IMG/VR virus record: IMGVR_UViG_3300027896_000011
Span: 32,001 to 96,000 of that record
Reading direction: 5' to 3' (one strand)
Length of the DNA stretch: 64,000 nt
From: a virus
The position numbers and the translations under genes were made by a program. Below the pieces are notes generated by a model that had not been told where the DNA came from, ran no database searches, and worked only from the letters and a program-made list of their open reading frames with translations. The first letter of the stretch is position 1; every line of letters starts with the position of its first letter. Shown piece by piece: positions 1 through 64,000 of this stretch.

Positions 1-794
1 GAGAATATGTGTAGATGCCATGCTGTAGTGCCGAAGTTAGTTTCTACCTCAGATATAGTTCCGGTAATGCCAAACCGTAGTAATAGGTGCTTTACGTCTC
101 GAATTAGGTTATAGCTAGCACTACACCAGGACACAGTGCCTTTTCCTACCGTACCATCTGTATCTGTATATGCAGATAAGAAAGCCTTAATAGCGGTATC
201 GTGGCTTCGAAATAAGACATCTGGTACGTGCTTATCCGGTCCTTTTTGACCATGACAGCCTACCCTCTTTAGTAGGTCTAGTATTGTATTTCTGCTAGTA
301 GATTTACCAATTATTCTGTACTGTATGTCTTTACACCCATCAGGTTGGTGTAATACTGCTCCTAGTGCCTCTACGTTATCGTATAGATCACCTATTACAT
401 CCTTGTCTTCGTTTGTGAACTGCACTTCATTTCTAGTATAGTTACCGTCTCCTATTAGATAACCTAGTACTGTAGCTTCTGCGGTACTTAGTGAGTCAAC
501 TGCGGGAGTAATTGATGGTAGTTTTCTTGCTATGCCTATATATGCTCCGACAGATAACTCCCCGGCAGCTTTGAAAGCCATATTGGGTATCATCAGAGGG
601 TGGTCTTCCCCTACTTCAATGGTATGGCCACTTTTAGTTGTTATTCTTACTGCATTCTTTATGCCTGCATATGTACCTGAGCACGGACCCCAAGTTAGTT
701 TGTGCCCTTTTGTGACAGGCACGGAGTCTGGAGGTGTTTCAATGGGAATTAGGCTACCATCTTGAGCCATTACCCGTTGACCAGCTACCACACA
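1..794 (-). mobile_element. Intein with LAGLIDADG endonuclease in the DnaB P-loop (partial)
   Basis: Starts CVVAGQRVMAQDG after GRPK; block B TTKSGHTIEVGEDHPL; LAGLIDADG motifs VLGYLIGDG and FLSAYTDTDG. Confidence 0.9.
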
Positions 795-1358
795 TTTTGG
801 CCTGCCATAAAAGATGATGTATTCGCCGTCTTGCATCCCTCTAGTTTCATCGTTTAATACTTTCCAGGGGTATGGTATTCCTTTGAGTACTCCTCGATTT
901 TTATTTTCCTCGTAGAGATACCGCACAGATTCAATAGATTCAGATACAACAATATCTGTACTTCCTCTACGTTGTTTACCTAGTTCTTTTACTTCCCGTT
1001 CAATATGAGCAATTGCTTCGTCAGGTCTATCTTTCCAATCCTCAATATATGCGGATAGTTTTAAGAGTCTAGAGGATGCATTATGTTTTTGAAAGTCCTC
1101 TATTGTTGAGGACATTTTCATTCTATCTACTGCCGGGAGATCTATTGTAGGAAAATCCGCTTCAATCTGTTCTCGAGTAGGTATGTCTCCGCCAGTTTTT
1201 ACGGCATGATAGAACTTTAACATATGGTCGAAGAGCATACGTGCATCTGAGTCAGTGAGGTGGTCTATACGTATACCGGCATCTATTACGGCCCTCATAC
1301 CGGTAGGACCGACGTCAGCTATTTTCGCTATTAACTTCAGATCTCTATTGGCAGCCAT
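1..1358 (-). CDS. dnaB: DnaB-like replicative helicase, intein-containing, runs off the window start
   Basis: Not in the ORF track; translated by hand from ATG 1358 (RBS AAGGGG): MAANRDLKLIAKI...GIPYPWKVLNDETRGMQDGEYIIFYGRPK, the DnaB pre-Walker A/Walker A context, then an intein. Confidence 0.85.
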   Translation of the reverse strand, partial: MAANRDLKLIAKIADVGPTGMRAVIDAGIRIDHLTDSDARMLFDHMLKFYHAVKTGGDIPTREQIEADFPTIDLPAVDRMKMSSTIEDFQKHNASSRLLKLSAYIEDWKDRPDEAIAHIEREVKELGKQRRGSTDIVVSESIESVRYLYEENKNRGVLKGIPYPWKVLNDETRGMQDGEYIIFYGRPKCVVAGQRVMAQDGSLIPIETPPDSVPVTKGHKLTWGPCSGTYAGIKNAVRITTKSGHTIEVGEDHPLMIPNMAFKAAGELSVGAYIGIARKLPSITPAVDSLSTAEATVLGYLIGDGNYTRNEVQFTNEDKDVIGDLYDNVEALGAVLHQPDGCKDIQYRIIGKSTSRNTILDLLKRVGCHGQKGPDKHVPDVLFRSHDTAIKAFLSAYTDTDGTVGKGTVSWCSASYNLIRDVKHLLLRFGITGTISEVETNFGTTAWHLHIF

Positions 1359-1368
1359 AGTACCCCTT

Positions 1369-1677
1369 TCACAGTTGACGAATAGATACAATTCCTCCTT
1401 TTGTGAAGATACGAGGGCTGTTCTTTGTTTTTTCGACTATGCAAATGCAATATCGATCTGTCCATTTCAATATACCGTCGTAGTTGAGGTCCAAAATTGT
1501 TTCTATTCTTACTTCTTTACCGTACCAACCTTTAATCTCACTGTGCCAGTTTTCATGCACATTAATGGAGTCCTTAAGTGCACTGACTTCTTTTTGTAAG
1601 TTGAAAACTGCTGATGCAAGTTGTACGTTGTCTATAATGCCACTGTCTCTACGAAAGGTTTCATGTGGTGGTCGCAT
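1369..1677 (-). CDS. Putative Hfq/Sm-like (LSm) fold protein
   Basis: EVRIETILDLNYDGILKWTDRYCICI...RIFTKGGIVSI aligns by eye with the Hfq Sm1/Sm2 pattern (V-x-I...G-x-I-x-x-F-D-x-F...YKHAIST). Confidence 0.55.
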   Translation of the reverse strand: MRPPHETFRRDSGIIDNVQLASAVFNLQKEVSALKDSINVHENWHSEIKGWYGKEVRIETILDLNYDGILKWTDRYCICIVEKTKNSPRIFTKGGIVSIRQL

Positions 1678-1693
1678 AGTTTCCTTGAAAAAT

Positions 1694-1739
1694 ATAAGGA
1701 ACTAAGACTACATCGGTAGACGTAGCCTTAGTTCCTTAT
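1694..1739 (-). terminator. Intrinsic terminator after the DUF932 gene
   Basis: Stem ATAAGGAACTAAG/CTTAGTTCCTTAT, followed on the minus strand by ATTTTT. Confidence 0.7.
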
Positions 1740-1746
1740 TGTGTGG

Positions 1747-2895
1747 TTATTGCGCTACTGCAGCCAATGCAGTGAGCTTAGGTGCCATTGAAATAAATCG
1801 TCCAGCCATATCTTCAATATTCACACGCTTATCCATATCTTCATTGATATCTTTTGCTGCACGAGTAATAGCCTGTAGCACTCCGTACATGTTATCTAAT
1901 GGTTCAAGTTTGAATGCATCTTGTGCTGACTTAATGAATGTTTTACTAGCTTCTAGCTTAATCAGTTGAGCTTCAATTTCTTTTTCGGCGTTATTTACAG
2001 GAATGCTACTCAATAGTTTTAGCTTATTCCCGGTGGATACCCATTTCTTATCTATACCCGCAAATACATCATTTAATTGTCGGTCAAGCAATGCTTCCTC
2101 AATAGGACGATGTTGTCGGTATAGAAGTCGGCTCTCGCCAACACTAATAATTGCCCCATTCAAACAAACTAACCGGAAGCTGAATTCATCGATAATTACT
2201 GCGGTATACCCAACTTCAGAATTACGCATGGTTAACCCTGGATACACTAGGTCAGATGCAGGAAGCTTTCCTTCCCTTTCTGCAATATCATATATGCGTC
2301 GGACATCTGGATTAGCATGTCCACGATCAAGAGGACCTAGGTCTATTGGGTTCTTAGCTACTAATGTGTAATAGTTGCAGTGGTCATTGCCCCATTGCTC
2401 ATGCTTATTGAAGTGCCCCTTCATAAATCCGAGATTGGATAGTTCGCTGCTGAATCTACGTTCACATCGATCAAATATCTTTTCGTCATCGATGGGTTCG
2501 TATGTAGGAGACAATACAGCGCGAAGGTATCCATCTGCTTCTTTCAATCCAGGAGCACCAGGACGATATTTTTTAGTCCTGAGTTTCTTACTCTCACCAC
2601 TATGGGTGAACCTACGTTGTAGCTCTTCTTGAATTTGAGCATGGTTCACCCACTTAGTATTGAACCACTTATCCCAATGAATCCCCAAAGATTGCCCGAG
2701 TTGGAATTTAGCCCAATTAGTTATGCTGTAAGTACCGATGCCAGGAATATCCATGTTCAGCTTTTCATCAATCTGAACATCAGACATCTTTATTACTACA
2801 TCTTGATTTTTTAGATCGTGCTCTTCTGCTACTTCTTGTCTGACTGTTTCAAACTTGATCAGTTTCTTCGTGTCCTCTAATCTCAGTCCGTTCAT
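1747..2895 (-). CDS. DUF932-family phage/plasmid protein
   Basis: MRNSEVG...FRLVCLNG signature and a C-terminal NMYGVLQAIT helix. Confidence 0.75.
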   Translation of the reverse strand: MNGLRLEDTKKLIKFETVRQEVAEEHDLKNQDVVIKMSDVQIDEKLNMDIPGIGTYSITNWAKFQLGQSLGIHWDKWFNTKWVNHAQIQEELQRRFTHSGESKKLRTKKYRPGAPGLKEADGYLRAVLSPTYEPIDDEKIFDRCERRFSSELSNLGFMKGHFNKHEQWGNDHCNYYTLVAKNPIDLGPLDRGHANPDVRRIYDIAEREGKLPASDLVYPGLTMRNSEVGYTAVIIDEFSFRLVCLNGAIISVGESRLLYRQHRPIEEALLDRQLNDVFAGIDKKWVSTGNKLKLLSSIPVNNAEKEIEAQLIKLEASKTFIKSAQDAFKLEPLDNMYGVLQAITRAAKDINEDMDKRVNIEDMAGRFISMAPKLTALAAVAQ

Positions 2896-3181
2896 TGTTT
2901 TTCTCCGTCGTTTGAGTACGTTGAACCATAAAGTGTCTAGGTATTAAATCGAATTCCATTGATTCTAGTAGTTCTTTAAGTGTTGTGAGTGTTTCTTCAG
3001 ACCAGTTTTTAGGATTGGCAGTGCATTTACCGTGTGTATGTACGATCTTTTTTGTAACTTCGTCGTATTGAGCTAGTGCATATACAGCGTGAAGTAATAT
3101 TCCGGTGTCCGGAAAGTTGGTAACGGAAAGTTCTGTTACTTGCAAAGCGTTTACCTTACTTTCTGCATCGCAGACTCTCAT
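2849..3181 (-). CDS. Hypothetical protein
   Basis: 110-aa ORF tightly packed in the minus-strand operon. Confidence 0.6.
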   Translation of the reverse strand: MRVCDAESKVNALQVTELSVTNFPDTGILLHAVYALAQYDEVTKKIVHTHGKCTANPKNWSEETLTTLKELLESMEFDLIPRHFMVQRTQTTEKNNERTEIRGHEETDQV

Positions 3182-3184
3182 AGG

Positions 3185-3550
3185 TTACCTTTTTGCGAAG
3201 TCTTGAAGGTAAGCGCCCATTTCTTCTGCACCCTCTTTTGCTTTACCTTCTGCTACGATAGCTGCTTGATCAATAGATGCCAGTATGGAGTGTATGTCTT
3301 GATTACACGCCACACTTACGGTTACGGTAGATTCAACGGTTAGTCCTGCGTCTCGAGTACTGAACCAGTTTTTGAATCCACGAGTGACACTTACGTTACC
3401 ACGTCCATCTCCTATGTCAAATGGGAATTCTATATTGTCGTCTAGATTTTTGCTGTCTCTAATTCTGCCGCCATCGGTACGTATTTTTTGTGTAGCTTCG
3501 CCTCGAATGGTAGCGCTAGCAGGCACACCTGGTACAAGTTGTTTGGTCAT
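3185..3550 (-). CDS. Hypothetical protein
   Basis: 121-aa ORF in the operon. Confidence 0.65.
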   Translation of the reverse strand: MTKQLVPGVPASATIRGEATQKIRTDGGRIRDSKNLDDNIEFPFDIGDGRGNVSVTRGFKNWFSTRDAGLTVESTVTVSVACNQDIHSILASIDQAAIVAEGKAKEGAEEMGAYLQDFAKR

Positions 3551-3556
3551 GCTTTT

Positions 3557-4051
3557 TTACTCCAATGGAAGTGCCGGAAGGGTGAAAGGTTTTGGGGTTC
3601 CTGGTATAGCTGATGGGGGTTGTGCTTTTTCATGATATGCCTGTCGTACGATGTCATTATCTACTTCCCCTTGTCGTACCATTTGTTCGAGCATAGGTTG
3701 GTTCAGCTCGTATATTATTTTTCGAGTCAGAACTAATTCTGCTTGACCTACGGGTAGGTGTTCAGACAAGAAATCTGTATCGTAATATCTTTCGGTTTTC
3801 TTTTGAGCGCCTATACCTTCGTAAACCAGTTGTCTATGATCAGATCTTTGTAGTTCTGATTTTACATCACGAATAGCTACGTCTAGTAGTTCATTCCTAT
3901 GTTTTACTAGGGCATAAAACTCTTCAAGTACTGGGCGTACATTTAAATCTTTTAAGAAGGCTACTAACTCTTCATTAGCCTCTTTGTATTTTTTAGCGTT
4001 TCTTTTTGCTGTTGTTTCTGGTGGTGCTTCAATCGGTTCTGTCTTCTTCAT
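3557..4051 (-). CDS. Hypothetical protein
   Basis: 164-aa ORF overlapping the end of the UDG gene. Confidence 0.65.
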   Translation of the reverse strand: MKKTEPIEAPPETTAKRNAKKYKEANEELVAFLKDLNVRPVLEEFYALVKHRNELLDVAIRDVKSELQRSDHRQLVYEGIGAQKKTERYYDTDFLSEHLPVGQAELVLTRKIIYELNQPMLEQMVRQGEVDNDIVRQAYHEKAQPPSAIPGTPKPFTLPALPLE

Positions 4052-4790
4052 CTAGTTCTTCCTCAAAATCTTGATCTTGTTGTTTTTGCTGTTCTACATC
4101 TGGAGGCAGAATTCCGTAGTATTTTTCTCGTAAGAAATCTAGAGCATTACAAATAGTGCCAAAGTCTTCTTCAGTTGGTCGCCAAGGACCTGTGGATTGT
4201 GTTCTATTTGAACTAGAAGCAAGTGATGCTAAGTCATGCATTGGAAATACTGCGTATCTTAATTCTGTACGTCTTCCCGGTAAGTGCATGACTTGTACTT
4301 CACCACGGGTTCTAGCTGTAACTGTTCCTTTACCGGTCAATGCTTGTAGTGCAATACGACCGAATGTTACTATGAGTAGAGGGTCTATAATATAGATCGT
4401 CTCTAATAGTCTCTCCCTACAGGCAATTCGTTCTATTTTGTTAGGCTCTCTGTATGACATAAACTTTTTACCTGTACGTTCGTCTTCTTTTTCAATTTGC
4501 GGATAACAACAAACAATGTTGGTAAGGTAAATGTCATTCTTTAGACTTAACTTTGCCCCTTGAAGAAATTGATGGAGTACTATCCCAGCATCACCTCTAA
4601 AAGGTCTACCAGAAATATCTTCTTCTTTTCCAGGGCCTCCCCCTACAAACAGTAAATCTGCATTAGGATTACCTTCTCCAAATACAACGTTTTTTCTGGT
4701 TTTGTGTAGAGGGCATTTTTCGCATACAGACCATTTATCCTCTAGTTCTTTGAGTGCTTTTTCTTTGTTCATGCTGTGCCCATACTCCAC
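4029..4790 (-). CDS. Uracil-DNA glycosylase family 4-like Fe-S protein with divergent motifs
   Basis: CEKCPLHKTRKNVVFGEGNPNADLLFVGGGPGKEEDISGRPF, YLTNIVCC, EPNKIERIAC, IVTFGRIA; start may be MNKEK at about 4772. Confidence 0.85.
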   Translation of the reverse strand: MEYGHSMNKEKALKELEDKWSVCEKCPLHKTRKNVVFGEGNPNADLLFVGGGPGKEEDISGRPFRGDAGIVLHQFLQGAKLSLKNDIYLTNIVCCYPQIEKEDERTGKKFMSYREPNKIERIACRERLLETIYIIDPLLIVTFGRIALQALTGKGTVTARTRGEVQVMHLPGRRTELRYAVFPMHDLASLASSSNRTQSTGPWRPTEEDFGTICNALDFLREKYYGILPPDVEQQKQQDQDFEEELDEEDRTD

Positions 4791-4806
4791 GTAATATGAC
4801 GCATCC

Positions 4807-4837
4807 GGTAGATTTCGGCACCGTGCCGAAATCTACC
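4807..4837. repeat. Perfect 15-bp inverted repeat with a 1-nt centre
   Basis: GGTAGATTTCGGCAC-C-GTGCCGAAATCTACC, intergenic. Confidence 0.9.
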
Positions 4838-4858
4838 AACTGCGTTATAAATCTTGAT

Positions 4859-5248
4859 CTAACTACTCTTTGGTAGTGATGTCGCCATCACTAATCCAGA
4901 ACTTTTAGCTCGAAGTTGTTGTTCCATGTCTTTACATGCATTCATGAGATGCTCTACTACGTCTCTTACATCCGGCTGAGCTTCTACGTCAATATACGTA
5001 GTAGCTTTTATATAGATATCTCCACCACTCATAGACAACGGGAATGGAAATATTTTGGTACTAGCAGAAATACTAGGACCTTCTGCGCTCATCAATGCAA
5101 ACAATTGGTGATGAAAAATTCTAGCATTTCTCAGAAAAATAAATTCTCCTCTATCCATACTACGAATGAGTATATCGTTATCCTCGTCAACAAATCCTAC
5201 ATACATGTGCTGTGAGTTACTGTTTCCGAGAATTACTAGTCTGCTCAT
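4859..5248 (-). CDS. Hypothetical protein
   Basis: 129-aa ORF; start overlaps the helicase stop (ATGA). Confidence 0.65.
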   Translation of the reverse strand: MSRLVILGNSNSQHMYVGFVDEDNDILIRSMDRGEFIFLRNARIFHHQLFALMSAEGPSISASTKIFPFPLSMSGGDIYIKATTYIDVEAQPDVRDVVEHLMNACKDMEQQLRAKSSGLVMATSLPKSS

Positions 5249-7683
5249 TTCTTGTATCTCTCCAGTTCATCAAATGGTCGAAGGATTGTGTATTCAAATG
5301 GACCGCCTTCATCAACAGGCCATTCATTAATAAGTTTCTTTAATTGCCTACACATTTTGTGGAATTTTGGAATGAATACATGGTCGAGTATTACTACTAC
5401 TGGATGATTACCACCTCCGCGATAACCAAGTATGCGTCCCATACCTTGTTGTAGAGTGTTCTTTCCCCCCATATCAATAGCGCCACTACCAAACGGAGTA
5501 AGAAAGAACACAGTATCTAACGTTTTCTCATCTAGTGCTTCTTTAACTAATTGAAGCGTTCCAAATGTTATTTGTTTAGCCTTTAGCGTTTCTATTCTAG
5601 CTGCAGGCTTTTCATCCCCAGTACACAATCCTGAATCTGGGAACATAAGATGAAGCGCTCTTAGTTGATCTACGCTATGACTTAGAGCAAGTATCTTACG
5701 TCCTTTGCTGACTGGTAATTGAAGCTTGTCAGCAATAAACTGATTGTTGGCCGGAAGAGTACCAAGATAAGTCCTCAATTTAGGTATATTGAGTTTACCT
5801 CGAGTATCGTATACCCTGCTTGCAACTTCAGGGTCTCTCAGGTCTATTGTGATTGGGACTTCTTGAAGATAGATACGCGGCTTCACATCTTGAGCTAAAT
5901 CCCGGAAGAAGACAGGACCAATATGATATTGGTAGATAGGCTCCAGTCCATCTTCTCTATTTACTGTAGCCGTCAGTCCATATCTATTTCCATAGAACAT
6001 AGGAGCTGTGTGTATGAAGAGTGGAGCACTTAAATGATGGCAGTTATGCACCACTAGCCCATTAACCAGGTACGTATGTGTGTCTTCTACTTCAAGGTTG
6101 TAGACATAACCGTCTGGACACACCTCTCCAAATTCCGAGTCACTTCCCTGTTCGTAAACCTCAACACTGTCCACCCGAAACCATTTAGTAGCTCGTCTTT
6201 TCTCGCATCTTGGTCCTTCCTGCCCCAATGGGACCGACCATCTACCTCCACATTTATCATTCTCGATGGGCAGGCTATGTCTAGTTTGTAGTGTGTTGGA
6301 TAGCCCCCCTTGTGACGAGGTTTGTGTGTAGGCACTATGTACTCCAGGCACCAACCTTTTTGCTGTAATTGTAGAGCATCGTACAAGATCTTCTGTACCG
6401 TTGGGACGGCTGATCCATTTCCACCCCGTACTGGTGGGCGTAAATCCATGCTCTTTAGCTTCTTTTGTGTAGCTTTTCTTATCTTCAGGTCGAACATAGG
6501 ATTGTTCTTTTTCATTCTCTCTGAGAGGATGTCGGATCTCTGTATATTCGTCCTGCGCATTGTTAATGAGGATATTTTTCGACGGTACTCCATAGAGCAT
6601 GTTTGTGAACAGTAGGCTCTCCCTGATTTTTTGTAGCGGTCTATCTTGCTTTTCTGAGCCAGTATTATGCCCTTTCGGCATGTAGTGCATATTGTAGATA
6701 TGTTGTTCATTTTTAGTTCCTTTTATGTAGTCCCCTGCCGTTAAATTACCTGCTTTAACCCACCCAGTAGCAGTTAGGAATGGGTGAGGAATGGTGCAGT
6801 AGTAGGCCGCACCTTCTACATTTATCTTAACAAGGCACTTTGTTTTTCTTCTTGTTACGCCGATTACTTTTTTATCGACAAATATGTGCGTGCCTTCGTC
6901 ATATGAAGGCACAATGTCCCCAGGCACTATCTTTTCTATGGGAACTCCCCCTATAGGAGTACCTGCGATAAAGCACTCATCATAATATACACCACCAAAG
7001 TACCGATCAAATTTCTCTGGTAATTGTTCATAGCGTATAGCTAGCGTGTTAATCATCGCTAGTACTATTCCTCTTTCTTTCCAGTCCCATTTAGATGGGT
7101 CACCTTGTACCACGCCAACGCCTCCTTCAACATCTAAAAATTTCTCAATACGCTCTTTCCATTGATCTATGAGGGTGGTGTTATTTACGATCACTATTGC
7201 TGGTACACCTTTGTCGGCAATAACTTGTAAAGCTATCTGGGTTTTGCCGCGCCCACAAGCTAGATTAAGTATTCCCCCATCTATTTCTGACATAGCTTTG
7301 TGGGCTCTACGTTGTACATTTTCTTCCGGACGAAGAAAATCCAATACAATTTTGCTTTTGAATTTGATCTTAGTGTATTTAGTAGGTCCTATATCTATGA
7401 TCTGAAAAGGAGCATCTTTATATTGGCTTCTTGGTATGAATTCTCGTGGAACAATTATATGCGTGGCATTTTCTTCCCAAAGTTGCATGAACTCAACCCC
7501 AGTATCTGTCATTACAGGAAACTCGAGTCCTGCTTTTATAGACCTGGGGTTGATATGCTTTTTAGGAATCCAGAGTTGTCTTCCATAGTACCCTTTATCT
7601 GGGTCTAATTTGACTAGTCGTAATTCTGTATTATTTGAGTCGGAACACTTGCCAGAATCGATACCATTCATAGAATCCTCCAC
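5245..7683 (-). CDS. Superfamily 2 DExH helicase, intein-containing (about 501 aa spliced)
   Basis: Walker A LACGRGKT; spliced Walker B YYDE/CHH; motif III GLTAT; motif VI QQGMGRILG. Confidence 0.9.
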   Translation of the reverse strand: MEDSMNGIDSGKCSDSNNTELRLVKLDPDKGYYGRQLWIPKKHINPRSIKAGLEFPVMTDTGVEFMQLWEENATHIIVPREFIPRSQYKDAPFQIIDIGPTKYTKIKFKSKIVLDFLRPEENVQRRAHKAMSEIDGGILNLACGRGKTQIALQVIADKGVPAIVIVNNTTLIDQWKERIEKFLDVEGGVGVVQGDPSKWDWKERGIVLAMINTLAIRYEQLPEKFDRYFGGVYYDECFIAGTPIGGVPIEKIVPGDIVPSYDEGTHIFVDKKVIGVTRRKTKCLVKINVEGAAYYCTIPHPFLTATGWVKAGNLTAGDYIKGTKNEQHIYNMHYMPKGHNTGSEKQDRPLQKIRESLLFTNMLYGVPSKNILINNAQDEYTEIRHPLRENEKEQSYVRPEDKKSYTKEAKEHGFTPTSTGWKWISRPNGTEDLVRCSTITAKRLVPGVHSAYTQTSSQGGLSNTLQTRHSLPIENDKCGGRWSVPLGQEGPRCEKRRATKWFRVDSVEVYEQGSDSEFGEVCPDGYVYNLEVEDTHTYLVNGLVVHNCHHLSAPLFIHTAPMFYGNRYGLTATVNREDGLEPIYQYHIGPVFFRDLAQDVKPRIYLQEVPITIDLRDPEVASRVYDTRGKLNIPKLRTYLGTLPANNQFIADKLQLPVSKGRKILALSHSVDQLRALHLMFPDSGLCTGDEKPAARIETLKAKQITFGTLQLVKEALDEKTLDTVFFLTPFGSGAIDMGGKNTLQQGMGRILGYRGGGNHPVVVILDHVFIPKFHKMCRQLKKLINEWPVDEGGPFEYTILRPFDELERYKK
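6043..6975 (-). mobile_element. Intein (311 aa) in the DExH motif, with no in-frame endonuclease
   Basis: DE|CFIAGT...CTIPHPF...VYNLEVEDTHTYLVNGLVVHN|CHH. Confidence 0.9.
6087..6710 (-). CDS. Vsr/DUF559-like endonuclease nested in the +1 frame of the helicase intein
   Basis: YKLDIACP...VEVDGRSH...DARKDELLNGFGWTVLRFTNREV; N-terminal CxxC...YCSQTC zinc motif; RBS AAAGGA 7 nt before the ATG. Confidence 0.85.
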   Translation of the reverse strand: MNNISTICTTCRKGIILAQKSKIDRYKKSGRAYCSQTCSMEYRRKISSLTMRRTNIQRSDILSERMKKNNPMFDLKIRKATQKKLKSMDLRPPVRGGNGSAVPTVQKILYDALQLQQKGWCLEYIVPTHKPRHKGGYPTHYKLDIACPSRMINVEVDGRSHWGRKDQDARKDELLNGFGWTVLRFTNREVTRNLERCVQTVMSTTLK

Positions 7684-8047
7684 GGGCTGCCCCAGCTACT
7701 CCATCTTTTAAGAATCTAGTGATGGGGTTATCTGTTTCGCTTATAGGACCTGGAGCCCAGTTTGCGGATTCTACTCCACTACCTTGCGGTCTGTAGGGAG
7801 CAGTATACGCTCCTTGTGGGCGATAGGATGAATACGTTCTATTGGCGCTGGCCGAAGGAAATGACGATGTATAGGCAGATGCTACTCTAGGAGGTCCCAT
7901 AGCTGCGGCAGATGCTCTAGAAATCTCTGTTCTACAAGTATGTTGAAAACTACAAGCAGAGCAGTCCGCATCTCGGGTATCATAAGAGTCTGCATCCCCC
8001 CAGCAAGCTGGCCTTTCATTTACATTGACGCGATCAGCATAACTCAT
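7631..8047 (-). CDS. Hypothetical protein with an N-terminal Cys cluster
   Basis: CWG...CSACSFQHTC; first gene after promoter P1; RBS AAAGGA. Confidence 0.65.
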   Translation of the reverse strand: MSYADRVNVNERPACWGDADSYDTRDADCSACSFQHTCRTEISRASAAAMGPPRVASAYTSSFPSASANRTYSSYRPQGAYTAPYRPQGSGVESANWAPGPISETDNPITRFLKDGVAGAARGGFYEWYRFWQVFRLK

Positions 8048-8097
8048 TCAAATTTGGTTCCTTTCTGTTGGCGAATTAGGGGGTGTTAAGTTAAATG

Positions 8098-8127
8098 CTT
8101 ATACCCGCAATTTACAGTTATTTGCAC
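8098..8127 (-). promoter_or_regulatory. Phage-specific promoter P1
   Basis: GTGCAA-N18-TATAAG; the motif recurs at five sites. Confidence 0.7.
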
Positions 8128-8143
8128 ATCCTTATAGTCTTTG

Positions 8144-8173
8144 TTGACATACCTTGTAATAGGAACGTACTAT
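8144..8173 (+). promoter_or_regulatory. Sigma70-like promoter for the rightward structural operon
   Basis: TTGACA-N18-TACTAT upstream of 8196. Confidence 0.55.
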
Positions 8174-8195
8174 CATAGGAAATACGGAGACCCTT

Positions 8196-9386
8196 ATGCG
8201 AACAGGCACCATCATCGACTTTTATGATGACCCTACTGGGTCTGTTCTTAAAACTAAAGTAGCTCATACACAACTACCTGATTACATCAGGTCTTCGAGC
8301 TATCAAACTGAAGAAAAGCTGGCTTCTTTGCCTGATGATGCCTTCGCTTTGATCATGGTGGATAACGGGAAGGCTATAAGAAAGTTTGCTTGTGTAGATA
8401 AAGGCAATACTGCGCTATCAACTTTGTACTTTATGGAGAACAAAGATAAGTTGCCGGAAGAAGCTATGAAGGTAGCTGCAGCAAATCTGTTTGGGTACTG
8501 CCTTGCTTTTGGAATTGAGCCCCCTTTGCAGCTCGAAAAAATAGCCAACCAGCTTCCTAAGTTTAAAGAGAAGAAGGGGGATTTGATCGGCTCAACAGTA
8601 ATGCCTCTTCAATCTAACCCTAATAAGGCTGATGATCCTGATAGTCAGCTTAATGCTACTATTAAAAAGACAGCTGCAACTTTGTATGTAGACGTGACTG
8701 GTAAGAAACCGGTTTCTAAATTCGTAAAGCAGGCGCATTCTAATTACGCTTTACATAAATACGGTCAAGGACAGTTCCCTCTTGATTCTTATGGTGATGT
8801 GCTTGAAGCTAACCGTTGGTTTGAAGAGAATGGTAAGACACTACATCCTTCTGAACGGAAAGAATACTGTACTAAGGTAGCAGCAAAAGCTGATCAATTA
8901 GGTATCTCAGTAACTAGTACTCTTCGTAAATATGCTAGTTCTTCTTTTGCTCCGGAAAATGAAATACGGGCAGCAGTTAGTACTCGTATGCAATTCTGGC
9001 AAAGTGACGCACCAGAACGTAATGTACTACAAGGTATGCTTGATAAATATGCCAGTGTAAAACCGGATGTGTTTTGTGCAGCACTTAACGCATTTGACAC
9101 CGATCACGATTTACAGCATTATTGGGATGACTACGTGATAGACCCGTGGGCCTCTACGTATGGAATGGATAAGACTGCGGAGTGGAGTTGGGAACAGGGA
9201 GCGGATAGGCTCACAGAAGATGTATTGAAGCAGGGTGTTAGAGACGGTAAGAAGATTCATGAAATAAAGGCCAAATTCGGGAACGACCTGGCGAGTGAAA
9301 TCGTTGAGAGCCCGAGTACGGTATTTGATTCCATGCCACTGGATTCAAAACGTATACTTGCCAGGATTCTCAACGACTCACAATAA
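8196..9386 (+). CDS. Putative head-associated protein with two DUF6582-like repeats
   Basis: LPDDAFAL...RKFACVD and YAL...QFPLDS...KADQLGI resemble the LPSKSFA...KYPIHD motif of ORF 54692; K-x-A sites present. Confidence 0.5.
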   Translation: MRTGTIIDFYDDPTGSVLKTKVAHTQLPDYIRSSSYQTEEKLASLPDDAFALIMVDNGKAIRKFACVDKGNTALSTLYFMENKDKLPEEAMKVAAANLFGYCLAFGIEPPLQLEKIANQLPKFKEKKGDLIGSTVMPLQSNPNKADDPDSQLNATIKKTAATLYVDVTGKKPVSKFVKQAHSNYALHKYGQGQFPLDSYGDVLEANRWFEENGKTLHPSERKEYCTKVAAKADQLGISVTSTLRKYASSSFAPENEIRAAVSTRMQFWQSDAPERNVLQGMLDKYASVKPDVFCAALNAFDTDHDLQHYWDDYVIDPWASTYGMDKTAEWSWEQGADRLTEDVLKQGVRDGKKIHEIKAKFGNDLASEIVESPSTVFDSMPLDSKRILARILNDSQ

Positions 9387-9399
9387 TAGGAGATAGAAC

Positions 9400-10587
9400 A
9401 TGTCCAGTAAGTCATTTGGTACGCAGTACGCAAAAATTGAGCACCTAACAGAGGGTAAGACTGGCCTTGCTGGCGAGATTGATGATCTCCGCCATGACGT
9501 AGAGGCAGGCTTCGTAAACAATGAGGCCAAAACAGGTTTCCCCTCATTAGAATGGCTGGACGGTTCAGAGCCTACGGCTTCTGGGTCTACAGTTGTTCTG
9601 CGTGGTAGTGCTCTTAATCAGAGTCAGACGTTTGATAGCTTGACCTTGGCCTCGAGCACTGCTCGTTTGGTCATCACGGCTATGAAGCCTGGTAAAAGCG
9701 GAATTAAGGTAAAATTCCTTGCTCCTGCTAGTTCAGCGTCTGTTGCGTATTCTGAGTACGATACTGTAAGTTTGACTTCTGGTTCGGCTGTTGTAACTCT
9801 TACCGCTGTAGCTCCTGGAGCTTCTGGGCTACAAGCAGAAATGCTAACACCACAGGGCACGTTAGCTGTTACGTATCATCCTGTTGGTAAGAAGATTAGT
9901 ATTCAATTGGCAGCAGCTGGTAGCACTTCGCAGCAAATTGTTGACAAACTTAATGCAGATGCTACTATCTCTGCTCTTGTCACGGCCACTGTTGGTAACG
10001 CAGCAACTGCAAGCACAGCAGTAGCAGCTACTGCTCTTGCTAACGGTCGTGTACTTATTGTTCAACTTGCAGCATCTACTGGTAATACTGCTTCGGAAAT
10101 TGCTACATTGATCAACGCAGATAATGCTGCGTGCTTAGGTAAGTTGTGGGCAAGTGTGACCGTTGGTGATGCTACTGCGTTTACTGCAGCAATAGCAGCT
10201 ACGCCGCTTACTGGTGGTGCAGGGCATTATGATGGTAACGCTGTTCTCTTCTCTGGTGTAGAAGGCTTACCAAAGAATACAACTGGTGCGACCGGAACAG
10301 CAAAATGGACAGATACTGCAATTACTGTAACCTCCCCAGATTTGACAGCCGCTAGTCCAGCACGTGCAACTGGAGATGTGATTACGATTGTAGTTAAGTC
10401 TAATGGTGTACGTACCAATTCATTAACTTCTCAGCTTGGTGGTGGAATCGCTGGTCCTCAAGGTAACCAAGGCAACCAAGGCAACCAGGGTAACCAAGGC
10501 AACCAGGGTAACCAAGGCAACCAGGGTAACCAAGGCAACCAGGGTAATCAAGGTCTGCAGGGCGCTCAAGGCCTACAGCACGCTTAA
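9400..10587 (+). CDS. Structural/fibre-like protein with sheath-like beta domains and a C-terminal collagen-like tail
   Basis: Ala/Thr/Gly-rich; ends in 15 Gly-X-Y triplets. Confidence 0.6.
   Translation: MSSKSFGTQYAKIEHLTEGKTGLAGEIDDLRHDVEAGFVNNEAKTGFPSLEWLDGSEPTASGSTVVLRGSALNQSQTFDSLTLASSTARLVITAMKPGKSGIKVKFLAPASSASVAYSEYDTVSLTSGSAVVTLTAVAPGASGLQAEMLTPQGTLAVTYHPVGKKISIQLAAAGSTSQQIVDKLNADATISALVTATVGNAATASTAVAATALANGRVLIVQLAASTGNTASEIATLINADNAACLGKLWASVTVGDATAFTAAIAATPLTGGAGHYDGNAVLFSGVEGLPKNTTGATGTAKWTDTAITVTSPDLTAASPARATGDVITIVVKSNGVRTNSLTSQLGGGIAGPQGNQGNQGNQGNQGNQGNQGNQGNQGNQGNQGLQGAQGLQHA
10462..10551 (+). repeat. 9-bp tandem repeat encoding (GNQ)10
   Basis: GGY AAY CAR repeated 10 times. 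Confidence 0.95.
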
Positions 10588-10598
10588 TTTGGGGCAGG

Positions 10599-11450
10599 GT
10601 GACAGATCACGAATCAAGTCTGCTGGCCGTCTTACAAAAGGTCGGCCAGCAGTCACCCACAATATCGGTAGACGAGTCAGCTGTACTCGATGCAGCTACC
10701 ATTGTTTCTACAACAGACAGATACAAAATAAACTTACCGGAACCTTCTTTTATTCCGCCATTAACAGTGCCGGATTTAAATACTAGGAAGGTTACCCCGA
10801 TAACGAATAAGAATCTGTTTGTACACCATGATGCTCACCCCGTGGTGTTTGATATTGTTCTATTAAAAAAATATAAAGCAGAGTGGTTTGAATGGCAGCC
10901 GGAGACTTTGTGGAAAGAGATCAAAGAGGATTTTAGAGTTCCTTCTATCTCAGATCACGCAAAGGCTAAAATTCAAGCAATTAGAACACTCCATATAGGA
11001 GAGATGTTCTGGAAGAGTTGGGAGTCGTTTTGTTGGATTACCCAAGCGCTGAATAATAACATTCCAGATTGGCATGTTCTACAAAAGCCTTCTCTTTCTC
11101 AATTGATTAGTAGTGTTGATATATCAGAAATAATAAGAGCTGGAGAGGTTTTTGCTCTTGAGGTTACTAGTTTTATAGCTGCTAGTGTGCTTGATGAGGG
11201 TGTTTTTTATGCCCCCCATCCTATTTCTTTTTGTCAAAGTGAGATAGACCGGTATTTAGATAGCAAAGGAATAGAGCATACAGAGATAGCTGCGGCGGTT
11301 CAAAAGAAGTATCGTGATGTAATAAAAACTTCTGGTATGCCTTTAGAAGAAAATATAGTAGATATTCAGGTAGCTAAATTGAAGGTGGCGTGGGATTATC
11401 AAGCTATGAGAGGGAGGCAGTTGAAAGAACAACTGCAGCTACTTACATGA
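10599..11450 (+). CDS. Hypothetical protein
   Basis: 283-aa ORF in the structural operon. Confidence 0.7.
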   Translation: MTDHESSLLAVLQKVGQQSPTISVDESAVLDAATIVSTTDRYKINLPEPSFIPPLTVPDLNTRKVTPITNKNLFVHHDAHPVVFDIVLLKKYKAEWFEWQPETLWKEIKEDFRVPSISDHAKAKIQAIRTLHIGEMFWKSWESFCWITQALNNNIPDWHVLQKPSLSQLISSVDISEIIRAGEVFALEVTSFIAASVLDEGVFYAPHPISFCQSEIDRYLDSKGIEHTEIAAAVQKKYRDVIKTSGMPLEENIVDIQVAKLKVAWDYQAMRGRQLKEQLQLLT

Positions 11451-12292
11451 AGCACATTACTGAATTACATTTGGCTGGTATGCTAAGCGAGCTAAAAAAA
11501 GAAGCTGGTGTTGCATCAGATATTGCTTCACGTGGTCTTCAAATGCTTCGCAAGGTACCTACGTTACCACTTGTGAGTAGGATTCCTGGTATAAATTCTA
11601 GAGTAGGACAGACCCTTGCTGGCGGTGCATTAGGTGGTGCTATCGGTGCTGCTACTGGTGAAGAGGGCGATAGACTTCATAGAGGTGTAATGGGTGGGTT
11701 GTTAGGAGCAAGTGCTGTAGGTCTTGGGCACATGGCTACACAGAGTGGTAGAGATGCTGCAAAGAAATCTATGGGGAATTTATGGCAGAGGTCTAAATAC
11801 CAATTTACTGGTAAAGGTCTAGAAGGTACGCCGGAAGCTAGGATATTAAAGGCCAGAGAGATTGGTCTTATTCCTGAAGCAGGTAAAAATAAAGCTGTAG
11901 ATGCTGCACAAGAACATGCATTGAAAAATGATTGGTTATCATTACCTGGTGCGGTACATGGTCTAGTTACTCAACCCGGACAAGTATTAAAGAATTCTTG
12001 GAATAGAATGGATACAATGGGTAAAGGGCTTACTGCTGCAGGTGGAGCGATTACTGCCGCAGATATGATACAAAAGCCAACTCCAGAAGGTCCCGGTAGA
12101 TTAGAAAAGGGATTGGGTGGATTAGCTTCAACTATAGGCTTTACTGCAGGACCTGCAGGTATCTTACCGGGCATGTTGATGGGTAGTTGGGCAGGTAAGG
12201 CAGGACAAAGGGTTGGACGTGTGGGGGATAGATTGTTAGGGTACAACCCTGCAGCTGAGGCAGCGCCTATGTATGAAGGGGCTGTACAATGA
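11447..12292 (+). CDS. Glycine-zipper putative virion protein
   Basis: Start MKHITE overlaps the previous stop (ATGA); MLSELKKEA tag; GGALGGAIGAATG-type segments. Confidence 0.6.
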   Translation: MKHITELHLAGMLSELKKEAGVASDIASRGLQMLRKVPTLPLVSRIPGINSRVGQTLAGGALGGAIGAATGEEGDRLHRGVMGGLLGASAVGLGHMATQSGRDAAKKSMGNLWQRSKYQFTGKGLEGTPEARILKAREIGLIPEAGKNKAVDAAQEHALKNDWLSLPGAVHGLVTQPGQVLKNSWNRMDTMGKGLTAAGGAITAADMIQKPTPEGPGRLEKGLGGLASTIGFTAGPAGILPGMLMGSWAGKAGQRVGRVGDRLLGYNPAAEAAPMYEGAVQ

Positions 12293-15200
12293 GTGTAGGT
12301 TTAGGCGGCGCAGATTCCTCTGCACTTCGTTTCTCTAGAACTCGAGGTCGTACTGGAGCTTCTTCTGATTACGGGCTACAGTACCCTAGTCCTTTTTTTG
12401 ATATCGGGCAAACGTATTTACCCGCCACTATTAAACAGATGTTTAGGTGGTGTCGGTATTACTTCTTAGTTAATCCATTGATCAATGCAGTGGTAGCTAA
12501 GATGGCGGATTATCCTGTTACTGATATTATTCTAGATACTGACAAGCCGGATTTAAAAGAAAAGTGGTATCACTTTTTAGATTCACAGCTTAGGTATCGT
12601 CCTTTTCAGATTGAACTAGGACTTGACTTTTATGCCTATGGTAATGCTTTAGTTAGTATCTTTTATCCGTTTATAAAGATGCTTAGGTGTAAACGTTGTG
12701 GGCATGAGAAACCTGCAGCGGATGCTACATATCGATTTCAGAATTTTGAATTCCACTGGGAGTGTTCTAAGTGTAGCCATGCTGATATTGCTACTGTAAG
12801 AGACCATTACGTTAAGGCACCTAAAGGTATACGTCTTTTACGTTGGAACCCGGAAGATATAGATATCAGATATAATGATATTACTGGGGATACGGAATAC
12901 TATTATACGATTCCGGTACAGATCAAAAATGATATTATTATGGGGAAGAAGTCTACTGTAGAGACTATGCCTCAGCTCTTTATCGATGCTTTAAGGCTAA
13001 GAAAAGCCGTAGTGTTTTCTCGAGACAACATCTATCACTTCAAGCGGCCTACATTGGCCGGAAAAGATAGAGGTTGGGGTACTCCTTTAATACTGCCAGT
13101 ACTTAAGGATACCTACTACCTCCAGGTCCTGCGAAAAGCTCAGGAATGTCTTACACTTAGCTCTCTTTTAGAGAGGCCATTTGATCTTTGTAAAGCAAGC
13201 GAGATTAGGATTGGAGACCTAGTAAAGACGCATACAGGAGCGTATAAACGGGTAACAGATATTCGTCCTAAGCTCATAAACGAACAAAACGGTGGTTTTA
13301 CGGTACAAGTAGCTACTAAGGCTATGAAAGCTTTTCCGACCGGTTATTCTGACAATCATCCTCTCTATGTATTGCGGAGAGAAGAATTGGCCACTGGGTG
13401 TAGGGCGAATAAGCACATCAATACTAAGTATGTTCGGCGTTATACAGACGAGTATGCGCCTAAATGGGTAAATGCTGGAGATGTCAAACTTGGTGAGTAC
13501 GTAGTTTATCCTATAGATAGGCTAAAGAACACATCCGGGGAGGTATTGGATATATCACAGTATACTGGATTGCCAGCAACAACAGACTGGGTATATCAGC
13601 AATCATCTAAAGAAACAGTAGATGCGTACGAGGCTCTTGAGCAGGGAGACGAACTTCCGTGGGCTGATAACGCCCAACATGCAGCGCATACCCTTCATAA
13701 TAGGGGAAAGACGCCTCCACGGGTAAAGAGGTATATCTCATTAGACGAAGATCTTGCTTACTTATCCGGGTGGTTCATCGGAGACGGCAGTACAGGTGAC
13801 CGACAAATAAGCATAGCTCTAGGGCTTAAGGACGATTATAAGCTTCTTGCTAAGGCATTTAAAAAGGTATTTGGTAAGGAGCCTAAAATCTCTAAGAGTA
13901 AGAGATTTAATGGTCGTTTACTTGTTCACAGTGATGTGATTGCGACTAAATTTATGCGTGGTTGGATACCTGGTGATGCACACACTAAGAGCCTGCCAAA
14001 AGAAATTCAGCAAGCTCCAGACCAAATATTATTGTCTTTCCTACGAGGATATGTTGAGGCAGATGGGTGCTTTCATAACGACCTTGATCGAGTAACATTT
14101 ACTTCGGTAAGTCCTCAGCTTGCTTATCAAGTATGGAAGCTTCTTATTTCTCTTCGATGTGTGGCTAGGGTATCCAAGAGAAAAGAATCGCAATCAATTA
14201 TTGAGGATAAGCTTGGACGTAGAAACAAGGCTATAAGTGGTGTCTCTTATGATATAGTCTTAGATGGGTCATCTGGACGTAGATTACGTGCGCTTTTGTA
14301 TGGTGGAGAAGTTGAAGACGCAGCCGGAGGGCATACAGGATTTTTTCACGGGGATTATTTTGCCTCTCCTATTTGTAATTGGGAACGCCTAACAGAACAG
14401 CACGTATTGAGTTTTGAAGTAGAAGATGATCATACTTTTTGCACTCCAGGAATGGTGACGCATAACAGCATCGCGCTCGAGCACATTGTGCCGCTACGCG
14501 TCTTATTCCCACAAGCCGGGTCGGCCTCCTCGGACCCATACTGCGTTGCGTTAGATAGCCTTGTAGAGACTCGAGAAGGAATATTTCCTGCTGGGGAAGT
14601 CAAGAAGGGTGACTGGCTAAAGACACATACAGGTGCGTGGAAGCCTGTTGAGGCCGCCGTAGATCGTAAAATTCGTACTGGTGAGAAGGTATACGAATTT
14701 TCTATTGCTTCTCTTAGTGCCTTTCCATTTAAGGTATCTGAGGAGCACCCAATACTCGCTGTAAAGCGGCCCTCAAGATTTAGAGGCTATGAGAGCCTTA
14801 CCGAAGAACCGGACTATATTGAGGCCAAGAATATTGACGAGGGGGACTTTGTTTGTTACCCCAAGCATAGAACCGTTTGGGATAGTCTTGACCTAGATCT
14901 TCACGAGTACTGTCCTGAGCGTGCATTCACTGCTGAGTATATGTACCGTAGGTTAGATCAACAGTCTGCGGACATCTATGAGTACTTTGAGGCTAATGGT
15001 GTGCCTAGCTTTGCTCATGGAGAACGTAAGACCTTCTTGGCCGACAAAGGTTGGACCGAAGATTACTACAATAATGCTAAGGCGGTGTTTAGCCAGCAGG
15101 AAGCTGTTGATAGGATTCCTAGGTATCTGCCAGTTACAAAAGACCTGGCGTACGTAGTAGGTATGTATGCGGCTGAAGGTAGTCAGAAGGATTTAGGTAT

Positions 15201-18200
15201 TTCTTTTAGTCTTAATGCGGCTGAAGATTCCATCATGGGCGCTTTGGACTCTGCGCTACAAGGGATGGGGTTTGCTAGTGGGCACAGATACATACGAGAT
15301 AACTCCGCGCAGTACGATGTTGGTGATGTATTTTTGGGCAGCTTACTGCCTCAGCTGTGTGGCAAAGGTGCCCAAAATAAACGATTACCAAGGTTTATTG
15401 TTGAGGCTCCAGAAGAGATTGCGCTTCGTGCAGTAGAGGCAGTGTTTCTAGGTGATGGTTGTTCAATAAATAGTAAAACTCGTAGAGAAGGATTAAAGAC
15501 TGTCAGCCCTCAGTTAACTATAGACGTGCGTGCCATACTACTTTCTTTTGGTCTAATAGCTAATGTACAAAAGAGTATTCCTGGGGAGCACGAGATAGCT
15601 AAACTTCCGTACTACCAAGTCAATTTAAACGGATCACAGGGAGACGCCTTCGCTAACCTGTGTAGTAGCGGAACGCGTACACACAAAGGATTCAGTAGGT
15701 GTGGGTTTGTTCGTGGTGATTATGTCTATCTGCGGGTAAGTAAAAAATCAGAATCTCCAGATGTCAAAGTAGTACGTGGCTTCCAAATCAAAGGAGATAA
15801 GTCCTTCTGTATTGTTGGCGTAGCTACGCACAATACGAGCGTGAATCTTCAAGATTGGCACGATCAGATCGCAGGAGAATTACGTCGTTGGAGAAGCGAT
15901 AATTCGTATATTCCTATTCTTCCGTTACCTATTGGACAACAGACCATAGGTGGTGATGGTAGAGCTCTGCTTCTTTCACAAGAAATACGAGTATGGAGCG
16001 AACATATTATTGCGGGTATGGGTGTCCCAACGGAGCTCATTTTTGGTGGTCTCTCGTATTGTCAAGCTCCTGATACTCTCTTGTTTACGTCTCACGGTCT
16101 CGAGACATTAGAAGAGCTGACCCCAGCTGAAGAGGGGCAAGGGACATCAAATCGCAAAGTAGTAAGCCATATGGGCGTGAGAGACGTTGTTAGAACGCAT
16201 CACGTAGGTCTTAAAAAGGCAGCGTCGGCAAAAACTAGGCTTGGTCTGGAACTTACTGGAGCGTATACGCACCCCGTGTATGTACTACAGCCAGATTTAA
16301 CTATGGCATTTAAAACTATGGAGGAATTGAAGCCAGGAGATAGAGTGGCTGTAAAAGCGGGAGCTAACCTTTGGCCTAAGGACACACCTAAAATTGACTT
16401 TCATACGACAAAATCTGGAGACCGGTTTGAGGACGTTACTATCCCACAGGAGTTAACTCCAGAATTAGCCAGACTTTTGGGATATTTAATAGCAGAAGGT
16501 TCTTGTACTGAGGCGCGTAGAATTGGCTTTGGAAATTCTGATCAAGAAGTAAATACTGACTTTGCAGATTGCGTAGAGGCTGTGTTTGGATACCGTCCAA
16601 AGTTCCATCTAAATCTAAGTATGCCTGTAACCACCAAACCATTTTATCAGACTGAGATATCAAGGCAGCAGGCAACTGAGTTTCTCTACGCATTAGGTAT
16701 CGGTGGTTATGCTGCTGAAAAAACGGTACCTAGAATTATACGTCTTGCTCCTAAGCATCTTGTAGCAGAGTTTTTACGAGCTTATTTTGAAGGAGATGGC
16801 GGGTCAGAGGACGTAGAAGACAAACAAGCAGTTACCGCCTGTTCAATGTCGGGTAGACTCCTTCAAGAAATACAGCTATTGATGCTGAATATGGGTATTG
16901 TTACTTCTAGGTATTTCCCAAGAGTTAAGTCAACGTTCACACTACAAGCCAGGTCAGAGTATGTAGATATTTTTGCAAAAGAGATTGGGTTTATTTCCAG
17001 CTGTAAAAAAAGAATACTTTCACAGAGAACCCCTACTAGAGGATCTTCTTGTCTATCATCTCAAATTCCATATCTAAAAGAGAGATTAGAGGAGTTTAGA
17101 GATCGTCATTTTGAGAATAGGTCTTCGTGGAAGTTTGAATCTGTAAACGTTGAGTTGCTGCAGGAACAGTATACTGTTGATGAGATTGCAGTACTTACAA
17201 ACAGGGAACGCTCTACTATATTGCTGCACATTAATTCTGGAGCACTTACAGCGGTAAAGCAGCCATCTGTACAAGGTAGATTTGCTGCATATACTGTCAG
17301 TCGTCAAAATTTAGAATATTTTCTTAAACATCATGGTTTAGGTAGACGTAGAACAACACCAAAGAGTTTCTGGGGCATGAGCTATGAGAAGCTAGCTACT
17401 AAAGATCTTTCTTTTATTAAAGAAAAAGAGCCTGATTTTGCTCGGCGTATAGAAAATTTAGCTGAGATGCGTTTAATCTGGGATGAGGTACAGGAAGTAA
17501 ATCTTTTGGATATAGAAATTCCTATGCGTGATTTGACGGTGGATGAGGCTTCTACGTACCAAGGTAACGGTGTAATTAGCCATAATTCCGGATCAAATGT
17601 ATCTTTACGTATGCTTGAGAATATGTTCCTTGGTTATCTTTCCGATCAATTAGCTTTACTTCGTTGGATAATCGAAAAGACTGCCTCATACCTTGGTTGG
17701 GCTAAAGTAGGAGCTAGGTTCAAGCCATTTAAGATGGCAGATGATCTGCAGAGAAAGGCATATCTATTCCAGCTTAATCAAGCCGGAAAGATATCAGATG
17801 AGTCTCTTTGCTCTGATGCTGATTATGATTCATCTAAAGAAGATGCGATCATGGAGAACGAAGCTACTCGTCGCATAGGAGCGATGAAGAAGCAACGATT
17901 GCTTCAAGCAGAGATGGAAGGCGAAGCAGCTATGGTCCAGCAGAAGTGGCAGACCAAAGCACAGAATAAAGCTATGTCAGAACAAATGGCTATTCAAGGA
18001 GAAGCGGCTAAAGATCAAATGGCATTCCAATCTCAGATGCAAAATGGAATGATGCAAGATCAAATGGCTGTTCAAACAGGACAAGAAGCGCCACCTAAAA
18101 CTCCAGATATGATGCCTGCTCCTCGAGACCCATCGTTGTTATCTGTACCTAAGGGGATTACCTCTCCATTAACACTACAAAGTGTTCAACAGCATCCAGT

Positions 18201-18471
18201 TTCTGCGTCTAATGCAGATATAGCTGGTGGGCAAAATGTAGACCTGTTGTTTATGGCTAGAAAATTAGCTGATAAGTTTTCTAGACTTAACCCCGGAGAG
18301 AAACCAGTAATGTTAAGTAGGCTTAAAGAACTTAATCCTATACTGTATTCTACGGTTACAGGGCTAATGATGAGCGGAGGGAATGGACCCACCGCTGCAG
18401 CTCAAGCCTCTGCGAGGCCGTTGCCATTGCAACGAACACCCCGCAGAGGATCTGAAGCTGCTCAAATCTAG
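12289..18471 (+). CDS. Portal protein with three inteins (about 680 aa spliced)
   Basis: NPLINAVVAKMADYP, FYAYGNAL, IYHFKR...GWGTPLI, IIAGMGVP-ELIFG, coiled-coil C-terminus; all portal-like motifs. Confidence 0.8.
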   Translation: MSVGLGGADSSALRFSRTRGRTGASSDYGLQYPSPFFDIGQTYLPATIKQMFRWCRYYFLVNPLINAVVAKMADYPVTDIILDTDKPDLKEKWYHFLDSQLRYRPFQIELGLDFYAYGNALVSIFYPFIKMLRCKRCGHEKPAADATYRFQNFEFHWECSKCSHADIATVRDHYVKAPKGIRLLRWNPEDIDIRYNDITGDTEYYYTIPVQIKNDIIMGKKSTVETMPQLFIDALRLRKAVVFSRDNIYHFKRPTLAGKDRGWGTPLILPVLKDTYYLQVLRKAQECLTLSSLLERPFDLCKASEIRIGDLVKTHTGAYKRVTDIRPKLINEQNGGFTVQVATKAMKAFPTGYSDNHPLYVLRREELATGCRANKHINTKYVRRYTDEYAPKWVNAGDVKLGEYVVYPIDRLKNTSGEVLDISQYTGLPATTDWVYQQSSKETVDAYEALEQGDELPWADNAQHAAHTLHNRGKTPPRVKRYISLDEDLAYLSGWFIGDGSTGDRQISIALGLKDDYKLLAKAFKKVFGKEPKISKSKRFNGRLLVHSDVIATKFMRGWIPGDAHTKSLPKEIQQAPDQILLSFLRGYVEADGCFHNDLDRVTFTSVSPQLAYQVWKLLISLRCVARVSKRKESQSIIEDKLGRRNKAISGVSYDIVLDGSSGRRLRALLYGGEVEDAAGGHTGFFHGDYFASPICNWERLTEQHVLSFEVEDDHTFCTPGMVTHNSIALEHIVPLRVLFPQAGSASSDPYCVALDSLVETREGIFPAGEVKKGDWLKTHTGAWKPVEAAVDRKIRTGEKVYEFSIASLSAFPFKVSEEHPILAVKRPSRFRGYESLTEEPDYIEAKNIDEGDFVCYPKHRTVWDSLDLDLHEYCPERAFTAEYMYRRLDQQSADIYEYFEANGVPSFAHGERKTFLADKGWTEDYYNNAKAVFSQQEAVDRIPRYLPVTKDLAYVVGMYAAEGSQKDLGISFSLNAAEDSIMGALDSALQGMGFASGHRYIRDNSAQYDVGDVFLGSLLPQLCGKGAQNKRLPRFIVEAPEEIALRAVEAVFLGDGCSINSKTRREGLKTVSPQLTIDVRAILLSFGLIANVQKSIPGEHEIAKLPYYQVNLNGSQGDAFANLCSSGTRTHKGFSRCGFVRGDYVYLRVSKKSESPDVKVVRGFQIKGDKSFCIVGVATHNTSVNLQDWHDQIAGELRRWRSDNSYIPILPLPIGQQTIGGDGRALLLSQEIRVWSEHIIAGMGVPTELIFGGLSYCQAPDTLLFTSHGLETLEELTPAEEGQGTSNRKVVSHMGVRDVVRTHHVGLKKAASAKTRLGLELTGAYTHPVYVLQPDLTMAFKTMEELKPGDRVAVKAGANLWPKDTPKIDFHTTKSGDRFEDVTIPQELTPELARLLGYLIAEGSCTEARRIGFGNSDQEVNTDFADCVEAVFGYRPKFHLNLSMPVTTKPFYQTEISRQQATEFLYALGIGGYAAEKTVPRIIRLAPKHLVAEFLRAYFEGDGGSEDVEDKQAVTACSMSGRLLQEIQLLMLNMGIVTSRYFPRVKSTFTLQARSEYVDIFAKEIGFISSCKKRILSQRTPTRGSSCLSSQIPYLKERLEEFRDRHFENRSSWKFESVNVELLQEQYTVDEIAVLTNRERSTILLHINSGALTAVKQPSVQGRFAAYTVSRQNLEYFLKHHGLGRRRTTPKSFWGMSYEKLATKDLSFIKEKEPDFARRIENLAEMRLIWDEVQEVNLLDIEIPMRDLTVDEASTYQGNGVISHNSGSNVSLRMLENMFLGYLSDQLALLRWIIEKTASYLGWAKVGARFKPFKMADDLQRKAYLFQLNQAGKISDESLCSDADYDSSKEDAIMENEATRRIGAMKKQRLLQAEMEGEAAMVQQKWQTKAQNKAMSEQMAIQGEAAKDQMAFQSQMQNGMMQDQMAVQTGQEAPPKTPDMMPAPRDPSLLSVPKGITSPLTLQSVQQHPVSASNADIAGGQNVDLLFMARKLADKFSRLNPGEKPVMLSRLKELNPILYSTVTGLMMSGGNGPTAAAQASARPLPLQRTPRRGSEAAQI
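13147..14466 (+). mobile_element. Portal intein 1 (440 aa, LAGLIDADG)
   Basis: AQE|CLTLSS...LSGWFIGDG...FLRGYVEADG...THN|SIA. Confidence 0.92.
14542..15834 (+). mobile_element. Portal intein 2 (431 aa, LAGLIDADG)
   Basis: DPY|CVALDS...VVGMYAAEG...VFLGDG...THN|TSV. Confidence 0.92.
16060..17586 (+). mobile_element. Portal intein 3 (509 aa, LAGLIDADG plus HTH insert)
   Basis: LSY|CQAPDT...LLGYLIAEG...FLRAYFEGDG...SHN|SGS. Confidence 0.92.
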
Positions 18472-18806
18472 TGTGTACACGCACACGTACATGTTTTAGC
18501 GTGAGCACTAGCTTGATCCATCAATGATGTTGAGAAAGATTTCTCAGCATTGTAGATATTAACTACTTTCTGGACTTCTTGGTCTCCTGATAGACCAAGC
18601 TCTTTCTGACGTTTGAAGTAGTCAACTGCCCTTATTGCGTTCTCTTTAGGAAACCAATAAGTTTCTGCTCTAGTTGGCGCTATTAGCTGAATTCGATGTT
18701 CATCTTTTGCCAACCAGAGGTACGTGTTCGTTGCTCTGCTTGTCACTAGTAATGCCTCTGTTGCCATGCTACAAAATTTGCAGTTTTTGCATTTATCGTT
18801 TTTCAT
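18468..18806 (-). CDS. Hypothetical Cys-containing protein
   Basis: CKNCKFC N-terminus, CTCAC C-terminus; RBS GGAGGGG. Confidence 0.6.
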   Translation of the reverse strand: MKNDKCKNCKFCSMATEALLVTSRATNTYLWLAKDEHRIQLIAPTRAETYWFPKENAIRAVDYFKRQKELGLSGDQEVQKVVNIYNAEKSFSTSLMDQASAHAKTCTCACTH

Positions 18807-18845
18807 AATCCCCTCCCCTTATTTAGGGGGTTACATCCCATTTAG

Positions 18846-19400
18846 TTAGTTTTCAGTTGTTCTTTCATACAATATGACATCTCCTTCTGCTTCATCACCC
18901 TCTCCCAATATCTTTCTGATACAACTTGGGCAAAGGATCAGTTTTTCACAAGTAGCATCCAGAGTGTATTCTGGATTGCCGTTTTCTACTTCTGCTGCTT
19001 TCTCAGGGCACCATACGGTGACCTGGTATACTCTATGTCCCAGATCTAGACACCTACGACAAGCATCACAATGTCTAGAATCTCTATCATCTGGTGCTAC
19101 AATCTCGTCATCTAACGTTCCACAGTTACTTATGAAACAATCATAATGAGCAAAGATGGTAGTTACACACGCATCTTCTGGCAATGCATTGGTAGGCAAA
19201 TCTGCCCATGATTGGAACCGTAAGAATCGCGGGTCCTTTCTCATAGACAGCATTTGCCCACCTTCTATGACTACCATTTGATGCCCAGCAATCTGGGTAT
19301 CACACTCACAACTTAGGCAATCTGGAGCATCCGGACAGTCCGGACAATGTTCCCTTGGACAAATCGGACAATAATTAGTTATACGAACTACAGGGACCAT
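18846..19400 (-). CDS. Cys-rich putative metal-binding protein
   Basis: Several CxxC pairs plus HYDC. Confidence 0.6.
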   Translation of the reverse strand: MVPVVRITNYCPICPREHCPDCPDAPDCLSCECDTQIAGHQMVVIEGGQMLSMRKDPRFLRFQSWADLPTNALPEDACVTTIFAHYDCFISNCGTLDDEIVAPDDRDSRHCDACRRCLDLGHRVYQVTVWCPEKAAEVENGNPEYTLDATCEKLILCPSCIRKILGEGDEAEGDVILYERTTEN

Positions 19401-19448
19401 GGCTTATTAATGAGGCAAATAAGGCCGATAAGAACGCAAAAATAAATA

Positions 19449-19583
19449 TCAATTTTCTTCGTTTCCTTCCTCTTTTTCTTCTTCTTCTTCTTCTTTGTTT
19501 TCGCCTCCAATTTCGTCTTCGAAACGATCTGACAGATCGCTCAAAGAATTCTCACTCTTCTCTTCTTCTTCTTCTGGTCGCAT
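19449..19583 (-). CDS. 44-aa hyper-acidic peptide
   Basis: Translated by hand: MRPEEEEEKSENSLSDLSDRFEDEIGGENKEEEEEEKEEGNEEN; RBS AAGGAGG; first ORF after promoter P2. Confidence 0.7.
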   Translation of the reverse strand: MRPEEEEEKSENSLSDLSDRFEDEIGGENKEEEEEEKEEGNEEN

Positions 19584-19628
19584 AAGTCCTCCTTTTTGTA
19601 GAAGCGAAATACGTTCTTCTACACAATA

Positions 19629-19658
19629 CTTATACCCTTAAGCGTCGTATAATTTCAT
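19629..19658 (-). promoter_or_regulatory. Phage-specific promoter P2
   Basis: ATGAAA-N18-TATAAG(TAT). Confidence 0.7.
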
Positions 19659-19718
19659 GCCCATATTCCTGTAATTCTGATACCTTAAGGACAACACACA
19701 TAAACAAGCGAGGAATTC

Positions 19719-22700
19719 TTGGCACGCATTGCACCGGAAGAGGGGTTTGAACTCCTCAAAGACCGAGTACAAAAAGCAGTCAGTGGATTCTTCCCCATAA
19801 TCGGGCGGAAGAATACGCTAGAGCTCCATGATATATCGGTTAAAGATAACCTGAATATCGATGATATTAGGTCCCAGAAACACGCTAAGTTGAGTGGTCG
19901 TTCCTGGACTGTACCAGTAGAGGCAACTATTGCCCTAAAGGACAATACTACTGGGTCGATAATCGATAAACAGAAGATGAACTTGCTTAACCTGCCTAAG
20001 GTTACAAGACGCTATGGCCATATCGTAGATGGCCAGGAGTATCAGATAGATAACCAGTGGCGCTTAAAGCCCGGTATCTATAACATGGTTAAACAAGACG
20101 GAGCTATTGAGTCTCACTTTAATGCGGCAGGAGGCTTTAAGATACATTTTGATCCAAAGTCTCGTCAATTTACATTGAACTATGGTAATTCTAATATGCC
20201 TCTTAGACCCTTCTTACACGCCATGGGGGTGTCTGAAGAGGAAGTAGAAAATCGTTGGGGTAAAGATATCGCTACGGTTAATCATGCTGATAGTTCTAAA
20301 GAACTTATTAAGTTTTATAGAGCATCCACTGGGGATAAGACCGTTAAGCCCACTATAGATGAGGCAAAGTCTCATTTGTGGGATGTAATGCAAAAGACGG
20401 TACTACGTCCGGAAGTAACTAAATTTACTCTAGGTAAAGAATATACAAACGTTACTGGGCATACGCTTTTAGATGCGTCAGATAAATTATTGAAGATATC
20501 TAGAGGCGAAGCGCAGCCAGACCCTAGAGACGCTTTGATGTTTAAAGATCTCCATTCAATTGAAGATTTTGCAGCAGAACGTCTTATTAAAGGTTCTAGA
20601 GAAATTCTTCGTAAAGTAAATAATAATATTGATCGTAAAGATAAAGTACGAGACATCATAGCTCCAGAAATATTTAATCGTCCGATCAAACAGATGTTTG
20701 GAAAGAATTCCTTAGCAATTGTTACTGATCAGACTAACCCGTTAGAGATGTTCTCCGCTAATATGAAGACCACCATTATGGGAGATGGTGGTATTAAATC
20801 AGAGCATACTGTTTCAGATGAGGCGAAACTTATAGATCCGTCTCATTTAGGATTTCTTGATCCAATACACACTCCCGAAGGATGTTACGATTCTGAGACA
20901 GAGGTCTACACAAAGACTGGCTGGAAGAAGTGGATAACCGTAACAGAGCAAGATCAATTAGCTTGTCGAGTAGACGGTAGATTAGAGTTTCACCTCCCTA
21001 CAAATCTGATCAATGCCCCATATAAGGGGAAAATGTATGGGGTAAATACCGCACGAAACAAGCAGCGTAGAAAGAGAGAAATTGATTATTTAGTAACGCC
21101 CAATCATAGAATCTACTGTCGTACTAGAGACCTCAGGGGAAAGGCCCTATTTCGTATAGAGACCGCAGACGTGGTGCACGGTAAAGCTAGAGACTTAGAA
21201 CTTGGGCATGACCCGTATCTAGGTTCCAAAGAAACGGGCGTATTTCATTTGCCTTACGTAAAGGGAAACAACTCTTCAAAGAACGTAGACGAGATCAACA
21301 TAGGTGACTGGGCTCAATTTATAGGGTGGTTCCTGTCTGAGGGGAATTGCACGTATGATGATGTAGGTTCCCACTATAGTGTCTGTATTTCACAGAGTAT
21401 AGTTACGTCTAGAACTAACTGCGAAATTATTGAGGCGCTGCTCGATAGGTTACCCTTTGCTTGGAGTTTTTCTGAAAGAGAAGATGGTAAACGCACCTAT
21501 CGGGTAAGTACAAAGCAGCTAGCGCATTATGTCTCTCAGTTTGGACTTAGTTACAATAAGTCCATACCAGAGTACTTTTTCGAATGTTCTGTGGAAACAC
21601 GAGAATATTTATTAGAAGCACTGCTGTTGGGGGATGGCAGGAAAAACTCACATAGGGCTACTGGCGCATCTTATAAACAGCTAGTATACTGCACAGTTAG
21701 TCCACAACTCGCTCTAGATGTGGAGCGCTTAGCAATAAGCTTGGGGCGTCCCGTATCTATGTGCCGGTATGCAGATGACCGAGAAGAGCGATATAGAGAC
21801 GTTTATGAGGTACGTTTACTGTGTCAAACAAAACGAGAAATTCAAGGCGCTAAAGGACACTTTTATACCTCTGAGTACGACGGCACTATTCACTGTGCAA
21901 CTGTTCCAGGAGGGCTACTGTACGTACGCAGGGGAACGGGGTTAGCACACTGGAGCGGTAATAGCGCCACAGGTATCACACTGCGTTTACCTTTAGGTGT
22001 ACATAAAATAGGGCATGATGTTGCTATTAAAATGTACAATACAAAAACTGGAAAAGTTGAAAACGTCAATCCTACTGTCGCTTATAAATCTCATATAGCT
22101 CTGCCAGATCAAATTACTTGGGAGGGCAATAAACCTAAAGCTGCTGGTAAAGTTGTAAAAATTAGTGGGCCGGGTAATGAAATATATGATGGTACGTTAA
22201 AAGATGCTGATTATGTAATGAAGAGTCCGATGCAGATGTTTTCCATCTCATCTAACATGATTCCTTTCATGCCGTCAGATCACCCTAATCGTAGTACCAT
22301 GGCCGGAAGACAGATGGAACAGGCTATCTCTCTAAAACATAGAGAAATCCCCTTAGTACAAAGCTTGGCCGGTAAAGAAAGTTTTGATCGTATACTTGGA
22401 AGCTTTGCCAGTCATAGCGCAACTGTTAGTGGTACAGTATCAAAGATAAAACCAGACGCTATAGTAATTAAGAGACCTAACGGTACTAAGGAAGAAGTGT
22501 TCATTTATGATCACTTTCCACTTAATGAAAATAAAGCGTTTATGCATGCAGAGCCTTTAGTAAAGGTCGGAGATAAAGTAACTAAAGGGCAAGTTATAGC
22601 TGATACAAATTACACTAAAGATGGCGTATTAGCTATAGGTACTAATTTACGTACAGGGTTTATGCCTTATAAAGGATATAACTTTGACGATGGTATTGTA

Positions 22701-25700
22701 GTCAGTGAGAGTGCAGCTCAAAAATTAACCAGTGAACATCTTCATAGACATTCATTAGAACGAGATGTATCTCACATTTTGGATAAGAAGAAATTTACGG
22801 CTTATATGCCTACTGTACTGAATAAAACTCAGTACGATAAATTAGATGAAGAAGGCGTAATCAAACCAGGCACTGTCGTAATGCCGGGAGATACTCTAAT
22901 AGCAGCATTACGTGCTTCAAATAATCCGGAACGTAAAGAAGATTTAGAACTTTCAAAGTTACATAAGTCTATTGTTAAACCATATAAAGACTCGAGTATT
23001 AAGTGGGAAAGCGATTACCCAGGAGTAGTTAAAGAAGTAGTTAAGATTGGTAAGAATGTTTCTGTACACGTAAAAACTGAAGAAGCCTTAGACATCGGAG
23101 ATAAGCTCTGTTACGACGAAAAGCACGAACTATTGACTACTCGTGGATGGGTTCCGGTAAAGGACGTAAAGGTATCTGATGAGGTGTGTTCACTCAACCC
23201 GGAGACTGACGCGATAGAGTACCTGTGCCCGGAGAAGACAGTCAGCTATGATTGTGTAGAGGATGATCTGTACGTCTTGGAGACTACACAAGTGTCTATG
23301 GCTGTCACCATGGAGCACAAAACATATGCAAAGCCTAGGGGAGCGGATAGGCACAGCCTAATTCCAGTCTCTCAGTTAGTAGGTAAGCGTTATCATTTAA
23401 AGCAGCACGGTAAATGGGTGGGGGAAGACAGAGAGACATTTGAGTTCCCCTCTATGGTAGTCAAGGCTGGGCAGAGTGGTAATGGTACCAGAGTGCTGCC
23501 ATCAATACAGATGCCGATGGACACATTCTTAATGCTTCTAGGAATGTACTTGTCGGAGGGCAACAATTATGGTGGTAACGGCGACTACTACATAGAAATC
23601 ACTCAAATAAAGCAACCAGGAAGAGCTCAGACAGAGGAGGCTCTGGCATTAGCAGGAATACGTTTTACGCGTACTCCTGAAAAGATACGCATACACGGTA
23701 AGCAGCTGTATGAGTATTTCGTGCAGTTTGGGCATGCGGTAAATAAATTTATTCCTGATTGGATTTTTCAGCTTCCGAAAAAACGGTTACAGGTTCTGTA
23801 TAAATGGTTAATGTGGGGGGATGGCTGTGAAAAAGGAACCACACACGTATACACCACTATATCCCCTCAGCTAGCCGATGATGTACAGCGTTTAGTTTTC
23901 CATCTTGGTAAGGCAGGCAGAGTGGTGTGGGAGCCTGGTTATCGTGGCCAGATAGAGGGCAGGTATTACGATTTTAAGCCTAGATATAGAGTTAGGGTAA
24001 TACGCACTAAATTAGAGCCCACAATAAATCACGGGCACTCTAATTCACAAGGCGGACAAAAAGAAACTATAGAGAAGTACACCGGTAAGGTGTACTGCGT
24101 GGCTCTTCCACGTAATCACGTACTCTACACACGTCGAAATGGTAAATGCCACTGGTCTGGTAATACGGCGCGCCACGGCAATAAAGGCATAGTGACACGG
24201 ATCATACCTGATCATGACATGCCCCATACTAAAGATGGTAAGCATTTAGAGGTGTTGTTAAACCCGTTAAGTGTTATGGGTAGAACTAACTTAGGTCAAG
24301 TATTAGAGGTTGCTGCAGCCAAAGTGGCGGAGAAGACTGGTAAACCTTATATGGTTAAGAACTTTTCTCCGAATACAGATTTACATGCCCAAGTCACTGC
24401 TGACTTAGCCAAGCACGGTTTGACGGATAAAGAAGAAGTTATAGACCCCGTTACAAATAGAGTAATGGGTAATGTGCTTGTAGGACCTATGCACATTTTT
24501 AAGCTCCACCATCAGGTGGAAAAGAAGCTTAGTGCTCGAGCAGGTGGTTATGGGTATGACTACGATAAAGATATGATTCCTAAAGGTGGTGGCCCACGAG
24601 GAGCCAAGTCTCTCGGAACACTAGGCCTTTATTCTATGCTGGCGCATGGAGCGACATCTAATCTGCGGGAAATGCAGACTTATAAAAGCGATGCGTCACA
24701 AGGTGATCAATTCTGGTCTGCTCTCCAAGCTGGAGAGATGCTTCCTACTCCTAAGCCGACCTTTGCTTACAATAAATTTCTTGGGTACATCAGAGGACTT
24801 GGTGTAAATGTTCAGAAAACAGGTAATAACCTTACGCTTATGCCTATGACTGACAAGCAGATCATAGAACAAAGCAATGGTGAGATTACCGACCCCGCTA
24901 AGTCAGTCACAGCTAAAAATATGAAGCCTGAAATAGGGGGATTATTTGATCCTAAAGTTACAGGTGGTATTGATGGTACAAAATGGGGCTTTTACACACT
25001 CCCAGAATCTATGCCTAACCCCGTATTCGAAAGTGCTATTACTCGTTTGTTGGGAATGAAGCAAAAAGAGTTTGCAGGCTTAATTGGTGGTACGTTAGCA
25101 GTAGACCCAAAAACCGGAAAGATAGGAGATTCTCAAAAAATTGAGGGAGGGCTGGTTGGTGGTAAAGCCTTTGCTCATATGCTTAGTAAAATAGATGTGA
25201 AAAAGGATTTAGCTGCTGCCAAAGTAGCGCTAGATAAACCGACATTAAGAGGGACGTATCTTGATCATGCTAATAGTAAAGTAAAACTACTAGAGGCTTT
25301 AAACAAGGTTGGTATGACGCCAGTAGAAGCGTACATGTCTAAAGTCATTCCTATATTACCGCCATCTATGCGACCTGTTCCAGTGTTGCCTAATGGTACT
25401 ATTAGTGAAGAAGATTTGAACGGTCTTTATAAGAATCTTCATTTGTCTGCGTCTAGATACGCGAAGATGTCTCCATTGATTCCAGAAGATGATCAATCTA
25501 AAGTAGAGATTCGACAAGAAGTCTATGATGGTTTACGAGCAATAGCTGGACTTGGTGGTTACCCACATCAAATTCGTAGAGGAATCTTAGACTACATACA
25601 TGGTAAGAAGATGGACACTCGTACGGATGCTAAGATAGGTTCTCCTAAAGAAGGATTCTTTCAAGATAAATTGGTTGAACGTAAGCAAGATATGTCTATG

Positions 25701-28025
25701 CGTGGAACTATTATCCCTGAACCATCTTTAGGTCTGGATGAAGTAGGTCTCCCAAGAGAAGCAGCGATTGAAGTATATAAGCCATTTGTAATTCGTGAAT
25801 TACGAAATCTATTGGGAATACCGCCTTTACAGGCGCAAAAAAAATTGGCGGAAGGTGGGGAGATAGTAGACCGTGCTTTACAAAAAGTTATATCTACTAG
25901 GCCTATTTTGCTTAAACGTGATCCGGTACTACATAAGTACGGGGTACAAGCGTTTAAGCCACGTATAGTTGGTGGTAAAGCTGTACAGGTTCACCCTCTA
26001 GTTACCAGTGGTTTTAACGCAGACTTTGATGGCGATGCAATGGGTGCTTTCGTACCTGTAAGTATGGATGCTGTAGCAGAAGCATATAAAATGCTTCCAT
26101 CTAGGAACCTATTCAGTCCGTCTAGCGGGGAGATCATGTATGCTCCCACTAACGAGAGCAGATTAGGTCTATATGGTATTACTCAGACTGGTAAAGATAC
26201 TAATCATAAGTTCACTAATATGCAGGACTTAGAGACTGCTATTAGAACAGGCGCAGTAACCTTTACAGATCAAGTAACCGTTGGCGGTATTAAATCAAGC
26301 GCTGGTAAGTTTATGGTTGCTGGAGCCCTTCCAGAAACTATGCGTAGAGAAATATTAGAACGAAAAACACCTCTAGATAAAAAAGCACAAGAAGAACTCT
26401 TTACTCAAGTAGCTAGAGAACACAAGAATGATTATGGTGAAGTAGCTAATAAGCTAAAAGATCTGGGCAATAAGTGGGCTACAGACACTGCCTTCTCTTT
26501 CGGTATGACAGATATTGCGCCGGAACGACAAGTAAGAGATAGGATTCTTGCTGCTGCAGATGCTCAAGTTCATAAACTCACTGGGGCAAATAAAGATAGT
26601 AAAAAGATAGACATATACTCCAAGGCAACGGAGGAAATGAATAAGCATTTGAAGGCAACTCCTGAAAGCCAAAACAACATTATGATTCTACATAATGTGG
26701 GCATGAAAGGAGGCACGGATACTTTGAGACAAATACGTGCTACTCCTATGCTTATGAGTAATCATAAAGGAGAAATCCTCCCTAATCCTATCCGCAAATC
26801 TTATGCCGAAGGATTGGATGTTGCAGACTACTGGACGGCTATTAGTGGTGGTCGTAAAGGTATTATTCAGAAAGTTCAATCTGTTGCCGAACCTGGTTAT
26901 ATCAGCAAACAGGTAATGAACTCTGTTATGAATAACCTTATCTTAGATCATGATTGTGGTACTGATAAAGGCATCTCTTTGCCGGTAGATGAAAAAGATA
27001 TTTTAGGTAGATTTACTGCTGCGGATATTAATGTAGGCGGACATGTAATAAAATCTGGTGCATTAATTACCCCAGAAATGCGTAGTACGCTACGTAATAA
27101 TAATATTGGTAAAGTAGTAGTCAGGTCTCCTTTGCGTTGTTTACATGGTCCTGGTCTTTGCCAGAAATGCAACGGATTAACGGAGAATGGAGAATTACCA
27201 GCAAAAGGTTTGAACGTAGGTGTATTAGCTGGTCAAGCATTAGGAGAACGTAGCGTACAGTTGGCTATGAAGGCTTTCCATAGTGGAGGTAGCGCTGCTT
27301 CAAGGAGTGGTTTAGTTGATGATTTTGAACGTGTAAAAAATCTACTATCATTCCCGAAAATACTTCCTGGTTCTGCTACGCTTAGTGAGTTGAATGGTAA
27401 GGTAACAAAAATAGCTCCCTCACCTGCTGGTGGTCATGAAGTAAGCATAGAAGACAAAGTACACTATATTCCTCACGCGTTAGGGGCTCCTGTATACAAT
27501 GGACAACCTTTAAAAGTTGGTACGGAAGTAAAAAAGGGGAGTCCTATCTCTAACGGATTGATAAACCCTCATGAGATGTTAACGCTTACAGGAGTAGAGC
27601 CAGTACAACTTCATCTCGCTAGTGAGCTAAGTAATGCTTATGCAGATTCCGGAATCCGTAGAAGAAATCATGAAATTGTAGTTAAAGCACTAACTAATCT
27701 CACTAAGGTCAAAGACCCTGGCTCTTCATCCGGACTTATCCGTGGTGATTTTGCTTCTACAACATATGTATCTAACATTAATAGAAACATGCCAAAAGGC
27801 TCTAGACCTATAGTACATGAGCCCATACTTAAAGGCGTTAATGTGCTACCTTTGGAAATGCAAGAAGACTGGATTGCAAAACTTAATCATGAGAATCTAT
27901 CGGAAACCATTATAGATGCAGCTCAAAGAGGATGGACTAGTAGCTTACATGGACTACATCCTATTCCAGCTGTAATTTATGGAGCTGAGATTGGATTACC
28001 CGGTAAAGGAAAGGTCGGATATTAA
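19719..28025 (+). CDS. rpoBC: DNA-directed RNA polymerase, beta and beta' fused in one polypeptide, two inteins (about 2056 aa spliced)
   Basis: Beta motifs DQTNPL, HTPEG, GYNFDDGI, GDKL/TARHGNKG, LNPLSV. Beta' motifs GGLFD, PILPPSMRP, KRDPVLH, catalytic NADFDGD (26016-26036), DCGT, RSPLRC..CQKC, QLAMKAFHSGG. No stop between the halves. Confidence 0.95.
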   Translation: MARIAPEEGFELLKDRVQKAVSGFFPIIGRKNTLELHDISVKDNLNIDDIRSQKHAKLSGRSWTVPVEATIALKDNTTGSIIDKQKMNLLNLPKVTRRYGHIVDGQEYQIDNQWRLKPGIYNMVKQDGAIESHFNAAGGFKIHFDPKSRQFTLNYGNSNMPLRPFLHAMGVSEEEVENRWGKDIATVNHADSSKELIKFYRASTGDKTVKPTIDEAKSHLWDVMQKTVLRPEVTKFTLGKEYTNVTGHTLLDASDKLLKISRGEAQPDPRDALMFKDLHSIEDFAAERLIKGSREILRKVNNNIDRKDKVRDIIAPEIFNRPIKQMFGKNSLAIVTDQTNPLEMFSANMKTTIMGDGGIKSEHTVSDEAKLIDPSHLGFLDPIHTPEGCYDSETEVYTKTGWKKWITVTEQDQLACRVDGRLEFHLPTNLINAPYKGKMYGVNTARNKQRRKREIDYLVTPNHRIYCRTRDLRGKALFRIETADVVHGKARDLELGHDPYLGSKETGVFHLPYVKGNNSSKNVDEINIGDWAQFIGWFLSEGNCTYDDVGSHYSVCISQSIVTSRTNCEIIEALLDRLPFAWSFSEREDGKRTYRVSTKQLAHYVSQFGLSYNKSIPEYFFECSVETREYLLEALLLGDGRKNSHRATGASYKQLVYCTVSPQLALDVERLAISLGRPVSMCRYADDREERYRDVYEVRLLCQTKREIQGAKGHFYTSEYDGTIHCATVPGGLLYVRRGTGLAHWSGNSATGITLRLPLGVHKIGHDVAIKMYNTKTGKVENVNPTVAYKSHIALPDQITWEGNKPKAAGKVVKISGPGNEIYDGTLKDADYVMKSPMQMFSISSNMIPFMPSDHPNRSTMAGRQMEQAISLKHREIPLVQSLAGKESFDRILGSFASHSATVSGTVSKIKPDAIVIKRPNGTKEEVFIYDHFPLNENKAFMHAEPLVKVGDKVTKGQVIADTNYTKDGVLAIGTNLRTGFMPYKGYNFDDGIVVSESAAQKLTSEHLHRHSLERDVSHILDKKKFTAYMPTVLNKTQYDKLDEEGVIKPGTVVMPGDTLIAALRASNNPERKEDLELSKLHKSIVKPYKDSSIKWESDYPGVVKEVVKIGKNVSVHVKTEEALDIGDKLCYDEKHELLTTRGWVPVKDVKVSDEVCSLNPETDAIEYLCPEKTVSYDCVEDDLYVLETTQVSMAVTMEHKTYAKPRGADRHSLIPVSQLVGKRYHLKQHGKWVGEDRETFEFPSMVVKAGQSGNGTRVLPSIQMPMDTFLMLLGMYLSEGNNYGGNGDYYIEITQIKQPGRAQTEEALALAGIRFTRTPEKIRIHGKQLYEYFVQFGHAVNKFIPDWIFQLPKKRLQVLYKWLMWGDGCEKGTTHVYTTISPQLADDVQRLVFHLGKAGRVVWEPGYRGQIEGRYYDFKPRYRVRVIRTKLEPTINHGHSNSQGGQKETIEKYTGKVYCVALPRNHVLYTRRNGKCHWSGNTARHGNKGIVTRIIPDHDMPHTKDGKHLEVLLNPLSVMGRTNLGQVLEVAAAKVAEKTGKPYMVKNFSPNTDLHAQVTADLAKHGLTDKEEVIDPVTNRVMGNVLVGPMHIFKLHHQVEKKLSARAGGYGYDYDKDMIPKGGGPRGAKSLGTLGLYSMLAHGATSNLREMQTYKSDASQGDQFWSALQAGEMLPTPKPTFAYNKFLGYIRGLGVNVQKTGNNLTLMPMTDKQIIEQSNGEITDPAKSVTAKNMKPEIGGLFDPKVTGGIDGTKWGFYTLPESMPNPVFESAITRLLGMKQKEFAGLIGGTLAVDPKTGKIGDSQKIEGGLVGGKAFAHMLSKIDVKKDLAAAKVALDKPTLRGTYLDHANSKVKLLEALNKVGMTPVEAYMSKVIPILPPSMRPVPVLPNGTISEEDLNGLYKNLHLSASRYAKMSPLIPEDDQSKVEIRQEVYDGLRAIAGLGGYPHQIRRGILDYIHGKKMDTRTDAKIGSPKEGFFQDKLVERKQDMSMRGTIIPEPSLGLDEVGLPREAAIEVYKPFVIRELRNLLGIPPLQAQKKLAEGGEIVDRALQKVISTRPILLKRDPVLHKYGVQAFKPRIVGGKAVQVHPLVTSGFNADFDGDAMGAFVPVSMDAVAEAYKMLPSRNLFSPSSGEIMYAPTNESRLGLYGITQTGKDTNHKFTNMQDLETAIRTGAVTFTDQVTVGGIKSSAGKFMVAGALPETMRREILERKTPLDKKAQEELFTQVAREHKNDYGEVANKLKDLGNKWATDTAFSFGMTDIAPERQVRDRILAAADAQVHKLTGANKDSKKIDIYSKATEEMNKHLKATPESQNNIMILHNVGMKGGTDTLRQIRATPMLMSNHKGEILPNPIRKSYAEGLDVADYWTAISGGRKGIIQKVQSVAEPGYISKQVMNSVMNNLILDHDCGTDKGISLPVDEKDILGRFTAADINVGGHVIKSGALITPEMRSTLRNNNIGKVVVRSPLRCLHGPGLCQKCNGLTENGELPAKGLNVGVLAGQALGERSVQLAMKAFHSGGSAASRSGLVDDFERVKNLLSFPKILPGSATLSELNGKVTKIAPSPAGGHEVSIEDKVHYIPHALGAPVYNGQPLKVGTEVKKGSPISNGLINPHEMLTLTGVEPVQLHLASELSNAYADSGIRRRNHEIVVKALTNLTKVKDPGSSSGLIRGDFASTTYVSNINRNMPKGSRPIVHEPILKGVNVLPLEMQEDWIAKLNHENLSETIIDAAQRGWTSSLHGLHPIPAVIYGAEIGLPGKGKVGY
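20883..21962 (+). mobile_element. RNAP intein A (360 aa, LAGLIDADG)
   Basis: TPEG|CYDSET...VTPNH...IGWFLSEG...LLLGDG...HWSGN|SAT. Confidence 0.9.
23109..24164 (+). mobile_element. RNAP intein B (352 aa, LAGLIDADG)
   Basis: GDKL|CYDEKH...VTMEH...LGMYLSEG...LMWGDG...HWSGN|TARHGNKG. Confidence 0.9.
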
Positions 28026-29227
28026 TGGGGTCAACGTTTCATAACTCTGTAACAACTACCGGAAACAGAGCTCCAAGACTTGAAACAGGTATAGTGTCTA
28101 GCGTCAACCCACAGAACATGACACTAGATTGGGTGGCCCAACATACCGGAAAACAACAAGCTGGGGTTCAAATTATGACCCCTTATATTCATTATAATAA
28201 CGGCGAGGGCTTTACCTGTTTGCCAGAGCCAGGTGCTGTTTGTGTTTTATGTTGGCCCTCAGATGAAGAATCTCCCTTTGTTATGGGGTTTATTACCCCA
28301 CCAGAATCGGCCCCAGCTAATGCCGGTAGTACAGATAAAAGTGCTTCTCCACCTGTAGTTAAAACTGCTTCATCTACTGGAGCTGCAACACCAGCATTAT
28401 CAGACGCTAGCTATAGGTGCAATAGACCTGTCTTGAATCCAGGAGATATGCTGTGGCAAGGTAGAGATGAGAATTTTATAGCTTTGCGTAGGGGTGGTGT
28501 TCTTCAGATAGGTTCTACCAACATTTGTCAACGGGTGTATATTCCTGTTGGAAATTATATTAGAGATTTTTGTGAAAATTGGGAGGTGAATACTGCTGCA
28601 GGTTCTATGAGCTGGGTAGTGCACCCTTCTGAAAGTACCCCGGAAAGTAATGCTCCTACAGAATTCTCTCTTATAGTCAGAGAATATGCTCAAGATAAAA
28701 TGGCCTCTATTAAGGTAAGTGTAGGTTCTTTATTCAATGAACCTAAGTTGCCTAGCGGAGTAGATTCTTTTTTAGAGATTATTATTGCTCCAGATAACAT
28801 TGATCCAAAAGATGGAACTGTATCGAGTCCCTTGTACACACTACGTATAGGTAAAGATGGTAGTACTGAAACAATTCAGGCTGATCGAAAAGTAACTATC
28901 AACGGTAAAGATAATCTAGACGTTGAAGGAGATCAAACTATCTATGTAAAAGGGGATAGAGCATTGACTGTAGATGGCGCAATTACAGAAGCAGTCAAAG
29001 GTGCATATAGCATCACCGGAGAAAAAGGAAGTGCAGAGATTTGGCATGAGGTTAAGTCAATAGATGCTGCTGCCGTGAAACTAGGTTCAGCAAGCGCTTC
29101 CGAGCCAGCTGTTCTTGGATTACAATTATTAAATTGGCTCGCAACGCATACGCATGTGCCTAATGGACCACCTACAAGTTCCCCCACATTATCTAGTATT
29201 CTTGCCAAGAAAACTTATGTAGCGTAA
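28025..29227 (+). CDS. Baseplate central spike (gp5/GpV/VgrG-like)
   Basis: N-terminal OB-fold with LPEPGAVCVL; beta-helix repeats (VTINGKDNLDVEGDQTIYVKGDRALTVDG); C-terminal HTH metal-tip motif LATHTH. Confidence 0.75.
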   Translation: MGSTFHNSVTTTGNRAPRLETGIVSSVNPQNMTLDWVAQHTGKQQAGVQIMTPYIHYNNGEGFTCLPEPGAVCVLCWPSDEESPFVMGFITPPESAPANAGSTDKSASPPVVKTASSTGAATPALSDASYRCNRPVLNPGDMLWQGRDENFIALRRGGVLQIGSTNICQRVYIPVGNYIRDFCENWEVNTAAGSMSWVVHPSESTPESNAPTEFSLIVREYAQDKMASIKVSVGSLFNEPKLPSGVDSFLEIIIAPDNIDPKDGTVSSPLYTLRIGKDGSTETIQADRKVTINGKDNLDVEGDQTIYVKGDRALTVDGAITEAVKGAYSITGEKGSAEIWHEVKSIDAAAVKLGSASASEPAVLGLQLLNWLATHTHVPNGPPTSSPTLSSILAKKTYVA

Positions 29228-29230
29228 ATC

Positions 29231-29527
29231 ATGCCTTTAAATCCAAATACACTTTCAGGTAATATACACTCATTGCTGAGGGCTACACCTATAGGGCAGT
29301 CCCCAGTTACTGCGGTTGATAAAACTTCAAATGCTGATGGAACAATTACAGTTAAAACATCAGTAGGGTCTATGCAAGACATCATTATGCCAGACCCTAT
29401 GGCACAGGTTATAGCTGATGCAGTAGCTAAAGCAGTGATAGCATATTTTCAAACTGAGGCTGTTATAGTAGGCACATGCCCTCCTGGAACAGCGGGTGGC
29501 CCGTTACTAGCAGGAAAGATTACGTAG
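29231..29527 (+). CDS. Small spike-associated structural protein
   Basis: 98 aa, directly after the spike gene. Confidence 0.5.
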   Translation: MPLNPNTLSGNIHSLLRATPIGQSPVTAVDKTSNADGTITVKTSVGSMQDIIMPDPMAQVIADAVAKAVIAYFQTEAVIVGTCPPGTAGGPLLAGKIT

Positions 29528-29535
29528 GAGAAATC

Positions 29536-31563
29536 ATGGACCTCTTTTTAGATCAAAATCCAATTCATATTGAGAAACTAGGTATGGAGTGCCTATTAAG
29601 TGAGGATGCTAACGATTGGCCTCAACAAATTCTAGATGAGCTATATCGTCAGGTCCCTTACGCTAGTGAGTATGCTCCTAAAGTTGTTCTTCGTGTAGTG
29701 GATTCTGATAGACGATATGGTCTTGGACATATCGAATTACTCAATAAGATGGCAATTAACCCACGAGATGATGATACCCCTGCTACATTAAAGGGTCGTC
29801 AAAAGGCAATAATTCCTGTCATTATTCAGGACGGAAAATTAAAGCAATTAGACGTATTGGTTTACGATGGTAAAGTAGAGCCACTCACGGAAGAACGTTT
29901 AAGAAGGGCTTTGTTCCGTCCCAATCTATTTGAAGCCATTCGTGAACGTCCTGGTGATGTGAGCCTTATTGAACAACTCTATCCGCCACATCGGCAATAT
30001 GGTGGTGCCCGTGGACCTATGATGGCAGATGTTGGTGCAGCAGGAGGGATAGGTAAAGAAAGCAGTGTTCATAGTGAATTTCTGTTTGATGCTATACTGC
30101 CTACCATTACTAGAGAGCAAGCTAATGAAGTTCTCAGTAAAGTAGGCGGGGATACTTCAGATGCATATAGCTTGGCAGGTACTTTGGCTAAGAATGCTGC
30201 GGCTAAAGAGATCATAAGCAAACTAGCTAAAATAGCTTCTGGCAATATTGTTACGGGAGAAGATTACCTACGAAAAATTGCTAGTTCTATTAAACCAAAC
30301 GTAGTTCAGGTTCGTAGAGTAGATAATGGTTTCCGTATCAAGACAGCTAATTCTGAAGCATTTATACCTGATGCCCAAGATATTCCTCGCCCTGCTGCTG
30401 TAGGTGCTCTTGGCGGAGATATGGTATCAAAAGTAGAAACTGATGGGACTACGACTATCACTACTCAGCCTGCTGTAAAACAAACATTAACTGATTTAGT
30501 GATCGAAGTAGTTAACAAGTTTGGGGTATATAAAGTCAAAACTCAAAATGAAAATCGTGAATTGATCGGATGGGTATTCCCTAAGATCATGGATTTTGAT
30601 GGCACACTACTACCTATGGCGCTGTTCACTAATGGTAGTGAATCTGCGGTACAAGAAAATATTGCAGGGGTGGCTGTTGCTAAGACTTCAGATCTTATTG
30701 ACGTAGACCCTGAAGGACTTGGCTGTTTCTATTACGCATCCTCAGAAGGCGCAATTGCATTTACCCCAGTTAATGTTACTGCAGTAGAAGAGACCCCGCA
30801 TGGTAGTAGCTTTCATTGTGATACTACTTTAGGGGAAAAGGTCATGGTTACTAAGGTACCTGGATTAAAAACCTCTGCCATGATTGAAGAAGGTCATTTC
30901 GGTATTCCAGAAGAGTGTGGATTTATCTCATTTAATAAGACTGTAGATTTAGCATCCTCTCCTGATGAGTTCACTAAAGTCGGTCAAGCACTTGCTATGA
31001 CTAATGCGGTACGTGTGATCACAGACGGTACTACATATACTTTTGAAGGACAAGTGATTGATAAGATTGCTAGTGTTACTCCTACGGAGTTTTTGGATAA
31101 AGATGATACTGTGTTCTTAGGTGCTGTACTCGGACAAGACCCAGATCAGTTCTCTAAAGATTTAGATACAATGCATAAGAGGGCAAGTCAAGAGCTTTGG
31201 TTTTCTTCTCGTCCAGTAACTTTAATGAGCGAGAGATATGCTAAAGCTAAGACTGCTGCAGCTACTCATCTTAATGGCTTACCTCTTCTTCGAGCATATT
31301 TATTAAAAGAAGCAGCACTTCTAGAAGACCCGACGGCAGTAGATAAAGTATTATCACTAGGGTTTATTACCCCTGAAAATGTTTCAATCTTTGCCGGGTA
31401 TATTCCAGAGTTTGAAACAGTTATACGGAAGTTAGCAGAATTACTAGTGGCTACAAGAATGGGTCTACATACCGTAGATGAAGGGGCGTTACAAAGGTCT
31501 TTGGTGCATCTAGATAAGGTAGTGAGCGGGTTAAAAACACTAGATGCGGCTCCACAGGCCTAA
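29536..31563 (+). CDS. Hypothetical large virion protein
   Basis: Start MDLFLD with RBS AGGAG; several K-x-[AGS] sites. Confidence 0.65.
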   Translation: MDLFLDQNPIHIEKLGMECLLSEDANDWPQQILDELYRQVPYASEYAPKVVLRVVDSDRRYGLGHIELLNKMAINPRDDDTPATLKGRQKAIIPVIIQDGKLKQLDVLVYDGKVEPLTEERLRRALFRPNLFEAIRERPGDVSLIEQLYPPHRQYGGARGPMMADVGAAGGIGKESSVHSEFLFDAILPTITREQANEVLSKVGGDTSDAYSLAGTLAKNAAAKEIISKLAKIASGNIVTGEDYLRKIASSIKPNVVQVRRVDNGFRIKTANSEAFIPDAQDIPRPAAVGALGGDMVSKVETDGTTTITTQPAVKQTLTDLVIEVVNKFGVYKVKTQNENRELIGWVFPKIMDFDGTLLPMALFTNGSESAVQENIAGVAVAKTSDLIDVDPEGLGCFYYASSEGAIAFTPVNVTAVEETPHGSSFHCDTTLGEKVMVTKVPGLKTSAMIEEGHFGIPEECGFISFNKTVDLASSPDEFTKVGQALAMTNAVRVITDGTTYTFEGQVIDKIASVTPTEFLDKDDTVFLGAVLGQDPDQFSKDLDTMHKRASQELWFSSRPVTLMSERYAKAKTAAATHLNGLPLLRAYLLKEAALLEDPTAVDKVLSLGFITPENVSIFAGYIPEFETVIRKLAELLVATRMGLHTVDEGALQRSLVHLDKVVSGLKTLDAAPQA

Positions 31564-31578
31564 GTACTTGAGGGTACC

Positions 31579-32487
31579 GTGGCAGATCCAAAACACAGCC
31601 CCTGCGAATTCTTCTGCAAGTTCCTGATTTCAAAACGGGAATACGATATAGGTACGCTTATGGCTATTCTTGAGGACCATCAGTTAGCGTCTTTAGGTAG
31701 ACGCTACCTGGAGGAACTCAAAGAAAAGATGGAGCCATTCCCAGACCCATGGGTAACTACACCTACCGGGGAGGAAGAAAACTATAAGATAACTATGGAT
31801 TATCTGCGGAAACAGAATATCTATGAGTTATGGTTTCCTACCCCGGCAGTAAATGAAGCATTCAAAATACTTGGAGACCCAAGATTAAGAGAAAATACTG
31901 AACAGCTAATACTGTCTTCTTTACGCTTCGAAGAGATCGTAGCTAAACTCAATAAGTATCACGTTACTACTCTTACCGTAGAAGGCGTCTCTGCTTTCCA
32001 GCACTACTTCTGGAATCGTCGCCTGTTATCCATGACAGAGTGGGTAGAATTTATGGACCATAAACCTGGTTCATACGCTCGTATCACTACCATTATAGCC
32101 TCCCCAGACGTACAAGATATGGTGGTGCCTTGGTTGTCAGGAATGACAGGACCACCATCTAGTATCAATACAGGCGTCGTTGCTCGCCGTATGCGAGATG
32201 TGGCCTTTCTAAAGGTTCTTGAGATTGAAAAGCAACCTGCTAGTATTATCCATTCTAAGATGATGAAGAACTATATGGATGTTATTACGGCTGCAGAAAA
32301 TGAAATGCGCCAGAGTGATGTAGCTCTGAAAGAGGTTCTACAAGCTTTCGAAAAGTTCAGAATGAAGAAAACTGTAGGAAAAATTCCATCTATAGAAATG
32401 CTAGCAGGTGTAAACTACAGTCATTCTGGGTCTGGAACAGACCAGACATTAATAGCCGATGCAATGCTGGAGGACAAAGATGACTGA
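31579..32487 (+). CDS. Hypothetical protein (terminase small subunit candidate by position only)
   Basis: 302-aa helical-looking ORF two genes upstream of the terminase large subunit. Confidence 0.5.
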   Translation: MADPKHSPCEFFCKFLISKREYDIGTLMAILEDHQLASLGRRYLEELKEKMEPFPDPWVTTPTGEEENYKITMDYLRKQNIYELWFPTPAVNEAFKILGDPRLRENTEQLILSSLRFEEIVAKLNKYHVTTLTVEGVSAFQHYFWNRRLLSMTEWVEFMDHKPGSYARITTIIASPDVQDMVVPWLSGMTGPPSSINTGVVARRMRDVAFLKVLEIEKQPASIIHSKMMKNYMDVITAAENEMRQSDVALKEVLQAFEKFRMKKTVGKIPSIEMLAGVNYSHSGSGTDQTLIADAMLEDKDD

Positions 32488-32992
32488 GGTCGTACCGTTT
32501 TCTGCTACTGAAGAAGAGCACAGTACCATAGATACCCTACCCGTAGATACTATAACTGTAGATAGCCTATTAGCAGCTATTCCTAAGTTTAAAGATGTAG
32601 TAAGGGGTAATCTGTTAGTACAATGGGCAATTCTTCCTGTTCGGGGGGAAGAAAAGGTATTAACATATCACATCTATAAATTAGACCGAAAAAACATATT
32701 CGATGCTGCTGAGAAAGCGTTACAAGATACTAAATGTGCAGAAGATAAGCACACTATATCTATAGAAGCTAATGCTGCTTTAGAAGAGGTGCCTTGGTGG
32801 TCTGGATTTGAAGAAAATTTACAGCAAGCGCTTAATGATCATTTTAAAACAATTACAGGTAGGTACGGGTATTATTTAGAGGTAGATAGTTGGTCTGTCT
32901 CTATAAATATTACTGATATGTTTCTTGCTGTGTGGCCTGAGTCATTCATTGAAGCCTTTGTAGATAGGTTAAAGGCTAAAATTGAAGGCTAA
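32480..32992 (+). CDS. Hypothetical protein
   Basis: Start MTEVVP after RBS GGAGG. Confidence 0.6.
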   Translation: MTEVVPFSATEEEHSTIDTLPVDTITVDSLLAAIPKFKDVVRGNLLVQWAILPVRGEEKVLTYHIYKLDRKNIFDAAEKALQDTKCAEDKHTISIEANAALEEVPWWSGFEENLQQALNDHFKTITGRYGYYLEVDSWSVSINITDMFLAVWPESFIEAFVDRLKAKIEG

Positions 32993-33113
32993 GTTGAAAC
33001 CGGCTAACGCCGGTCAACCAACTTTGATTAAGGGTCTGTATGCGAACAACACATAACAGACCCTACCAAGTTGGCAGAGTGACAAATTGAGATTAAGATC
33101 TCCCTTTTGTCAC
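32993..33113 (-). ncRNA. Putative structured small RNA
   Basis: Three adjacent hairpins, no ORF, directly downstream of promoter P3. Confidence 0.5.
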
Positions 33114-33117
33114 AATA

Positions 33118-33147
33118 CTTATACCACAATGTGGTAAGATTTTACAT
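33118..33147 (-). promoter_or_regulatory. Phage-specific promoter P3
   Basis: ATGTAA-N18-TATAAG(TAT); the -35 box overlaps the terminase ATG on the opposite strand. Confidence 0.65.
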
Positions 33148-36100
33148 GGCTACGATCCGAATAGATGAAGCTGATGTCTTGAATAGTGCGAGAGCCATTC
33201 CTCTTTCGCATACTATGGATGGTTCAGATATCCCCTCTTTTGATTACAATGAGGCAGGAGAGGCACAGGATTTTGGTTTAGACTTAGAGCCGGAAGATAT
33301 TGAAGAAGAGGAGTACAATGCCTCTAGTGCTCTAATAGGAGTTTCCCCTTCTGAGTTTGCGGAAACAATAATAAGAGTGCCGGAAGCAGGAAGAGTTTCA
33401 GATTTTTCTTTTGAAGGTCGTGAGTACTTAAGACAAATATACGATACTCCTGCTGATAAAGTATTGCTGCAATGCGGCAGACAAATTGAGAAGTGCTGTC
33501 ATGTAGCAAGTAAGATATCTATGGAGGATGGTAGTGTAAAGAAGCTAGAAGATATTGTGTTGGGAGATAGGGTTATTGGACTAGCTCTAGACAAATCTCA
33601 TACTGACGTCGGAACAGTAATTTGGAAGTCCGAAAAGATTACTAAATTTTGTGTAAAGATCAAAACGAGGCAAGGGCATGTTACTATAGTTGCGTTAAGC
33701 CACCCTATGCGTGGGTGGAATAATTGGTCGCTAACTGGTAGTCTTTCTGAACAAGAACACTTAGCTGTCGTACGTAAAGCTGGATGGTTTACGGCCACTA
33801 CAAACTTTTCGGATAGGGAAGTAATATTAGCTGCGTACATGGTGGCAGAAGGCTATATGCCGGAAGAAAATATTTGTACATTTACGCAGAAAGAAGGGCC
33901 GGTATTGCAAGAGTTTTTGTCATTAGTAGAAGGGGACGATTACAGTACTAATGAAAGAAAGCCTGGGCTTTGGCATATTAGATTTAATGCTAAATCACAA
34001 GTATTGGCTCTCATTAAAAAAATTGGTATCTGGGCAGAGCTTTCTGCTAATAAGCATGTTCCTGATTTTGTGTGGGGGTTAGATCAAAGGCAAACTGCTC
34101 TATTTATTAATCGATTATGGGCAGGAGATGGGCATGCGAGTTTGCAAGAATCTTGTTACCATTTAGAGTACGATTCTATATCTGAACTTTTAATTAAAGA
34201 TGTACAACGGTTATTGTGGAAATTTGGTATACCATCTAGTACTCATAGATGGAAACCTACACTTTATAAAAATACTGATAAGTGGGCATATAAACTTCGT
34301 ATAGAAACTCAAGATGGGGCTATTCGTTTTATCCAGGATATAGGAGCTCTTGGAAAAACAGAGGATATTCCTATTATTGATGTAGATACAAATTCAAATA
34401 GAGATGTTTACCCAATAGGTATTGTGGAGGACATATCCACTATTCACAGGTCTAGGAGTGGTTATCAGCGTAGAGGACAATACGTACCACAACCTTCTTT
34501 ACGTTCTGCCGGACTTAGAGAGAAACCAAGATTCTTGCTAAGTAGGGATAAGTTACGGCAGTATGTAGATTTCTTCAGGTCTGATGATCGATTTGATCAA
34601 GTAAAAACAGAGCAATTAGCACGGCATTTAGATACTGATTTGTATTGGGATGAGATAGTAAGTATAGAGGAAGTGGGCGAACAAGATTGTTACGATATTA
34701 CTGTAGAAGGTACAGATAGTTTTGTAGCTGATGGGTTTATCACACATAACTCGACTACACTTGGTAATAGACTTCTTTGTTACGCAGCACTGATTAGTAA
34801 TTTTAGGTCTATATACGTAGCTCCTTCTGCGGAACAGGCAAAGGTGTTTTCAAATGATCGTATTAAAGACGTCATTGATGCCTCACCTATGCTGCGGTCC
34901 TATACCTCTTCCAAAATCAATCAAGCAGTCTTCTTTAAAAAGTTTATTAACTACTCTCAAATTAGGCTTAGATATGCGTATTTAACTGCCGATAGGGTGC
35001 GTGGAATTCCTGCTGACATGGTATTGATTGATGAGCTTCAAGACATATTAGTGGATAATATTCCTGTTATTGAACAATGTGCATTCCACTCTTCTTATAA
35101 GATTTTTCTTTATTCCGGCACACCTAAATCTGTAGATAACACTATTGCTCATTATTGGAGTGACTTCTCTACGCAGAATGAGTGGATTGTTCCTTGTGAA
35201 CGACATGGGTTACCTAATGACTCTAGTACTTGGCATTGGAATATATTGACGGAAAGAAATATAGGATCTGTGGGATTAATCTGTGACAAGTGTGGTGAGA
35301 CTATTAGTGCTAAGCATCCTTTAGCACAGTGGGCGTCTATGAACCCAATGACGGAAGATAATAGAGATAAGGTAACATTTGAGGGGTATAGGATTCCTCA
35401 GATTATGGTGCCCTGGGTAGATTGGGAGGAAATCACTATTGCGCAAGAGCAATACTCACGTTCTCAATTTATGAATGAGAAACTGGGTATGTCTTATGAT
35501 TCCGGCGTACGTCCTATTACCCGTGCGCAGATACAGGCTATTTGTAGACCTGAGCTCGAGATGGGGGATATAGAGCAATTTAAGCGTTTATCTCAAGGCA
35601 GGGCTATATATGCTGGAATCGATTGGGGTGCAGGAGCAAACTCCTCATACACACATATTTCGTTTGGGGGGTATTTAGGGTCTGGCAACTTTACGATCTT
35701 TTGGTGTCATAGATTCACCGGACAAGATGTAGATCCTGAAAATCAAATGGAATTGATCACTCAGATGCTCTCTCAACTACAGGTACGTATTATTGGAGTA
35801 GACTACGGTGGTGGTTTCTATCCCAATGATAAGTTGATTAAACGCTTTGGTGCTCATAAGGTAATGAAGTATCAATATAATCCAAGGCAAAAAAAGAAGA
35901 TATACTGGGAGCCTAATTTAAAGCGATGGATGACGCATAGGACTGAGATCATGAGCGACCTGTTTAACGCTATGAAAGCAAAGAAAATAGATTTGCCTAG
36001 GTGGGAAGATTATAAAGAACCACACGCATCTGATGTACTTAATATCTTTATTGAGTATAATGACCGGTTAAGAATAAATGAGTATAAGAAACCACCGGGG

Positions 36101-36223
36101 AAGACAGATGATGCATTCCATTCACATCTACTCTGTCTGTTAGCTTCTTGTTTAGAGCATCCACGTCCTGATATCTTTACACCTATGCAAGATACCGGAT
36201 TAGTAGAAAACTATGATGGCTAA
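33146..36223 (+). CDS. terL: Terminase large subunit (GpA-like), intein-containing
   Basis: Spliced Walker A CGRQIEK/STT; Walker B VLIDE; SGTP; Zn insert CERH..CDKC; nuclease YAGIDWG and DDAFHS. Start at MATIR is likely. Confidence 0.9.
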   Translation: MATIRIDEADVLNSARAIPLSHTMDGSDIPSFDYNEAGEAQDFGLDLEPEDIEEEEYNASSALIGVSPSEFAETIIRVPEAGRVSDFSFEGREYLRQIYDTPADKVLLQCGRQIEKCCHVASKISMEDGSVKKLEDIVLGDRVIGLALDKSHTDVGTVIWKSEKITKFCVKIKTRQGHVTIVALSHPMRGWNNWSLTGSLSEQEHLAVVRKAGWFTATTNFSDREVILAAYMVAEGYMPEENICTFTQKEGPVLQEFLSLVEGDDYSTNERKPGLWHIRFNAKSQVLALIKKIGIWAELSANKHVPDFVWGLDQRQTALFINRLWAGDGHASLQESCYHLEYDSISELLIKDVQRLLWKFGIPSSTHRWKPTLYKNTDKWAYKLRIETQDGAIRFIQDIGALGKTEDIPIIDVDTNSNRDVYPIGIVEDISTIHRSRSGYQRRGQYVPQPSLRSAGLREKPRFLLSRDKLRQYVDFFRSDDRFDQVKTEQLARHLDTDLYWDEIVSIEEVGEQDCYDITVEGTDSFVADGFITHNSTTLGNRLLCYAALISNFRSIYVAPSAEQAKVFSNDRIKDVIDASPMLRSYTSSKINQAVFFKKFINYSQIRLRYAYLTADRVRGIPADMVLIDELQDILVDNIPVIEQCAFHSSYKIFLYSGTPKSVDNTIAHYWSDFSTQNEWIVPCERHGLPNDSSTWHWNILTERNIGSVGLICDKCGETISAKHPLAQWASMNPMTEDNRDKVTFEGYRIPQIMVPWVDWEEITIAQEQYSRSQFMNEKLGMSYDSGVRPITRAQIQAICRPELEMGDIEQFKRLSQGRAIYAGIDWGAGANSSYTHISFGGYLGSGNFTIFWCHRFTGQDVDPENQMELITQMLSQLQVRIIGVDYGGGFYPNDKLIKRFGAHKVMKYQYNPRQKKKIYWEPNLKRWMTHRTEIMSDLFNAMKAKKIDLPRWEDYKEPHASDVLNIFIEYNDRLRINEYKKPPGKTDDAFHSHLLCLLASCLEHPRPDIFTPMQDTGLVENYDG
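33494..34750 (+). mobile_element. Terminase intein (419 aa, LAGLIDADG)
   Basis: IEK|CCHVAS...AAYMVAEG...LWAGDG...THN|STT. Confidence 0.92.
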
Positions 36224-36290
36224 AGAAAACTCCCGGAATTGGGTAGTTTTCTAAGAGGATTGGTTCAGGCTCCTCTCATGCCTGGTGGGA

Positions 36291-36605
36291 CTACTTACAG
36301 CAAGTGAACCCTGCTGGAACTCCTGCGGTACCAAAGACATACTTATCCAGGAGTAGATAACCAGCTACTCCCACTGCTGGGGCGGCAATCACCTGAAGGC
36401 TACCCTCCACGAGGGAGCCCTCCTTTATCCGGCCCAAGCCGCTGCCGATGCCGAGTTCGTACCAAGGCCTAGTTTTTCGGTAGCCGAGGGCATTCATGTT
36501 TGTATTGAACTCCTCAGCTTTCTTTTTGGCTGCAACTGCAGCCTGGACTGTGCTCTCAACATCAGCGGGGATATCTTCACTCTTAGCGGTCTTCTCAGTT
36601 GCCAT
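36291..36605 (-). CDS. Hypothetical protein with a C-terminal hydrophobic segment
   Basis: RBS AGGAG; first gene after promoter P4. Confidence 0.65.
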   Translation of the reverse strand: MATEKTAKSEDIPADVESTVQAAVAAKKKAEEFNTNMNALGYRKTRPWYELGIGSGLGRIKEGSLVEGSLQVIAAPAVGVAGYLLLDKYVFGTAGVPAGFTCCK

Positions 36606-36676
36606 GTGGTTCTCCTAATTGTAAGGAAACGGCATCTCGGAATGAGATGCAAATTATCGTTTCCTCTGTCAATATA

Positions 36677-36706
36677 CTTATACCCCCCTACACCCCGTTT
36701 TTTCAC
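36677..36706 (-). promoter_or_regulatory. Phage-specific promoter P4
   Basis: GTGAAA-N18-TATAAG(TAT). Confidence 0.7.
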
Positions 36707-36786
36707 TATTTAGGGGGTATTTGGGGTAGGAGAACGGTTTATAGCCTTTATAAGGGTATTTTGGGAACGGTCGGTCGGGTTTACCC

Positions 36787-37317
36787 CTATTTTAGCTCCG
36801 CTAATAGATTGTTATCCTTAAGGATTACCTTACCTTTGGCGGTTAAAGAATCAGGGTATTTACGGCACATAATTACCGCCGCATCTCTAAGATTCTTTCT
36901 GCCTTTATTTAACGTGGCAAATAACTGTTGAATGGCAGGATTTTCTCCTAGGTGTTTGTCTTGACGAACTTGGGTCATCATTTTAGTGCATAGAAGGAAA
37001 AATGGTTCCCAAGTGTGATCAAAGTGTACTATTGGCTGTAATCTAGTAAATTCATACTCAGAGAACTGTATGAAGTAGTTAGACCATCTTTCTATTACTT
37101 CTAGGTCTACAGCCCTCTGCATGATCGCTAACATATGCACCGCTTCCTTATATATCGTTAAAAGTTCGGCATCAGTAGCATTACGAAAAGCAGATAAGTC
37201 TAGGCCGTTAACCCGGATAAGGAAGGCAATTTGCTTCTCGAGATTTGTTATACGAGCATCAGTTAATCTATGTAGATGCTCTTCATCCTGCTTGCTTCCC
37301 ACGTCAATGTGCTTCAT
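36787..37317 (-). CDS. Hypothetical protein
   Basis: 176-aa ORF divergent from the head operon. Confidence 0.65.
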   Translation of the reverse strand: MKHIDVGSKQDEEHLHRLTDARITNLEKQIAFLIRVNGLDLSAFRNATDAELLTIYKEAVHMLAIMQRAVDLEVIERWSNYFIQFSEYEFTRLQPIVHFDHTWEPFFLLCTKMMTQVRQDKHLGENPAIQQLFATLNKGRKNLRDAAVIMCRKYPDSLTAKGKVILKDNNLLAELK

Positions 37318-37351
37318 GTTATCTCTAGATTATCAATGAGTTTTGATTTTC

Positions 37352-37385
37352 AAGAGTTGACATAATGCGGTCAACTCTTTATCCT
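37352..37385 (+). promoter_or_regulatory. Sigma70-like promoter overlapped by a 10-bp inverted repeat (operator-like)
   Basis: TTGACA-N17-TATCCT; AAGAGTTGAC-N8-GTCAACTCTT. Confidence 0.6.
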
Positions 37386-37404
37386 ACCTACAAAGGGGAA
37401 TTCC

Positions 37405-38346
37405 ATGAGTGATGCACCAGGAGCGCTTCCGCTTGGTCTGTCCTTACAGCGAGCTGCAAAATCAATAGACCCAGAACAACTCGAGCTAATGGGTAAAAAG
37501 GCTGCCGCGTTATACAGGGATAGTGGGTGTAACCTTTCAGAAGCCGTAGTAGAGACGGTCAAAGAAGCTTGCTTATCCCCGGAACAGGTAAAAAGGGTGT
37601 GTGAGTTTGCAAACACTAGTGCATACCTTGCGGAGTTTGAGAAAGCTGGAGAAATGAAAAATGTAACATTTACAGGTGGTCCTGCAGACCCTGGATACGT
37701 ATTAAAAGATTTAAATGATGGAGGTAACCCATCGTTAAATACTATCAGCTCTGATGACTATACCGCTCCTGTAAAATCTTACAAGACTGCTTCTATGGGT
37801 ATGAGTAAGATAGCAGAGGCTTTTGGAGTCATTGATGATGGAACTAAAACTGCGTCGGCTGTAAGCCGTACCAGAGACCATGCAACTCACTTCAATCCCA
37901 TTGAAGATGTTAATGACCTACGTATAACACTAGAACGGGCTAGAGAAGAATCTATCAGTAAACTCTCTTCTGCGAAAATCCTGTATGATGACGTGACTAA
38001 AGATTTATGCCACACAGTGGCACAAGCCGTGGAATCTGGTACCTCTATGGGGGACATTAGTAGAGCCTGGAGTGGGTATACTAATGATGTACGTTTTCTT
38101 AAAGAGGCTACTGTACACGTAACCAAGCATTTAAAGAGCCGGGGACATACAAAAGAAGCATTGTCCTCATCTTTTGATAAAACGGCTAATATGGGTAGTT
38201 TACCGAATCCATCGCATCCTTTAGTAGCTGGGTATGTGGCTTTCCTTAAAGTAGCGCAGGCCCATAGAATACTGAAGACATCTATAGACGTGCTAGATGA
38301 GCGCCTAGCAGAAGTAAATGCTAAGCTGCATCAAATGGCAATGTAA
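37405..38346 (+). CDS. Hypothetical head-module protein
   Basis: 313 aa; many K-x-A sites (YKTAS, SKIAE, TKTAS, DKTAN). Confidence 0.65.
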   Translation: MSDAPGALPLGLSLQRAAKSIDPEQLELMGKKAAALYRDSGCNLSEAVVETVKEACLSPEQVKRVCEFANTSAYLAEFEKAGEMKNVTFTGGPADPGYVLKDLNDGGNPSLNTISSDDYTAPVKSYKTASMGMSKIAEAFGVIDDGTKTASAVSRTRDHATHFNPIEDVNDLRITLERAREESISKLSSAKILYDDVTKDLCHTVAQAVESGTSMGDISRAWSGYTNDVRFLKEATVHVTKHLKSRGHTKEALSSSFDKTANMGSLPNPSHPLVAGYVAFLKVAQAHRILKTSIDVLDERLAEVNAKLHQMAM

Positions 38347-38357
38347 GGAGATGCAAG

Positions 38358-38684
38358 ATGACCCCGTCTAGATATACAGCTGTAGCTTCAATTATGCGTA
38401 CTAAGGTTGCCGGAGAGATAGCAGACGCAGCTAAGAAAATGACTATAGGTGAGATGGCTGGCTCTGCGCGTAGAGGAGTAGGTCATGTTTGGGATGCAAT
38501 CAATGCTGGTGCTCAAGCCACTGCTAAACACCTAGAGGCTAAGAAGGCTCCTAAGTTCGTTTCTGGTCTTATACATGCTGCACCAACTGTTGGTGCAGCG
38601 TACTTAGGCTATAAAGGCCTTCAAGGGCTTTCTAATTGGAACACTAACCGCATTATGCGGAATCAAGTGCAGGGGGGATACTAA
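38358..38684 (+). CDS. Small putative virion/membrane protein
   Basis: TKVAG site; hydrophobic VGAAYLGY segment. Confidence 0.6.
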   Translation: MTPSRYTAVASIMRTKVAGEIADAAKKMTIGEMAGSARRGVGHVWDAINAGAQATAKHLEAKKAPKFVSGLIHAAPTVGAAYLGYKGLQGLSNWNTNRIMRNQVQGGY

Positions 38685-39316
38685 TGAACCCTGTAGAAGA
38701 GTTTCTAGAAGTTGCTACTCCAAAAGAGAAGACTGCCGCTCCTCTTAAAGCCTTGTGGCAAGGCATGAAGTTCCAAAATCTCGAGGATATATTAGCGAAG
38801 GGCGCTAAGGCTACCTCTTCTGAGAATTTTGCACACACACTAGGACAACAGTTAACAGCTGGTGGTGCGATAGGGGCAATGACATTAGGTGGCGAGGCTG
38901 CTTTCCGTGGGGTAAGACAGCTTGTAGATATGGGGGTAGATAAGTGGAGAAAGCCTATAGAATATAAAGCAATGCTTAATGCTCATCCAGAACTGCGGGA
39001 AGAAGATGCATCTAAAGTACAGGCATTGTATAACTCACTAAGACACATGTCTCCTCATATGGCAAAGGACCCGGTGATAGCTGGTTCTTTTGTACGTACG
39101 TTATTGACCCAAGGTAGTGAGGGCAGTGTGGCTATGCCCATGGATACAGCAAAGCTGTTGGCGGATACACAAAGTAAGGTAGTAGGCTCTCATAGGATGG
39201 AACCGTCCCAGTTTTCAGCGTATGTAGCTCATGGTGTTCCTGGAGAAATGCAATATCGACAGCAACGAAAAGATAAGTTAGAAGATAAAGCGCAAGAAAA
39301 TTTTGATAAAGGGTAG
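38684..39316 (+). CDS. Putative virion protein
   Basis: EKTAA site; Gly-rich hydrophobic stretch. Confidence 0.6.
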   Translation: MNPVEEFLEVATPKEKTAAPLKALWQGMKFQNLEDILAKGAKATSSENFAHTLGQQLTAGGAIGAMTLGGEAAFRGVRQLVDMGVDKWRKPIEYKAMLNAHPELREEDASKVQALYNSLRHMSPHMAKDPVIAGSFVRTLLTQGSEGSVAMPMDTAKLLADTQSKVVGSHRMEPSQFSAYVAHGVPGEMQYRQQRKDKLEDKAQENFDKG

Positions 39317-39320
39317 TTAG

Positions 39321-42275
39321 GTGATCATTAAGGTTTGTCAGTTTCAGGCACGTCGGCAAGACGGGGAAAGGCTAGTAGAGGTCTTTCAACCGGGGGAGAT
39401 GGAGAAGGCTGCGTCTTTTTTTAGTATGGGAAAGACTGCAGCCCCTTTACTTTCTCCGGTTAAGCAATTGCTCGAGACTATACGGCCAAATCCACAAAAG
39501 ATTGTACTGCTTGTAAATGCACTAGGTGCTAGTGAATATTGGTCTAGTAATATTAATGGAGATGCATTTCCAGAAGCATCTTTGATCCATAAAGGTCCAG
39601 CGTATGGATATGAGACTTTCCGCACCGCAGGCATCTACACACACCATAAGAACAAGAATATAAACGAAAGTATTGGAACAATATTACTTTCGACTTGGCA
39701 CGATTTGATGAAACGTGTTGAGCTTGTTGTGGAGATAGATAGAAGTAAAGCAGCTCAATTTGGTGCCACTAGTGTTTGTGATAAGGTAGATCAAGGAATA
39801 TACTGCGATGTGTCAATGGGCTGTAGCCCTCCTGGGACTAGAATATATAATGATTTGGGGCAAACTATTGAGATAGAACGTGTGCAGATAGGGGACGCTG
39901 TAATATCACATACAGGGAAGGTGCAACACGTATCTAAACTTATGACACGTAAATATAAGGGTACTCTTTATACTTTTAATGTTTACGGATTTCGAAGAAC
40001 ACTTAGTCTTACTGATGAACATCCATTATGGTTAGTTGATGAGGCGCAGCTTAAATGTAATCCGTCTATAGAACAGGATAATAAGAGCAGACGACAAAGG
40101 CATTGTACGCCTTTTGTACAGAGTAAATCTAAAGGATGTTCAGGTTGTATGGTAGTTCCTACTTATCAATTTGAATGGAGGCGAGCTGATGAGGTTAATG
40201 TAGGAGATTATTTAGCTTTTCCAGTTCTTGAGGGGTGTAGTAATGTTATTTCATCTATAGATGAGGCTAGATTTTTAGGGTTTTATTTAGCTGAAGGACA
40301 TGTAGGCAATTACAATGATAGGCCATTAGAACAGATAACTTTCTCATTAAATTTTCTAGAAAAAGACCTTGCTAATGAGATAGAGCAGTTAGGGCGTAAA
40401 TTAGGGGCAAAGGTAAGTTGGCAGCACGAAGTGCCTGAACGTGGTGGACGATATGTAACCATAGTTAACAAGGATTTAGCCGATAAGTGTCTACAGTTTT
40501 GTGGCTCTGGAGCTAAGACAAAAGTAGTTTCTAAGGAAGTACTTTTGCTCCCTGCTGAACGGCAATTAGCTTTCTTAGGTGCTTATTTAGATGGGGATGG
40601 CGGAGTGTATAAAGGGTCTATTTATTTTTCTACTGCATCAGAACGTTTGTCTGAACAACTGTTCACTATGCTTGCTCGTTGCGAAATCATTGCGTCAATA
40701 AATAAAATAGAACATCGTCCTTCTGAGAAGTCAGTAGTGCGTAAAGATACTGTGGAGTACCAAGTATGGGTGGGTACAGATTATTCAGTTGCTCTTCAGC
40801 CATATACGCATAAGACAGGCATATATGTATCTAGTAAGGTGAGGGGACAGCGATTTTTTTATGACCATGAGGGTGCGACATATTTGATGGCCCCAATACT
40901 GGAAATAGAAGAATCTGTTTATGACGGCGATGTATTTAATTTTTCGGTTGAGGGCGATGATAGTTATGTGGCTGAGGGGTTGGCCGTACATAATTGCAAA
41001 GTCCCGTTTGATACTTGTAGTATTTGCCTTGATCTGTCAAAGTATGAAGAAGCTAAGACTACTTTTGATCCGTCTATACATAAGAGTCCTGGAGAAGCTA
41101 TTTTAATTGCGCATAAGAAAAATCCTATTCGTGGTGTTTCAATTACTAGAAATGACTATTGTGCTCATTTACGTAAACAATTAAATAAGATTCTTCCTGA
41201 CGGGCGTAAAGTGTGCGCTATCAATGACTATCCAAGATTCTTTGATATCTCTTTTGTGTTTATTGGTGCGGATAAGACAGCCAAGGTAATGGCTAAATTA
41301 GCTTCTAACTCTTTCTCCGGTGAAACAATTCCTTCCTGGCAAGTGGCAGAAGAAGATGGTTATACGGAGATGCCCATGGAAAAGGCAGCTTCTGTAGGTA
41401 CATTACTTCCACGAGTTAAGTCTGCTGCTGAGATCAAATCTGGAGAAATAGAGAAGGATGTTATACCGTCACAATTTGGTTCTAAAGCTATACCAGCTAA
41501 AGACGACATCCCTAATGATATTTTGGATACTTTGGGTGGACGAGATTTAAGTGAAGCTCTCTCTACACCTACTATGATGGGTATGTTTCTACGCCCACGT
41601 GAGTTCCAGCGTATAACAATTATCAGTATGGGGAATAAACCTTTAGCTGATGAATTGGATAATAAAGGTATTGTGTTCCCTCATACAGATGAAGATGAAT
41701 CTCCTGCAGATATGGGGTCTGGTCATTTTAGCGATGTGATTAAAAAGCTATTGATGCCCTTTTTAGAGGGGCGTAGCGCATTAGAGCCAGTAGCTAAGAG
41801 AAGAATGGTTAAGATTACTATTATGGGCAGCCCCAAAGATGAGGCCCCTTTATTGAAGACCTCTTCTCATCCATTTATGCAGAAATTATCTGCTGCATAT
41901 AATGGATATCTTCGCAATGCAATAGGGTGTTTAAGTGATGTTCCTGATCTAGTAGAGGCAGACCCCTATTTGTGGTCCGCTGTTCACAATAGAAGTGTAG
42001 GCGATATCTTTTTTAAGACTGCAGAAGTTAGTGCTCCACATGTGTTAGGTGCAGCTATTGCTGCTGAAGCTATTTCTGTAATGGCTAGGCGGGATATAAA
42101 ACGTAAGGAAATGCAGGGGGAACAGGCCGGATTAATAGAAGATCTGATTGCCACCCACCCCCACGTCCTGGCATCATTAGCCGCACTAGGTGTTTTACAC
42201 GCAGAAGGTTCTTCCCTTCCGAAAGATTTACTAGCAAAATTGACCAGTATAGGTAAGAGTGTGATTTCTCGGTGA
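39321..42275 (+). CDS. Prohead (capsid maturation) protease, intein-containing (about 593 aa spliced)
   Basis: NINGDAFP, YTHH, spliced DVSMG/CKV..CSIC, CAH, FFDISFV..GAD; lies upstream of the scaffold and capsid genes. Confidence 0.75.
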   Translation: MIIKVCQFQARRQDGERLVEVFQPGEMEKAASFFSMGKTAAPLLSPVKQLLETIRPNPQKIVLLVNALGASEYWSSNINGDAFPEASLIHKGPAYGYETFRTAGIYTHHKNKNINESIGTILLSTWHDLMKRVELVVEIDRSKAAQFGATSVCDKVDQGIYCDVSMGCSPPGTRIYNDLGQTIEIERVQIGDAVISHTGKVQHVSKLMTRKYKGTLYTFNVYGFRRTLSLTDEHPLWLVDEAQLKCNPSIEQDNKSRRQRHCTPFVQSKSKGCSGCMVVPTYQFEWRRADEVNVGDYLAFPVLEGCSNVISSIDEARFLGFYLAEGHVGNYNDRPLEQITFSLNFLEKDLANEIEQLGRKLGAKVSWQHEVPERGGRYVTIVNKDLADKCLQFCGSGAKTKVVSKEVLLLPAERQLAFLGAYLDGDGGVYKGSIYFSTASERLSEQLFTMLARCEIIASINKIEHRPSEKSVVRKDTVEYQVWVGTDYSVALQPYTHKTGIYVSSKVRGQRFFYDHEGATYLMAPILEIEESVYDGDVFNFSVEGDDSYVAEGLAVHNCKVPFDTCSICLDLSKYEEAKTTFDPSIHKSPGEAILIAHKKNPIRGVSITRNDYCAHLRKQLNKILPDGRKVCAINDYPRFFDISFVFIGADKTAKVMAKLASNSFSGETIPSWQVAEEDGYTEMPMEKAASVGTLLPRVKSAAEIKSGEIEKDVIPSQFGSKAIPAKDDIPNDILDTLGGRDLSEALSTPTMMGMFLRPREFQRITIISMGNKPLADELDNKGIVFPHTDEDESPADMGSGHFSDVIKKLLMPFLEGRSALEPVAKRRMVKITIMGSPKDEAPLLKTSSHPFMQKLSAAYNGYLRNAIGCLSDVPDLVEADPYLWSAVHNRSVGDIFFKTAEVSAPHVLGAAIAAEAISVMARRDIKRKEMQGEQAGLIEDLIATHPHVLASLAALGVLHAEGSSLPKDLLAKLTSIGKSVISR
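39822..40994 (+). mobile_element. Protease intein (391 aa, LAGLIDADG)
   Basis: SMG|CSPPGT...LTDEHP...LGFYLAEG...FLGAYLDGDG...VHN|CKV. Confidence 0.92.
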
Positions 42276-42354
42276 GGTTAGAGGCTTCGTACCTCGAGGA
42301 AACAAGATCACCGACAAGCGAAACCAAAACAAACCGAGTATTAGGAGATTCCAC

Positions 42355-43197
42355 ATGGACGCACAGTTGGCACAAATCTATGGCACTGGAAACAATGCCG
42401 AGGATGATCAGGTTAAATTGGCCGCTGCAGAGCTTCTTGTAAAGCTAGCAGAGGATAATAACGTTGATCTAAATCAGTTCGATGACACTGAAATTGCTCA
42501 GATGATCAACGAGCTTCACAAGACTGCAGAGTTCCCTCCTGCTGCAGAAGAGAAGAAAGAATCTAAGGAGACTCCAGAGTCGAAAGAATCTTCATCTGAG
42601 TCTTCTGAATCGGCGGAGAAGGCTGCTGAAGAGAAGGTAGCTGAGGCTGATTTCCTTGGTCGTGTAATGGCTCACTCGTTTAATCAAGAGCTCACTGAGA
42701 TTCAGAAGCAAGCTGGAATTAAAGATATGGCAGGCAAGGCCGTATCAGGCGCTAAGGGTCTTTTTGAGAAGCATATAGCTCCCGCAGCTAAGCGCGGAGG
42801 AGAGCTCATCACTGGTAGTCGTGCAAGGGAGCTTAAGGGTGCGGATGAGATTGGTAAGCGACTAGCTCCCAAGTCAAAAGAAACTAAGTACGTCAGTAAT
42901 CTGCTTAAGGGCGAAAAGAATAAGGTTCTAGCTACTAGAATCGGTCTTGGCGCTGGTGCAGCAGGTCTTGGCGCTGGTGCAGCTATGGGCAAGAAGAAGG
43001 AGTCTTCGGCTCTTGACACTCTAGCTTCTGAGCGTGCATGGGAACTAGCTAAGGAAGCTGGTTGGGTAGACGCAGAGGGTAACCTGGTCGTTCCTCAGAC
43101 TGAAGAGAAGGTAGCTTCTCAGGTGGACATCGAAGTTGAGCGTCGTGCCCTGCAGATGCTCGAGGCAGAGGGTCTTCCCGTTCAGTGGAATGAATAA
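42355..43197 (+). CDS. Scaffold/internal head protein candidate
   Basis: Acidic, Ala/Glu-rich; at least eight K-x-[AS] sites; Gly zipper. Confidence 0.6.
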   Translation: MDAQLAQIYGTGNNAEDDQVKLAAAELLVKLAEDNNVDLNQFDDTEIAQMINELHKTAEFPPAAEEKKESKETPESKESSSESSESAEKAAEEKVAEADFLGRVMAHSFNQELTEIQKQAGIKDMAGKAVSGAKGLFEKHIAPAAKRGGELITGSRARELKGADEIGKRLAPKSKETKYVSNLLKGEKNKVLATRIGLGAGAAGLGAGAAMGKKKESSALDTLASERAWELAKEAGWVDAEGNLVVPQTEEKVASQVDIEVERRALQMLEAEGLPVQWNE

Positions 43198-43203
43198 CAC
43201 CCT

Positions 43204-43476
43204 ATGACTGGGATCGGAATGTTGGCGTTTTTTGAAGAACTGGAAAAGCTGGGCGGTCTAGCCCGCTCTATGGATAGTCCTTGGGGAACCAAGACTGTTG
43301 GAGCACCTAGGTCTAAGATCACCCCAGCCCAGTTCCCTAAAGCGCCAACAGCTCCGGGCCCTATGTCCCCTAAATTGGTAACCCCGGCAGCTAAGTACGG
43401 TCCCAGCCAAAACTATTCTCAACCTAACTTTGCGACCCCACCAACAGCAGGTGTTGCAGATGTAGGTGGAGTATAG
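43204..43476 (+). CDS. Small Pro-rich protein with FFEELEKLG tag
   Basis: Shares the N-terminal tag with other ORFs. Confidence 0.55.
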   Translation: MTGIGMLAFFEELEKLGGLARSMDSPWGTKTVGAPRSKITPAQFPKAPTAPGPMSPKLVTPAAKYGPSQNYSQPNFATPPTAGVADVGGV

Positions 43477-43517
43477 CAAGGCAGCACTGCCAACAAGTTT
43501 TGTAATTGGAGGATTCG

Positions 43518-44570
43518 ATGCATATCTCGCTACAAGCAATGGTTGCTACAGCGCTGGCTGAGGCTGAGGAACGTGAAAAGCTCGCAGCAGCAGACGGCGA
43601 TGCCGTAGCCAACGGAGAAGATACTGATATTAATGATGGAAAGGGTAAGGAGCCTAGTGCTGCTAATGCCTCTCCCAATAACCCTGCTACCGTTCCCGAA
43701 AGGAACGAAACTAGCAAGGCTGACGGTGAAAAGACCTCGATGGTAGCTAATAAACTAGCTAGCGCCATTGAGTACCTTAATGAGAACTGGCTGTCTAAGG
43801 TAGCCGTAGGAGAAATTACTCCTCCTACTCCGGCCGGACAACCAGAAGCTAAGATTGGTCCAGGCGAAGGTCCAGGTGCCTTTGAGACGAATGTAAATTC
43901 GCCTACCCCTGGTGTCCAGTCTGAGGCTGTAGGACAAGCACAAACTGGTGTTATCCCTATGAAGCCAGGCACTGATTCGGCCTCCCCCGGACAGACAAAT
44001 ACTGATACTGCCATGGAGACTACTATTAATAATCCTCCCGGTGGTAGTGAAGACTGGACTAAGAAAGATGTGCTTAAGCAAGCTGCTGCAGCTCTCTTAA
44101 TTAAGAAGGCTGCTAGTAAGAAAGTAGCTCGAGTACTTCAAATCATTAAAGAAGCAGATGTCCCTCCACAGGCAACTGCTTCTGAAGAGGGTGTACCTGC
44201 TCTCCCAGGACCTGCTGCGTCTCAGGAGAGGATGATTGATAGTAATCAAGCAGCCATAAACTATACTAAGCGTGATGCGAAGGCAGAGCCCAAAGAGCGG
44301 ATGGGTGAGGTTCTTAGTGAGCCAGCTCAGAAGAAGACGACGGATACTGTCCTTCAGAACAACCTCTCTACTACTAACGAAGCTGGGACCAAAATCTCTT
44401 CAGCTAAGATAGCAGCAGCGAGGGCCTACCTCAGCAAGATTGCGGAGGAAGGTTGCAGCTCTGATGCTTCGCCGGAAGCAAAAGAGAAGGCGGATAGACT
44501 TAAGTCTATCCTAGAAGCCAAGCAGAAAGAGAAGTCGAGTCAGTTCGATGCCTCTAAAGAGACTTTCTAA
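43518..44570 (+). CDS. Scaffold-like low-complexity head protein
   Basis: Pro/Glu/Ala-rich; many K-x-A sites; start MHISLQ is likely. Confidence 0.6.
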   Translation: MHISLQAMVATALAEAEEREKLAAADGDAVANGEDTDINDGKGKEPSAANASPNNPATVPERNETSKADGEKTSMVANKLASAIEYLNENWLSKVAVGEITPPTPAGQPEAKIGPGEGPGAFETNVNSPTPGVQSEAVGQAQTGVIPMKPGTDSASPGQTNTDTAMETTINNPPGGSEDWTKKDVLKQAAAALLIKKAASKKVARVLQIIKEADVPPQATASEEGVPALPGPAASQERMIDSNQAAINYTKRDAKAEPKERMGEVLSEPAQKKTTDTVLQNNLSTTNEAGTKISSAKIAAARAYLSKIAEEGCSSDASPEAKEKADRLKSILEAKQKEKSSQFDASKETF

Positions 44571-44575
44571 GAAGG

Positions 44576-44950
44576 ATGAAGAACATGGAATCTAAGACTA
44601 AGATCAGCGCAGCACAGGCAGCCCAGGTCTACGCCGAGGTACCAACAGTCCTTCGGAAGCTAGCCTCTGAAAGAGATCAACTACAGCGTGAGCTAGACGG
44701 TTATCGTCTAGGTTCTCGAATTGTGAAACTTGCTCAACTCATGGAAGACAAGAAAGTCAATCTTGGCCTTTCACGGGAAGAGAAAGTTGCACAAATTAAA
44801 GAAGCTCATGCCAAGGGTAGGTCTCTAGAAGCAATTGAGGAAGCTATTGAGATGACTGCTCCTAACGGAGAAATTGCAAAGATGGCTTCTGAAGATGCCG
44901 GAAACGGTATTAACTCGCTCGAGTCGTATCTACTTGGTGACCTGGCGTAA
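44576..44950 (+). CDS. Coiled-coil scaffold-like protein
   Basis: Precedes the decoration and capsid genes. Confidence 0.6.
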   Translation: MKNMESKTKISAAQAAQVYAEVPTVLRKLASERDQLQRELDGYRLGSRIVKLAQLMEDKKVNLGLSREEKVAQIKEAHAKGRSLEAIEEAIEMTAPNGEIAKMASEDAGNGINSLESYLLGDLA

Positions 44951-44993
44951 GTCAGGGTTCCGAGGACAAAGTAACAACAAATAGGAGAATACC

Positions 44994-45440
44994 ATGATCG
45001 TCAACTTTGAACTAGTCACAGACGTACAGGACCTGATTCGCAGGGACTTTACGGTTGCTGACCCCACCATCGTTAACCCAACTAATTCGAACCCACTGCT
45101 TGACGGTGAGTTCGTAGCACTTAACTCGTCATATCAACTTGTTCGCGCAGGCACAGGAGGCCTTGGCTTCGCAGTATTTGCAGAACGTGGACGTTTCGAC
45201 GTTCAGGCTCTTGGCAAGACTACAGTCTTGTTTGCAAAACCATACGAAGCAGACACTCGTATCTTCACCGCAGCAGGTCTTACCTTGGGCGGAGCTCTTA
45301 AAATCTCATCCTCGGTTACTTACGACAGCCAGACTCGCTCTGGTCTAGTTGCATACGATTCAGGTATCGTTCTTGGATACGTGACTCGTTTGCCTGCAAA
45401 TAATGGCAGCAAGCTGCGGTTCCTCAAGACCCTCGGGTAA
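44994..45440 (+). CDS. Capsid decoration/cement protein candidate
   Basis: 148-aa beta-rich ORF immediately before the major capsid gene; strong RBS. Confidence 0.55.
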   Translation: MIVNFELVTDVQDLIRRDFTVADPTIVNPTNSNPLLDGEFVALNSSYQLVRAGTGGLGFAVFAERGRFDVQALGKTTVLFAKPYEADTRIFTAAGLTLGGALKISSSVTYDSQTRSGLVAYDSGIVLGYVTRLPANNGSKLRFLKTLG

Positions 45441-45476
45441 TTGAGGCTAACAAGGTTTCTTACAAAGGATAATAAA

Positions 45477-46598
45477 ATGAGCGTTCCATCCAGAATTTTG
45501 AATGATCTGTTCACTCAGAAGTTGGACTCTGCTGAAGGGCAGGAAAAAATTGCTGAGTATGCTGGTACTTACATCCGCGACCGTTTGCGTGAGGTTGCTT
45601 TCTCACGAAAGATTATTCCACCGCAACAGGTAACACGGGCAGATTGCCAGCGTTCAGTACATCACGATACACTAGTTAAGATCGTCGATGTAGAACCAAA
45701 GAGCCGTGCAATGAGCTTGACTTTCCGTGGTCAACCCACTGCTCGCTTCATCCGCGCTCCTCGTGCGGAAGTTCCCTTCTTCACTATCTCCTCGGAAAAG
45801 TTCGAGAAGACTGAACAGGAACTTTTGGCCTACGAAATGCCCATCACTAAGGTCATTGAGGATAACTCCGTTAAGGATATCCAAGAGATCGAAGACCGCG
45901 AGTTCACAATCCACATTGAAGCAGCCGTCCAAGCTCTACAAAAGGAAGCTAATGGCAATGTGGTTACCACTCTAGATGCAACAACAGTTGCCGCTGCAGG
46001 TGTTGTAGAGTTCTCTGTTCGTAAAGGCGAACTTGCTCGTCACGCTTCAACCAATACTGCGGTATCTCTACCTATTCAAAAGCCTGACTTGGTTAACCTG
46101 TTCAAAATGCTCTCGGGAAACCGTCTGCGTGGCGAAATGGTTCTGATGACGGAAGTAGATTGGGACGATATCCTTCAGTGGACTACTGAAGACGTAGGTA
46201 ATAAGATCGTAAGTGAGACTACCGTTGAAGGGTATAAGTACAATCTGCTCATGGGCCGTGCGTACTGCCGTACCATCAAGACCGACATTCTTCGTCCAGG
46301 TAACCTCTACTTGTTCACGAAGCCTGACTTCTTCGGTAAGTTCTTTATCTTGAATAACACCAAGTTCTATATTGACAAGATTGCCAATATGATCACTTGG
46401 CAGTCATGGGAAGATATCGCTGTCAGCGTTATCAACATTGCAGCAGTTCGTAAGCTCGAGCTCTACTCGGGTGATGCAACCAGCTTAGATGCAGATAGCA
46501 TCCTGTCAAGCGTAATTCCAATGGCAGAGGAAGACCTCGGTCAAGAAAACAACAGGGTCGATGTTGGAATGACATTCCCGACTGTCGAAATTTATTAA
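45477..46598 (+). CDS. Major capsid protein (HK97-fold candidate)
   Basis: 373 aa from MSVPSR; position after protease/scaffold/decoration genes; IQEIEDREF backbone-helix-like segment; strong hairpin downstream. Confidence 0.7.
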   Translation: MSVPSRILNDLFTQKLDSAEGQEKIAEYAGTYIRDRLREVAFSRKIIPPQQVTRADCQRSVHHDTLVKIVDVEPKSRAMSLTFRGQPTARFIRAPRAEVPFFTISSEKFEKTEQELLAYEMPITKVIEDNSVKDIQEIEDREFTIHIEAAVQALQKEANGNVVTTLDATTVAAAGVVEFSVRKGELARHASTNTAVSLPIQKPDLVNLFKMLSGNRLRGEMVLMTEVDWDDILQWTTEDVGNKIVSETTVEGYKYNLLMGRAYCRTIKTDILRPGNLYLFTKPDFFGKFFILNNTKFYIDKIANMITWQSWEDIAVSVINIAAVRKLELYSGDATSLDADSILSSVIPMAEEDLGQENNRVDVGMTFPTVEIY

Positions 46599-46628
46599 AA
46601 TCTCTTAATTAGCTTTATAGCTAGTTCT

Positions 46629-46667
46629 GAAACGGGGAGTTTGGCTGGTTAGCCAGCTCCCCGTTTC
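46629..46667 (+). terminator. Strong hairpin after the capsid gene
   Basis: GAAACGGGGAG..TGGCT/AGCCA..CTCCCCGTTTC; no U-tract. Confidence 0.6.
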
Positions 46668-46700
46668 GCTAAGATGATACGTACTTTTAGGAGAAACCAA

Positions 46701-47255
46701 ATGGCTGAGTTCGTTCCCACATACGTAATCCATAATCAGTTTCGTGCCCAAAGCTCTCATGCACAGCGCTCTATTGCCCCCCAACCATTTACTTCTGTAG
46801 AATGGTTAGCCGGAAGAAGAATTCTACCAAAAAGACCCATTCGCCTAACTGAAAAAGAATACAAAGCCTTAGAACAGGAAATTCTAGCTAAGGTACGTGA
46901 AGGACGCCTGGCAATAACCTGTCCAGACTTGTCTTTTATAGATTCCCGGCCGGATGGTAGAATATTTATTACTTATTTAACTAGGCCAATTGCTGAAGAA
47001 GGTATCACTCTCCCAGTTGGGCTAAGTACTATTACAGATGTTCTATCAACTCCACCAGTAACAAATGTAGTTACTCCTCCGGAAGTAATCACGGTTGAGA
47101 CAGTTGTGCCTCCAGTTACAGACGAAGTTGCTATAAAACTTGAAACATCTAGCGATGAGGTAGTAGCTGATACATCGCCGGATATGGATGAGAATAGTAT
47201 AATTACTTTAGATCAGCCAAGAAAGAAACGGCGTAAGGGAGAGCTCAATGGCTAA
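46701..47255 (+). CDS. Hypothetical protein
   Basis: Start MAEFVP with RBS AGGAG. Confidence 0.6.
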   Translation: MAEFVPTYVIHNQFRAQSSHAQRSIAPQPFTSVEWLAGRRILPKRPIRLTEKEYKALEQEILAKVREGRLAITCPDLSFIDSRPDGRIFITYLTRPIAEEGITLPVGLSTITDVLSTPPVTNVVTPPEVITVETVVPPVTDEVAIKLETSSDEVVADTSPDMDENSIITLDQPRKKRRKGELNG

Positions 47256-47526
47256 AGTATTAAATACCACTGATAGAAATCTTACCGTAGAAAGATGGAC
47301 ACTTCTTGCCGGAAGTACTAAATGTATAGACCAGCAAGGTAATGTACGTTATGAACTGCCAGATTCTGTTGCCTTTGGTCCGGTAGTAAAACATCTAACG
47401 GACCTAGGACTGGTTACACTTACTGGAATAGCTCATCAGACAATAGAAAAATCTGATAGCGAACCACCAGTTCATTATGTGTCTAAGTCTCAACGTAAAA
47501 GACTGCGGGAACAACAGAAAGGGTAG
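47248..47526 (+). CDS. Hypothetical protein
   Basis: 92-aa ORF in the operon. Confidence 0.6.
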   Translation: MAKVLNTTDRNLTVERWTLLAGSTKCIDQQGNVRYELPDSVAFGPVVKHLTDLGLVTLTGIAHQTIEKSDSEPPVHYVSKSQRKRLREQQKG

Positions 47527-47528
47527 CT

Positions 47529-48050
47529 GTGGCCCAGCAATTACAAGGCCTGGCCGGAGTAGCAGGAGGAGCAACTAGCCCCCTCTTTAACTCCTTTATC
47601 CAAACCGTCCGTTTCTTTATGAGGGACCATCCTCAATTGAACCGGTTGGTAAAAGGACAAGAACATTCAGATCGTATGATCGCTTGGGCTATTATGGACT
47701 TCCTGTCTGATTGGGCAGGTACACCTCCAGACTTAGGCTATATGACTCTAGAAGAGATGTTCTATAAACATTATCAATCTTTTGCTCTCCGGGGTACTTG
47801 TGTAGCCTTGCTACAGTCAATAGGTATCCTCCAAACTCGTAATCAATTGCAATTCTCTGACGGCGGAATAAGTGTAGATGCAAATAATAAAGCACCTATG
47901 TGGATGCAGTGGATTAGAGATTTTTCCACTAAGTATGAACAAGAAAAGGTTCAGAGAAAAGTAGCGATCAATATTGCTAATATGATGACCAGTTACTCTG
48001 GCGTTCATAGTGAGTATTTCTTCGTTAATGGGTGGTATGGCGTTTACTAA
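47529..48050 (+). CDS. Head-tail adaptor/neck protein candidate
   Basis: Position after the capsid gene; QFSDGGISV motif. Confidence 0.5.
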   Translation: MAQQLQGLAGVAGGATSPLFNSFIQTVRFFMRDHPQLNRLVKGQEHSDRMIAWAIMDFLSDWAGTPPDLGYMTLEEMFYKHYQSFALRGTCVALLQSIGILQTRNQLQFSDGGISVDANNKAPMWMQWIRDFSTKYEQEKVQRKVAINIANMMTSYSGVHSEYFFVNGWYGVY

Positions 48051-48106
48051 TTTGCCAATGGCTGGTATGGCGTATATCCTTGCAACTTACTCCTTCAGAA
48101 TATCAA

Positions 48107-49138
48107 ATGATTACAGCCAGTATATTTGATGAGCTAGAAAAGATTGCTCTTAACGCGGGTTCGCGTGGGGGTAAGGTACATCATTATACCGCTAAAAATA
48201 ATCCGGTTTATCAAAGTGATATAGATCGCCAGAATAAAGAAAAACAATCAAAAGGATGGACGGTCGGTAACATAGCTAAAGGTGTAGCTGGTGCTGCTAG
48301 TGCTGTTGCGCTTGGTCTTGCTGCACGTAAGGTTCTTGGGAATGCGGCTGCTAAAAAAGCGGCAGAACGTATAGTTGATAATCATGTTAAGTGGACCAAT
48401 GCTAAGAAAGCGTATGAAAATATATATGATATAGGCAAAGGTGTGTACCATGAGGCAGATCATACTGCTGGTTATACAGCGTTTAATAAGCATTTTGAGG
48501 ATGCACGTAAAGCGCACGATAGCGCACATTACGCTAATAATTGGAAGAAGTGGGATAAATGGAGTGCTAGTAATAAAGCACATGCTGCCAGTCATGATGC
48601 TTATGAGCATGCAAAGGGAGTTAGAGAAGATCTGCATAATAGTAGACAAAAAGCTAAATGGGCTGCAGAAGACACAGAATGAGCTAAATGGGAAGCGAAC
48701 AAAGCTAAATGGAAGGCAGAAGACACAGAACGAGCTAAATGGGAGGCAAGTGATCCATTCGCAGATTTTCGCAATAGCTGGAAAAATGAGTGGGGGCCAA
48801 ATCCATTTGAAGGATTTCATTGGGGGCAAAAATCTGGAAGGAGCTACGATCCTGGAGCTCGTACCAAAAATTATAGTGTCGGGCATGTTACTAAGTTAGA
48901 AGAAGCGGGTTTACCTGGCTTGGGTAAAGTCAAGACTAAGGCTGAAGCCAAGAAAGTCTACAGAGATTTCGTGGTTAAACACCATCCAGATAAGCTGCAA
49001 AATGTTAGCGCACAAGAACAAGCAGCTATGACAGAAAAACTTAAGACGGTTAATAACCTTTGGAGTTCATATAAAAACTCGGATGAGTTTTCTAAACTAG
49101 CAGCAATACGTTATGCTTTTTTGACTTTTATAAGATGA
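48107..49138 (+). pseudogene. J-domain (DnaJ-like) protein interrupted by one in-frame TGA at 48680
   Basis: The frame stays open past the TGA to KVYRDFVVKHHPDKL; the next repeat copy has CGA at the same position. Confidence 0.7.
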
Positions 49139-49240
49139 ACACAAGTATCCCATGAATATCACACAGCAAAACGTCTTTCAGCTTTGGTGGCCCTTATAAA
49201 AGGGTTATGATTTGCTTAGGCGTTTTAGAAAGTAGGCATC

Positions 49241-49657
49241 ATGGGACCATCAAAGAAAAAGCAGTTATCTGACACTGATGAGGCCCTTGTTGCTATTGCA
49301 AGTGAAACCGGTGGTGAGATTGGCGCGCAAAGAGTTTTAGACCACATAGACATACCAACTTTTAACGCAAATGGGTTAATGCACGAATTAAGTGACTCTA
49401 TGAAGGAACTGATTCGATTAATCGCTAGAGATATAGTAAGTAGTCACGAGAGGGATTGCGCTGGATTGGAAAGAGTTGAAAGGCGGGTTGACGATATGCA
49501 GAAGACAATAAACGTACATAGCGATGTAATCAATCAGTATTTAGGTGAAAAGAAATTTAAACGATATGTACAGCCTATACTGATTGGATTTGTTGGTAGT
49601 GCAGCAGGAGTAGCCCTTGTTGGACTACTTCTAAAAGGTCTTCTTTTTCATCACTAA
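49241..49657 (+). CDS. Coiled-coil protein with a C-terminal transmembrane helix (holin/hemolysin-like candidate)
   Basis: ILIGFVGSAAGVALVGLLL. Confidence 0.5.
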   Translation: MGPSKKKQLSDTDEALVAIASETGGEIGAQRVLDHIDIPTFNANGLMHELSDSMKELIRLIARDIVSSHERDCAGLERVERRVDDMQKTINVHSDVINQYLGEKKFKRYVQPILIGFVGSAAGVALVGLLLKGLLFHH

Positions 49658-49703
49658 AATATTTTTATATTTATTTTAATCCGCAAACTCCCCAGGAGAT
49701 TCT

Positions 49704-50147
49704 ATGTATATTTACAAAGCGTTCAGTAGCCCAGACGAGCTAACAGATTTCTTGAACGGTGCTATCTTTAGCTCCCCTCTTCCGGCCACTGTATATGGTC
49801 TGCATGGGCTAACCGTTATAATCAATAACGGTTCTGCGGATAAGACTACAACCTTTTCAGACCCTACCGGTGCAGGTCTTAGTCCAGCAAACATACTGGC
49901 ACAGATATACGCAACCGACAGTACTATGCAAAAGGTAAAACTGCGGTCATATGGGTTAATTCCAAATAAACCAGTGCTTGTAATCGCAGAAACAAGTTAC
50001 GCAACTAAAGGCGGTACAGCTGTAACTATTTTGGGTCTGCCCTCGGCTACTACTAATGTTACAGCTATATCTAAGACCAATATCGTATGGGTAACTGCCT
50101 CTATCTCGGGCAATCCTCGTTACGATGTTCTATACGTTACTACCTAA
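49704..50147 (+). CDS. Structural protein paralogous to a tail sheath insertion domain
   Basis: INNG...TFSDPTGAGL...ILAQI matches sheath INNG...TFSDPTSAGL...ICDQI. Confidence 0.6.
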   Translation: MYIYKAFSSPDELTDFLNGAIFSSPLPATVYGLHGLTVIINNGSADKTTTFSDPTGAGLSPANILAQIYATDSTMQKVKLRSYGLIPNKPVLVIAETSYATKGGTAVTILGLPSATTNVTAISKTNIVWVTASISGNPRYDVLYVTT

Positions 50148-50157
50148 GGAGCACGTT

Positions 50158-52041
50158 ATGAGTGAAGACGCTCTATTCAAAGCACTCTCTACCAGTAACC
50201 AGATTCCTTGGGATAAAGCTGCAGAACACTTCATGTACATGAAGATTGCTTCTGGTGGATTATACGTTGACGAAGTAGATTTGTTGAAAGAGGCTGCAGC
50301 AGGTTTAGCTCCAGAAGATGTTCAAAAAGCTTTAGATCAAGGTACCATCTCAGGTATCCGTTCTTCCGTAGCTCAGGACATTACAAATAAAGCTAAGCAT
50401 CAACGTACTCATGGAGAACGTATAGGTAAAGGTCTAGGTTCTATTGCTGGTCTTGCAGGTGGTGTACTCGTCGGACGTGGTGGGCATACCCCAGGTGAAA
50501 GGGCTTTTAGAGCCGCAGTTGGTTTAGTTGGGGGGCATGAGGCCGGAAAAGTAATAGGACAGGAATTAGATGCACATAAGCTGAATAAGCGTGGGGCAAT
50601 GGAGAAGGACTCTGGAGTCCTCAGCAGTATTGGTGGTTGGGCTCTTAAGAATCCTAGATTAGCTGTAGGCGCTGCCGGTGCAGGTCTTGGTGCCTTAGCT
50701 GGAGCTGCAGGTACAGCAGGTGACCCTAATGCTAGTATGCTTGGTGGAGCAGCAAAAGGTGCCTTACTTGGTGGTGGTCTAGGATTGGCAGGCTCACACC
50801 TTGGCATGAAGGCCATGGCTAATAGGGGTATGTCCGCAAGTATGAGATTGCCTAAAGGTAGAAATCTCACTCTCACCCCCACATTAGCTGCTGGTAAACT
50901 AAATCCTGGGCTCAAAATGGCTGCTATGAATACGCTCAAGCAGGCCATGATTAAAGAAGGTTGGAGTCTTCGTAACCTATTCAAAGCTGCTCCAGAAGTT
51001 ATTCCTCCAGAGGATGTTGGAGAGGCTGCTCTTTCTGGTGGCCTTCAAGAAGGTCCTTCTGGCGCTATTAATGAAGCAGCCGGACAAGTAGGTGGATTAG
51101 CTGGTCATGCTCTTGGTGAGAAATTACATTATCCGGCCTTAGGAGCTATGGCAGGTAACCTAGGAGCAAAAGGCATAGCCGGTCAGCTCACAGAAGGTAT
51201 GGATAATCCAAAAACTGCTGCAGCTAATAAACTTCTATCTGCTATCCGGGCATTTAAGAAGACAGCAGAAGAACCTCGAGGTGGCCTCTCTACCACCGAT
51301 GAAAATGCCCCAGTAGGTCCTAATGAGTTCTCAGGAAATCAGTACCCACCAACGCATGATGAGATGGGAGCTGCTCCAGATGCAGCCCCAGTGGTTAATG
51401 TAGACCAAGACCTACAACCAGACCCCTCAGATGCCATTATGGCACTTCTACAGAAGGGTAATGAATCTGAATTCCATGCTGCTCGAGCAGATGAGGCACA
51501 AGAGGCTGCTGCTTCTGCAGAAGAACGTGCATCTATGCTCGAGAGCCAGATGCAACAACTCTTGCAAGAGATTGAACAAGTAAAACAAGAGTCTGGTGGC
51601 CAAGCACAACAGGCTAGTGAACAAGCTATGATGGCCTCACAAGATGCGATGGCTGCTAGAACAGAATCACAAACTGCTCAACAACAAATGATGCAGTTGC
51701 GTCAATCTATCACCTCCTACCGGCAACAGCTAATGGACATGCTGGCTCAAGATCCGACAGTTGTAGCTGGTCCTCCACAAGTACCAGTAGGTCCTCCACC
51801 AGGTCCTGCAGGTATGACTGGTTCTACAGGAGGTCCTGGAGATATAGGCCAACCTATGCCATCAGGTCCTATGGGTCCTGAAGGTGTCCCAAGTCCTGAG
51901 GCACCACAAGGAGCTCCTCCGGCTGCAGAGGGTGCGCCTAAAGCAGAAGCACCTAAAGCACCTAAACCTGAAGCCCCAGCATCTGGTGTAAATGTAAATA
52001 TACATCCACCAAAAGCGGCAAAGCCTGCAGCTAAGGAGTAG
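50158..52041 (+). CDS. Multi-glycine-zipper, coiled-coil, Pro-rich putative virion protein
   Basis: Start MSEDAL with RBS AAGGAG; three Gly-zipper blocks separated by K-x-[AGS] sites. Confidence 0.65.
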   Translation: MSEDALFKALSTSNQIPWDKAAEHFMYMKIASGGLYVDEVDLLKEAAAGLAPEDVQKALDQGTISGIRSSVAQDITNKAKHQRTHGERIGKGLGSIAGLAGGVLVGRGGHTPGERAFRAAVGLVGGHEAGKVIGQELDAHKLNKRGAMEKDSGVLSSIGGWALKNPRLAVGAAGAGLGALAGAAGTAGDPNASMLGGAAKGALLGGGLGLAGSHLGMKAMANRGMSASMRLPKGRNLTLTPTLAAGKLNPGLKMAAMNTLKQAMIKEGWSLRNLFKAAPEVIPPEDVGEAALSGGLQEGPSGAINEAAGQVGGLAGHALGEKLHYPALGAMAGNLGAKGIAGQLTEGMDNPKTAAANKLLSAIRAFKKTAEEPRGGLSTTDENAPVGPNEFSGNQYPPTHDEMGAAPDAAPVVNVDQDLQPDPSDAIMALLQKGNESEFHAARADEAQEAAASAEERASMLESQMQQLLQEIEQVKQESGGQAQQASEQAMMASQDAMAARTESQTAQQQMMQLRQSITSYRQQLMDMLAQDPTVVAGPPQVPVGPPPGPAGMTGSTGGPGDIGQPMPSGPMGPEGVPSPEAPQGAPPAAEGAPKAEAPKAPKPEAPASGVNVNIHPPKAAKPAAKE

Positions 52042-52043
52042 CT

Positions 52044-53156
52044 GTGCTCACAGCTGGGCAGATAAAATATGCAGCTTTTAAAGCTGAGCTGTCCAAGTTA
52101 TCTGGTATTGTTGACTGGGTAGCTGAAAGACCCCTCACTTCTGCTGCATTAGGTGCTGCAGGGTCAGGTACTTATAAGCTTTTTAGGCATGGTCCGTGGG
52201 GAGAGAGTGGAAGGTCTATACCTGAAACCAGAGACATACAAAAATCCCAGATGCTAGAGGGTGCAGAACTAAAAAAAGCACTCAAAGATCAAAAAAGCCA
52301 TGCCTTAGCTGCTGAAGCTGCTGGGGCGGGTATAGGTGCAGCTGGAGTAGCTGGTGCAGGGCTGTTAGCTAATCAACATATACTTGGACCAAGTATTGTA
52401 AAAGCTGAAAAAGGATTAACCACCTCGCAGGAAGAGTTAGGGAACATGTTTACACGTGCGGGTAGTGATTTGACTGCACGTGGAGCCCCTATACCAAGAG
52501 CATTTGTGGCTCCTGATGGCGGATTAGATGTTGGGGTGCATATACCAAAAGGAGGTTATCAGCCTTCTTTTTTACGCAATTGGGAAGCTAGGCAAAATGC
52601 AGTACCAGTCGCAAAAGCGCTACAAATAACCCCAGAAGATGCTAAAAAATTAGTTCTTGATGCCATGAAGGGAACTGGGGCGGTAGTGCTGCCTGGAGGT
52701 GTAGGTCCTCATGTAGCTGCACACGAACTAGGACACTCATTATTTGGAGCTACCAGATTAGGTAAGGCTAGTAAGGCTTTACGTTTACCCGGCTACTTAG
52801 GAACAGCTGCTGGTACAGCTATGGCATCTTCAGCAGACCCTGACTCTACTACGTCAAAAGTTGCTCCATTAGTGGCAGCTGCAGGTATAGCTCCAGCTAT
52901 GGGTGAGGAGCTTGGAGCCTCATTAAAAGGGTTGAAGTTAATGAAGAATACTGGCTTTACCCCTGCGCAGCTTAGTACTGCACGTAAGCAAATGGGTAAG
53001 GCTTTTGGTACGTATGCAGCTGGAATAGGATTACCAGTAATTGCTGCTCCTTATATTATCCGCAAAGTTAGAGAGTATAATCGTAAACGCCGGGAAGAGA
53101 AGGGCATAGAGAGCCCTGGTGTATTGCAGAGCAGAATAGACGCTCTAGGAGAATGA
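52044..53156 (+). CDS. Zincin-like metallopeptidase with Gly-rich hydrophobic segments
   Basis: AAHELGH (HExxH) and a downstream EELGAS; AFKAELSKLS tag. Confidence 0.65.
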   Translation: MLTAGQIKYAAFKAELSKLSGIVDWVAERPLTSAALGAAGSGTYKLFRHGPWGESGRSIPETRDIQKSQMLEGAELKKALKDQKSHALAAEAAGAGIGAAGVAGAGLLANQHILGPSIVKAEKGLTTSQEELGNMFTRAGSDLTARGAPIPRAFVAPDGGLDVGVHIPKGGYQPSFLRNWEARQNAVPVAKALQITPEDAKKLVLDAMKGTGAVVLPGGVGPHVAAHELGHSLFGATRLGKASKALRLPGYLGTAAGTAMASSADPDSTTSKVAPLVAAAGIAPAMGEELGASLKGLKLMKNTGFTPAQLSTARKQMGKAFGTYAAGIGLPVIAAPYIIRKVREYNRKRREEKGIESPGVLQSRIDALGE

Positions 53157-53434
53157 CCATGGATACTTTCCTTTCTGATTTATATGACCGGGGAATTGTT
53201 AAGGCAGCAGTAGCTGGACCTACTACTCCACCTTGTCCAGAAGCCTCTGCTGTAAAGTCTTTAGAAGCTGAAATTAAAGCACCGGCAAAGAAGGTCACTC
53301 CACCAGAGATACCTACTGCGGCGGAGAAGAAAGCAGAGATGGTTATTACTGCTATGAGGGCCACTAGAAATGTTCCTATACATATTAAGAAGGCAGCAGC
53401 TAAGTATTTGGGGCAGAAATTAGCAAGGAGATAA
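53153..53434 (+). CDS. Hypothetical protein
   Basis: 93 aa; translationally coupled. Confidence 0.6.
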   Translation: MTMDTFLSDLYDRGIVKAAVAGPTTPPCPEASAVKSLEAEIKAPAKKVTPPEIPTAAEKKAEMVITAMRATRNVPIHIKKAAAKYLGQKLARR

Positions 53435-53438
53435 GATC

Positions 53439-53780
53439 ATGGATTTCCTAACAAAGTTGTACGCGGAAGAAAAAGAGAAGAATGCTAGTGCAGAGCTCGA
53501 GCAGCTCTATAAGCAGATGTCTGTCTCTCAACTAGAAGATGTTCTTGGAATTAAGACAGCTGGTAATGTTAAAGATTTGGCTTTGGCATCCCTACTAGGT
53601 AGTGCTGCAGTAGGGGGTACTAGTGCTTTAGTAGATAAAGAACATGTAGGTCGAAATGCTCTAATAGGTGCTGGATTAGGTGCTGGTGGTATGGCTGCTG
53701 GTAAGATGATAGGCAAAGGAATGGTTGGGTTAACAAATCGTCATCTTAGAGATGCAGCGGCAAAATTAGCTAAGAAATAA
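53439..53780 (+). CDS. Small glycine-zipper protein
   Basis: EKNAS and IKTAG sites; GAGLGAGG. Confidence 0.6.
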   Translation: MDFLTKLYAEEKEKNASAELEQLYKQMSVSQLEDVLGIKTAGNVKDLALASLLGSAAVGGTSALVDKEHVGRNALIGAGLGAGGMAAGKMIGKGMVGLTNRHLRDAAAKLAKK

Positions 53781-54695
53781 ATGGCTCAGAATCTCACATT
53801 CATAAATACTAAAATCCGAAGCTTCTCTTTGGATTTTCTGGAAGTCCTATGGGAGATCGAAGATACCAATATCGACCCCCTAGACTACCAGCTTTATGTA
53901 TTGAGATCAGAGTCCCCCATGGGTCCGTTCGATACTATTGCCGGACCATTTGAAGACAAATATCGCTTTGTAGATAATCATGTAAACCTACTGCATAGAT
54001 GGCGGCAGATATACTACAAGATTAGAAGTGTTCAGAAGGTTGATCAAAACAACTTCGTAGAGTCTGAACCCTTTACCTTTGCCAATAATCCGGATTTGAT
54101 TGGACAAGAGATTCAACGTCTCGAACGCTTAGTATGGAGCGAATACGCTGGTAATAAGTGTTTTGTCTTTCCTGTCCGGACATTTGGTAAGAGATGCCAG
54201 AATTGTTACGATGGCCCGGAAAAAGGTAAAGGGTTCACTAGTCAGCGTAGACGAAGTAATTGTTTGAGTTGTTTTGATACAACATATACTCGTGGGTATT
54301 ACGATCCAATCGAAATATACATGCAGATAGATCCTAGCTCTAAATCCATACAGAACTTAAAAGTAGGTGAGCGAGGACAAACTGATACTACAGCTAGATT
54401 ACCTAACTTCCCATTGATGAAGCCTCGAGATTTGATAGTTGAGGCCAATAACATTAGATGGCGTGTAGTAAAGGTCACTCCGACGGAGAGAATGAGGTCA
54501 GTAGTACATCAAGAACTCGTACTTCATGAAATTGTAAAAGGTGATATAGAGTACCAGCTTCCCATTCGTATAGATGACTTGAGAAGCTTTGAACCTAGTC
54601 CTGCTAGAAACTTCTTGAATCCTCAAGATTTGCAGGCATTTGAAGAACAAGCTATTAATGATATTTACGCTGTGTACGGGATGAGAATGCCATGA
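53781..54695 (+). CDS. Neck/head-closure protein candidate
   Basis: FN3-like N-terminus; CQNC...CLSCFDT; KPRDLIVE..NIRWRV. Confidence 0.5.
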   Translation: MAQNLTFINTKIRSFSLDFLEVLWEIEDTNIDPLDYQLYVLRSESPMGPFDTIAGPFEDKYRFVDNHVNLLHRWRQIYYKIRSVQKVDQNNFVESEPFTFANNPDLIGQEIQRLERLVWSEYAGNKCFVFPVRTFGKRCQNCYDGPEKGKGFTSQRRRSNCLSCFDTTYTRGYYDPIEIYMQIDPSSKSIQNLKVGERGQTDTTARLPNFPLMKPRDLIVEANNIRWRVVKVTPTERMRSVVHQELVLHEIVKGDIEYQLPIRIDDLRSFEPSPARNFLNPQDLQAFEEQAINDIYAVYGMRMP

Positions 54696-55285
54696 TTAAT
54701 GCAGCATTTTTTGATGAGCTAGAGAAAATCTCTGCTGTTCTCTCTTTACAGCATCGAGAAAGCCTACCCTCTAAGAGTTTTGCTGTTCCAGAAAGAACGG
54801 CTAAGCGTATTGGGGTAGCTAATGAAATTCAAGGTGAGTCTAAAGGTAAATACCCGATTCATGATAGTTCACATGCTCGAGCAGCTCTTAGAATGGTAGC
54901 CATGCATGGTACTCCTCAAGAGAAAGAACTTGTCCGGGCAAAGGTTAGAGCAAAATATCCAGAGATTGGACAAAAGACAGCAGCTATGTTCGATGAGCTC
55001 AGCAAGATAGCAGAGGAGGCTGGCGAAGGTCCGGGTGGCCCTTTCGTTACTAAGGATAGGCTTAAGAGACTTGGAATAGCCTCTCTTCATACTGCTGGGG
55101 GCGCTGGTCTTGGTTGGGCTACTGGTGAAGCTATTAAACGGTGGATAGATAAGTCACCTAAGAGACAGAACATATATGGCAAAGTTCTTCCAACTTTAAC
55201 TGGAGCAGCGGCATTAACAGCCTATCTACACAGGCATCACACAGATAATTATATCCGTCACGGGAAGAAGAAAAAAGATGTCTGA
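54692..55285 (+). CDS. DUF6582-like protein with two FDELxKI tags
   Basis: LPSKSFAVP...KYPIHDSSHARAAL; AFFDELEKIS and AMFDELSKIA. Confidence 0.6.
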   Translation: MINAAFFDELEKISAVLSLQHRESLPSKSFAVPERTAKRIGVANEIQGESKGKYPIHDSSHARAALRMVAMHGTPQEKELVRAKVRAKYPEIGQKTAAMFDELSKIAEEAGEGPGGPFVTKDRLKRLGIASLHTAGGAGLGWATGEAIKRWIDKSPKRQNIYGKVLPTLTGAAALTAYLHRHHTDNYIRHGKKKKDV

Positions 55286-56102
55286 GACGACTAGTGGACG
55301 TATTTTTACCTCTGAAGAGAATGATATCTCTTGGGGTAACGATCCGTTAAACTATCTAGTCCGTGTATTCATTGCCTTCTTGCAAACTATATGGGAGTCC
55401 GCTCCTCGAGGGGCTTTTCATTGGACTCCTTACGCGGAAGACACTGAAATTGTGATTACTGAGGAGAATCCAGTACACACAGAGACTATGGAGAAGCGTC
55501 CTACTTTGATCGTTTCTCTTGGTCCTACTAGATTTAATGGTACGACGTTAGATGATCTGTCTGGATTGAATCTGCATAATTCCGCAGAGAAGCATACAGA
55601 CTTAATGCCTACCAACGTCACTATCTTTTGTGTATCTCGTGTTCCTTCTGAAGCTAGATTTCTTGCTTGGCAGAATGCCAGGATGATCTGGTCTATGAGG
55701 AAACTCTTTATCGCGGAAAAGGGGATACAAGATTGTGGTAGACGGAATGAAATAGGGTCTGTGACGCCTGCTGGAACGTTGGTGGTGGGTGATACTGAAG
55801 CAGAGTGGTCGGCATGCTCCGTTACGGTGCCTGTGTACATGCAGTGGAGTGATTTGGTGACACCGTTGAAGTATGAAGTCGACGGGCATCAGATATATAA
55901 ATTAGAGCATATTAAATTAGCATTTCGGGGACGGATGAAAGAAGTAAGCGCTTCCCTCGGCCTCCCTCAGTCTGGTAATGATAGTAATATGCAAAGGTGG
56001 TCCGCTGGTACGGAAGATAGAGTACCAACCGTATGTACGGGAGGTAGTCTTCGGCCACCTATGATCAATGGAAGAGTTATTCAGCAGACAAAGGTTAAAT
56101 AG
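55278..56102 (+). CDS. Tail completion/terminator protein candidate
   Basis: Immediately upstream of the sheath gene. Confidence 0.5.
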   Translation: MSETTSGRIFTSEENDISWGNDPLNYLVRVFIAFLQTIWESAPRGAFHWTPYAEDTEIVITEENPVHTETMEKRPTLIVSLGPTRFNGTTLDDLSGLNLHNSAEKHTDLMPTNVTIFCVSRVPSEARFLAWQNARMIWSMRKLFIAEKGIQDCGRRNEIGSVTPAGTLVVGDTEAEWSACSVTVPVYMQWSDLVTPLKYEVDGHQIYKLEHIKLAFRGRMKEVSASLGLPQSGNDSNMQRWSAGTEDRVPTVCTGGSLRPPMINGRVIQQTKVK

Positions 56103-56111
56103 GAGGCCATT

Positions 56112-59100
56112 ATGGCTACTGAGCTTCTACAACCAGGCGTAACAGTTATTCAAGAGTTTCGTACTGTCAGCCCTACTATCGTAACTCCTACATTGGTTCC
56201 GTGCGCTGTTGCGCCAGCATTCCAAATTGTAGATGCTATGACGACTAATGCTGCGGGCAGTCAGGTAGCAAATTCTGAAGCTGTTGTATCTGTTCCCGCC
56301 GTGTTGGTATCTACTTCAGCAGCGCCTTATGCGTCTATGAACGCTAAGGTGTTGAGTGTAAGTATCAACAATGGGCCTACGCAGTCATTTACTTTTTCAG
56401 ATCCTACTAGCGCCGGTCTAGACGCTGGTCAAATCTGTGATCAGATTGCTTCTCAATCTCCTGCTGGTTTTGGTGCATATGTAGTTACTAAAAATACAAC
56501 TACTTATGTACAGCTGCGTACTACAGCTAGCGGGGATGGACAATATCTAAAGATATTAGCAGGTACTGCTAATTCAGTACTTGGATTCGCGGAGGGATAC
56601 CAAGTTGAAGGTGTGTCTAGCTACAAACAAACACACGTTCGTATTGAACAACTGAATTTCCCAGACCCTAGGGGAATTGCAGATGAGATGGCAGTCAATA
56701 CTGACTCTATCAGAGCTTTTATCAATACCGGTAAAGCTCTTAAAGAAGTATTCCGTACTGAAAGCTTTTTGCGGAATAAGAAGGAGACTACCTATACCTC
56801 TGGTGTAGATGTTACCTTCCCAGGTGGTGGTCTCTCTGGTCTGACTTTTATCTTCCAGCAAGGTCTACAAGGGGCAGCTACTACTTATACCTTCACTACT
56901 AGTCCGGCTACTGTTGACAATCTAGTCACAGCTATGAATACCCTATTGGGTACTGCTGCTACTATGTCAGCCTCCGGAAATAAGGTAGTACTAACTTCTG
57001 AACAAGGTTACATTAAGATAGGTGCAGGCACAGCTAACACTTATTTAGGTTGGACTGCAAATGCAGAAGCCTATACGCTCATTGTTGTTGATGACGGTGA
57101 TGGCGACTCAACCAGCCCTCTAATTAAAGTAGCACAAGATAATTTTACAGCTACTGCAGGATACGCCAGTATAACTGGCACTACTACTATCAGTACAGAA
57201 GTAGCAGTCAATAATCTTACACTTCAAGTGTCTAATGATGGTTCTGCAATGCAAGAGATTGCATTTAGCGCTGGTCCAATTTCAGGCTCAACAGGCGGAG
57301 TATCTACTGCTCTTGATGGCAAATCTTTGTTCTTTACAGTTAATGGAACACATAAAACTTGTACATTCTCTACCCCAGCAACTCTAGCTGCTGCAGTAAC
57401 ACAAATCAATACGGCTGCTGGTACAACGGTTTGTTACCTTACTAATACGGATAAAGTTAATTTCCAAGTTGGTGGAGCAACTCCAACTTTGGGTGGTGAT
57501 TTTACTCTTGTATATGGTGGTACGGCTAATGAAGATACCGTTTACGGTGCTCTTAATATTGATGCTCTAGTAAGCACTCCTACTCCGTCGGTTGTCTATC
57601 AGACACTCAGTCTAGCTGAGATCATAACTGCAATTAACACCGTCATGGGTGCTGGATTTGCTTCTAATGCTACTAATAAGCTGAAGCTCACCTCACCAAT
57701 CACTGGTGCAGAATCTGAAGTTCGTATTGGTCGTGGTACTGCCAATACAATCCTAGGACTCGTCAATGATGCTTATGCTAACGGTTATCCCTTCCCACCA
57801 AAGGTAGGAGATGATGTTTACGCTGATGGCGTATTCATCGGTAAGGTGTCTGTCATAGCTCCGGGAGCTGTAACAACAACTTTGAAACTCGATAGAGAAC
57901 TGGCTCTCACTTTCGTAGCACAAGCTATGTATATTGAATCAGTTAATATACCAAGTAGCTTGCCTGCCGATAGACCAACACCAAACTTGGTAATAGACCT
58001 ATCTGGTGCTGTTCTTGTCAAACAGGGAATCCTACGTGATACAGAGGGTTTTGCTTTGGCAAATGCCTCTGGAGCTTTGATGATAGCTTACAAGGCTCTA
58101 CGTCTAGATGTTACTTCTCAGGCTAGTAAACCAGCTCTATTAAACTTCTCGGACATCACTACACTCGAAACAGCTCTATCTCCTCTTAATGTAGATAATC
58201 CACTTGGATTGATGCTCTATTTCATGATGCTTAATGCACCAGGAGTGACGATTTCTGGTATAGGTGTCAATGAGGTGAGCGCTGCTAATCCAGATGGTAC
58301 CGTAGCTGGTTACTCTGGAGCTTTAGCCTTCCTAGAGCCACAAGAAGTATATGCTCTTGCTCCTGCTTCACAAGATTCAGTGGTCCATCAAACATGTGCT
58401 ACCCACGTAACAGCTATGTCAGAGCCTGAAGCTGGTGGAGAGCGAGTTGTGTTTATTAATCCCGCAATGCCAGATGAAGATTTGCCTACTCTAGTAGGTA
58501 GTGGTGATGGGGATAGCCTTCCATCTACCAATTGGTTTGATACTCATGTATCTAGCTTGGCAGCAGACCTGCTAGCAAAAGGTATTAATCCAGTAGGCAC
58601 TATCCCTGTGAGCGCTGGGTTATATCTAACAGTGGCCGGAAGTACAAAACACTATAATATTGCTCAGATATCTGGTACTCGAGTACTTGTACGTGTTGCT
58701 TTCTCTGCCGGAGATAACACAGATGGGTTCTATTCGATTACTAATCTGTCCGGAAGTTTAATTGGTACTGCATTCTCGCTATACATTCGTGGAACGGCTT
58801 TAGTAACTTCTACTGGTTTGCCGGATTATGAACGTATAGCATTAGCGTACCAAAAAATGGGACAGACATACTTGAATCGTCGGGTACGTATGGTTGCCCC
58901 GGAGAAAGTGGGAGCAACAATTAATGGTACAGAAGAGCTCATTCCTGGGTATTACCTCTGCAGCGCTCTAGCAGGTATGGTAGGCCAATTACCTCCACAA
59001 CAGGGCTTTACGAACTATCCTATTACTGGCTTTACTCGAGCAGTAGGTTCGAATGAGGTGTTTAGCCGGAGACAAATGAATGTAGGAGCTGCTGGGGGTA

Positions 59101-59465
59101 CGTGGTGGGTAACTCAGAGTACTGCTGGGGCACCACTGCAGACACGTATGCAAGTTACTACGGACTTAACGAGTATTGAGACTCGTGAGCATTCGATCAC
59201 AAGCATTGTAGACTTTGTGGCAAAGTTTATGAGGGTTGGATTGAGGAACTTTATTGGTCGGTTCAATATCACTCACTCATTCTTAGACTCGTTGTCTACG
59301 GTAGTACAGGGGCAGCTTGGGTTCCTTCGTGATGCAGGCATCTTGGTAGGTGGGGATTTGAATAATATTGTTCAAGATTCTACATCACCCGACAGCGTCA
59401 ACATAGATGTCACCTTGGATGTCCCCTACCCATGTAATTATATACGCCTCGTAATAACCATCTAA
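56112..59465 (+). CDS. Contractile tail sheath protein with large insertion domains
   Basis: N-terminal QPGVTVIQEF; C-terminal FIGRFNI...VTLDVPYPCNYIRLVI. Confidence 0.85.
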   Translation: MATELLQPGVTVIQEFRTVSPTIVTPTLVPCAVAPAFQIVDAMTTNAAGSQVANSEAVVSVPAVLVSTSAAPYASMNAKVLSVSINNGPTQSFTFSDPTSAGLDAGQICDQIASQSPAGFGAYVVTKNTTTYVQLRTTASGDGQYLKILAGTANSVLGFAEGYQVEGVSSYKQTHVRIEQLNFPDPRGIADEMAVNTDSIRAFINTGKALKEVFRTESFLRNKKETTYTSGVDVTFPGGGLSGLTFIFQQGLQGAATTYTFTTSPATVDNLVTAMNTLLGTAATMSASGNKVVLTSEQGYIKIGAGTANTYLGWTANAEAYTLIVVDDGDGDSTSPLIKVAQDNFTATAGYASITGTTTISTEVAVNNLTLQVSNDGSAMQEIAFSAGPISGSTGGVSTALDGKSLFFTVNGTHKTCTFSTPATLAAAVTQINTAAGTTVCYLTNTDKVNFQVGGATPTLGGDFTLVYGGTANEDTVYGALNIDALVSTPTPSVVYQTLSLAEIITAINTVMGAGFASNATNKLKLTSPITGAESEVRIGRGTANTILGLVNDAYANGYPFPPKVGDDVYADGVFIGKVSVIAPGAVTTTLKLDRELALTFVAQAMYIESVNIPSSLPADRPTPNLVIDLSGAVLVKQGILRDTEGFALANASGALMIAYKALRLDVTSQASKPALLNFSDITTLETALSPLNVDNPLGLMLYFMMLNAPGVTISGIGVNEVSAANPDGTVAGYSGALAFLEPQEVYALAPASQDSVVHQTCATHVTAMSEPEAGGERVVFINPAMPDEDLPTLVGSGDGDSLPSTNWFDTHVSSLAADLLAKGINPVGTIPVSAGLYLTVAGSTKHYNIAQISGTRVLVRVAFSAGDNTDGFYSITNLSGSLIGTAFSLYIRGTALVTSTGLPDYERIALAYQKMGQTYLNRRVRMVAPEKVGATINGTEELIPGYYLCSALAGMVGQLPPQQGFTNYPITGFTRAVGSNEVFSRRQMNVGAAGGTWWVTQSTAGAPLQTRMQVTTDLTSIETREHSITSIVDFVAKFMRVGLRNFIGRFNITHSFLDSLSTVVQGQLGFLRDAGILVGGDLNNIVQDSTSPDSVNIDVTLDVPYPCNYIRLVITI

Positions 59466-59509
59466 TATTACATTAAATCATGGTATAAGTACCACAGAGG
59501 TATTTATCC

Positions 59510-60352
59510 ATGAACAAAAGACATCCAGGAAAACAAAAGAAAACAGATTACGGCCTTTGTAAGATGGAAGGGTGCACAAACACTACAGAAAATGGTGCGT
59601 TCGGATTTTGTCGAACGCACTATATGGCTTGCCGTCGTGGTCAAATAGACCGCAATGGGCAATTTCTGTATGAACCTAAACGGGTAAGAAGTTATGGTGT
59701 TGGTGCTCGTTGTCTAGTTCCTGAATGTGGTAATAGACCTAAAGGGCTAGGTTTATGTGCTACACACTACCAACAGCGTAGTAATGGAATAGACCTAGGT
59801 ATAGAAATTCCAAATGGTGGCTATTCAAAGGAACAACCCAGTTATGAGGGCGTATCGTGCGTAGTGAATGGTTGCTTAAAACGCCCGATAAATAAAGGTA
59901 TGTGTAGTAGGCATACTGAGCAAAGACGGGCTGGGATTATAGATCAGCAAGGTATTCCGCTTCGGGAACTGATGCCTAATGGGCGAAAAAGAGAACGTGA
60001 AAACTGGGTGGGAAGCACTCGAGACGGTTATATCCTTCGTACTGCTCCAGATGGGCATCCGCACGCTAGAGCAGATGGAACCATTTTAGAACATCGTTTG
60101 GTTATGGAGAATCAGTTAGGGCGGTGTTTAGAAGAGTGGGAAATTGTCCACCATAAGGACGGCAATAGAGCGAATAACGACATCCATAATTTAGAGCTAG
60201 TGGATGGTAGGGCGGGGATTGGGACTAGACACCACCCAGGTCATGACTTTGACCTGCTTACTGCGGCCCAAGTCATTGCCCAGAATAAAGACACATTACC
60301 AACTGCAATACTTGAGACCTTAAAAGGCATTCTCAACAAAGGAACTAATTAA
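59510..60352 (+). CDS. Free-standing HNH homing endonuclease with three Cys/His zinc repeats
   Basis: EHRLVME...VHHKDGNRANNDIHNL; C-x4-C...C-x2-H repeated three times. Confidence 0.85.
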   Translation: MNKRHPGKQKKTDYGLCKMEGCTNTTENGAFGFCRTHYMACRRGQIDRNGQFLYEPKRVRSYGVGARCLVPECGNRPKGLGLCATHYQQRSNGIDLGIEIPNGGYSKEQPSYEGVSCVVNGCLKRPINKGMCSRHTEQRRAGIIDQQGIPLRELMPNGRKRERENWVGSTRDGYILRTAPDGHPHARADGTILEHRLVMENQLGRCLEEWEIVHHKDGNRANNDIHNLELVDGRAGIGTRHHPGHDFDLLTAAQVIAQNKDTLPTAILETLKGILNKGTN

Positions 60353-60359
60353 AATGCCT

Positions 60360-60384
60360 AGAAAAGCCCTCTGGCTTTTCTTTT
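60360..60384 (+). terminator. Intrinsic terminator after the HNH gene
   Basis: AGAAAAGCC-CTCT-GGCTTTTCT followed by TTT. Confidence 0.6.
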
Positions 60385-60419
60385 AGCCCTCAACCGGATT
60401 CGGTATAAGGAGAATTGAT

Positions 60420-61142
60420 ATGAGCAACTTTTCAGACTGGAAGCCATACGAGAGATTCGTTCAAGAGGGCATGAGTGACGGCAAGTTCCTTAATGCCGGA
60501 TTTACCCTTCTGTGTGCAGGTCCTCCACGATTGGCAAATATGGGAGGAGCAACAGGTTTGGGTGCTGCTGCCTCATCTGCAGCAATAGATCAACTTGTTT
60601 ACCCAATCGGCGTCATTCAAAATGTTAACCTGTCACACAATAGACAGTTTAGCCGGATATTCGAAGTAGGTTCTGAACGTTCTTACTTTATCTCCGGCAG
60701 AACTGTTGGACAAATGGCTATCAGTCGTATCCTCTATCATGGTCCTAGTTTGCTACGCGTACTCTATGCATATTATGCAGATACTGTAGCCCCATTTGTT
60801 ATGCAATCACTATTCCCCAATGTGGGTGTCTCTTCGTTCGCAAACCCACATGATGTAATCATCCCTCCAGGATATGATAATCTGTTTGTCAATTTGGCTT
60901 CAGATTTGTTTAATCAACCTATTGGGTTGATGATGTACATCAAAGATTCAGATCAATCTACCTACGGTGCTGTGTACCTTGAAGGCTGCTATATCCCAAA
61001 TCATACTTGGGCAACTGATGCACAGGGTGTCTTGATTCAAGAATCTGCGGCTGTTCAGTTTGAACGAGCTGTTCCAGTAGCTGTAACCGCTGTAAGTCTT
61101 CTTACTTCTGGAGCTACTGCTATCGCCGGGGCTACAGTATAA
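60420..61142 (+). CDS. Tail tube protein candidate
   Basis: PIGVIQNVNLSHNRQFSRIFEVGS...LEGCYI; follows the sheath gene. Confidence 0.7.
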   Translation: MSNFSDWKPYERFVQEGMSDGKFLNAGFTLLCAGPPRLANMGGATGLGAAASSAAIDQLVYPIGVIQNVNLSHNRQFSRIFEVGSERSYFISGRTVGQMAISRILYHGPSLLRVLYAYYADTVAPFVMQSLFPNVGVSSFANPHDVIIPPGYDNLFVNLASDLFNQPIGLMMYIKDSDQSTYGAVYLEGCYIPNHTWATDAQGVLIQESAAVQFERAVPVAVTAVSLLTSGATAIAGATV

Positions 61143-61147
61143 AATAG

Positions 61148-62179
61148 GTGGTAATGCGCCTATTATCCCAAAATGAGGTCCTTGAGAAAACAGCAGCCCT
61201 AGAGGCTGCTGAAGACCTTGGAAAAATACTGTCACATAAGTGGCATGATCATATTGCAGGAGGCTTAGCTGATAAACGGTCTCCTGCAGATTTCCCCCGA
61301 GAAGACCTACTCAAGGGTATGATAGTAGAGATGGAACACACAAGTGACCCATCTGTAGCTTGTGAAATAGCTATGGACCACTTGGTAGAGGACCCTCACT
61401 ACTATAACCACGAACAGGACATGGCTAAAGAAGTACAAGATAAACTAGGTTACATTCTTCCCCGCGAAGATAGTGCCATTAAGTTAGCCGAGCTCATGGG
61501 CATTCAATTGGCCGGAATGACAAAGGAAGCTATTCCTAATCCTTTTTCAGCCATAAGAGGTATCGGTTCAAGACTGTTAGGAAGAACTGCGCCTAAGGTA
61601 GTAGGGAATGTTTTAGGTCGTGAGACAGAACAAGTAGCGGGTAGAGCATTAGCTGGGAATGTCCTACCGTCAGTTAGCGGAGAGATGGGGGCTAAGGCTA
61701 TTAGACCTGGAGCTGTTCCAGGCACACATCTACGTGCGGGGGCTAATGAGACAACACTAGCAGCACAAGCTAAAGCACGTCCTATTAAGAATAATATCCA
61801 AACAGATTTACCCAATGCAGCACCTGCTGCACCTGTTCCTGGTAGTGTTGAGCATTTTAAAGCAGTTAATAGAGCAGACCCAACAGAAGCTGCTATGCGT
61901 GCTGGTGCAGTAGTTCCTCATTCGCCCGGCTCTGTAGTACCTAATCCAAAGGGTACAGGACCGGATGTGAAGAGGTTTGGTTGGGGTAAGGCTGCATTAG
62001 GTGCAGGTGCTCTTGGTGCTGGTTACGCAGCTTATAAGGGTATTCCTTGGGCAGCTAATAAGCTGGAAGAGACTAGTGCAATGCCTTTGGCATATGGTGG
62101 TGGTTGGTCAGCTACCCCTTATGGATACGGCAATACTCCTTATGGCCCCGGAACTGCGACGATGGGTTATGGGGTCTGA
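61148..62179 (+). CDS. DUF5661-like domain protein with a Gly-rich C-terminus
   Basis: KGMIVEMEHT...EIAMDHLVEDPHYY; EKTAA, IKLAE and TKEA sites. Confidence 0.65.
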   Translation: MVMRLLSQNEVLEKTAALEAAEDLGKILSHKWHDHIAGGLADKRSPADFPREDLLKGMIVEMEHTSDPSVACEIAMDHLVEDPHYYNHEQDMAKEVQDKLGYILPREDSAIKLAELMGIQLAGMTKEAIPNPFSAIRGIGSRLLGRTAPKVVGNVLGRETEQVAGRALAGNVLPSVSGEMGAKAIRPGAVPGTHLRAGANETTLAAQAKARPIKNNIQTDLPNAAPAAPVPGSVEHFKAVNRADPTEAAMRAGAVVPHSPGSVVPNPKGTGPDVKRFGWGKAALGAGALGAGYAAYKGIPWAANKLEETSAMPLAYGGGWSATPYGYGNTPYGPGTATMGYGV

Positions 62180-62228
62180 TTGATTCCCGGATAGGTAGTG
62201 ACCTCAGCCCACTGTTTATCCGGTACAT

Positions 62229-62261
62229 CCCCACAGCATGTATTCGGCCATGACTGTGGGG
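62229..62261. terminator. Hairpin between convergent operons
   Basis: CCCCACAG-CATG...CATG-A-CTGTGGGG. Confidence 0.5.
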
Positions 62262-62306
62262 GTCTTTGTTACAGGGCTAAGAAAAGGCTTAATAGCCTTC
62301 CCTTAA

Positions 62307-62570
62307 CTAGCCGAGGCGTTGAGCATATTCTGCCCACTCCTCAGCTAGTTGTTCATCCTCTTCCCCGATTATTCCTCGAGAAAGAATAGAGGAACTTTCT
62401 TGTAGAGCTCTTAATTTAGCTCTACAATGTCTGTCCTCTATTTTCATCCGGAGAAGAACACAATAAGCCCACTGTTCTTTATTCTCCGGTTTAGACCTTC
62501 GAAGCATACGTAGGTAGGTGGGCCTACCTACGTATTTGATCAGTTCTTGTATCAACTGGCAGTCTCCCAT
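62307..62570 (-). CDS. Hypothetical protein
   Basis: 87 aa; coupled to the upstream micro-ORF. Confidence 0.55.
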   Translation of the reverse strand: MGDCQLIQELIKYVGRPTYLRMLRRSKPENKEQWAYCVLLRMKIEDRHCRAKLRALQESSSILSRGIIGEEDEQLAEEWAEYAQRLG

Positions 62571-62571
62571 C

Positions 62572-62646
62572 TCAGCTCTTACCTTTCAAGTAGGCTTTGC
62601 CTTCAGGGGACCATAGAAAGTCCCAAATGAATCGTAATGTGTTCAT
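62572..62646 (-). CDS. 24-aa micropeptide MNTLRFIWDFLWSPEGKAYLKGKS
   Basis: Translated by hand; RBS GGAGG directly after promoter P5. Confidence 0.55.
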   Translation of the reverse strand: MNTLRFIWDFLWSPEGKAYLKGKS

Positions 62647-62663
62647 GGTTTTCCTCCAATATA

Positions 62664-62694
62664 CTTATACCCATATGGAGGACCATATTTTCAC
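62664..62694 (-). promoter_or_regulatory. Phage-specific promoter P5
   Basis: GTGAAA-N19-TATAAG(TAT). Confidence 0.7.
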
Positions 62695-63101
62695 TGATTA
62701 TCGAAATCCTCGTCTAACTTGGGCTTAGTCTGCGGCTGATGGATTTCCCCCACCTTTGTGGTACCACTAGCAGCTAGATAATGCGCCATATGATCTAATA
62801 ACGCTCTATCTTCTTTATCTAATCCGGCCAGTCTCTTAGTTCCTACTAAGAGTTCAGTAGCCAATATACGTTCATCAGGGCTAAGGTGTTCACTATCCAT
62901 CATCTCTGATAGAGCGTTCTCATCATGCCCATAAAGCTCTTCAAAGAGTGTGGGGGCTAAAGAAGAAGTAGCTTTGGTCCCCATCTCCTCCGGCGAAAGA
63001 GGAGATGGAACCATTGCTGCTAAGTAGTCTTTAGTAGACCCAAAGAGTGGGCATTTCTGCCAACCATGTCCTTGGCCGGAACAAAGTAAACATTTAGTCA
63101 T
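62691..63101 (-). CDS. Zinc-knuckle (CCHC) protein
   Basis: CLLCSGQGHGWQKC. Confidence 0.6.
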   Translation of the reverse strand: MTKCLLCSGQGHGWQKCPLFGSTKDYLAAMVPSPLSPEEMGTKATSSLAPTLFEELYGHDENALSEMMDSEHLSPDERILATELLVGTKRLAGLDKEDRALLDHMAHYLAASGTTKVGEIHQPQTKPKLDEDFDNQ

Positions 63102-63360
63102 CTGGATCTAATATCAAGCCTACCATACGTTTCTCAAAATGGGTAGTAATGAGCGCCCGGATAAGACGTTGTACAGTCATCTTATCCTTCTTCCCCTCTC
63201 GAGCCAATTTGATATTCAATCTCACTACCTCTGCATCAAGAAACTTTTTCATTTGTTCCGTCAGCATTATCCGGGTATCTTTATGAATCTTTTCCTGAAT
63301 AGATGCCTCATCTTGAGGCACATGTGTTTTACGCGACATCTTCTGGGAACACAGATTCAA
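63094..63360 (-). CDS. Small basic protein, possible ribbon-helix-helix
   Basis: TRIMLTEQMKKFLD...TVQRLIRALI. Confidence 0.45.
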   Translation of the reverse strand: MNLCSQKMSRKTHVPQDEASIQEKIHKDTRIMLTEQMKKFLDAEVVRLNIKLAREGKKDKMTVQRLIRALITTHFEKRMVGLILDPDD

Positions 63361-63931
63361 GTGTTGGTACCACGTTGGCTATAATCATAATAGGTTGTTT
63401 ACCTTCGTACACTATTAGCCATGCTTGATCTTGACCTCTACTATTAGGTCCTGCAGTATATATACGATATTTGGTAGGTTGATCAGTGATGAGCTCAAGT
63501 AACTCAAGGTATTCTGTGCGATAATACGCTCGCTGTTGTGCCGTAGTCTTAGACCACCCTACACTGTACTCAAATGGTACTGCTTCATATGTTACTGCCT
63601 TCTTCTCTGCTTCAGATTGGAATGTTGTTTCTGTAGCTCGTACTATCTTTGAAACGTCCGGAAGAAGAACAGTAGACCATTCCTTATCTTCAAACAATTC
63701 TGCATGAGGGCAGTCAAAACCCTCTTTAAGCAGGTTGTCTAACTTTGATGTATCTGTAGCTATTGCGTTTGAAGGCCAAGCTGCTATGAAGGCTTTACAT
63801 GCTAATACCCAGTTACCTTCCTTGTCTTTGGTAGCCCATAATTTGCGTTGTTCTGTTTCCTCATCATTGAGTGTGGATAGAGTAACCTTTTTAATCTTAC
63901 TGATTATTAGGTCATCAAGTACTCTCATCAA
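63329..63931 (-). CDS. Hypothetical protein
   Basis: 200-aa ORF in the minus-strand operon. Confidence 0.6.
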   Translation of the reverse strand: MMRVLDDLIISKIKKVTLSTLNDEETEQRKLWATKDKEGNWVLACKAFIAAWPSNAIATDTSKLDNLLKEGFDCPHAELFEDKEWSTVLLPDVSKIVRATETTFQSEAEKKAVTYEAVPFEYSVGWSKTTAQQRAYYRTEYLELLELITDQPTKYRIYTAGPNSRGQDQAWLIVYEGKQPIMIIANVVPTLESVFPEDVA

Positions 63932-64000
63932 TTGGCCTCCCCAGTAATGCCAAAGGCTACCTTTTTGATAAAGGCAATTGTTTCTTTTTTGTCAATATTG

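Follow-up and report, generated by a model that had tools for sequence, protein, structure and literature searches.

A 64,000-nucleotide stretch of viral DNA (the window) very probably carries a composite selfish element, in which an intein occupies motif II of a phage SF2 helicase and a separately started homing endonuclease is encoded in the +1 frame of the intein's spacer. The features of the locus are as follows (a slash marks a splice junction).

5245..7683, minus strand: uninterrupted 812-aa ORF for the precursor of an SF2 (DExH-box) phage DNA helicase
6043..6975, minus strand: intein, 311 aa (precursor aa 237-547), beginning CFIAGTP and ending VVHN/C
6706..6975, minus strand: N-terminal Hint half (intein aa 1-90) of the splicing domain, with Cys1 and block B T61-x-x-H64; beta strands, pLDDT 91-98
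6043..6189, minus strand: C-terminal Hint segment (intein aa 263-311), reading RVDSVEVY...VYNLEVEDTHTYLVNGLVVHN; pLDDT 90-98
6190..6705, minus strand: host-frame linker (intein aa 91-262), the wrong-frame translation of the nuclease gene; stop-free, unconserved, predicted disordered
6087..6710, minus strand: nested nuclease gene, 207 aa, +1 frame within the intein; ATG 6708-6710, stop codon 6087-6089
6718..6723, minus strand: Shine-Dalgarno (SD)-like AAAGGA, separated by 7 nt from the downstream ATG of the nuclease
6087..6189, minus strand: dual-coding module for nuclease aa 173-207 (GWTVLRFTNREV...STTLK) in one frame and for Hint aa 263-297 (RVDSVEVY...VYNLEVE) in the other; each segment confidently folded in models

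The helicase precursor matched Pfam ResIII and DEAD as well as phrog_16 (DNA helicase, E=8e-30). Its frame runs continuously through the nuclease gene, without the stop and restart that divide a fractured gene into two ORFs. The intein lies in frame at a conserved site of the host protein, the DExH box of motif II (YYDE/C1...HN311/C+1HH), and intein-free homologs of this site exist: relatives L167-L171 carry DEVHH or DEAHH, with helicases 62-86% identical in the C-extein. All splice residues (C1, T61-x-x-H64, H310-N311 and C+1) are present in the window intein. Among 106 aligned inteins C1 and H64 are invariant, T61 is nearly so, and Y302, V309, H310 and N311 are conserved; the N-terminal junction is DE/C in 126 of 132 inteins and the C-terminal junction HN/C in 115 of 132. 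Pfam recognized PT-HINT (E=1e-9) and Intein_splicing (E=2e-9), with the Hint and intein-splicing matches confined to the two ends. This agrees with a first-pass annotation of the sequence, which had noted a helicase intein with intact splicing blocks and a middle devoid of recognisable motifs. In AlphaFold2 (AF2) models, residues 1-90 and 263-311 were folded with pLDDT 90-98 and separated by coil, and Foldseek aligned the intein model with the mini-intein splicing domains of Mtu RecA, RadA and DnaB (probability 1.00; TM by target up to 0.81). The intein is of class-1 type, with its Hint halves ~170 residues apart. The intact splice residues and the selection that keeps the host frame open suggest that it can splice. 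The same annotation had set it against eight other inteins of the window said to carry endonucleases in frame; at least three other ORFs of the window do carry inteins with in-frame LAGLIDADG domains.

The nested ORF encodes a zinc-ribbon-like, Cys-rich N-terminus followed by a DUF559/Vsr-like nuclease, putatively of the EDxHD type (Pfam DUF559, E=7e-15), and has 58 full-length homologs (best E=4e-70). D144, D157, H161 and D168 are invariant in the family alignment and E155 is nearly so. The AF2 model (pLDDT 91) found its best PDB folds in 3hrl, I-Bth0305I (3r3p) and Vsr (1cw0), with Foldseek TM by target of 0.62-0.72 and E of ~1e-2. The family profile matched 3hrl with E=1e-11 and 3r3p only marginally (E=0.014). 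The protein thus contains a Vsr-like nuclease domain with conserved Asp, Glu and His active-site residues. Its residence in a mobile intein and the presence/absence polymorphism of that intein suggest that it would cleave the element-free allele site-specifically.

Expression of the nuclease as a separate protein is suggested by its own SD sequence and ATG, the ribosome-binding site that the first-pass annotation had assigned to this +1 ORF. A TAA in the nuclease frame (6723-6725) lies four codons upstream of the ATG. With start codons of the relatives chosen heuristically, an SD-like core was present 4-13 nt upstream of the nuclease start in 44 of 106 relatives, a fourfold enrichment over the 11% background. 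Scanning positions 5000-8200 for sigma-70 promoters and terminators revealed no enrichment (8 sigma-70-like sites versus 7.1 expected), and the TATAAG phage-promoter motif does not occur in the helicase gene. Because no internal promoter stands out, the nuclease would start internally on the helicase mRNA, amid ribosomes passing in another frame.

Both frames are open over 624 nt, as had been pointed out, and this double openness exceeds chance. The host frame contains no stop across the nested ORF, compared to 7.2 expected from synonymous shuffling (P=1e-4), 9.7 from shuffling codon order and 18.3 from extein codon usage, while the third frame contains 18 stops. In 106 non-redundant loci, the set used for all selection statistics, we again counted no host-frame stops (8.9 expected). 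Stops are avoided because T is never the third position of a nuclease codon that precedes an AA-, AG- or GA- codon: 0 of 6504 such positions in the 106 loci, versus 24% elsewhere. In relatives that are not nested, the same frame mostly holds 5-35 stops; three are nearly open, with 1-2.

The closest nested relative of the window nuclease shares 58% identity, and pairwise dN/dS was judged saturated. We therefore used family-wide entropy and frame-wise identity. Entropy at the three nuclease codon positions was 1.27, 1.14 and 1.63 bits over the 106 loci. Amino-acid identity was 0.385 in the nuclease frame, as opposed to 0.187 for the host-frame linker (the middle 170 residues) and 0.189 for a control frame. 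These values place the nuclease frame under purifying selection, with the host frame of the middle region kept stop-free and nothing more. The constraint thus falls on the +1 frame, where it had been predicted to act.

A different regime is found at the 3' end of the nested gene, which terminates 14.7 codons short of the intein end and overlaps the C-terminal intein block VDSVEVY...YVYNLEV at the coordinates given earlier. The nuclease motif GWxVLRF and the Hint motif RVxSVE are co-encoded in all loci examined from ten distance classes. Codon periodicity is flattened in this overlap (1.40/1.26/1.43 bits). The flattening, the co-occurrence of the motifs and the two confident folds together argue for dual constraint, and the last ~100 nt of the nested gene are predicted by the models to encode folded segments of both proteins. 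Note that with columns aligned by the nuclease, host-frame identity in the overlap (0.297) was not above that of the control frame (0.321), because the loop that separates RVxSVE from VYNLEV varies by indels.

Relatives were gathered by a profile scan of viral contigs, in which the matches were at least as many as those listed; scanning viral contigs with a single-protein pattern of the nuclease had returned nothing. Among the matches listed, the same +1 nesting occurred in 149 of 167 relatives fetched, including complete genomes of cultured phages. The offset was always +1 and the site nearly always the DE/C junction, again among the matches listed. Cultured carriers include Vibrio phage CP-T1 (gp10), Corynebacterium phage phi673 (gp43) and Pseudomonas phage MR14. 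The CP-T1 and phi673 records, as inspected, lack an annotation of the nuclease ORF; in loci L001 and L005 the gene calls truncate the helicase. The same nuclease family also contains free-standing and one-stop forms, fractured loci (L038, with three ORFs, L046, L051 and L165), and in-frame arrangements: the distant L078 is fully in frame, and L140 has its N-extein and intein-N in the nuclease frame. A search for longer, fused nuclease relatives returned none, which is weak evidence; the in-frame L078 came from the loci instead.

We considered whether these observations could arise otherwise. The window derives from a metagenomic viral contig, and two compensating indels introduced by sequencing or assembly might have placed an in-frame nuclease domain out of frame. 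The probability of such an artefact is close to negligible: the +1 relation recurs in 149 independent loci among the matches listed, complete genomes of cultured phages included, the nuclease ORF is bounded by a start and a stop of its own, and the total avoidance of T before AA, AG and GA codons cannot come from indels. Programmed +1 ribosomal frameshifting, by which the nuclease would be made within the precursor and act as an in-frame intein domain, would suit its position on the same strand and mRNA as the helicase, as well as the frames of L140 and L078. We regard it as very improbable, since the upstream TAA leaves 12 nt for a shift, the open stretch upstream has a median of 7.5 codons in the family, and the SD (SD-like in 44/106) and ATG are conserved. 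In addition, a frameshifted product would be unable to splice because the nuclease ORF stops before the intein C-terminus.

Selection on both frames throughout, with the linker acting, for instance, in regulation or conditional splicing, is just as hard to credit. The frame is strictly open, and disorder-promoting residues are somewhat enriched relative to the control frame (0.573 versus 0.500), as are Asp and Glu. However, linker identity equals that of the control frame, and its few conserved residues (L229, Q230) trace back to the HYK motif encoded in the nuclease frame. Pfam found no match in the linker, and AF2 predicted coil without secondary structure (pLDDT 43-63) even with the 106-sequence alignment. 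On these grounds, we rejected artefact, frameshift fusion and functional linker. Somewhat less remote, though still unlikely, is that the nuclease is an intact-looking relic, the element being inherited vertically with an ORF that is unexpressed or no longer homing. The scan of 5000-8200 yielded no internal promoter signal, and with the nearest nested relative just 58% identical, recent homing of the window copy is unsupported. Against this, every family-invariant residue is retained in the window nuclease, its frame is under purifying selection across 106 diverged loci, an unexpressed ORF of 207 codons should gather stops, and the intein-free alleles of close relatives are consistent with continuing gain and loss.

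We therefore favor a composite element that would operate as follows. Ribosomes in the helicase frame would translate the nuclease gene out of frame, producing a disordered linker; the Hint halves would fold and excise the entire insert, restoring a helicase with the sequence DE-C-H. The nuclease would be a separate translation product, initiated at its own SD and ATG on the strand that also encodes the helicase. Judging from its family, it presumably cuts intein-free DEVH or DEAH alleles in co-infecting relatives. Repair of the cut would then copy intein and nuclease into the intein-free allele. Selection preserves the nuclease protein, with the host frame barred from stops alone. As to origin, the suggestion that a nuclease gene invaded a mini-intein is plausible, and the free-standing and split-intein relatives fit this order of events.

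Inteins with an out-of-frame endonuclease have been described before, and the window element belongs with them, having a contiguous intein, an ORF in another frame and selection in the nuclease frame. The question raised at the outset, whether the architecture had been reported, is thus answered: its kind has, but not with this nuclease family, orientation and host gene. What is new is the same-strand Vsr-like nuclease in phage helicases, and that it is common there. An out-of-frame intein endonuclease was already described by Gorbalenya in 1998, as cited in Phillips 2026 (10.64898/2026.09.14.751524). In a bioRxiv preprint, Gosselin, Arsenault and Gogarten (10.1101/2025.01.02.630785) reported non-canonical actinobacteriophage inteins with the endonuclease outside the intein frame, read as invasion by a free-standing gene; they termed these architectures rare, with second ORFs typically outside the splicing domain. 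Like the window element, these inteins are contiguous, and a Vsr-like/EDxHD-type nuclease is among them. That nuclease is antisense, however, and their same-strand case is endonuclease VII-like and in frame 3, whereas the window nuclease is same-strand and +1. The inteins reported there interrupt DNA polymerase, minor capsid, terminase and thymidylate synthase rather than an SF2 DExH-box helicase. In the helicase family, moreover, overlap of the nuclease with the C-terminal Hint strands is invariable, and nesting is the majority state (149/167 loci among the matches listed).

Phillips, DeSimone and Gogarten (bioRxiv preprint, 10.64898/2026.09.14.751524) found an out-of-frame LAGLIDADG endonuclease in a cyanobacterial dnaX intein, with low omega in the nuclease frame and relaxed omega in the host frame, and read this as secondary invasion of a mini-intein. 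The overlapping ORF inside the intein and the frame-dependent selection are shared with the window element, but the nuclease class (LAGLIDADG versus DUF559/Vsr-like), the host gene (bacterial dnaX versus phage helicase) and the frame, labelled +2 there, differ. The fractured genes of Dassa et al. 2009 (PMC2677866), mostly from phages, combine split inteins with Vsr-like free-standing endonucleases whose genes lie between the Hint halves and overlap the intein-C coding region at their 3' end by 6-69 bp. Nuclease superfamily, position and 3' overlap are as in the window; in fractured genes, however, the host frame is stopped and restarted to yield two trans-splicing polypeptides, in contrast to one precursor predicted to splice in cis. 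I-Bth0305I, the prototype EDxHD homing endonuclease (Taylor et al. 2011, PMC3239194; PDB 3R3P), resembles the window nuclease in having a Vsr-like catalytic domain at the C-terminus, where acidic and His residues are conserved, and a DNA-binding region at the N-terminus; both also reside in self-splicing elements within phage genes for DNA metabolism. For I-Bth0305I this element is a group I intron of recA, whereas the window family is found in an intein, has a Cys-rich zinc-ribbon-like N-terminus and shows only the marginal profile similarity given above.

The locus offers a clean natural case of same-strand overprinting over 624 nt, in which one frame is selected as protein and the other is only kept open, its 'junk' product predicted to be removed after translation. 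Hint domains would accordingly accommodate ~170 aa of disordered sequence, which would be useful for intein engineering. For annotation, the lesson is that gene callers drop the nuclease (as in the CP-T1 and phi673 records) or shorten the helicase (L001, L005), and with the cultured phages it can be tested whether such an element is translated, spliced and able to home. For the evolution of inteins and split inteins, the family provides a large comparative series for the model in which a free-standing nuclease invades an intein. On balance, we consider it more likely than not that same-strand +1 nesting is the usual and stable state of a very large phage element combining a Vsr-like nuclease with a DExH-box intein, with hundreds of mostly unannotated, diverged copies and a fixed ~100-nt dual-coding module (GWxVLRF/RVxSVE), and that it supplies the missing intermediate by which a contiguous intein could become a split one through one mutation. 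One nuclease-synonymous change can close the host frame, and free-standing, one-stop, fractured and in-frame relatives share one family. If this is true, the nested element is no rare accident and offers a route from contiguous to split inteins.

Re-reading of the ORFs, the frames and the AAAGGA-ATG start bore out the coordinates and details that the first-pass annotation gave for the helicase intein and its nested ORF:

5245-7683, minus strand: uninterrupted helicase ORF of 812 aa, with ResIII/DEAD matches and a phage DNA-helicase PHROG match
6975 to 6043, minus strand: intein of 311 aa (helicase residues 237-547), beginning CFIAGTP and ending VVHN, then CHH
6087-6710, minus strand (that of the helicase): nested nuclease ORF of 207 aa in the +1 frame

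The intein is inserted at motif II of the helicase (YYDE/intein/CHHLSAP; slashes mark splice junctions). The nested ORF starts at an ATG (6708-6710) with AAAGGA 7 nt ahead of it, and four codons 5' of this start its frame contains a TAA. Both frames are indeed open across the 624 nt: the host frame, i.e. the reading frame of helicase and intein, contains 0 stops over the nested ORF, the third frame 18. This double openness is not due to chance. Shuffling the synonymous codons of the nested ORF gave a mean of 7.2 host-frame stops (P(0)=1e-4), shuffling its codon order 9.7, and redrawing codons from extein usage 18.3. Three further large ORFs on the plus strand (12289-18468, 33107-36220 and 39321-42272), including the terminase large subunit, contain inteins with in-frame LAGLIDADG domains. 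The claim that the other inteins of the window carry in-frame endonucleases thus holds for the three ORFs checked, and among the window inteins checked, an out-of-frame nuclease occurs solely in that of the helicase. The plus strand also contains a single 2768-aa ORF (19719-28022) that combines Rpb2-type (beta) with Rpb1-type (beta') RNA polymerase domains.

Residues 140-203 of the nested ORF matched DUF559 in Pfam (E=7e-15). A collection of 5.8 billion proteins contained 58 homologs, mostly near full length (about 200-250 aa), the top one with E=4e-70 and 58% identity. In an alignment of 35 of these homologs, the N-terminus is Cys-rich (CxxC...YCS..C), the NNPM and GGNG motifs are conserved, and the C-terminal domain contains invariant D144, D157, G158, H161 and D168 and nearly invariant E155, G179, W180, R184 and F185. 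The AlphaFold2 model based on this alignment (mean pLDDT 91) had as its top PDB folds the DUF559 protein 3hrl, the I-Bth0305I catalytic domain 3r3p (TM by target 0.62-0.72, probability 1.00) and Vsr. The Foldseek E-values were only 3e-3 to 8e-2, because the match is confined to the C-terminal half; the family profile matched 3hrl with E=1e-11 and 3r3p with E=0.014. Together, the DUF559 match, homolog alignment, predicted fold and profile matches argue that the nested ORF encodes a DUF559/Vsr-like nuclease, of the type named EDxHD by Taylor et al. 2011 (PMC3239194) and possibly of the I-Bth0305I lineage proper, in agreement with its first description as a zinc-motif plus Vsr/DUF559-like nuclease.

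In the intein itself, the Pfam domains PT-HINT and Intein_splicing are confined to the two ends, and the domain search of both frames confirmed a middle part without recognizable motif. An AlphaFold2 model based on a host-frame alignment of 106 sequences is confident for residues 1-90 (pLDDT 91-98, beta strands) and 263-311 (pLDDT 90-98), with residues 91-262 lacking secondary structure (pLDDT 43-63). The model resembles mini-intein splicing domains (Mtu RecA, RadA, DnaB and BIL2; probability 1.00, TM by target up to 0.81). C1, H64 and N311 are invariant and T61, H310, Y302 and V309 nearly invariant across the alignment, consistent with the intact splicing blocks noted earlier.

The nested layout recurs widely. 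P0001, the closest homolog of the nuclease, is present on four JGI contigs, +1-nested within an intein of the same helicase family, and P0002, a 44%-identical homolog, is likewise nested in a different 790-aa ResIII/Helicase_C protein. Profile-guided scans retrieved at least 80 metagenomic and at least 80 IMG/VR loci; of the first 600 pattern hits, 311 and 307, respectively, were confirmed. The layout is present in 149 of 167 fetched loci, with a second same-strand frame open over the entire nuclease ORF and the nuclease always offset by +1. The host frame in these 149 loci ends in ...VYNLEVE..H.Y.ANG.LVHN/C, followed by helicase motifs. Boundaries were assignable in 132 inteins (263-410 aa), with DE/C at the N junction in 126 and HN/C (115) or HN/S (6) at the C junction. 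The start of the nuclease typically falls about 85-100 residues from the intein N-terminus (overall about 27-155), and its stop nearly always about 3-18 residues short of the intein end; in four loci the nuclease overruns this end by 3-4 residues.

Selection was analyzed in 106 loci with nucleases pairwise less than 80% identical. All 106 have 0 host-frame stops, against a mean of 8.9 expected (mean P(0)=0.002). T at the third nuclease codon position before codons starting AA, AG or GA occurs in 0 of 6504 cases, compared to 24% in other contexts. Non-nested relatives of the nuclease mostly contain 5-35 stops in the corresponding frame, three nearly open ones 1-2. Column entropy at nuclease codon positions 1, 2 and 3 is 1.27, 1.14 and 1.63 bits; thus, the wobble position of the nuclease frame is the most variable, and position 2, the host wobble, the least. 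Over the linker, the host-frame translation of the nuclease gene between the Hint halves, pairwise amino acid identity averages 0.385 for the nuclease frame, as against 0.187 for the host frame and 0.189 for the unused third frame. Conservation in the linker is limited to a few residues (L229, Q230), which shadow the HYK motif of the nuclease. Entropy and identities place selection in the middle region on the +1 frame, as had been predicted. The lack of stops, the T3 avoidance, the entropy and the frame identities indicate that the linker part of the host frame is selected solely to remain open.

At the 3' end both frames appear to be constrained. Nuclease residues 173-207 (GWTVLRFTNREV...STTLK) share roughly 100 nt with Hint residues 263-297 (RVDSVEVY...VYNLEVE), confirming the overlap proposed between the nuclease C-terminus and the intein C-terminal block, and both products are confidently folded in the AlphaFold2 models. 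In all loci inspected from ten distance classes, the same nucleotides encode the nuclease GWxVLRF motif and the host RVxSVE strand. In 68 of the 106 loci, exactly 131 nt separate the Trp codon from the intein end; in the remainder, this distance is altered by in-frame indels in the loop preceding VYNLEV. Codon periodicity is flattened in the overlap (1.40/1.26/1.43 bits), and the family-wide nuclease tail STTSK....TPTS is VY[DN]LEVEG.HTY read in +1. Sequence and models thus point to true dual coding.

An SD-like core 4-13 nt upstream of the chosen nuclease start is found in 44 of 106 loci (background 11%), including the window, L003 and L005. A promoter scan revealed neither enrichment of sigma-70-like promoters nor a TATAAG motif inside the helicase gene. 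Independent internal initiation of the nuclease would be the most economical reading, because its frame is closed by a stop 4 codons upstream and its ORF terminates short of the intein C-terminus.

Five IMG/VR phages have helicases with C-exteins 62-86% identical to that of the window, all intein-free at motif II (DEVHHLSAP or DEAHHLSAP), with Val or Ala in place of the Cys of the intein-bearing allele. This presence/absence pattern is consistent with a homing element and leaves the event undated. The helicase L167:2001-4292, with a C-extein identity of 85%, has no intein in the DExH box and carries a different one in the P-loop (LNLS/CLSGDT...IIVTN/CGKGKT) with an in-frame HNH-like motif; therefore, two motifs of this helicase family are each targeted by a different intein. 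Free-standing nuclease genes directly upstream of intein-less SF2 helicase genes (L019, L028, L032, L039, L113, L118) link the nuclease family to helicase genes even where no intein is present. Split inteins in fractured genes were also found (L038, L046, L051, L165); of the three ORFs of L038, the first joins the N-part of the helicase to intein-N, the second encodes the nuclease and the third joins intein-C to Helicase_C. In L140, the N-part is in frame with the nuclease. L061:2420-3136 and its flanks contain a nested nuclease-intein (helicase VDEAH/C...VSN/S) with exactly one host-frame stop, near the nuclease start, and may represent a split intein in the making, a pseudogene or a sequencing error. 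L078:2039-3838 is a single ORF of a UvrD-type helicase with a fully in-frame intein-nuclease, the DUF559/Vsr-like domain being fused between the Hint halves without the zinc-ribbon N-terminus. Such an in-frame Vsr-like intein nuclease is not described in the Gosselin or Phillips preprints (bioRxiv 10.1101/2025.01.02.630785; 10.64898/2026.09.14.751524). A single nuclease-silent T3 change can close the host frame, which places the nested form one step away from a split intein; any evolutionary direction among nested, split and free-standing states is our inference.

The nuclease was matched by tblastn in 41 GenBank phage records, including Vibrio phages CP-T1, 24 and Rostov M3, Corynebacterium phage phi673, Pseudomonas phage MR14 and many Vibrio lentus phages. 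Each of the 25 matches listed overlies a single feature, which bears the name helicase or a generic label; inspection of the CP-T1 and phi673 records showed only the helicase CDS that spans the match, with no annotation of the nuclease. Metagenome gene calls show the opposite, with the nuclease called and the helicase truncated. The stored calls of L005:1358-3730 and L001:3-1538 comprise the nuclease and the helicase C-terminal part, leaving the N-terminal helicase/intein part uncalled; therefore, automated calling systematically breaks such genes.

Inteins with an out-of-frame endonuclease are already known, answering the question raised in the first-pass annotation. Dassa et al. 2009 (PMC2677866) located Vsr-like nucleases between split-intein halves, with 3' overlaps of 6-69 bp. 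Gosselin, Arsenault and Gogarten (bioRxiv 10.1101/2025.01.02.630785) reported actinophage inteins with antisense LAGLIDADG and antisense Vsr-like nucleases, and one with a same-strand frame-3 endonuclease VII-like nuclease, and describe out-of-frame architectures as rare; no helicase is among their hosts, in contrast to the helicase host here. Phillips, DeSimone and Gogarten (bioRxiv 10.64898/2026.09.14.751524) described a LAGLIDADG nuclease in a '+2 ORF' of the cyanobacterial dnaX intein, under frame-dependent selection. Full-text literature searches on inteins combined with EDxHD or with a different reading frame yielded no account of a helicase intein that contains a nested same-strand Vsr-like nuclease. 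The window therefore holds a novel version of a known kind, and this version appears to be common. In conclusion, the nested intein-nuclease is real, and the analysis supports the mechanism first proposed for it, in which an endonuclease gene would have invaded a mini-intein out of frame, the intein excising the linker while the nuclease is made independently.

What the first reader, a model, noticed from the sequence alone, without database searches (positions are those of the whole stretch)
19719..28025. Single-chain, reduced beta-beta' RNA polymerase embedded in the virion gene module
Seen: one ORF carries collinear bacterial beta and beta' motifs. The join is seamless near 24800-24850 (beta end IRGLGVNVQKT, then beta' start LTLMPMTDKQI). 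The spliced length is about 2056 aa versus 2749 for E. coli beta plus beta'. It lies between the portal and spike genes and is coupled to the spike gene (TAATG). No alpha, omega or sigma gene is visible in the window. Known: phiKZ-like phages split beta/beta' into pieces, and crAss-like single-chain enzymes are far more divergent; this one stays clearly bacterial-like. Inference: a virion-packaged or late-expressed, possibly alpha-independent RNAP of a distinct phage lineage.
Basis: partly seen in the sequence, partly recalled or inferred. Interest (0 to 1): 0.85.

Follow-up and report, generated by a model that had tools for sequence, protein, structure and literature searches.

The report
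Single-chain phage RNA polymerase with inteins
A large uncultured freshwater-type phage encodes both big subunits of a bacterial-type RNA polymerase as one protein, interrupted by two self-splicing inteins; it belongs to a very large phage family that I found described in no paper, has its own sigma factor, and is probably carried in the virus particle.

Summary
Window 19719-28025 (+) is one 2768-codon ORF. Two LAGLIDADG inteins (aa 389-748 and 1131-1482) interrupt it, and removing them leaves a 2056-aa collinear beta-beta' fusion. The fusion is not an assembly artefact. More than 150 clusters at 50% identity share the ~2050-aa layout, and 16 or more contigs share the order portal, RNAP, spike, two ORFs, TerL.

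In a beta' tree the family, together with Salmonella phage Arash and Vibrio phage D181, forms one clade. All 24 sampled bacterial beta' sequences lie on the other side of a well-supported branch. Identity to any bacterium is only 25-29%.

The catalytic elements, the clamp helices, the flap tip and the second zinc site are kept. The beta' N-terminal zinc ribbon is deleted. The rifampicin pocket has diverged.

No alpha or omega gene is found in this record or in the complete Arash and D181 genomes. A sigma70-family gene does exist, about 68 kb beyond the window's end, and it is homologous to Arash Gp10.

Virion packaging rests only on Arash proteomics and gene position. Independence from alpha is untested. 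This scan has already met the family on at least seven other genomes. New in this window are the two inteins and the finding that about half of the sampled family carries intein-sized insertions.

The parts
19719..28025 (+). Fused beta-beta' RNA polymerase gene. The precursor has 2768 aa. After splicing it has 2056 aa, about 225 kDa and pI 9.15.
   Evidence: ORF list and translation; Pfam domains in order; PDB matches; spliced length and properties
19710..19714 (+). GAGGA ribosome-binding site, 4 nt before the TTG start codon
   Evidence: Sequence read directly
20883..21962 (+). Intein 1, 360 aa. It has Cys1, a TxxH block and two LAGLIDADG motifs, ends in SGN, and is followed by Ser at +1. It is inserted after HTPEG, which equals E. 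coli beta G566|P567 in the fork region.
   Evidence: Boundaries and motifs; absent from the intein-free 2055-aa homologue P0004; the same site is occupied in 18 of 225 family members
23109..24164 (+). Intein 2, 352 aa. It has Cys1, a TxxH block and a LAGLIDADG motif, ends in SGN, and is followed by Thr at +1. It is inserted in GDKL|TARHGNKG, which equals E. coli beta M1066|A1067 in the active-site lysine motif.
   Evidence: 29% identical to intein 1 (E 3e-25); about 30 members have an insert at or near this site (spliced aa ~771-808), among them the 88%-identical P0003
24807..24845 (+). Beta/beta' junction (NVQKT|GNNLTLMP). The end of beta runs straight into beta' at about E. coli residue 19.
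   Evidence: the same junction is found in Arash Gp206 and in the D181 CDS
24960..24968 (+). Point where the beta' N-terminal zinc ribbon (E. coli beta' 64-95, Cys70/72/85/88) is deleted
   Evidence: Alignment with E. coli and Bacillus beta'; the deletion is shared by the family and by Arash
25431..25520 (+). Beta' clamp helices (aa 1905-1934), the predicted docking site for the phage sigma factor
   Evidence: Alignment; interface residues in the complex model
26016..26036 (+). NADFDGD catalytic magnesium-binding motif (aa 2100-2106)
26955..27170 (+). Second zinc site: Cys2413, 2474, 2481 and 2484, equal to E. coli beta' C814/C888/C895/C898. These are the only four cysteines in the spliced protein.
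   Evidence: nearly invariant across the family alignment
12289..18471 (+). Portal gene interrupted by three intein-sized insertions
   Evidence: 29% identical to Arash portal Gp204 in four collinear blocks; Pfam LAGLIDADG_3 (2 stretches) and Intein_splicing above cut-off, Hint_2 below it
19449..19583 (-). Small, very acidic 44-codon ORF transcribed divergently from the RNAP gene. A 43-aa gene is called at the same place in the close relative.
   Evidence: Sequence read directly; gene call in L112
19629..19657 (-). Phage-specific promoter-like motif, TGAAAT-N14-GGTATAAG, pointing away from the RNAP gene
   Evidence: K-mer enrichment and Markov controls: 14 strict hits in the genome against 0-2 in controls
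28025..29227 (+). Candidate gp5-like central spike gene, coupled to the RNAP gene by a TAATG overlap
   Evidence: Weak Gp5_trimer_C and Gp5_C matches (Pfam) and phrog_430; overlap; position conserved
33107..36223 (+). Large terminase gene carrying one LAGLIDADG intein. It closes the conserved block that starts at the portal gene.

Best explanation
This is the catalytic core of a phage-encoded, bacterial-type RNA polymerase, made as a single chain. The gene is translated as a 2768-aa precursor. Two LAGLIDADG inteins sit in the fork region and in the active-site lysine motif of the beta part, so they must splice out before the enzyme can work. Splicing gives a 2056-aa, 225-kDa beta-beta' protein. 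The following steps are inferred, not shown. The core pairs with the phage's own 254-aa sigma70-family factor through the usual sigma region 2 / clamp-helix contact. It needs no phage-encoded alpha or omega. It is resistant to rifampicin. It is made late together with the head and packaging genes, is packed into the virion, and is injected. In the next cell it transcribes early genes from the phage-specific promoters of the form TGAAA(A/T)T-N14-16-GGTATAAG.
For: Gene and fusion. One ORF holds all beta and beta' Pfam domains in order and matches bacterial beta and beta' at E 1e-34 and 1e-99. The same ~2050-aa layout is found in more than 100 clusters at 90% identity. All 150 listed representatives at 50% identity belong to the family (E <= 1e-179); most are full-length fusions, some are fragments. 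Arash and D181 share the junction.

Likely activity. NADFDGD, the bridge helix, the trigger-loop FH, beta GDK...RHGNKG and beta FDDG are conserved. The inteins have Cys1, TxxH, LAGLIDADG, a terminal Asn and Ser or Thr at +1. An intein-free relative is 81% identical.

Lineage. In the tree, bacteria form one side of a branch (support 99) and the family plus Arash and D181 form a clade (support 100). The best bacterial identity is 25-29%.

Sigma. A sigma70-family gene in the same record reaches Sigma70_r3 above the Pfam cut-off and phrog_351 at 1e-16. It is 36% identical to Arash Gp10 and matches SigA regions 2.3-3.1. It is present on 3 of 5 related partial contigs, and several sigma and RNAP hits share the same longest-contig lengths.

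Complex model of beta' aa 1703-2060 with sigma. The score is 0.78 and the best of 3 controls is 0.00. That mark was reached by 58 of 80 solved complexes and by 2 of 110 mismatched pairs; these counts hold only roughly because my own alignments were used. The runs agree in at least 49% of contacts, and the partner's pLDDT is at least 69. The interface is the clamp helices against sigma residues 40-115. Sigma-core complexes have been solved, so this pass may reflect likeness to them and does not show binding.

Alpha and omega. There are no PF01000, PF01193 or PF01192 matches in this record. There are no PF01000 or PF01192 matches in complete Arash and D181. The controls matched in 14 of 14 genomes.

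Packaging. Arash Gp206 gave the most spectra in the virion proteome, and Gp216 and sigma Gp10 were also found (PMC10585845). The order portal, RNAP, spike, two ORFs, TerL is kept across 16 or more contigs at 34-92% identity.

Promoters. The two-block motif occurs 14 times against 0-2 in Markov controls, mostly before minus-strand non-structural genes. It is absent before the RNAP and sigma genes.

Rifampicin. Cluster I is diverged (H526A, S531T, Q513I in E. coli numbering).
Against: There is no direct evidence for packaging, activity or sigma pairing in this phage. The Arash proteome listed 116 of 272 proteins, among them ribonucleotide reductases, ligases and kinases, and its authors allow for carry-over of abundant proteins. 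Spectrum counts also favour large proteins. The record is only 89% complete by CheckV, so a divergent alpha-like scaffold could be missed, and host alpha and omega could be recruited. The phage sigma could instead redirect the host RNAP, as phage sigmas do in phages without an RNAP (review PMC13282480). The complex model cannot tell these two cases apart. No promoter was identified for the RNAP gene itself. Both inteins end in Gly-Asn rather than the usual His-Asn, and splicing is untested. The tree has no outgroup, few Gracilicutes and long phage branches.
Confidence: 0.6

Rival explanations
1. The same enzyme is not packaged. It is made inside the infected cell and transcribes middle or late genes only, while host RNAP starts the infection.
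For: Sigma70-like TTGACA-N17/18 promoters can be read before some + strand operons, for example at window 8196 and 37405. The Arash authors themselves allow that abundant enzymes contaminate the virion preparation. The phiKZ and AR9 phages do have non-virion RNAPs.
Against: Only one beta-type gene exists in the record. It lies in the head and packaging block, translationally coupled to a structural gene. That is a late position, and an odd one for an enzyme needed before late genes. Gp206 was the top protein in the Arash virion data.
Confidence: 0.22
2. The fused core is a hybrid enzyme that still needs host alpha (and perhaps omega) for assembly, and the phage sigma mainly reprograms the host RNAP rather than the phage core.
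For: The protein keeps the overall bacterial beta and beta' architecture. The fusion removes only the need to join beta to beta'. From my own knowledge, not tested here, cellular rpoBC fusions (Helicobacter) still use alpha. Phage sigmas usually act on host core.
Against: No relative encodes alpha. Other phage multisubunit RNAPs work without alpha or omega. Identity to bacterial subunits is only 25-29%. The sigma gene travels with the fused core across the family and docks on its diverged clamp helices in the model.
Confidence: 0.15
3. The gene is an artefact, a captured cellular rpoBC, or a dead gene disabled by its inteins.
For: The record is metagenomic. Two inteins sit in essential motifs, and both lack the penultimate His.
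Against: An identical protein is found on a second contig of 187 kb, and an 88%-identical one is in GenBank record LR796294.1. Synteny holds in 16 or more contigs. The exteins are conserved and free of stops. Intein motifs are intact. No GTDB species genome among the best 80 matches exceeds 29% identity.
Confidence: 0.03

Closest known systems
RNA polymerase of Salmonella phage Arash (Gp206 + Gp216, sigma Gp10; OQ632216, PMC10585845) and of Vibrio phages D69/D148/D181
   Same: They share the beta/beta' junction, the zinc-ribbon deletion and the portal-RNAP neighbourhood. They have a homologous sigma (36% identity). They fall in the same clade of the beta' tree with support 100.
   Different: Identity is only 31-34%. 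The cultured phages split beta' after the catalytic barrel, at about aa 2190 here. D181 also splits beta around a homing-endonuclease gene. The window's enzyme is one uninterrupted chain apart from its two inteins. The Arash paper annotates the pieces as 'beta' and 'beta prime' and does not remark on the fusion.
mReC phages (Weinheimer and Aylward 2020, PMC7481178) and cultured phages with separate bacterial-like beta and beta' genes (Rhizobium RHph_TM30, Cobetia Carin-5, Vibrio Va2)
   Same: These are tailed phages with beta and beta' recognisable by cellular COG or Pfam models, branching apart from cellular enzymes. Carin-5 also has a sigma gene next to its RNAP genes.
   Different: Every row I read in two parts of the paper's Supplementary Data 2 lists two separate proteins, so the fused ~2050-aa form does not appear there. 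RHph_TM30, Va2 and Carin-5 form a separate group in my tree and their genes lie in replication modules. I could not test the relation to the metagenomic mReC sequences themselves.
phiKZ / AR9-type virion and non-virion multisubunit RNAPs
   Same: They are phage-encoded two-barrel enzymes without alpha or omega, and one set is packaged and injected.
   Different: Those enzymes are split into four or five polypeptides, have no sigma70 homologue and are far more divergent. AR9 nvRNAP 7s00 matches the window's beta only at E 7e-5, against 1e-34 for bacterial beta.
Cellular rpoBC fusions (Helicobacter and Wolbachia, from my own knowledge; a Paceibacterota MAG seen here)
   Same: Beta and beta' are joined head to tail in one ORF.
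   Different: The Paceibacterota fusion (about 2280 aa) groups with other bacterial beta' in the tree. The phage family is a separate clade in a virion-gene context.
Single-chain two-barrel phage RNAPs (crAss-like phi14:2 gp66, YonO, P23-45 tape-measure-fused RNAP)
   Same: Both barrels are in one polypeptide, and some of these enzymes are delivered by the virion.
   Different: Those enzymes lack most beta and beta' accessory domains and are not detected by the cellular beta and beta' models. The window's protein matches six Pfam RNAP domains.

Membership tests
Bacterial-type multisubunit RNAP core (beta + beta') | Beta' double-psi barrel with the NADFDGD magnesium site, bridge helix and trigger loop | tested here: met
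   NADFDGD at aa 2100-2106. The bridge helix and trigger loop (QLAMKAFHSGG) align with E. coli and Bacillus. Pfam Rpb1_2, Rpb1_3 and Rpb1_5 are above cut-off.
Bacterial-type multisubunit RNAP core (beta + beta') | Beta barrel with GDK...RHGNKG lysines, the FEDS/FDDG loop, and fork and flap domains | tested here: met
   Alignment with E. coli beta after intein removal. Pfam Rpb2_6 at 175 bits and Rpb2_3 at 28 bits.
Bacterial-type multisubunit RNAP core (beta + beta') | Beta' N-terminal zinc ribbon (Cys70/72/85/88 in E. coli) | tested here: not met
   A clean 32-residue deletion, shared by all aligned family members and by Arash.
Bacterial-type multisubunit RNAP core (beta + beta') | Second zinc site (Cys814/888/895/898 in E. 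coli) | tested here: met
   All four Cys are present, and they are the only Cys in the spliced protein.
Bacterial-type multisubunit RNAP core (beta + beta') | Assembly on an alpha dimer, with omega | tested here: inconclusive
   No alpha or omega gene in this record, in Arash or in D181. Use of host alpha and omega cannot be tested with these tools.
Bacterial-type multisubunit RNAP core (beta + beta') | Promoter recognition through a sigma70-family factor bound to the clamp helices and flap tip | tested here: inconclusive
   A sigma70-family gene is present in the genome. The clamp helices and flap tip are retained. The complex model scores 0.78 against a best control of 0.00, but this is a textbook pair and may score from memory.
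Arash / D181-type phage RNAP lineage | Shared beta-beta' junction, zinc-ribbon deletion, portal neighbourhood and monophyly | tested here: met
Arash / D181-type phage RNAP lineage | Beta' split into two genes after the catalytic barrel | tested here: not met
   The window's protein is continuous through aa 2189-2194, where Gp206 ends and Gp216 begins.
phiKZ / AR9-type phage multisubunit RNAP | Beta and beta' each split into two or more polypeptides, with no sigma70 homologue | tested here: not met
   Single chain, sigma present, and only a marginal sequence match to AR9 nvRNAP.
mReC (Weinheimer and Aylward 2020) | Separate beta and beta' genes forming the published mReC clade | tested here: inconclusive
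   The supplement rows I read list only separate subunits. The mReC sequences themselves were not available for a joint tree.
Canonical inteins with LAGLIDADG homing endonuclease | N-terminal Cys/Ser, a TxxH block, LAGLIDADG motifs, a terminal Asn and a nucleophile at +1 | tested here: met
   Both inteins carry all of these. The penultimate residue is Gly, not His. Precise excision is implied by the intein-free homologue P0004. Splicing itself was not tested.

The most novel reading that the evidence does not exclude
The family could be a self-contained, minimal bacterial-type transcription machine: one ~225-kDa beta-beta' chain plus one ~29-kDa sigma70-family factor, working without alpha, omega or the beta' zinc ribbon, stored in the virion and injected with the DNA. 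That would make it the simplest known sigma-dependent relative of the cellular RNAP, and the first phage RNAP shown to combine a cellular-type core with a true sigma factor.
Probability: 0.35. Interest if true: 0.85.

Novelty: new variant of a known kind. Interest (0 to 1): 0.7.

Why it matters
Reviews as recent as 2026 describe two kinds of phage. One kind carries its own split, sigma-less multisubunit RNAP. The other carries a sigma factor and borrows the host enzyme. This family has both a cellular-type core and a sigma70-family factor, in a single-chain form. It appears in none of the papers I could search, even though it is very common in metagenomes and present in cultured phages (Arash, D181).

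If the enzyme works without alpha and omega, it would be a compact model for sigma-dependent initiation. It would also show directly what the alpha scaffold and the beta' zinc ribbon are needed for.

About half of the sampled members carry intein-sized insertions, at 10 or more conserved sites. That makes the family a rich natural set for studying intein homing in phages. The enzyme's deep, separate branch also bears on the debate over the origin of viral RNAPs.

Tried and rejected
There is therefore no read-level or RNA evidence.
- I looked for a second promoter class, in particular one in front of the RNAP gene. TTATATTT was mildly enriched, but its contexts share nothing. Upstream of the gene there is only a lone TATAAT (19648-19653) without a -35 element, and the consensus scan found nothing there.
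- I asked whether the N-terminal FELLK helix is a capsid-targeting tag of the kind noted elsewhere on this genome. It aligns with the conserved N-terminal helix of bacterial beta, so I dropped the idea.
The alignment shows only a short variable loop there. I could draw no conclusion.
- Three intergenic gaps of exactly 714 nt turned up in my crude gene call. They are unrelated in sequence (about 27% identity) and are a coincidence or an artefact of the caller.
- Arash Gp217 helicase, Gp205, Gp218, Gp199, Gp198c and Gp4 have no tblastn match in this record. Only sigma, TerL and part of Gp8 do.
- I did not run structure prediction or fold search. The sequence matches to solved bacterial RNAPs are already decisive, and these tools cannot inspect surfaces.
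- The inteins might be allelic with the eukaryotic and NCLDV RPB2 inteins in the fork and hybrid-binding domains (PMC1635734). The paper's text gives no site sequences, so I could not test this.
Full report
**The observation**

Window 19719-28025 (+) is a single ORF of 2768 codons. It starts at a TTG that lies 4 nt after a GAGGA ribosome-binding site at 19710-19714.

Pfam finds beta domains (Rpb2_3, Rpb2_6) followed by beta' domains (Rpb1_1, Rpb1_2, Rpb1_3, Rpb1_5), in collinear order. Sequence searches of the PDB return bacterial beta (E 1e-34 for the middle extein) and bacterial beta' (E 1e-99) as best matches. [quoted passage not shown]

Two inserts interrupt the beta part:
- aa 389-748 (nt 20883-21962)
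- aa 1131-1482 (nt 23109-24164)

Each begins with Cys, has a TxxH block and LAGLIDADG motifs, ends in Ser-Gly-Asn, and is followed by Ser or Thr. The product is about 225 kDa with pI 9.15. The junction NVQKT|GNNLTLMP lies at aa 1697-1709, about nt 24807-24845. The TAATG overlap with the next gene is at 28023-28027. E. coli beta plus beta' is 1342 + 1407 = 2749 aa.

**Not an artefact**

The window is part of a 167,997-bp IMG/VR virus record that CheckV rates 89% complete. An identical protein lies on another contig of 187 kb. An 88%-identical one, with one intein and 2409 aa, is in GenBank record LR796294.1, an 'uncultured Caudovirales phage' of 188 kb.

More than 100 clusters at 90% identity have the same fused layout, typically 2045-2075 aa when free of inteins. 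In the library of 50%-identity representatives, all 150 listed hits belong to the family (E <= 1e-179). Most are full-length fusions and some are fragments.

The gene order orf10599, orf11390, portal, RNAP, spike, orf29476, orf31579, TerL is kept in 16 or more IMG/VR contigs whose RNAP is 34-82% identical. The portal-RNAP neighbourhood extends to two cultured phages.

**Neighbours**

The upstream 2060-aa ORF (12289-18471) is the portal. It matches Arash portal Gp204 in four collinear blocks (29% identity, E 7e-45) separated by three intein-sized insertions. Pfam supports inteins there (LAGLIDADG_3, 2 stretches, and Intein_splicing above cut-off; Hint_2 below cut-off). TerL (33107-36223) carries one more intein. 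In the close relative LR796294.1 both the portal (680 aa) and TerL (606 aa) are intein-free. The downstream 400-aa ORF has only weak gp5-type spike matches, so 'spike' is plausible but not firm.

**Cultured relatives**

Salmonella phage Arash Gp206 (1525 aa, annotated 'beta') aligns with the whole beta part and with beta' up to about aa 2189. It has the same junction sequence (34% identity). Gp216 (606 aa) aligns from aa 2194 to the end. Vibrio phage D181 has the same junction inside a 1006-aa CDS and the same split in beta'. The fusion of beta to beta' is therefore old in this lineage, and the cultured members have an additional break within beta'.

**Phylogeny**

A scan of one genome for each of 185,579 prokaryote species found only ordinary rpoC genes among the best 80 matches. 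They are 25-29% identical and come from many phyla.

I built a beta' tree of 43 rows with IQ-TREE (LG+C20+F+G4 PMSF, quick search):
- All 24 bacterial sequences lie on one side of a branch (SH-aLRT 99).
- The fused family plus Arash and D181 form one clade (support 100, stem length 1.53).
- Rhizobium phage RHph_TM30, Vibrio phage Va2 and Cobetia phage Carin-5, which have separate beta and beta' genes in replication modules, form a third group.

There are caveats. The tree has no outgroup, few Gracilicutes and long phage branches, and the search was quick. It shows separateness from the sampled bacteria. It does not show the age of the lineage.

A search among shorter proteins shows a clear drop from family members (33% identity or more) to cellular beta' (32% or less). 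It also turned up a few candidate unfused relatives on long contigs, for example a 1069-aa beta' at 37% identity.

**What is kept and what is lost**

I aligned the spliced protein with E. coli and Bacillus subunits.

Most of the missing length is E. coli-lineage insertions that compact bacterial enzymes also lack. These are beta 229-350 and 938-1049 and beta' 944-1130.

The deletion that the aligned Bacillus beta' does not share is the beta' N-terminal zinc ribbon (E. coli 64-95). It is cleanly removed in every family member aligned and in Arash. Shorter losses, which I did not check against compact bacterial enzymes, are the first ~28 residues and residues 390-416 and 1123-1176 of beta, the last ~40 residues of beta', and part of the rudder.

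Elements that are kept:
- NADFDGD, the bridge helix and the trigger loop
- beta GDK...RHGNKG and FDDG
- the clamp helices and the flap tip
- all four cysteines of the second zinc site

Those four are the only cysteines in 2056 residues.

Rifampicin cluster I has diverged at positions that give resistance in bacteria (H526A, S531T, Q513I in E. coli numbering). I therefore predict insensitivity to rifampicin. This is an inference.

**Partners**

No alpha (PF01000, PF01193) or omega (PF01192) match exists in this record. No PF01000 or PF01192 match exists in the complete Arash and D181 genomes or in the related partial contigs searched. The same searches matched all 14 control genomes.

A sigma gene does exist. 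It is a 254-aa ORF at G000:C1:163568-164332, about 68 kb beyond the window's end.
- It scores above the Pfam cut-off for Sigma70_r3 and hits phrog_351 at 1e-16.
- It aligns with regions 2.3-3.1 of primary sigma factors.
- It is 36% identical to Arash Gp10 (E 6e-32).
- Homologues are present on 3 of 5 related partial contigs.
- Many sigma homologues share longest-contig lengths with fused RNAP genes (188,432; 120,109; 127,264; 109,973; 137,433; 108,145; 99,929 bp).

I modelled beta' aa 1703-2060 together with this sigma.
- The score was 0.78, and the best of three controls was 0.00.
- That mark was reached by 58 of 80 solved complexes and by 2 of 110 mismatched pairs. These counts hold only roughly because I supplied my own alignments.
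- The runs agree in at least 49% of contacts, and the partner's pLDDT is at least 69.
- The interface is the clamp helices (aa 1905-1934) against sigma residues 40-115, which is the canonical contact.

Because sigma-core complexes have been solved, this pass shows likeness to them. It does not show that this pair binds, and it cannot exclude that the sigma acts on host core.

**Promoters**

K-mer enrichment in upstream regions singled out GGTATAAG. It occurs 28 times in the genome, 13 of them upstream of genes. With a second block it reads [TG][GC]AAA(A/T)(T)-N14-16-GGTATAAG. That form occurs 14 times, against 0-2 in ten Markov-shuffled genomes. It stands mostly before minus-strand, non-structural genes. 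In the window, strict two-block hits are at 8098, 19629, 36677 and 62664.

One copy, at 19629-19657 (-), points away from the RNAP gene toward a 44-codon acidic ORF. Neither the RNAP gene nor the sigma gene has the motif. This fits a picture in which the RNAP and sigma genes are late and the motif marks the genes that the enzyme reads. It does not prove that picture.

**Virion packaging**

The only experimental evidence is the Arash structural proteome. Gp206 gave the most spectra (3516), Gp216 gave 1210 and sigma Gp10 gave 467 (PMC10585845). That list holds 116 of 272 proteins, including ribonucleotide reductases, ligases and kinases. The authors allow for carry-over, and large proteins collect more spectra.

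Three things make packaging the most likely reading, and I put it at about 55-60%. The gene has a conserved place inside the portal-to-terminase block. It is coupled to a structural gene. It is the only RNAP in the record.

**Inteins across the family**

I compared 225 family members of at least 1900 aa with the spliced protein. Of these, 106 carry at least one intein-sized insertion, at 10 or more sites. The sites include the window's two: about 388 (n = 18), and 771-808 (n = 30), which lies at or just after the window's second site at spliced aa 770. The most frequently occupied site is about 1384-1410 (n = 55), at or just after the NADFDGD motif (spliced aa 1388-1394). The longest precursors reach 3990-4739 aa. 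The window's two inteins are 29% identical to each other.

**Literature**

The mReC paper (PMC7481178) describes tailed phages with bacterial-like beta and beta'. Every row I read in two parts of its Supplementary Data 2 lists two separate proteins. The jumbo-phage comparative paper (PMC7824862) and a 2026 review (PMC13282480) describe split, sigma-less phage RNAPs, and phages with a sigma but no RNAP. Neither mentions this combination. Four further searches found no description of the fused family.

This scan has already reported the family on at least seven other genomes. My results agree with those reports. They add the inteins, the family-wide insert map and the E. coli-numbered domain map.

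**Verdict**

The finding is real and is a member of a large family that I found described in no paper. I class it as a new variant of a known kind (phage-encoded multisubunit-type RNAPs). The fusion, the lineage, the zinc-ribbon loss, the own sigma gene and the lack of alpha and omega genes are shown. Sigma pairing, packaging, independence from alpha, rifampicin resistance and intein splicing are inferred.

Noticed in passing
window 12289-18471, 33107-36223 and 19719-28025: This phage is unusually rich in inteins. The portal has three intein-sized insertions, TerL has one intein and the RNAP has two. In the close relative LR796294.1 the portal (680 aa) and TerL (606 aa) have none and the RNAP has one.
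   Followed up: partly
window 8098-8125(-), 19629-19657(-), 36677-36705(-), 62664-62693(-); GGTATAAG alone at 33118(-), 59482(+), 60402(+): A phage-specific two-block promoter-like motif, [TG][GC]AAA(A/T)(T)-N14-16-GGTATAAG. It has 14 strict copies in the 168-kb record against 0-2 in Markov controls, mostly before minus-strand non-structural genes.
   Followed up: partly
L058:163-7017 (Candidatus Paceibacterota MAG, DATJQA010000074.1): A cellular single-ORF rpoBC fusion of about 2280 aa. Beta and beta' lie in one frame with no stop between them. Its beta' groups with Saccharibacteria among the bacteria in the tree, so the fusion is independent of the phage one.
   Followed up: partly
window 19449-19583(-): A 44-codon, extremely acidic (Glu-rich) ORF with a strong ribosome-binding site, directly downstream of a GGTATAAG promoter and divergent from the RNAP gene. 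A 43-aa gene is called at the same place in the close relative. Its function is unknown.
   Followed up: no
G000:C1:159935-160546 and 163568-164332 (outside the window): The sigma gene lies about 3 kb from a homologue of Arash Gp8 (cell-wall hydrolase and structural protein). In Arash, Gp8 and sigma Gp10 are also near neighbours, so the sigma gene too sits among virion genes in both phages.
   Followed up: partly
L040 (MAG labelled uncultured Alistipes): Its rpoC groups tightly with a Bacillota (Neglectibacter) sequence in the tree (support 100), and the protein is only 1244 aa. This suggests a misbinned contig.
   Followed up: no
P0408 and P0439 (metagenomic proteins; contigs of 115 and 177 kb): These are candidate relatives with a different split. 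One is a stand-alone 1069-aa beta' (37% identity). The other is a 1173-aa protein with beta domains plus the start of beta'. The fusion state appears to vary in the wider clade.
   Followed up: no
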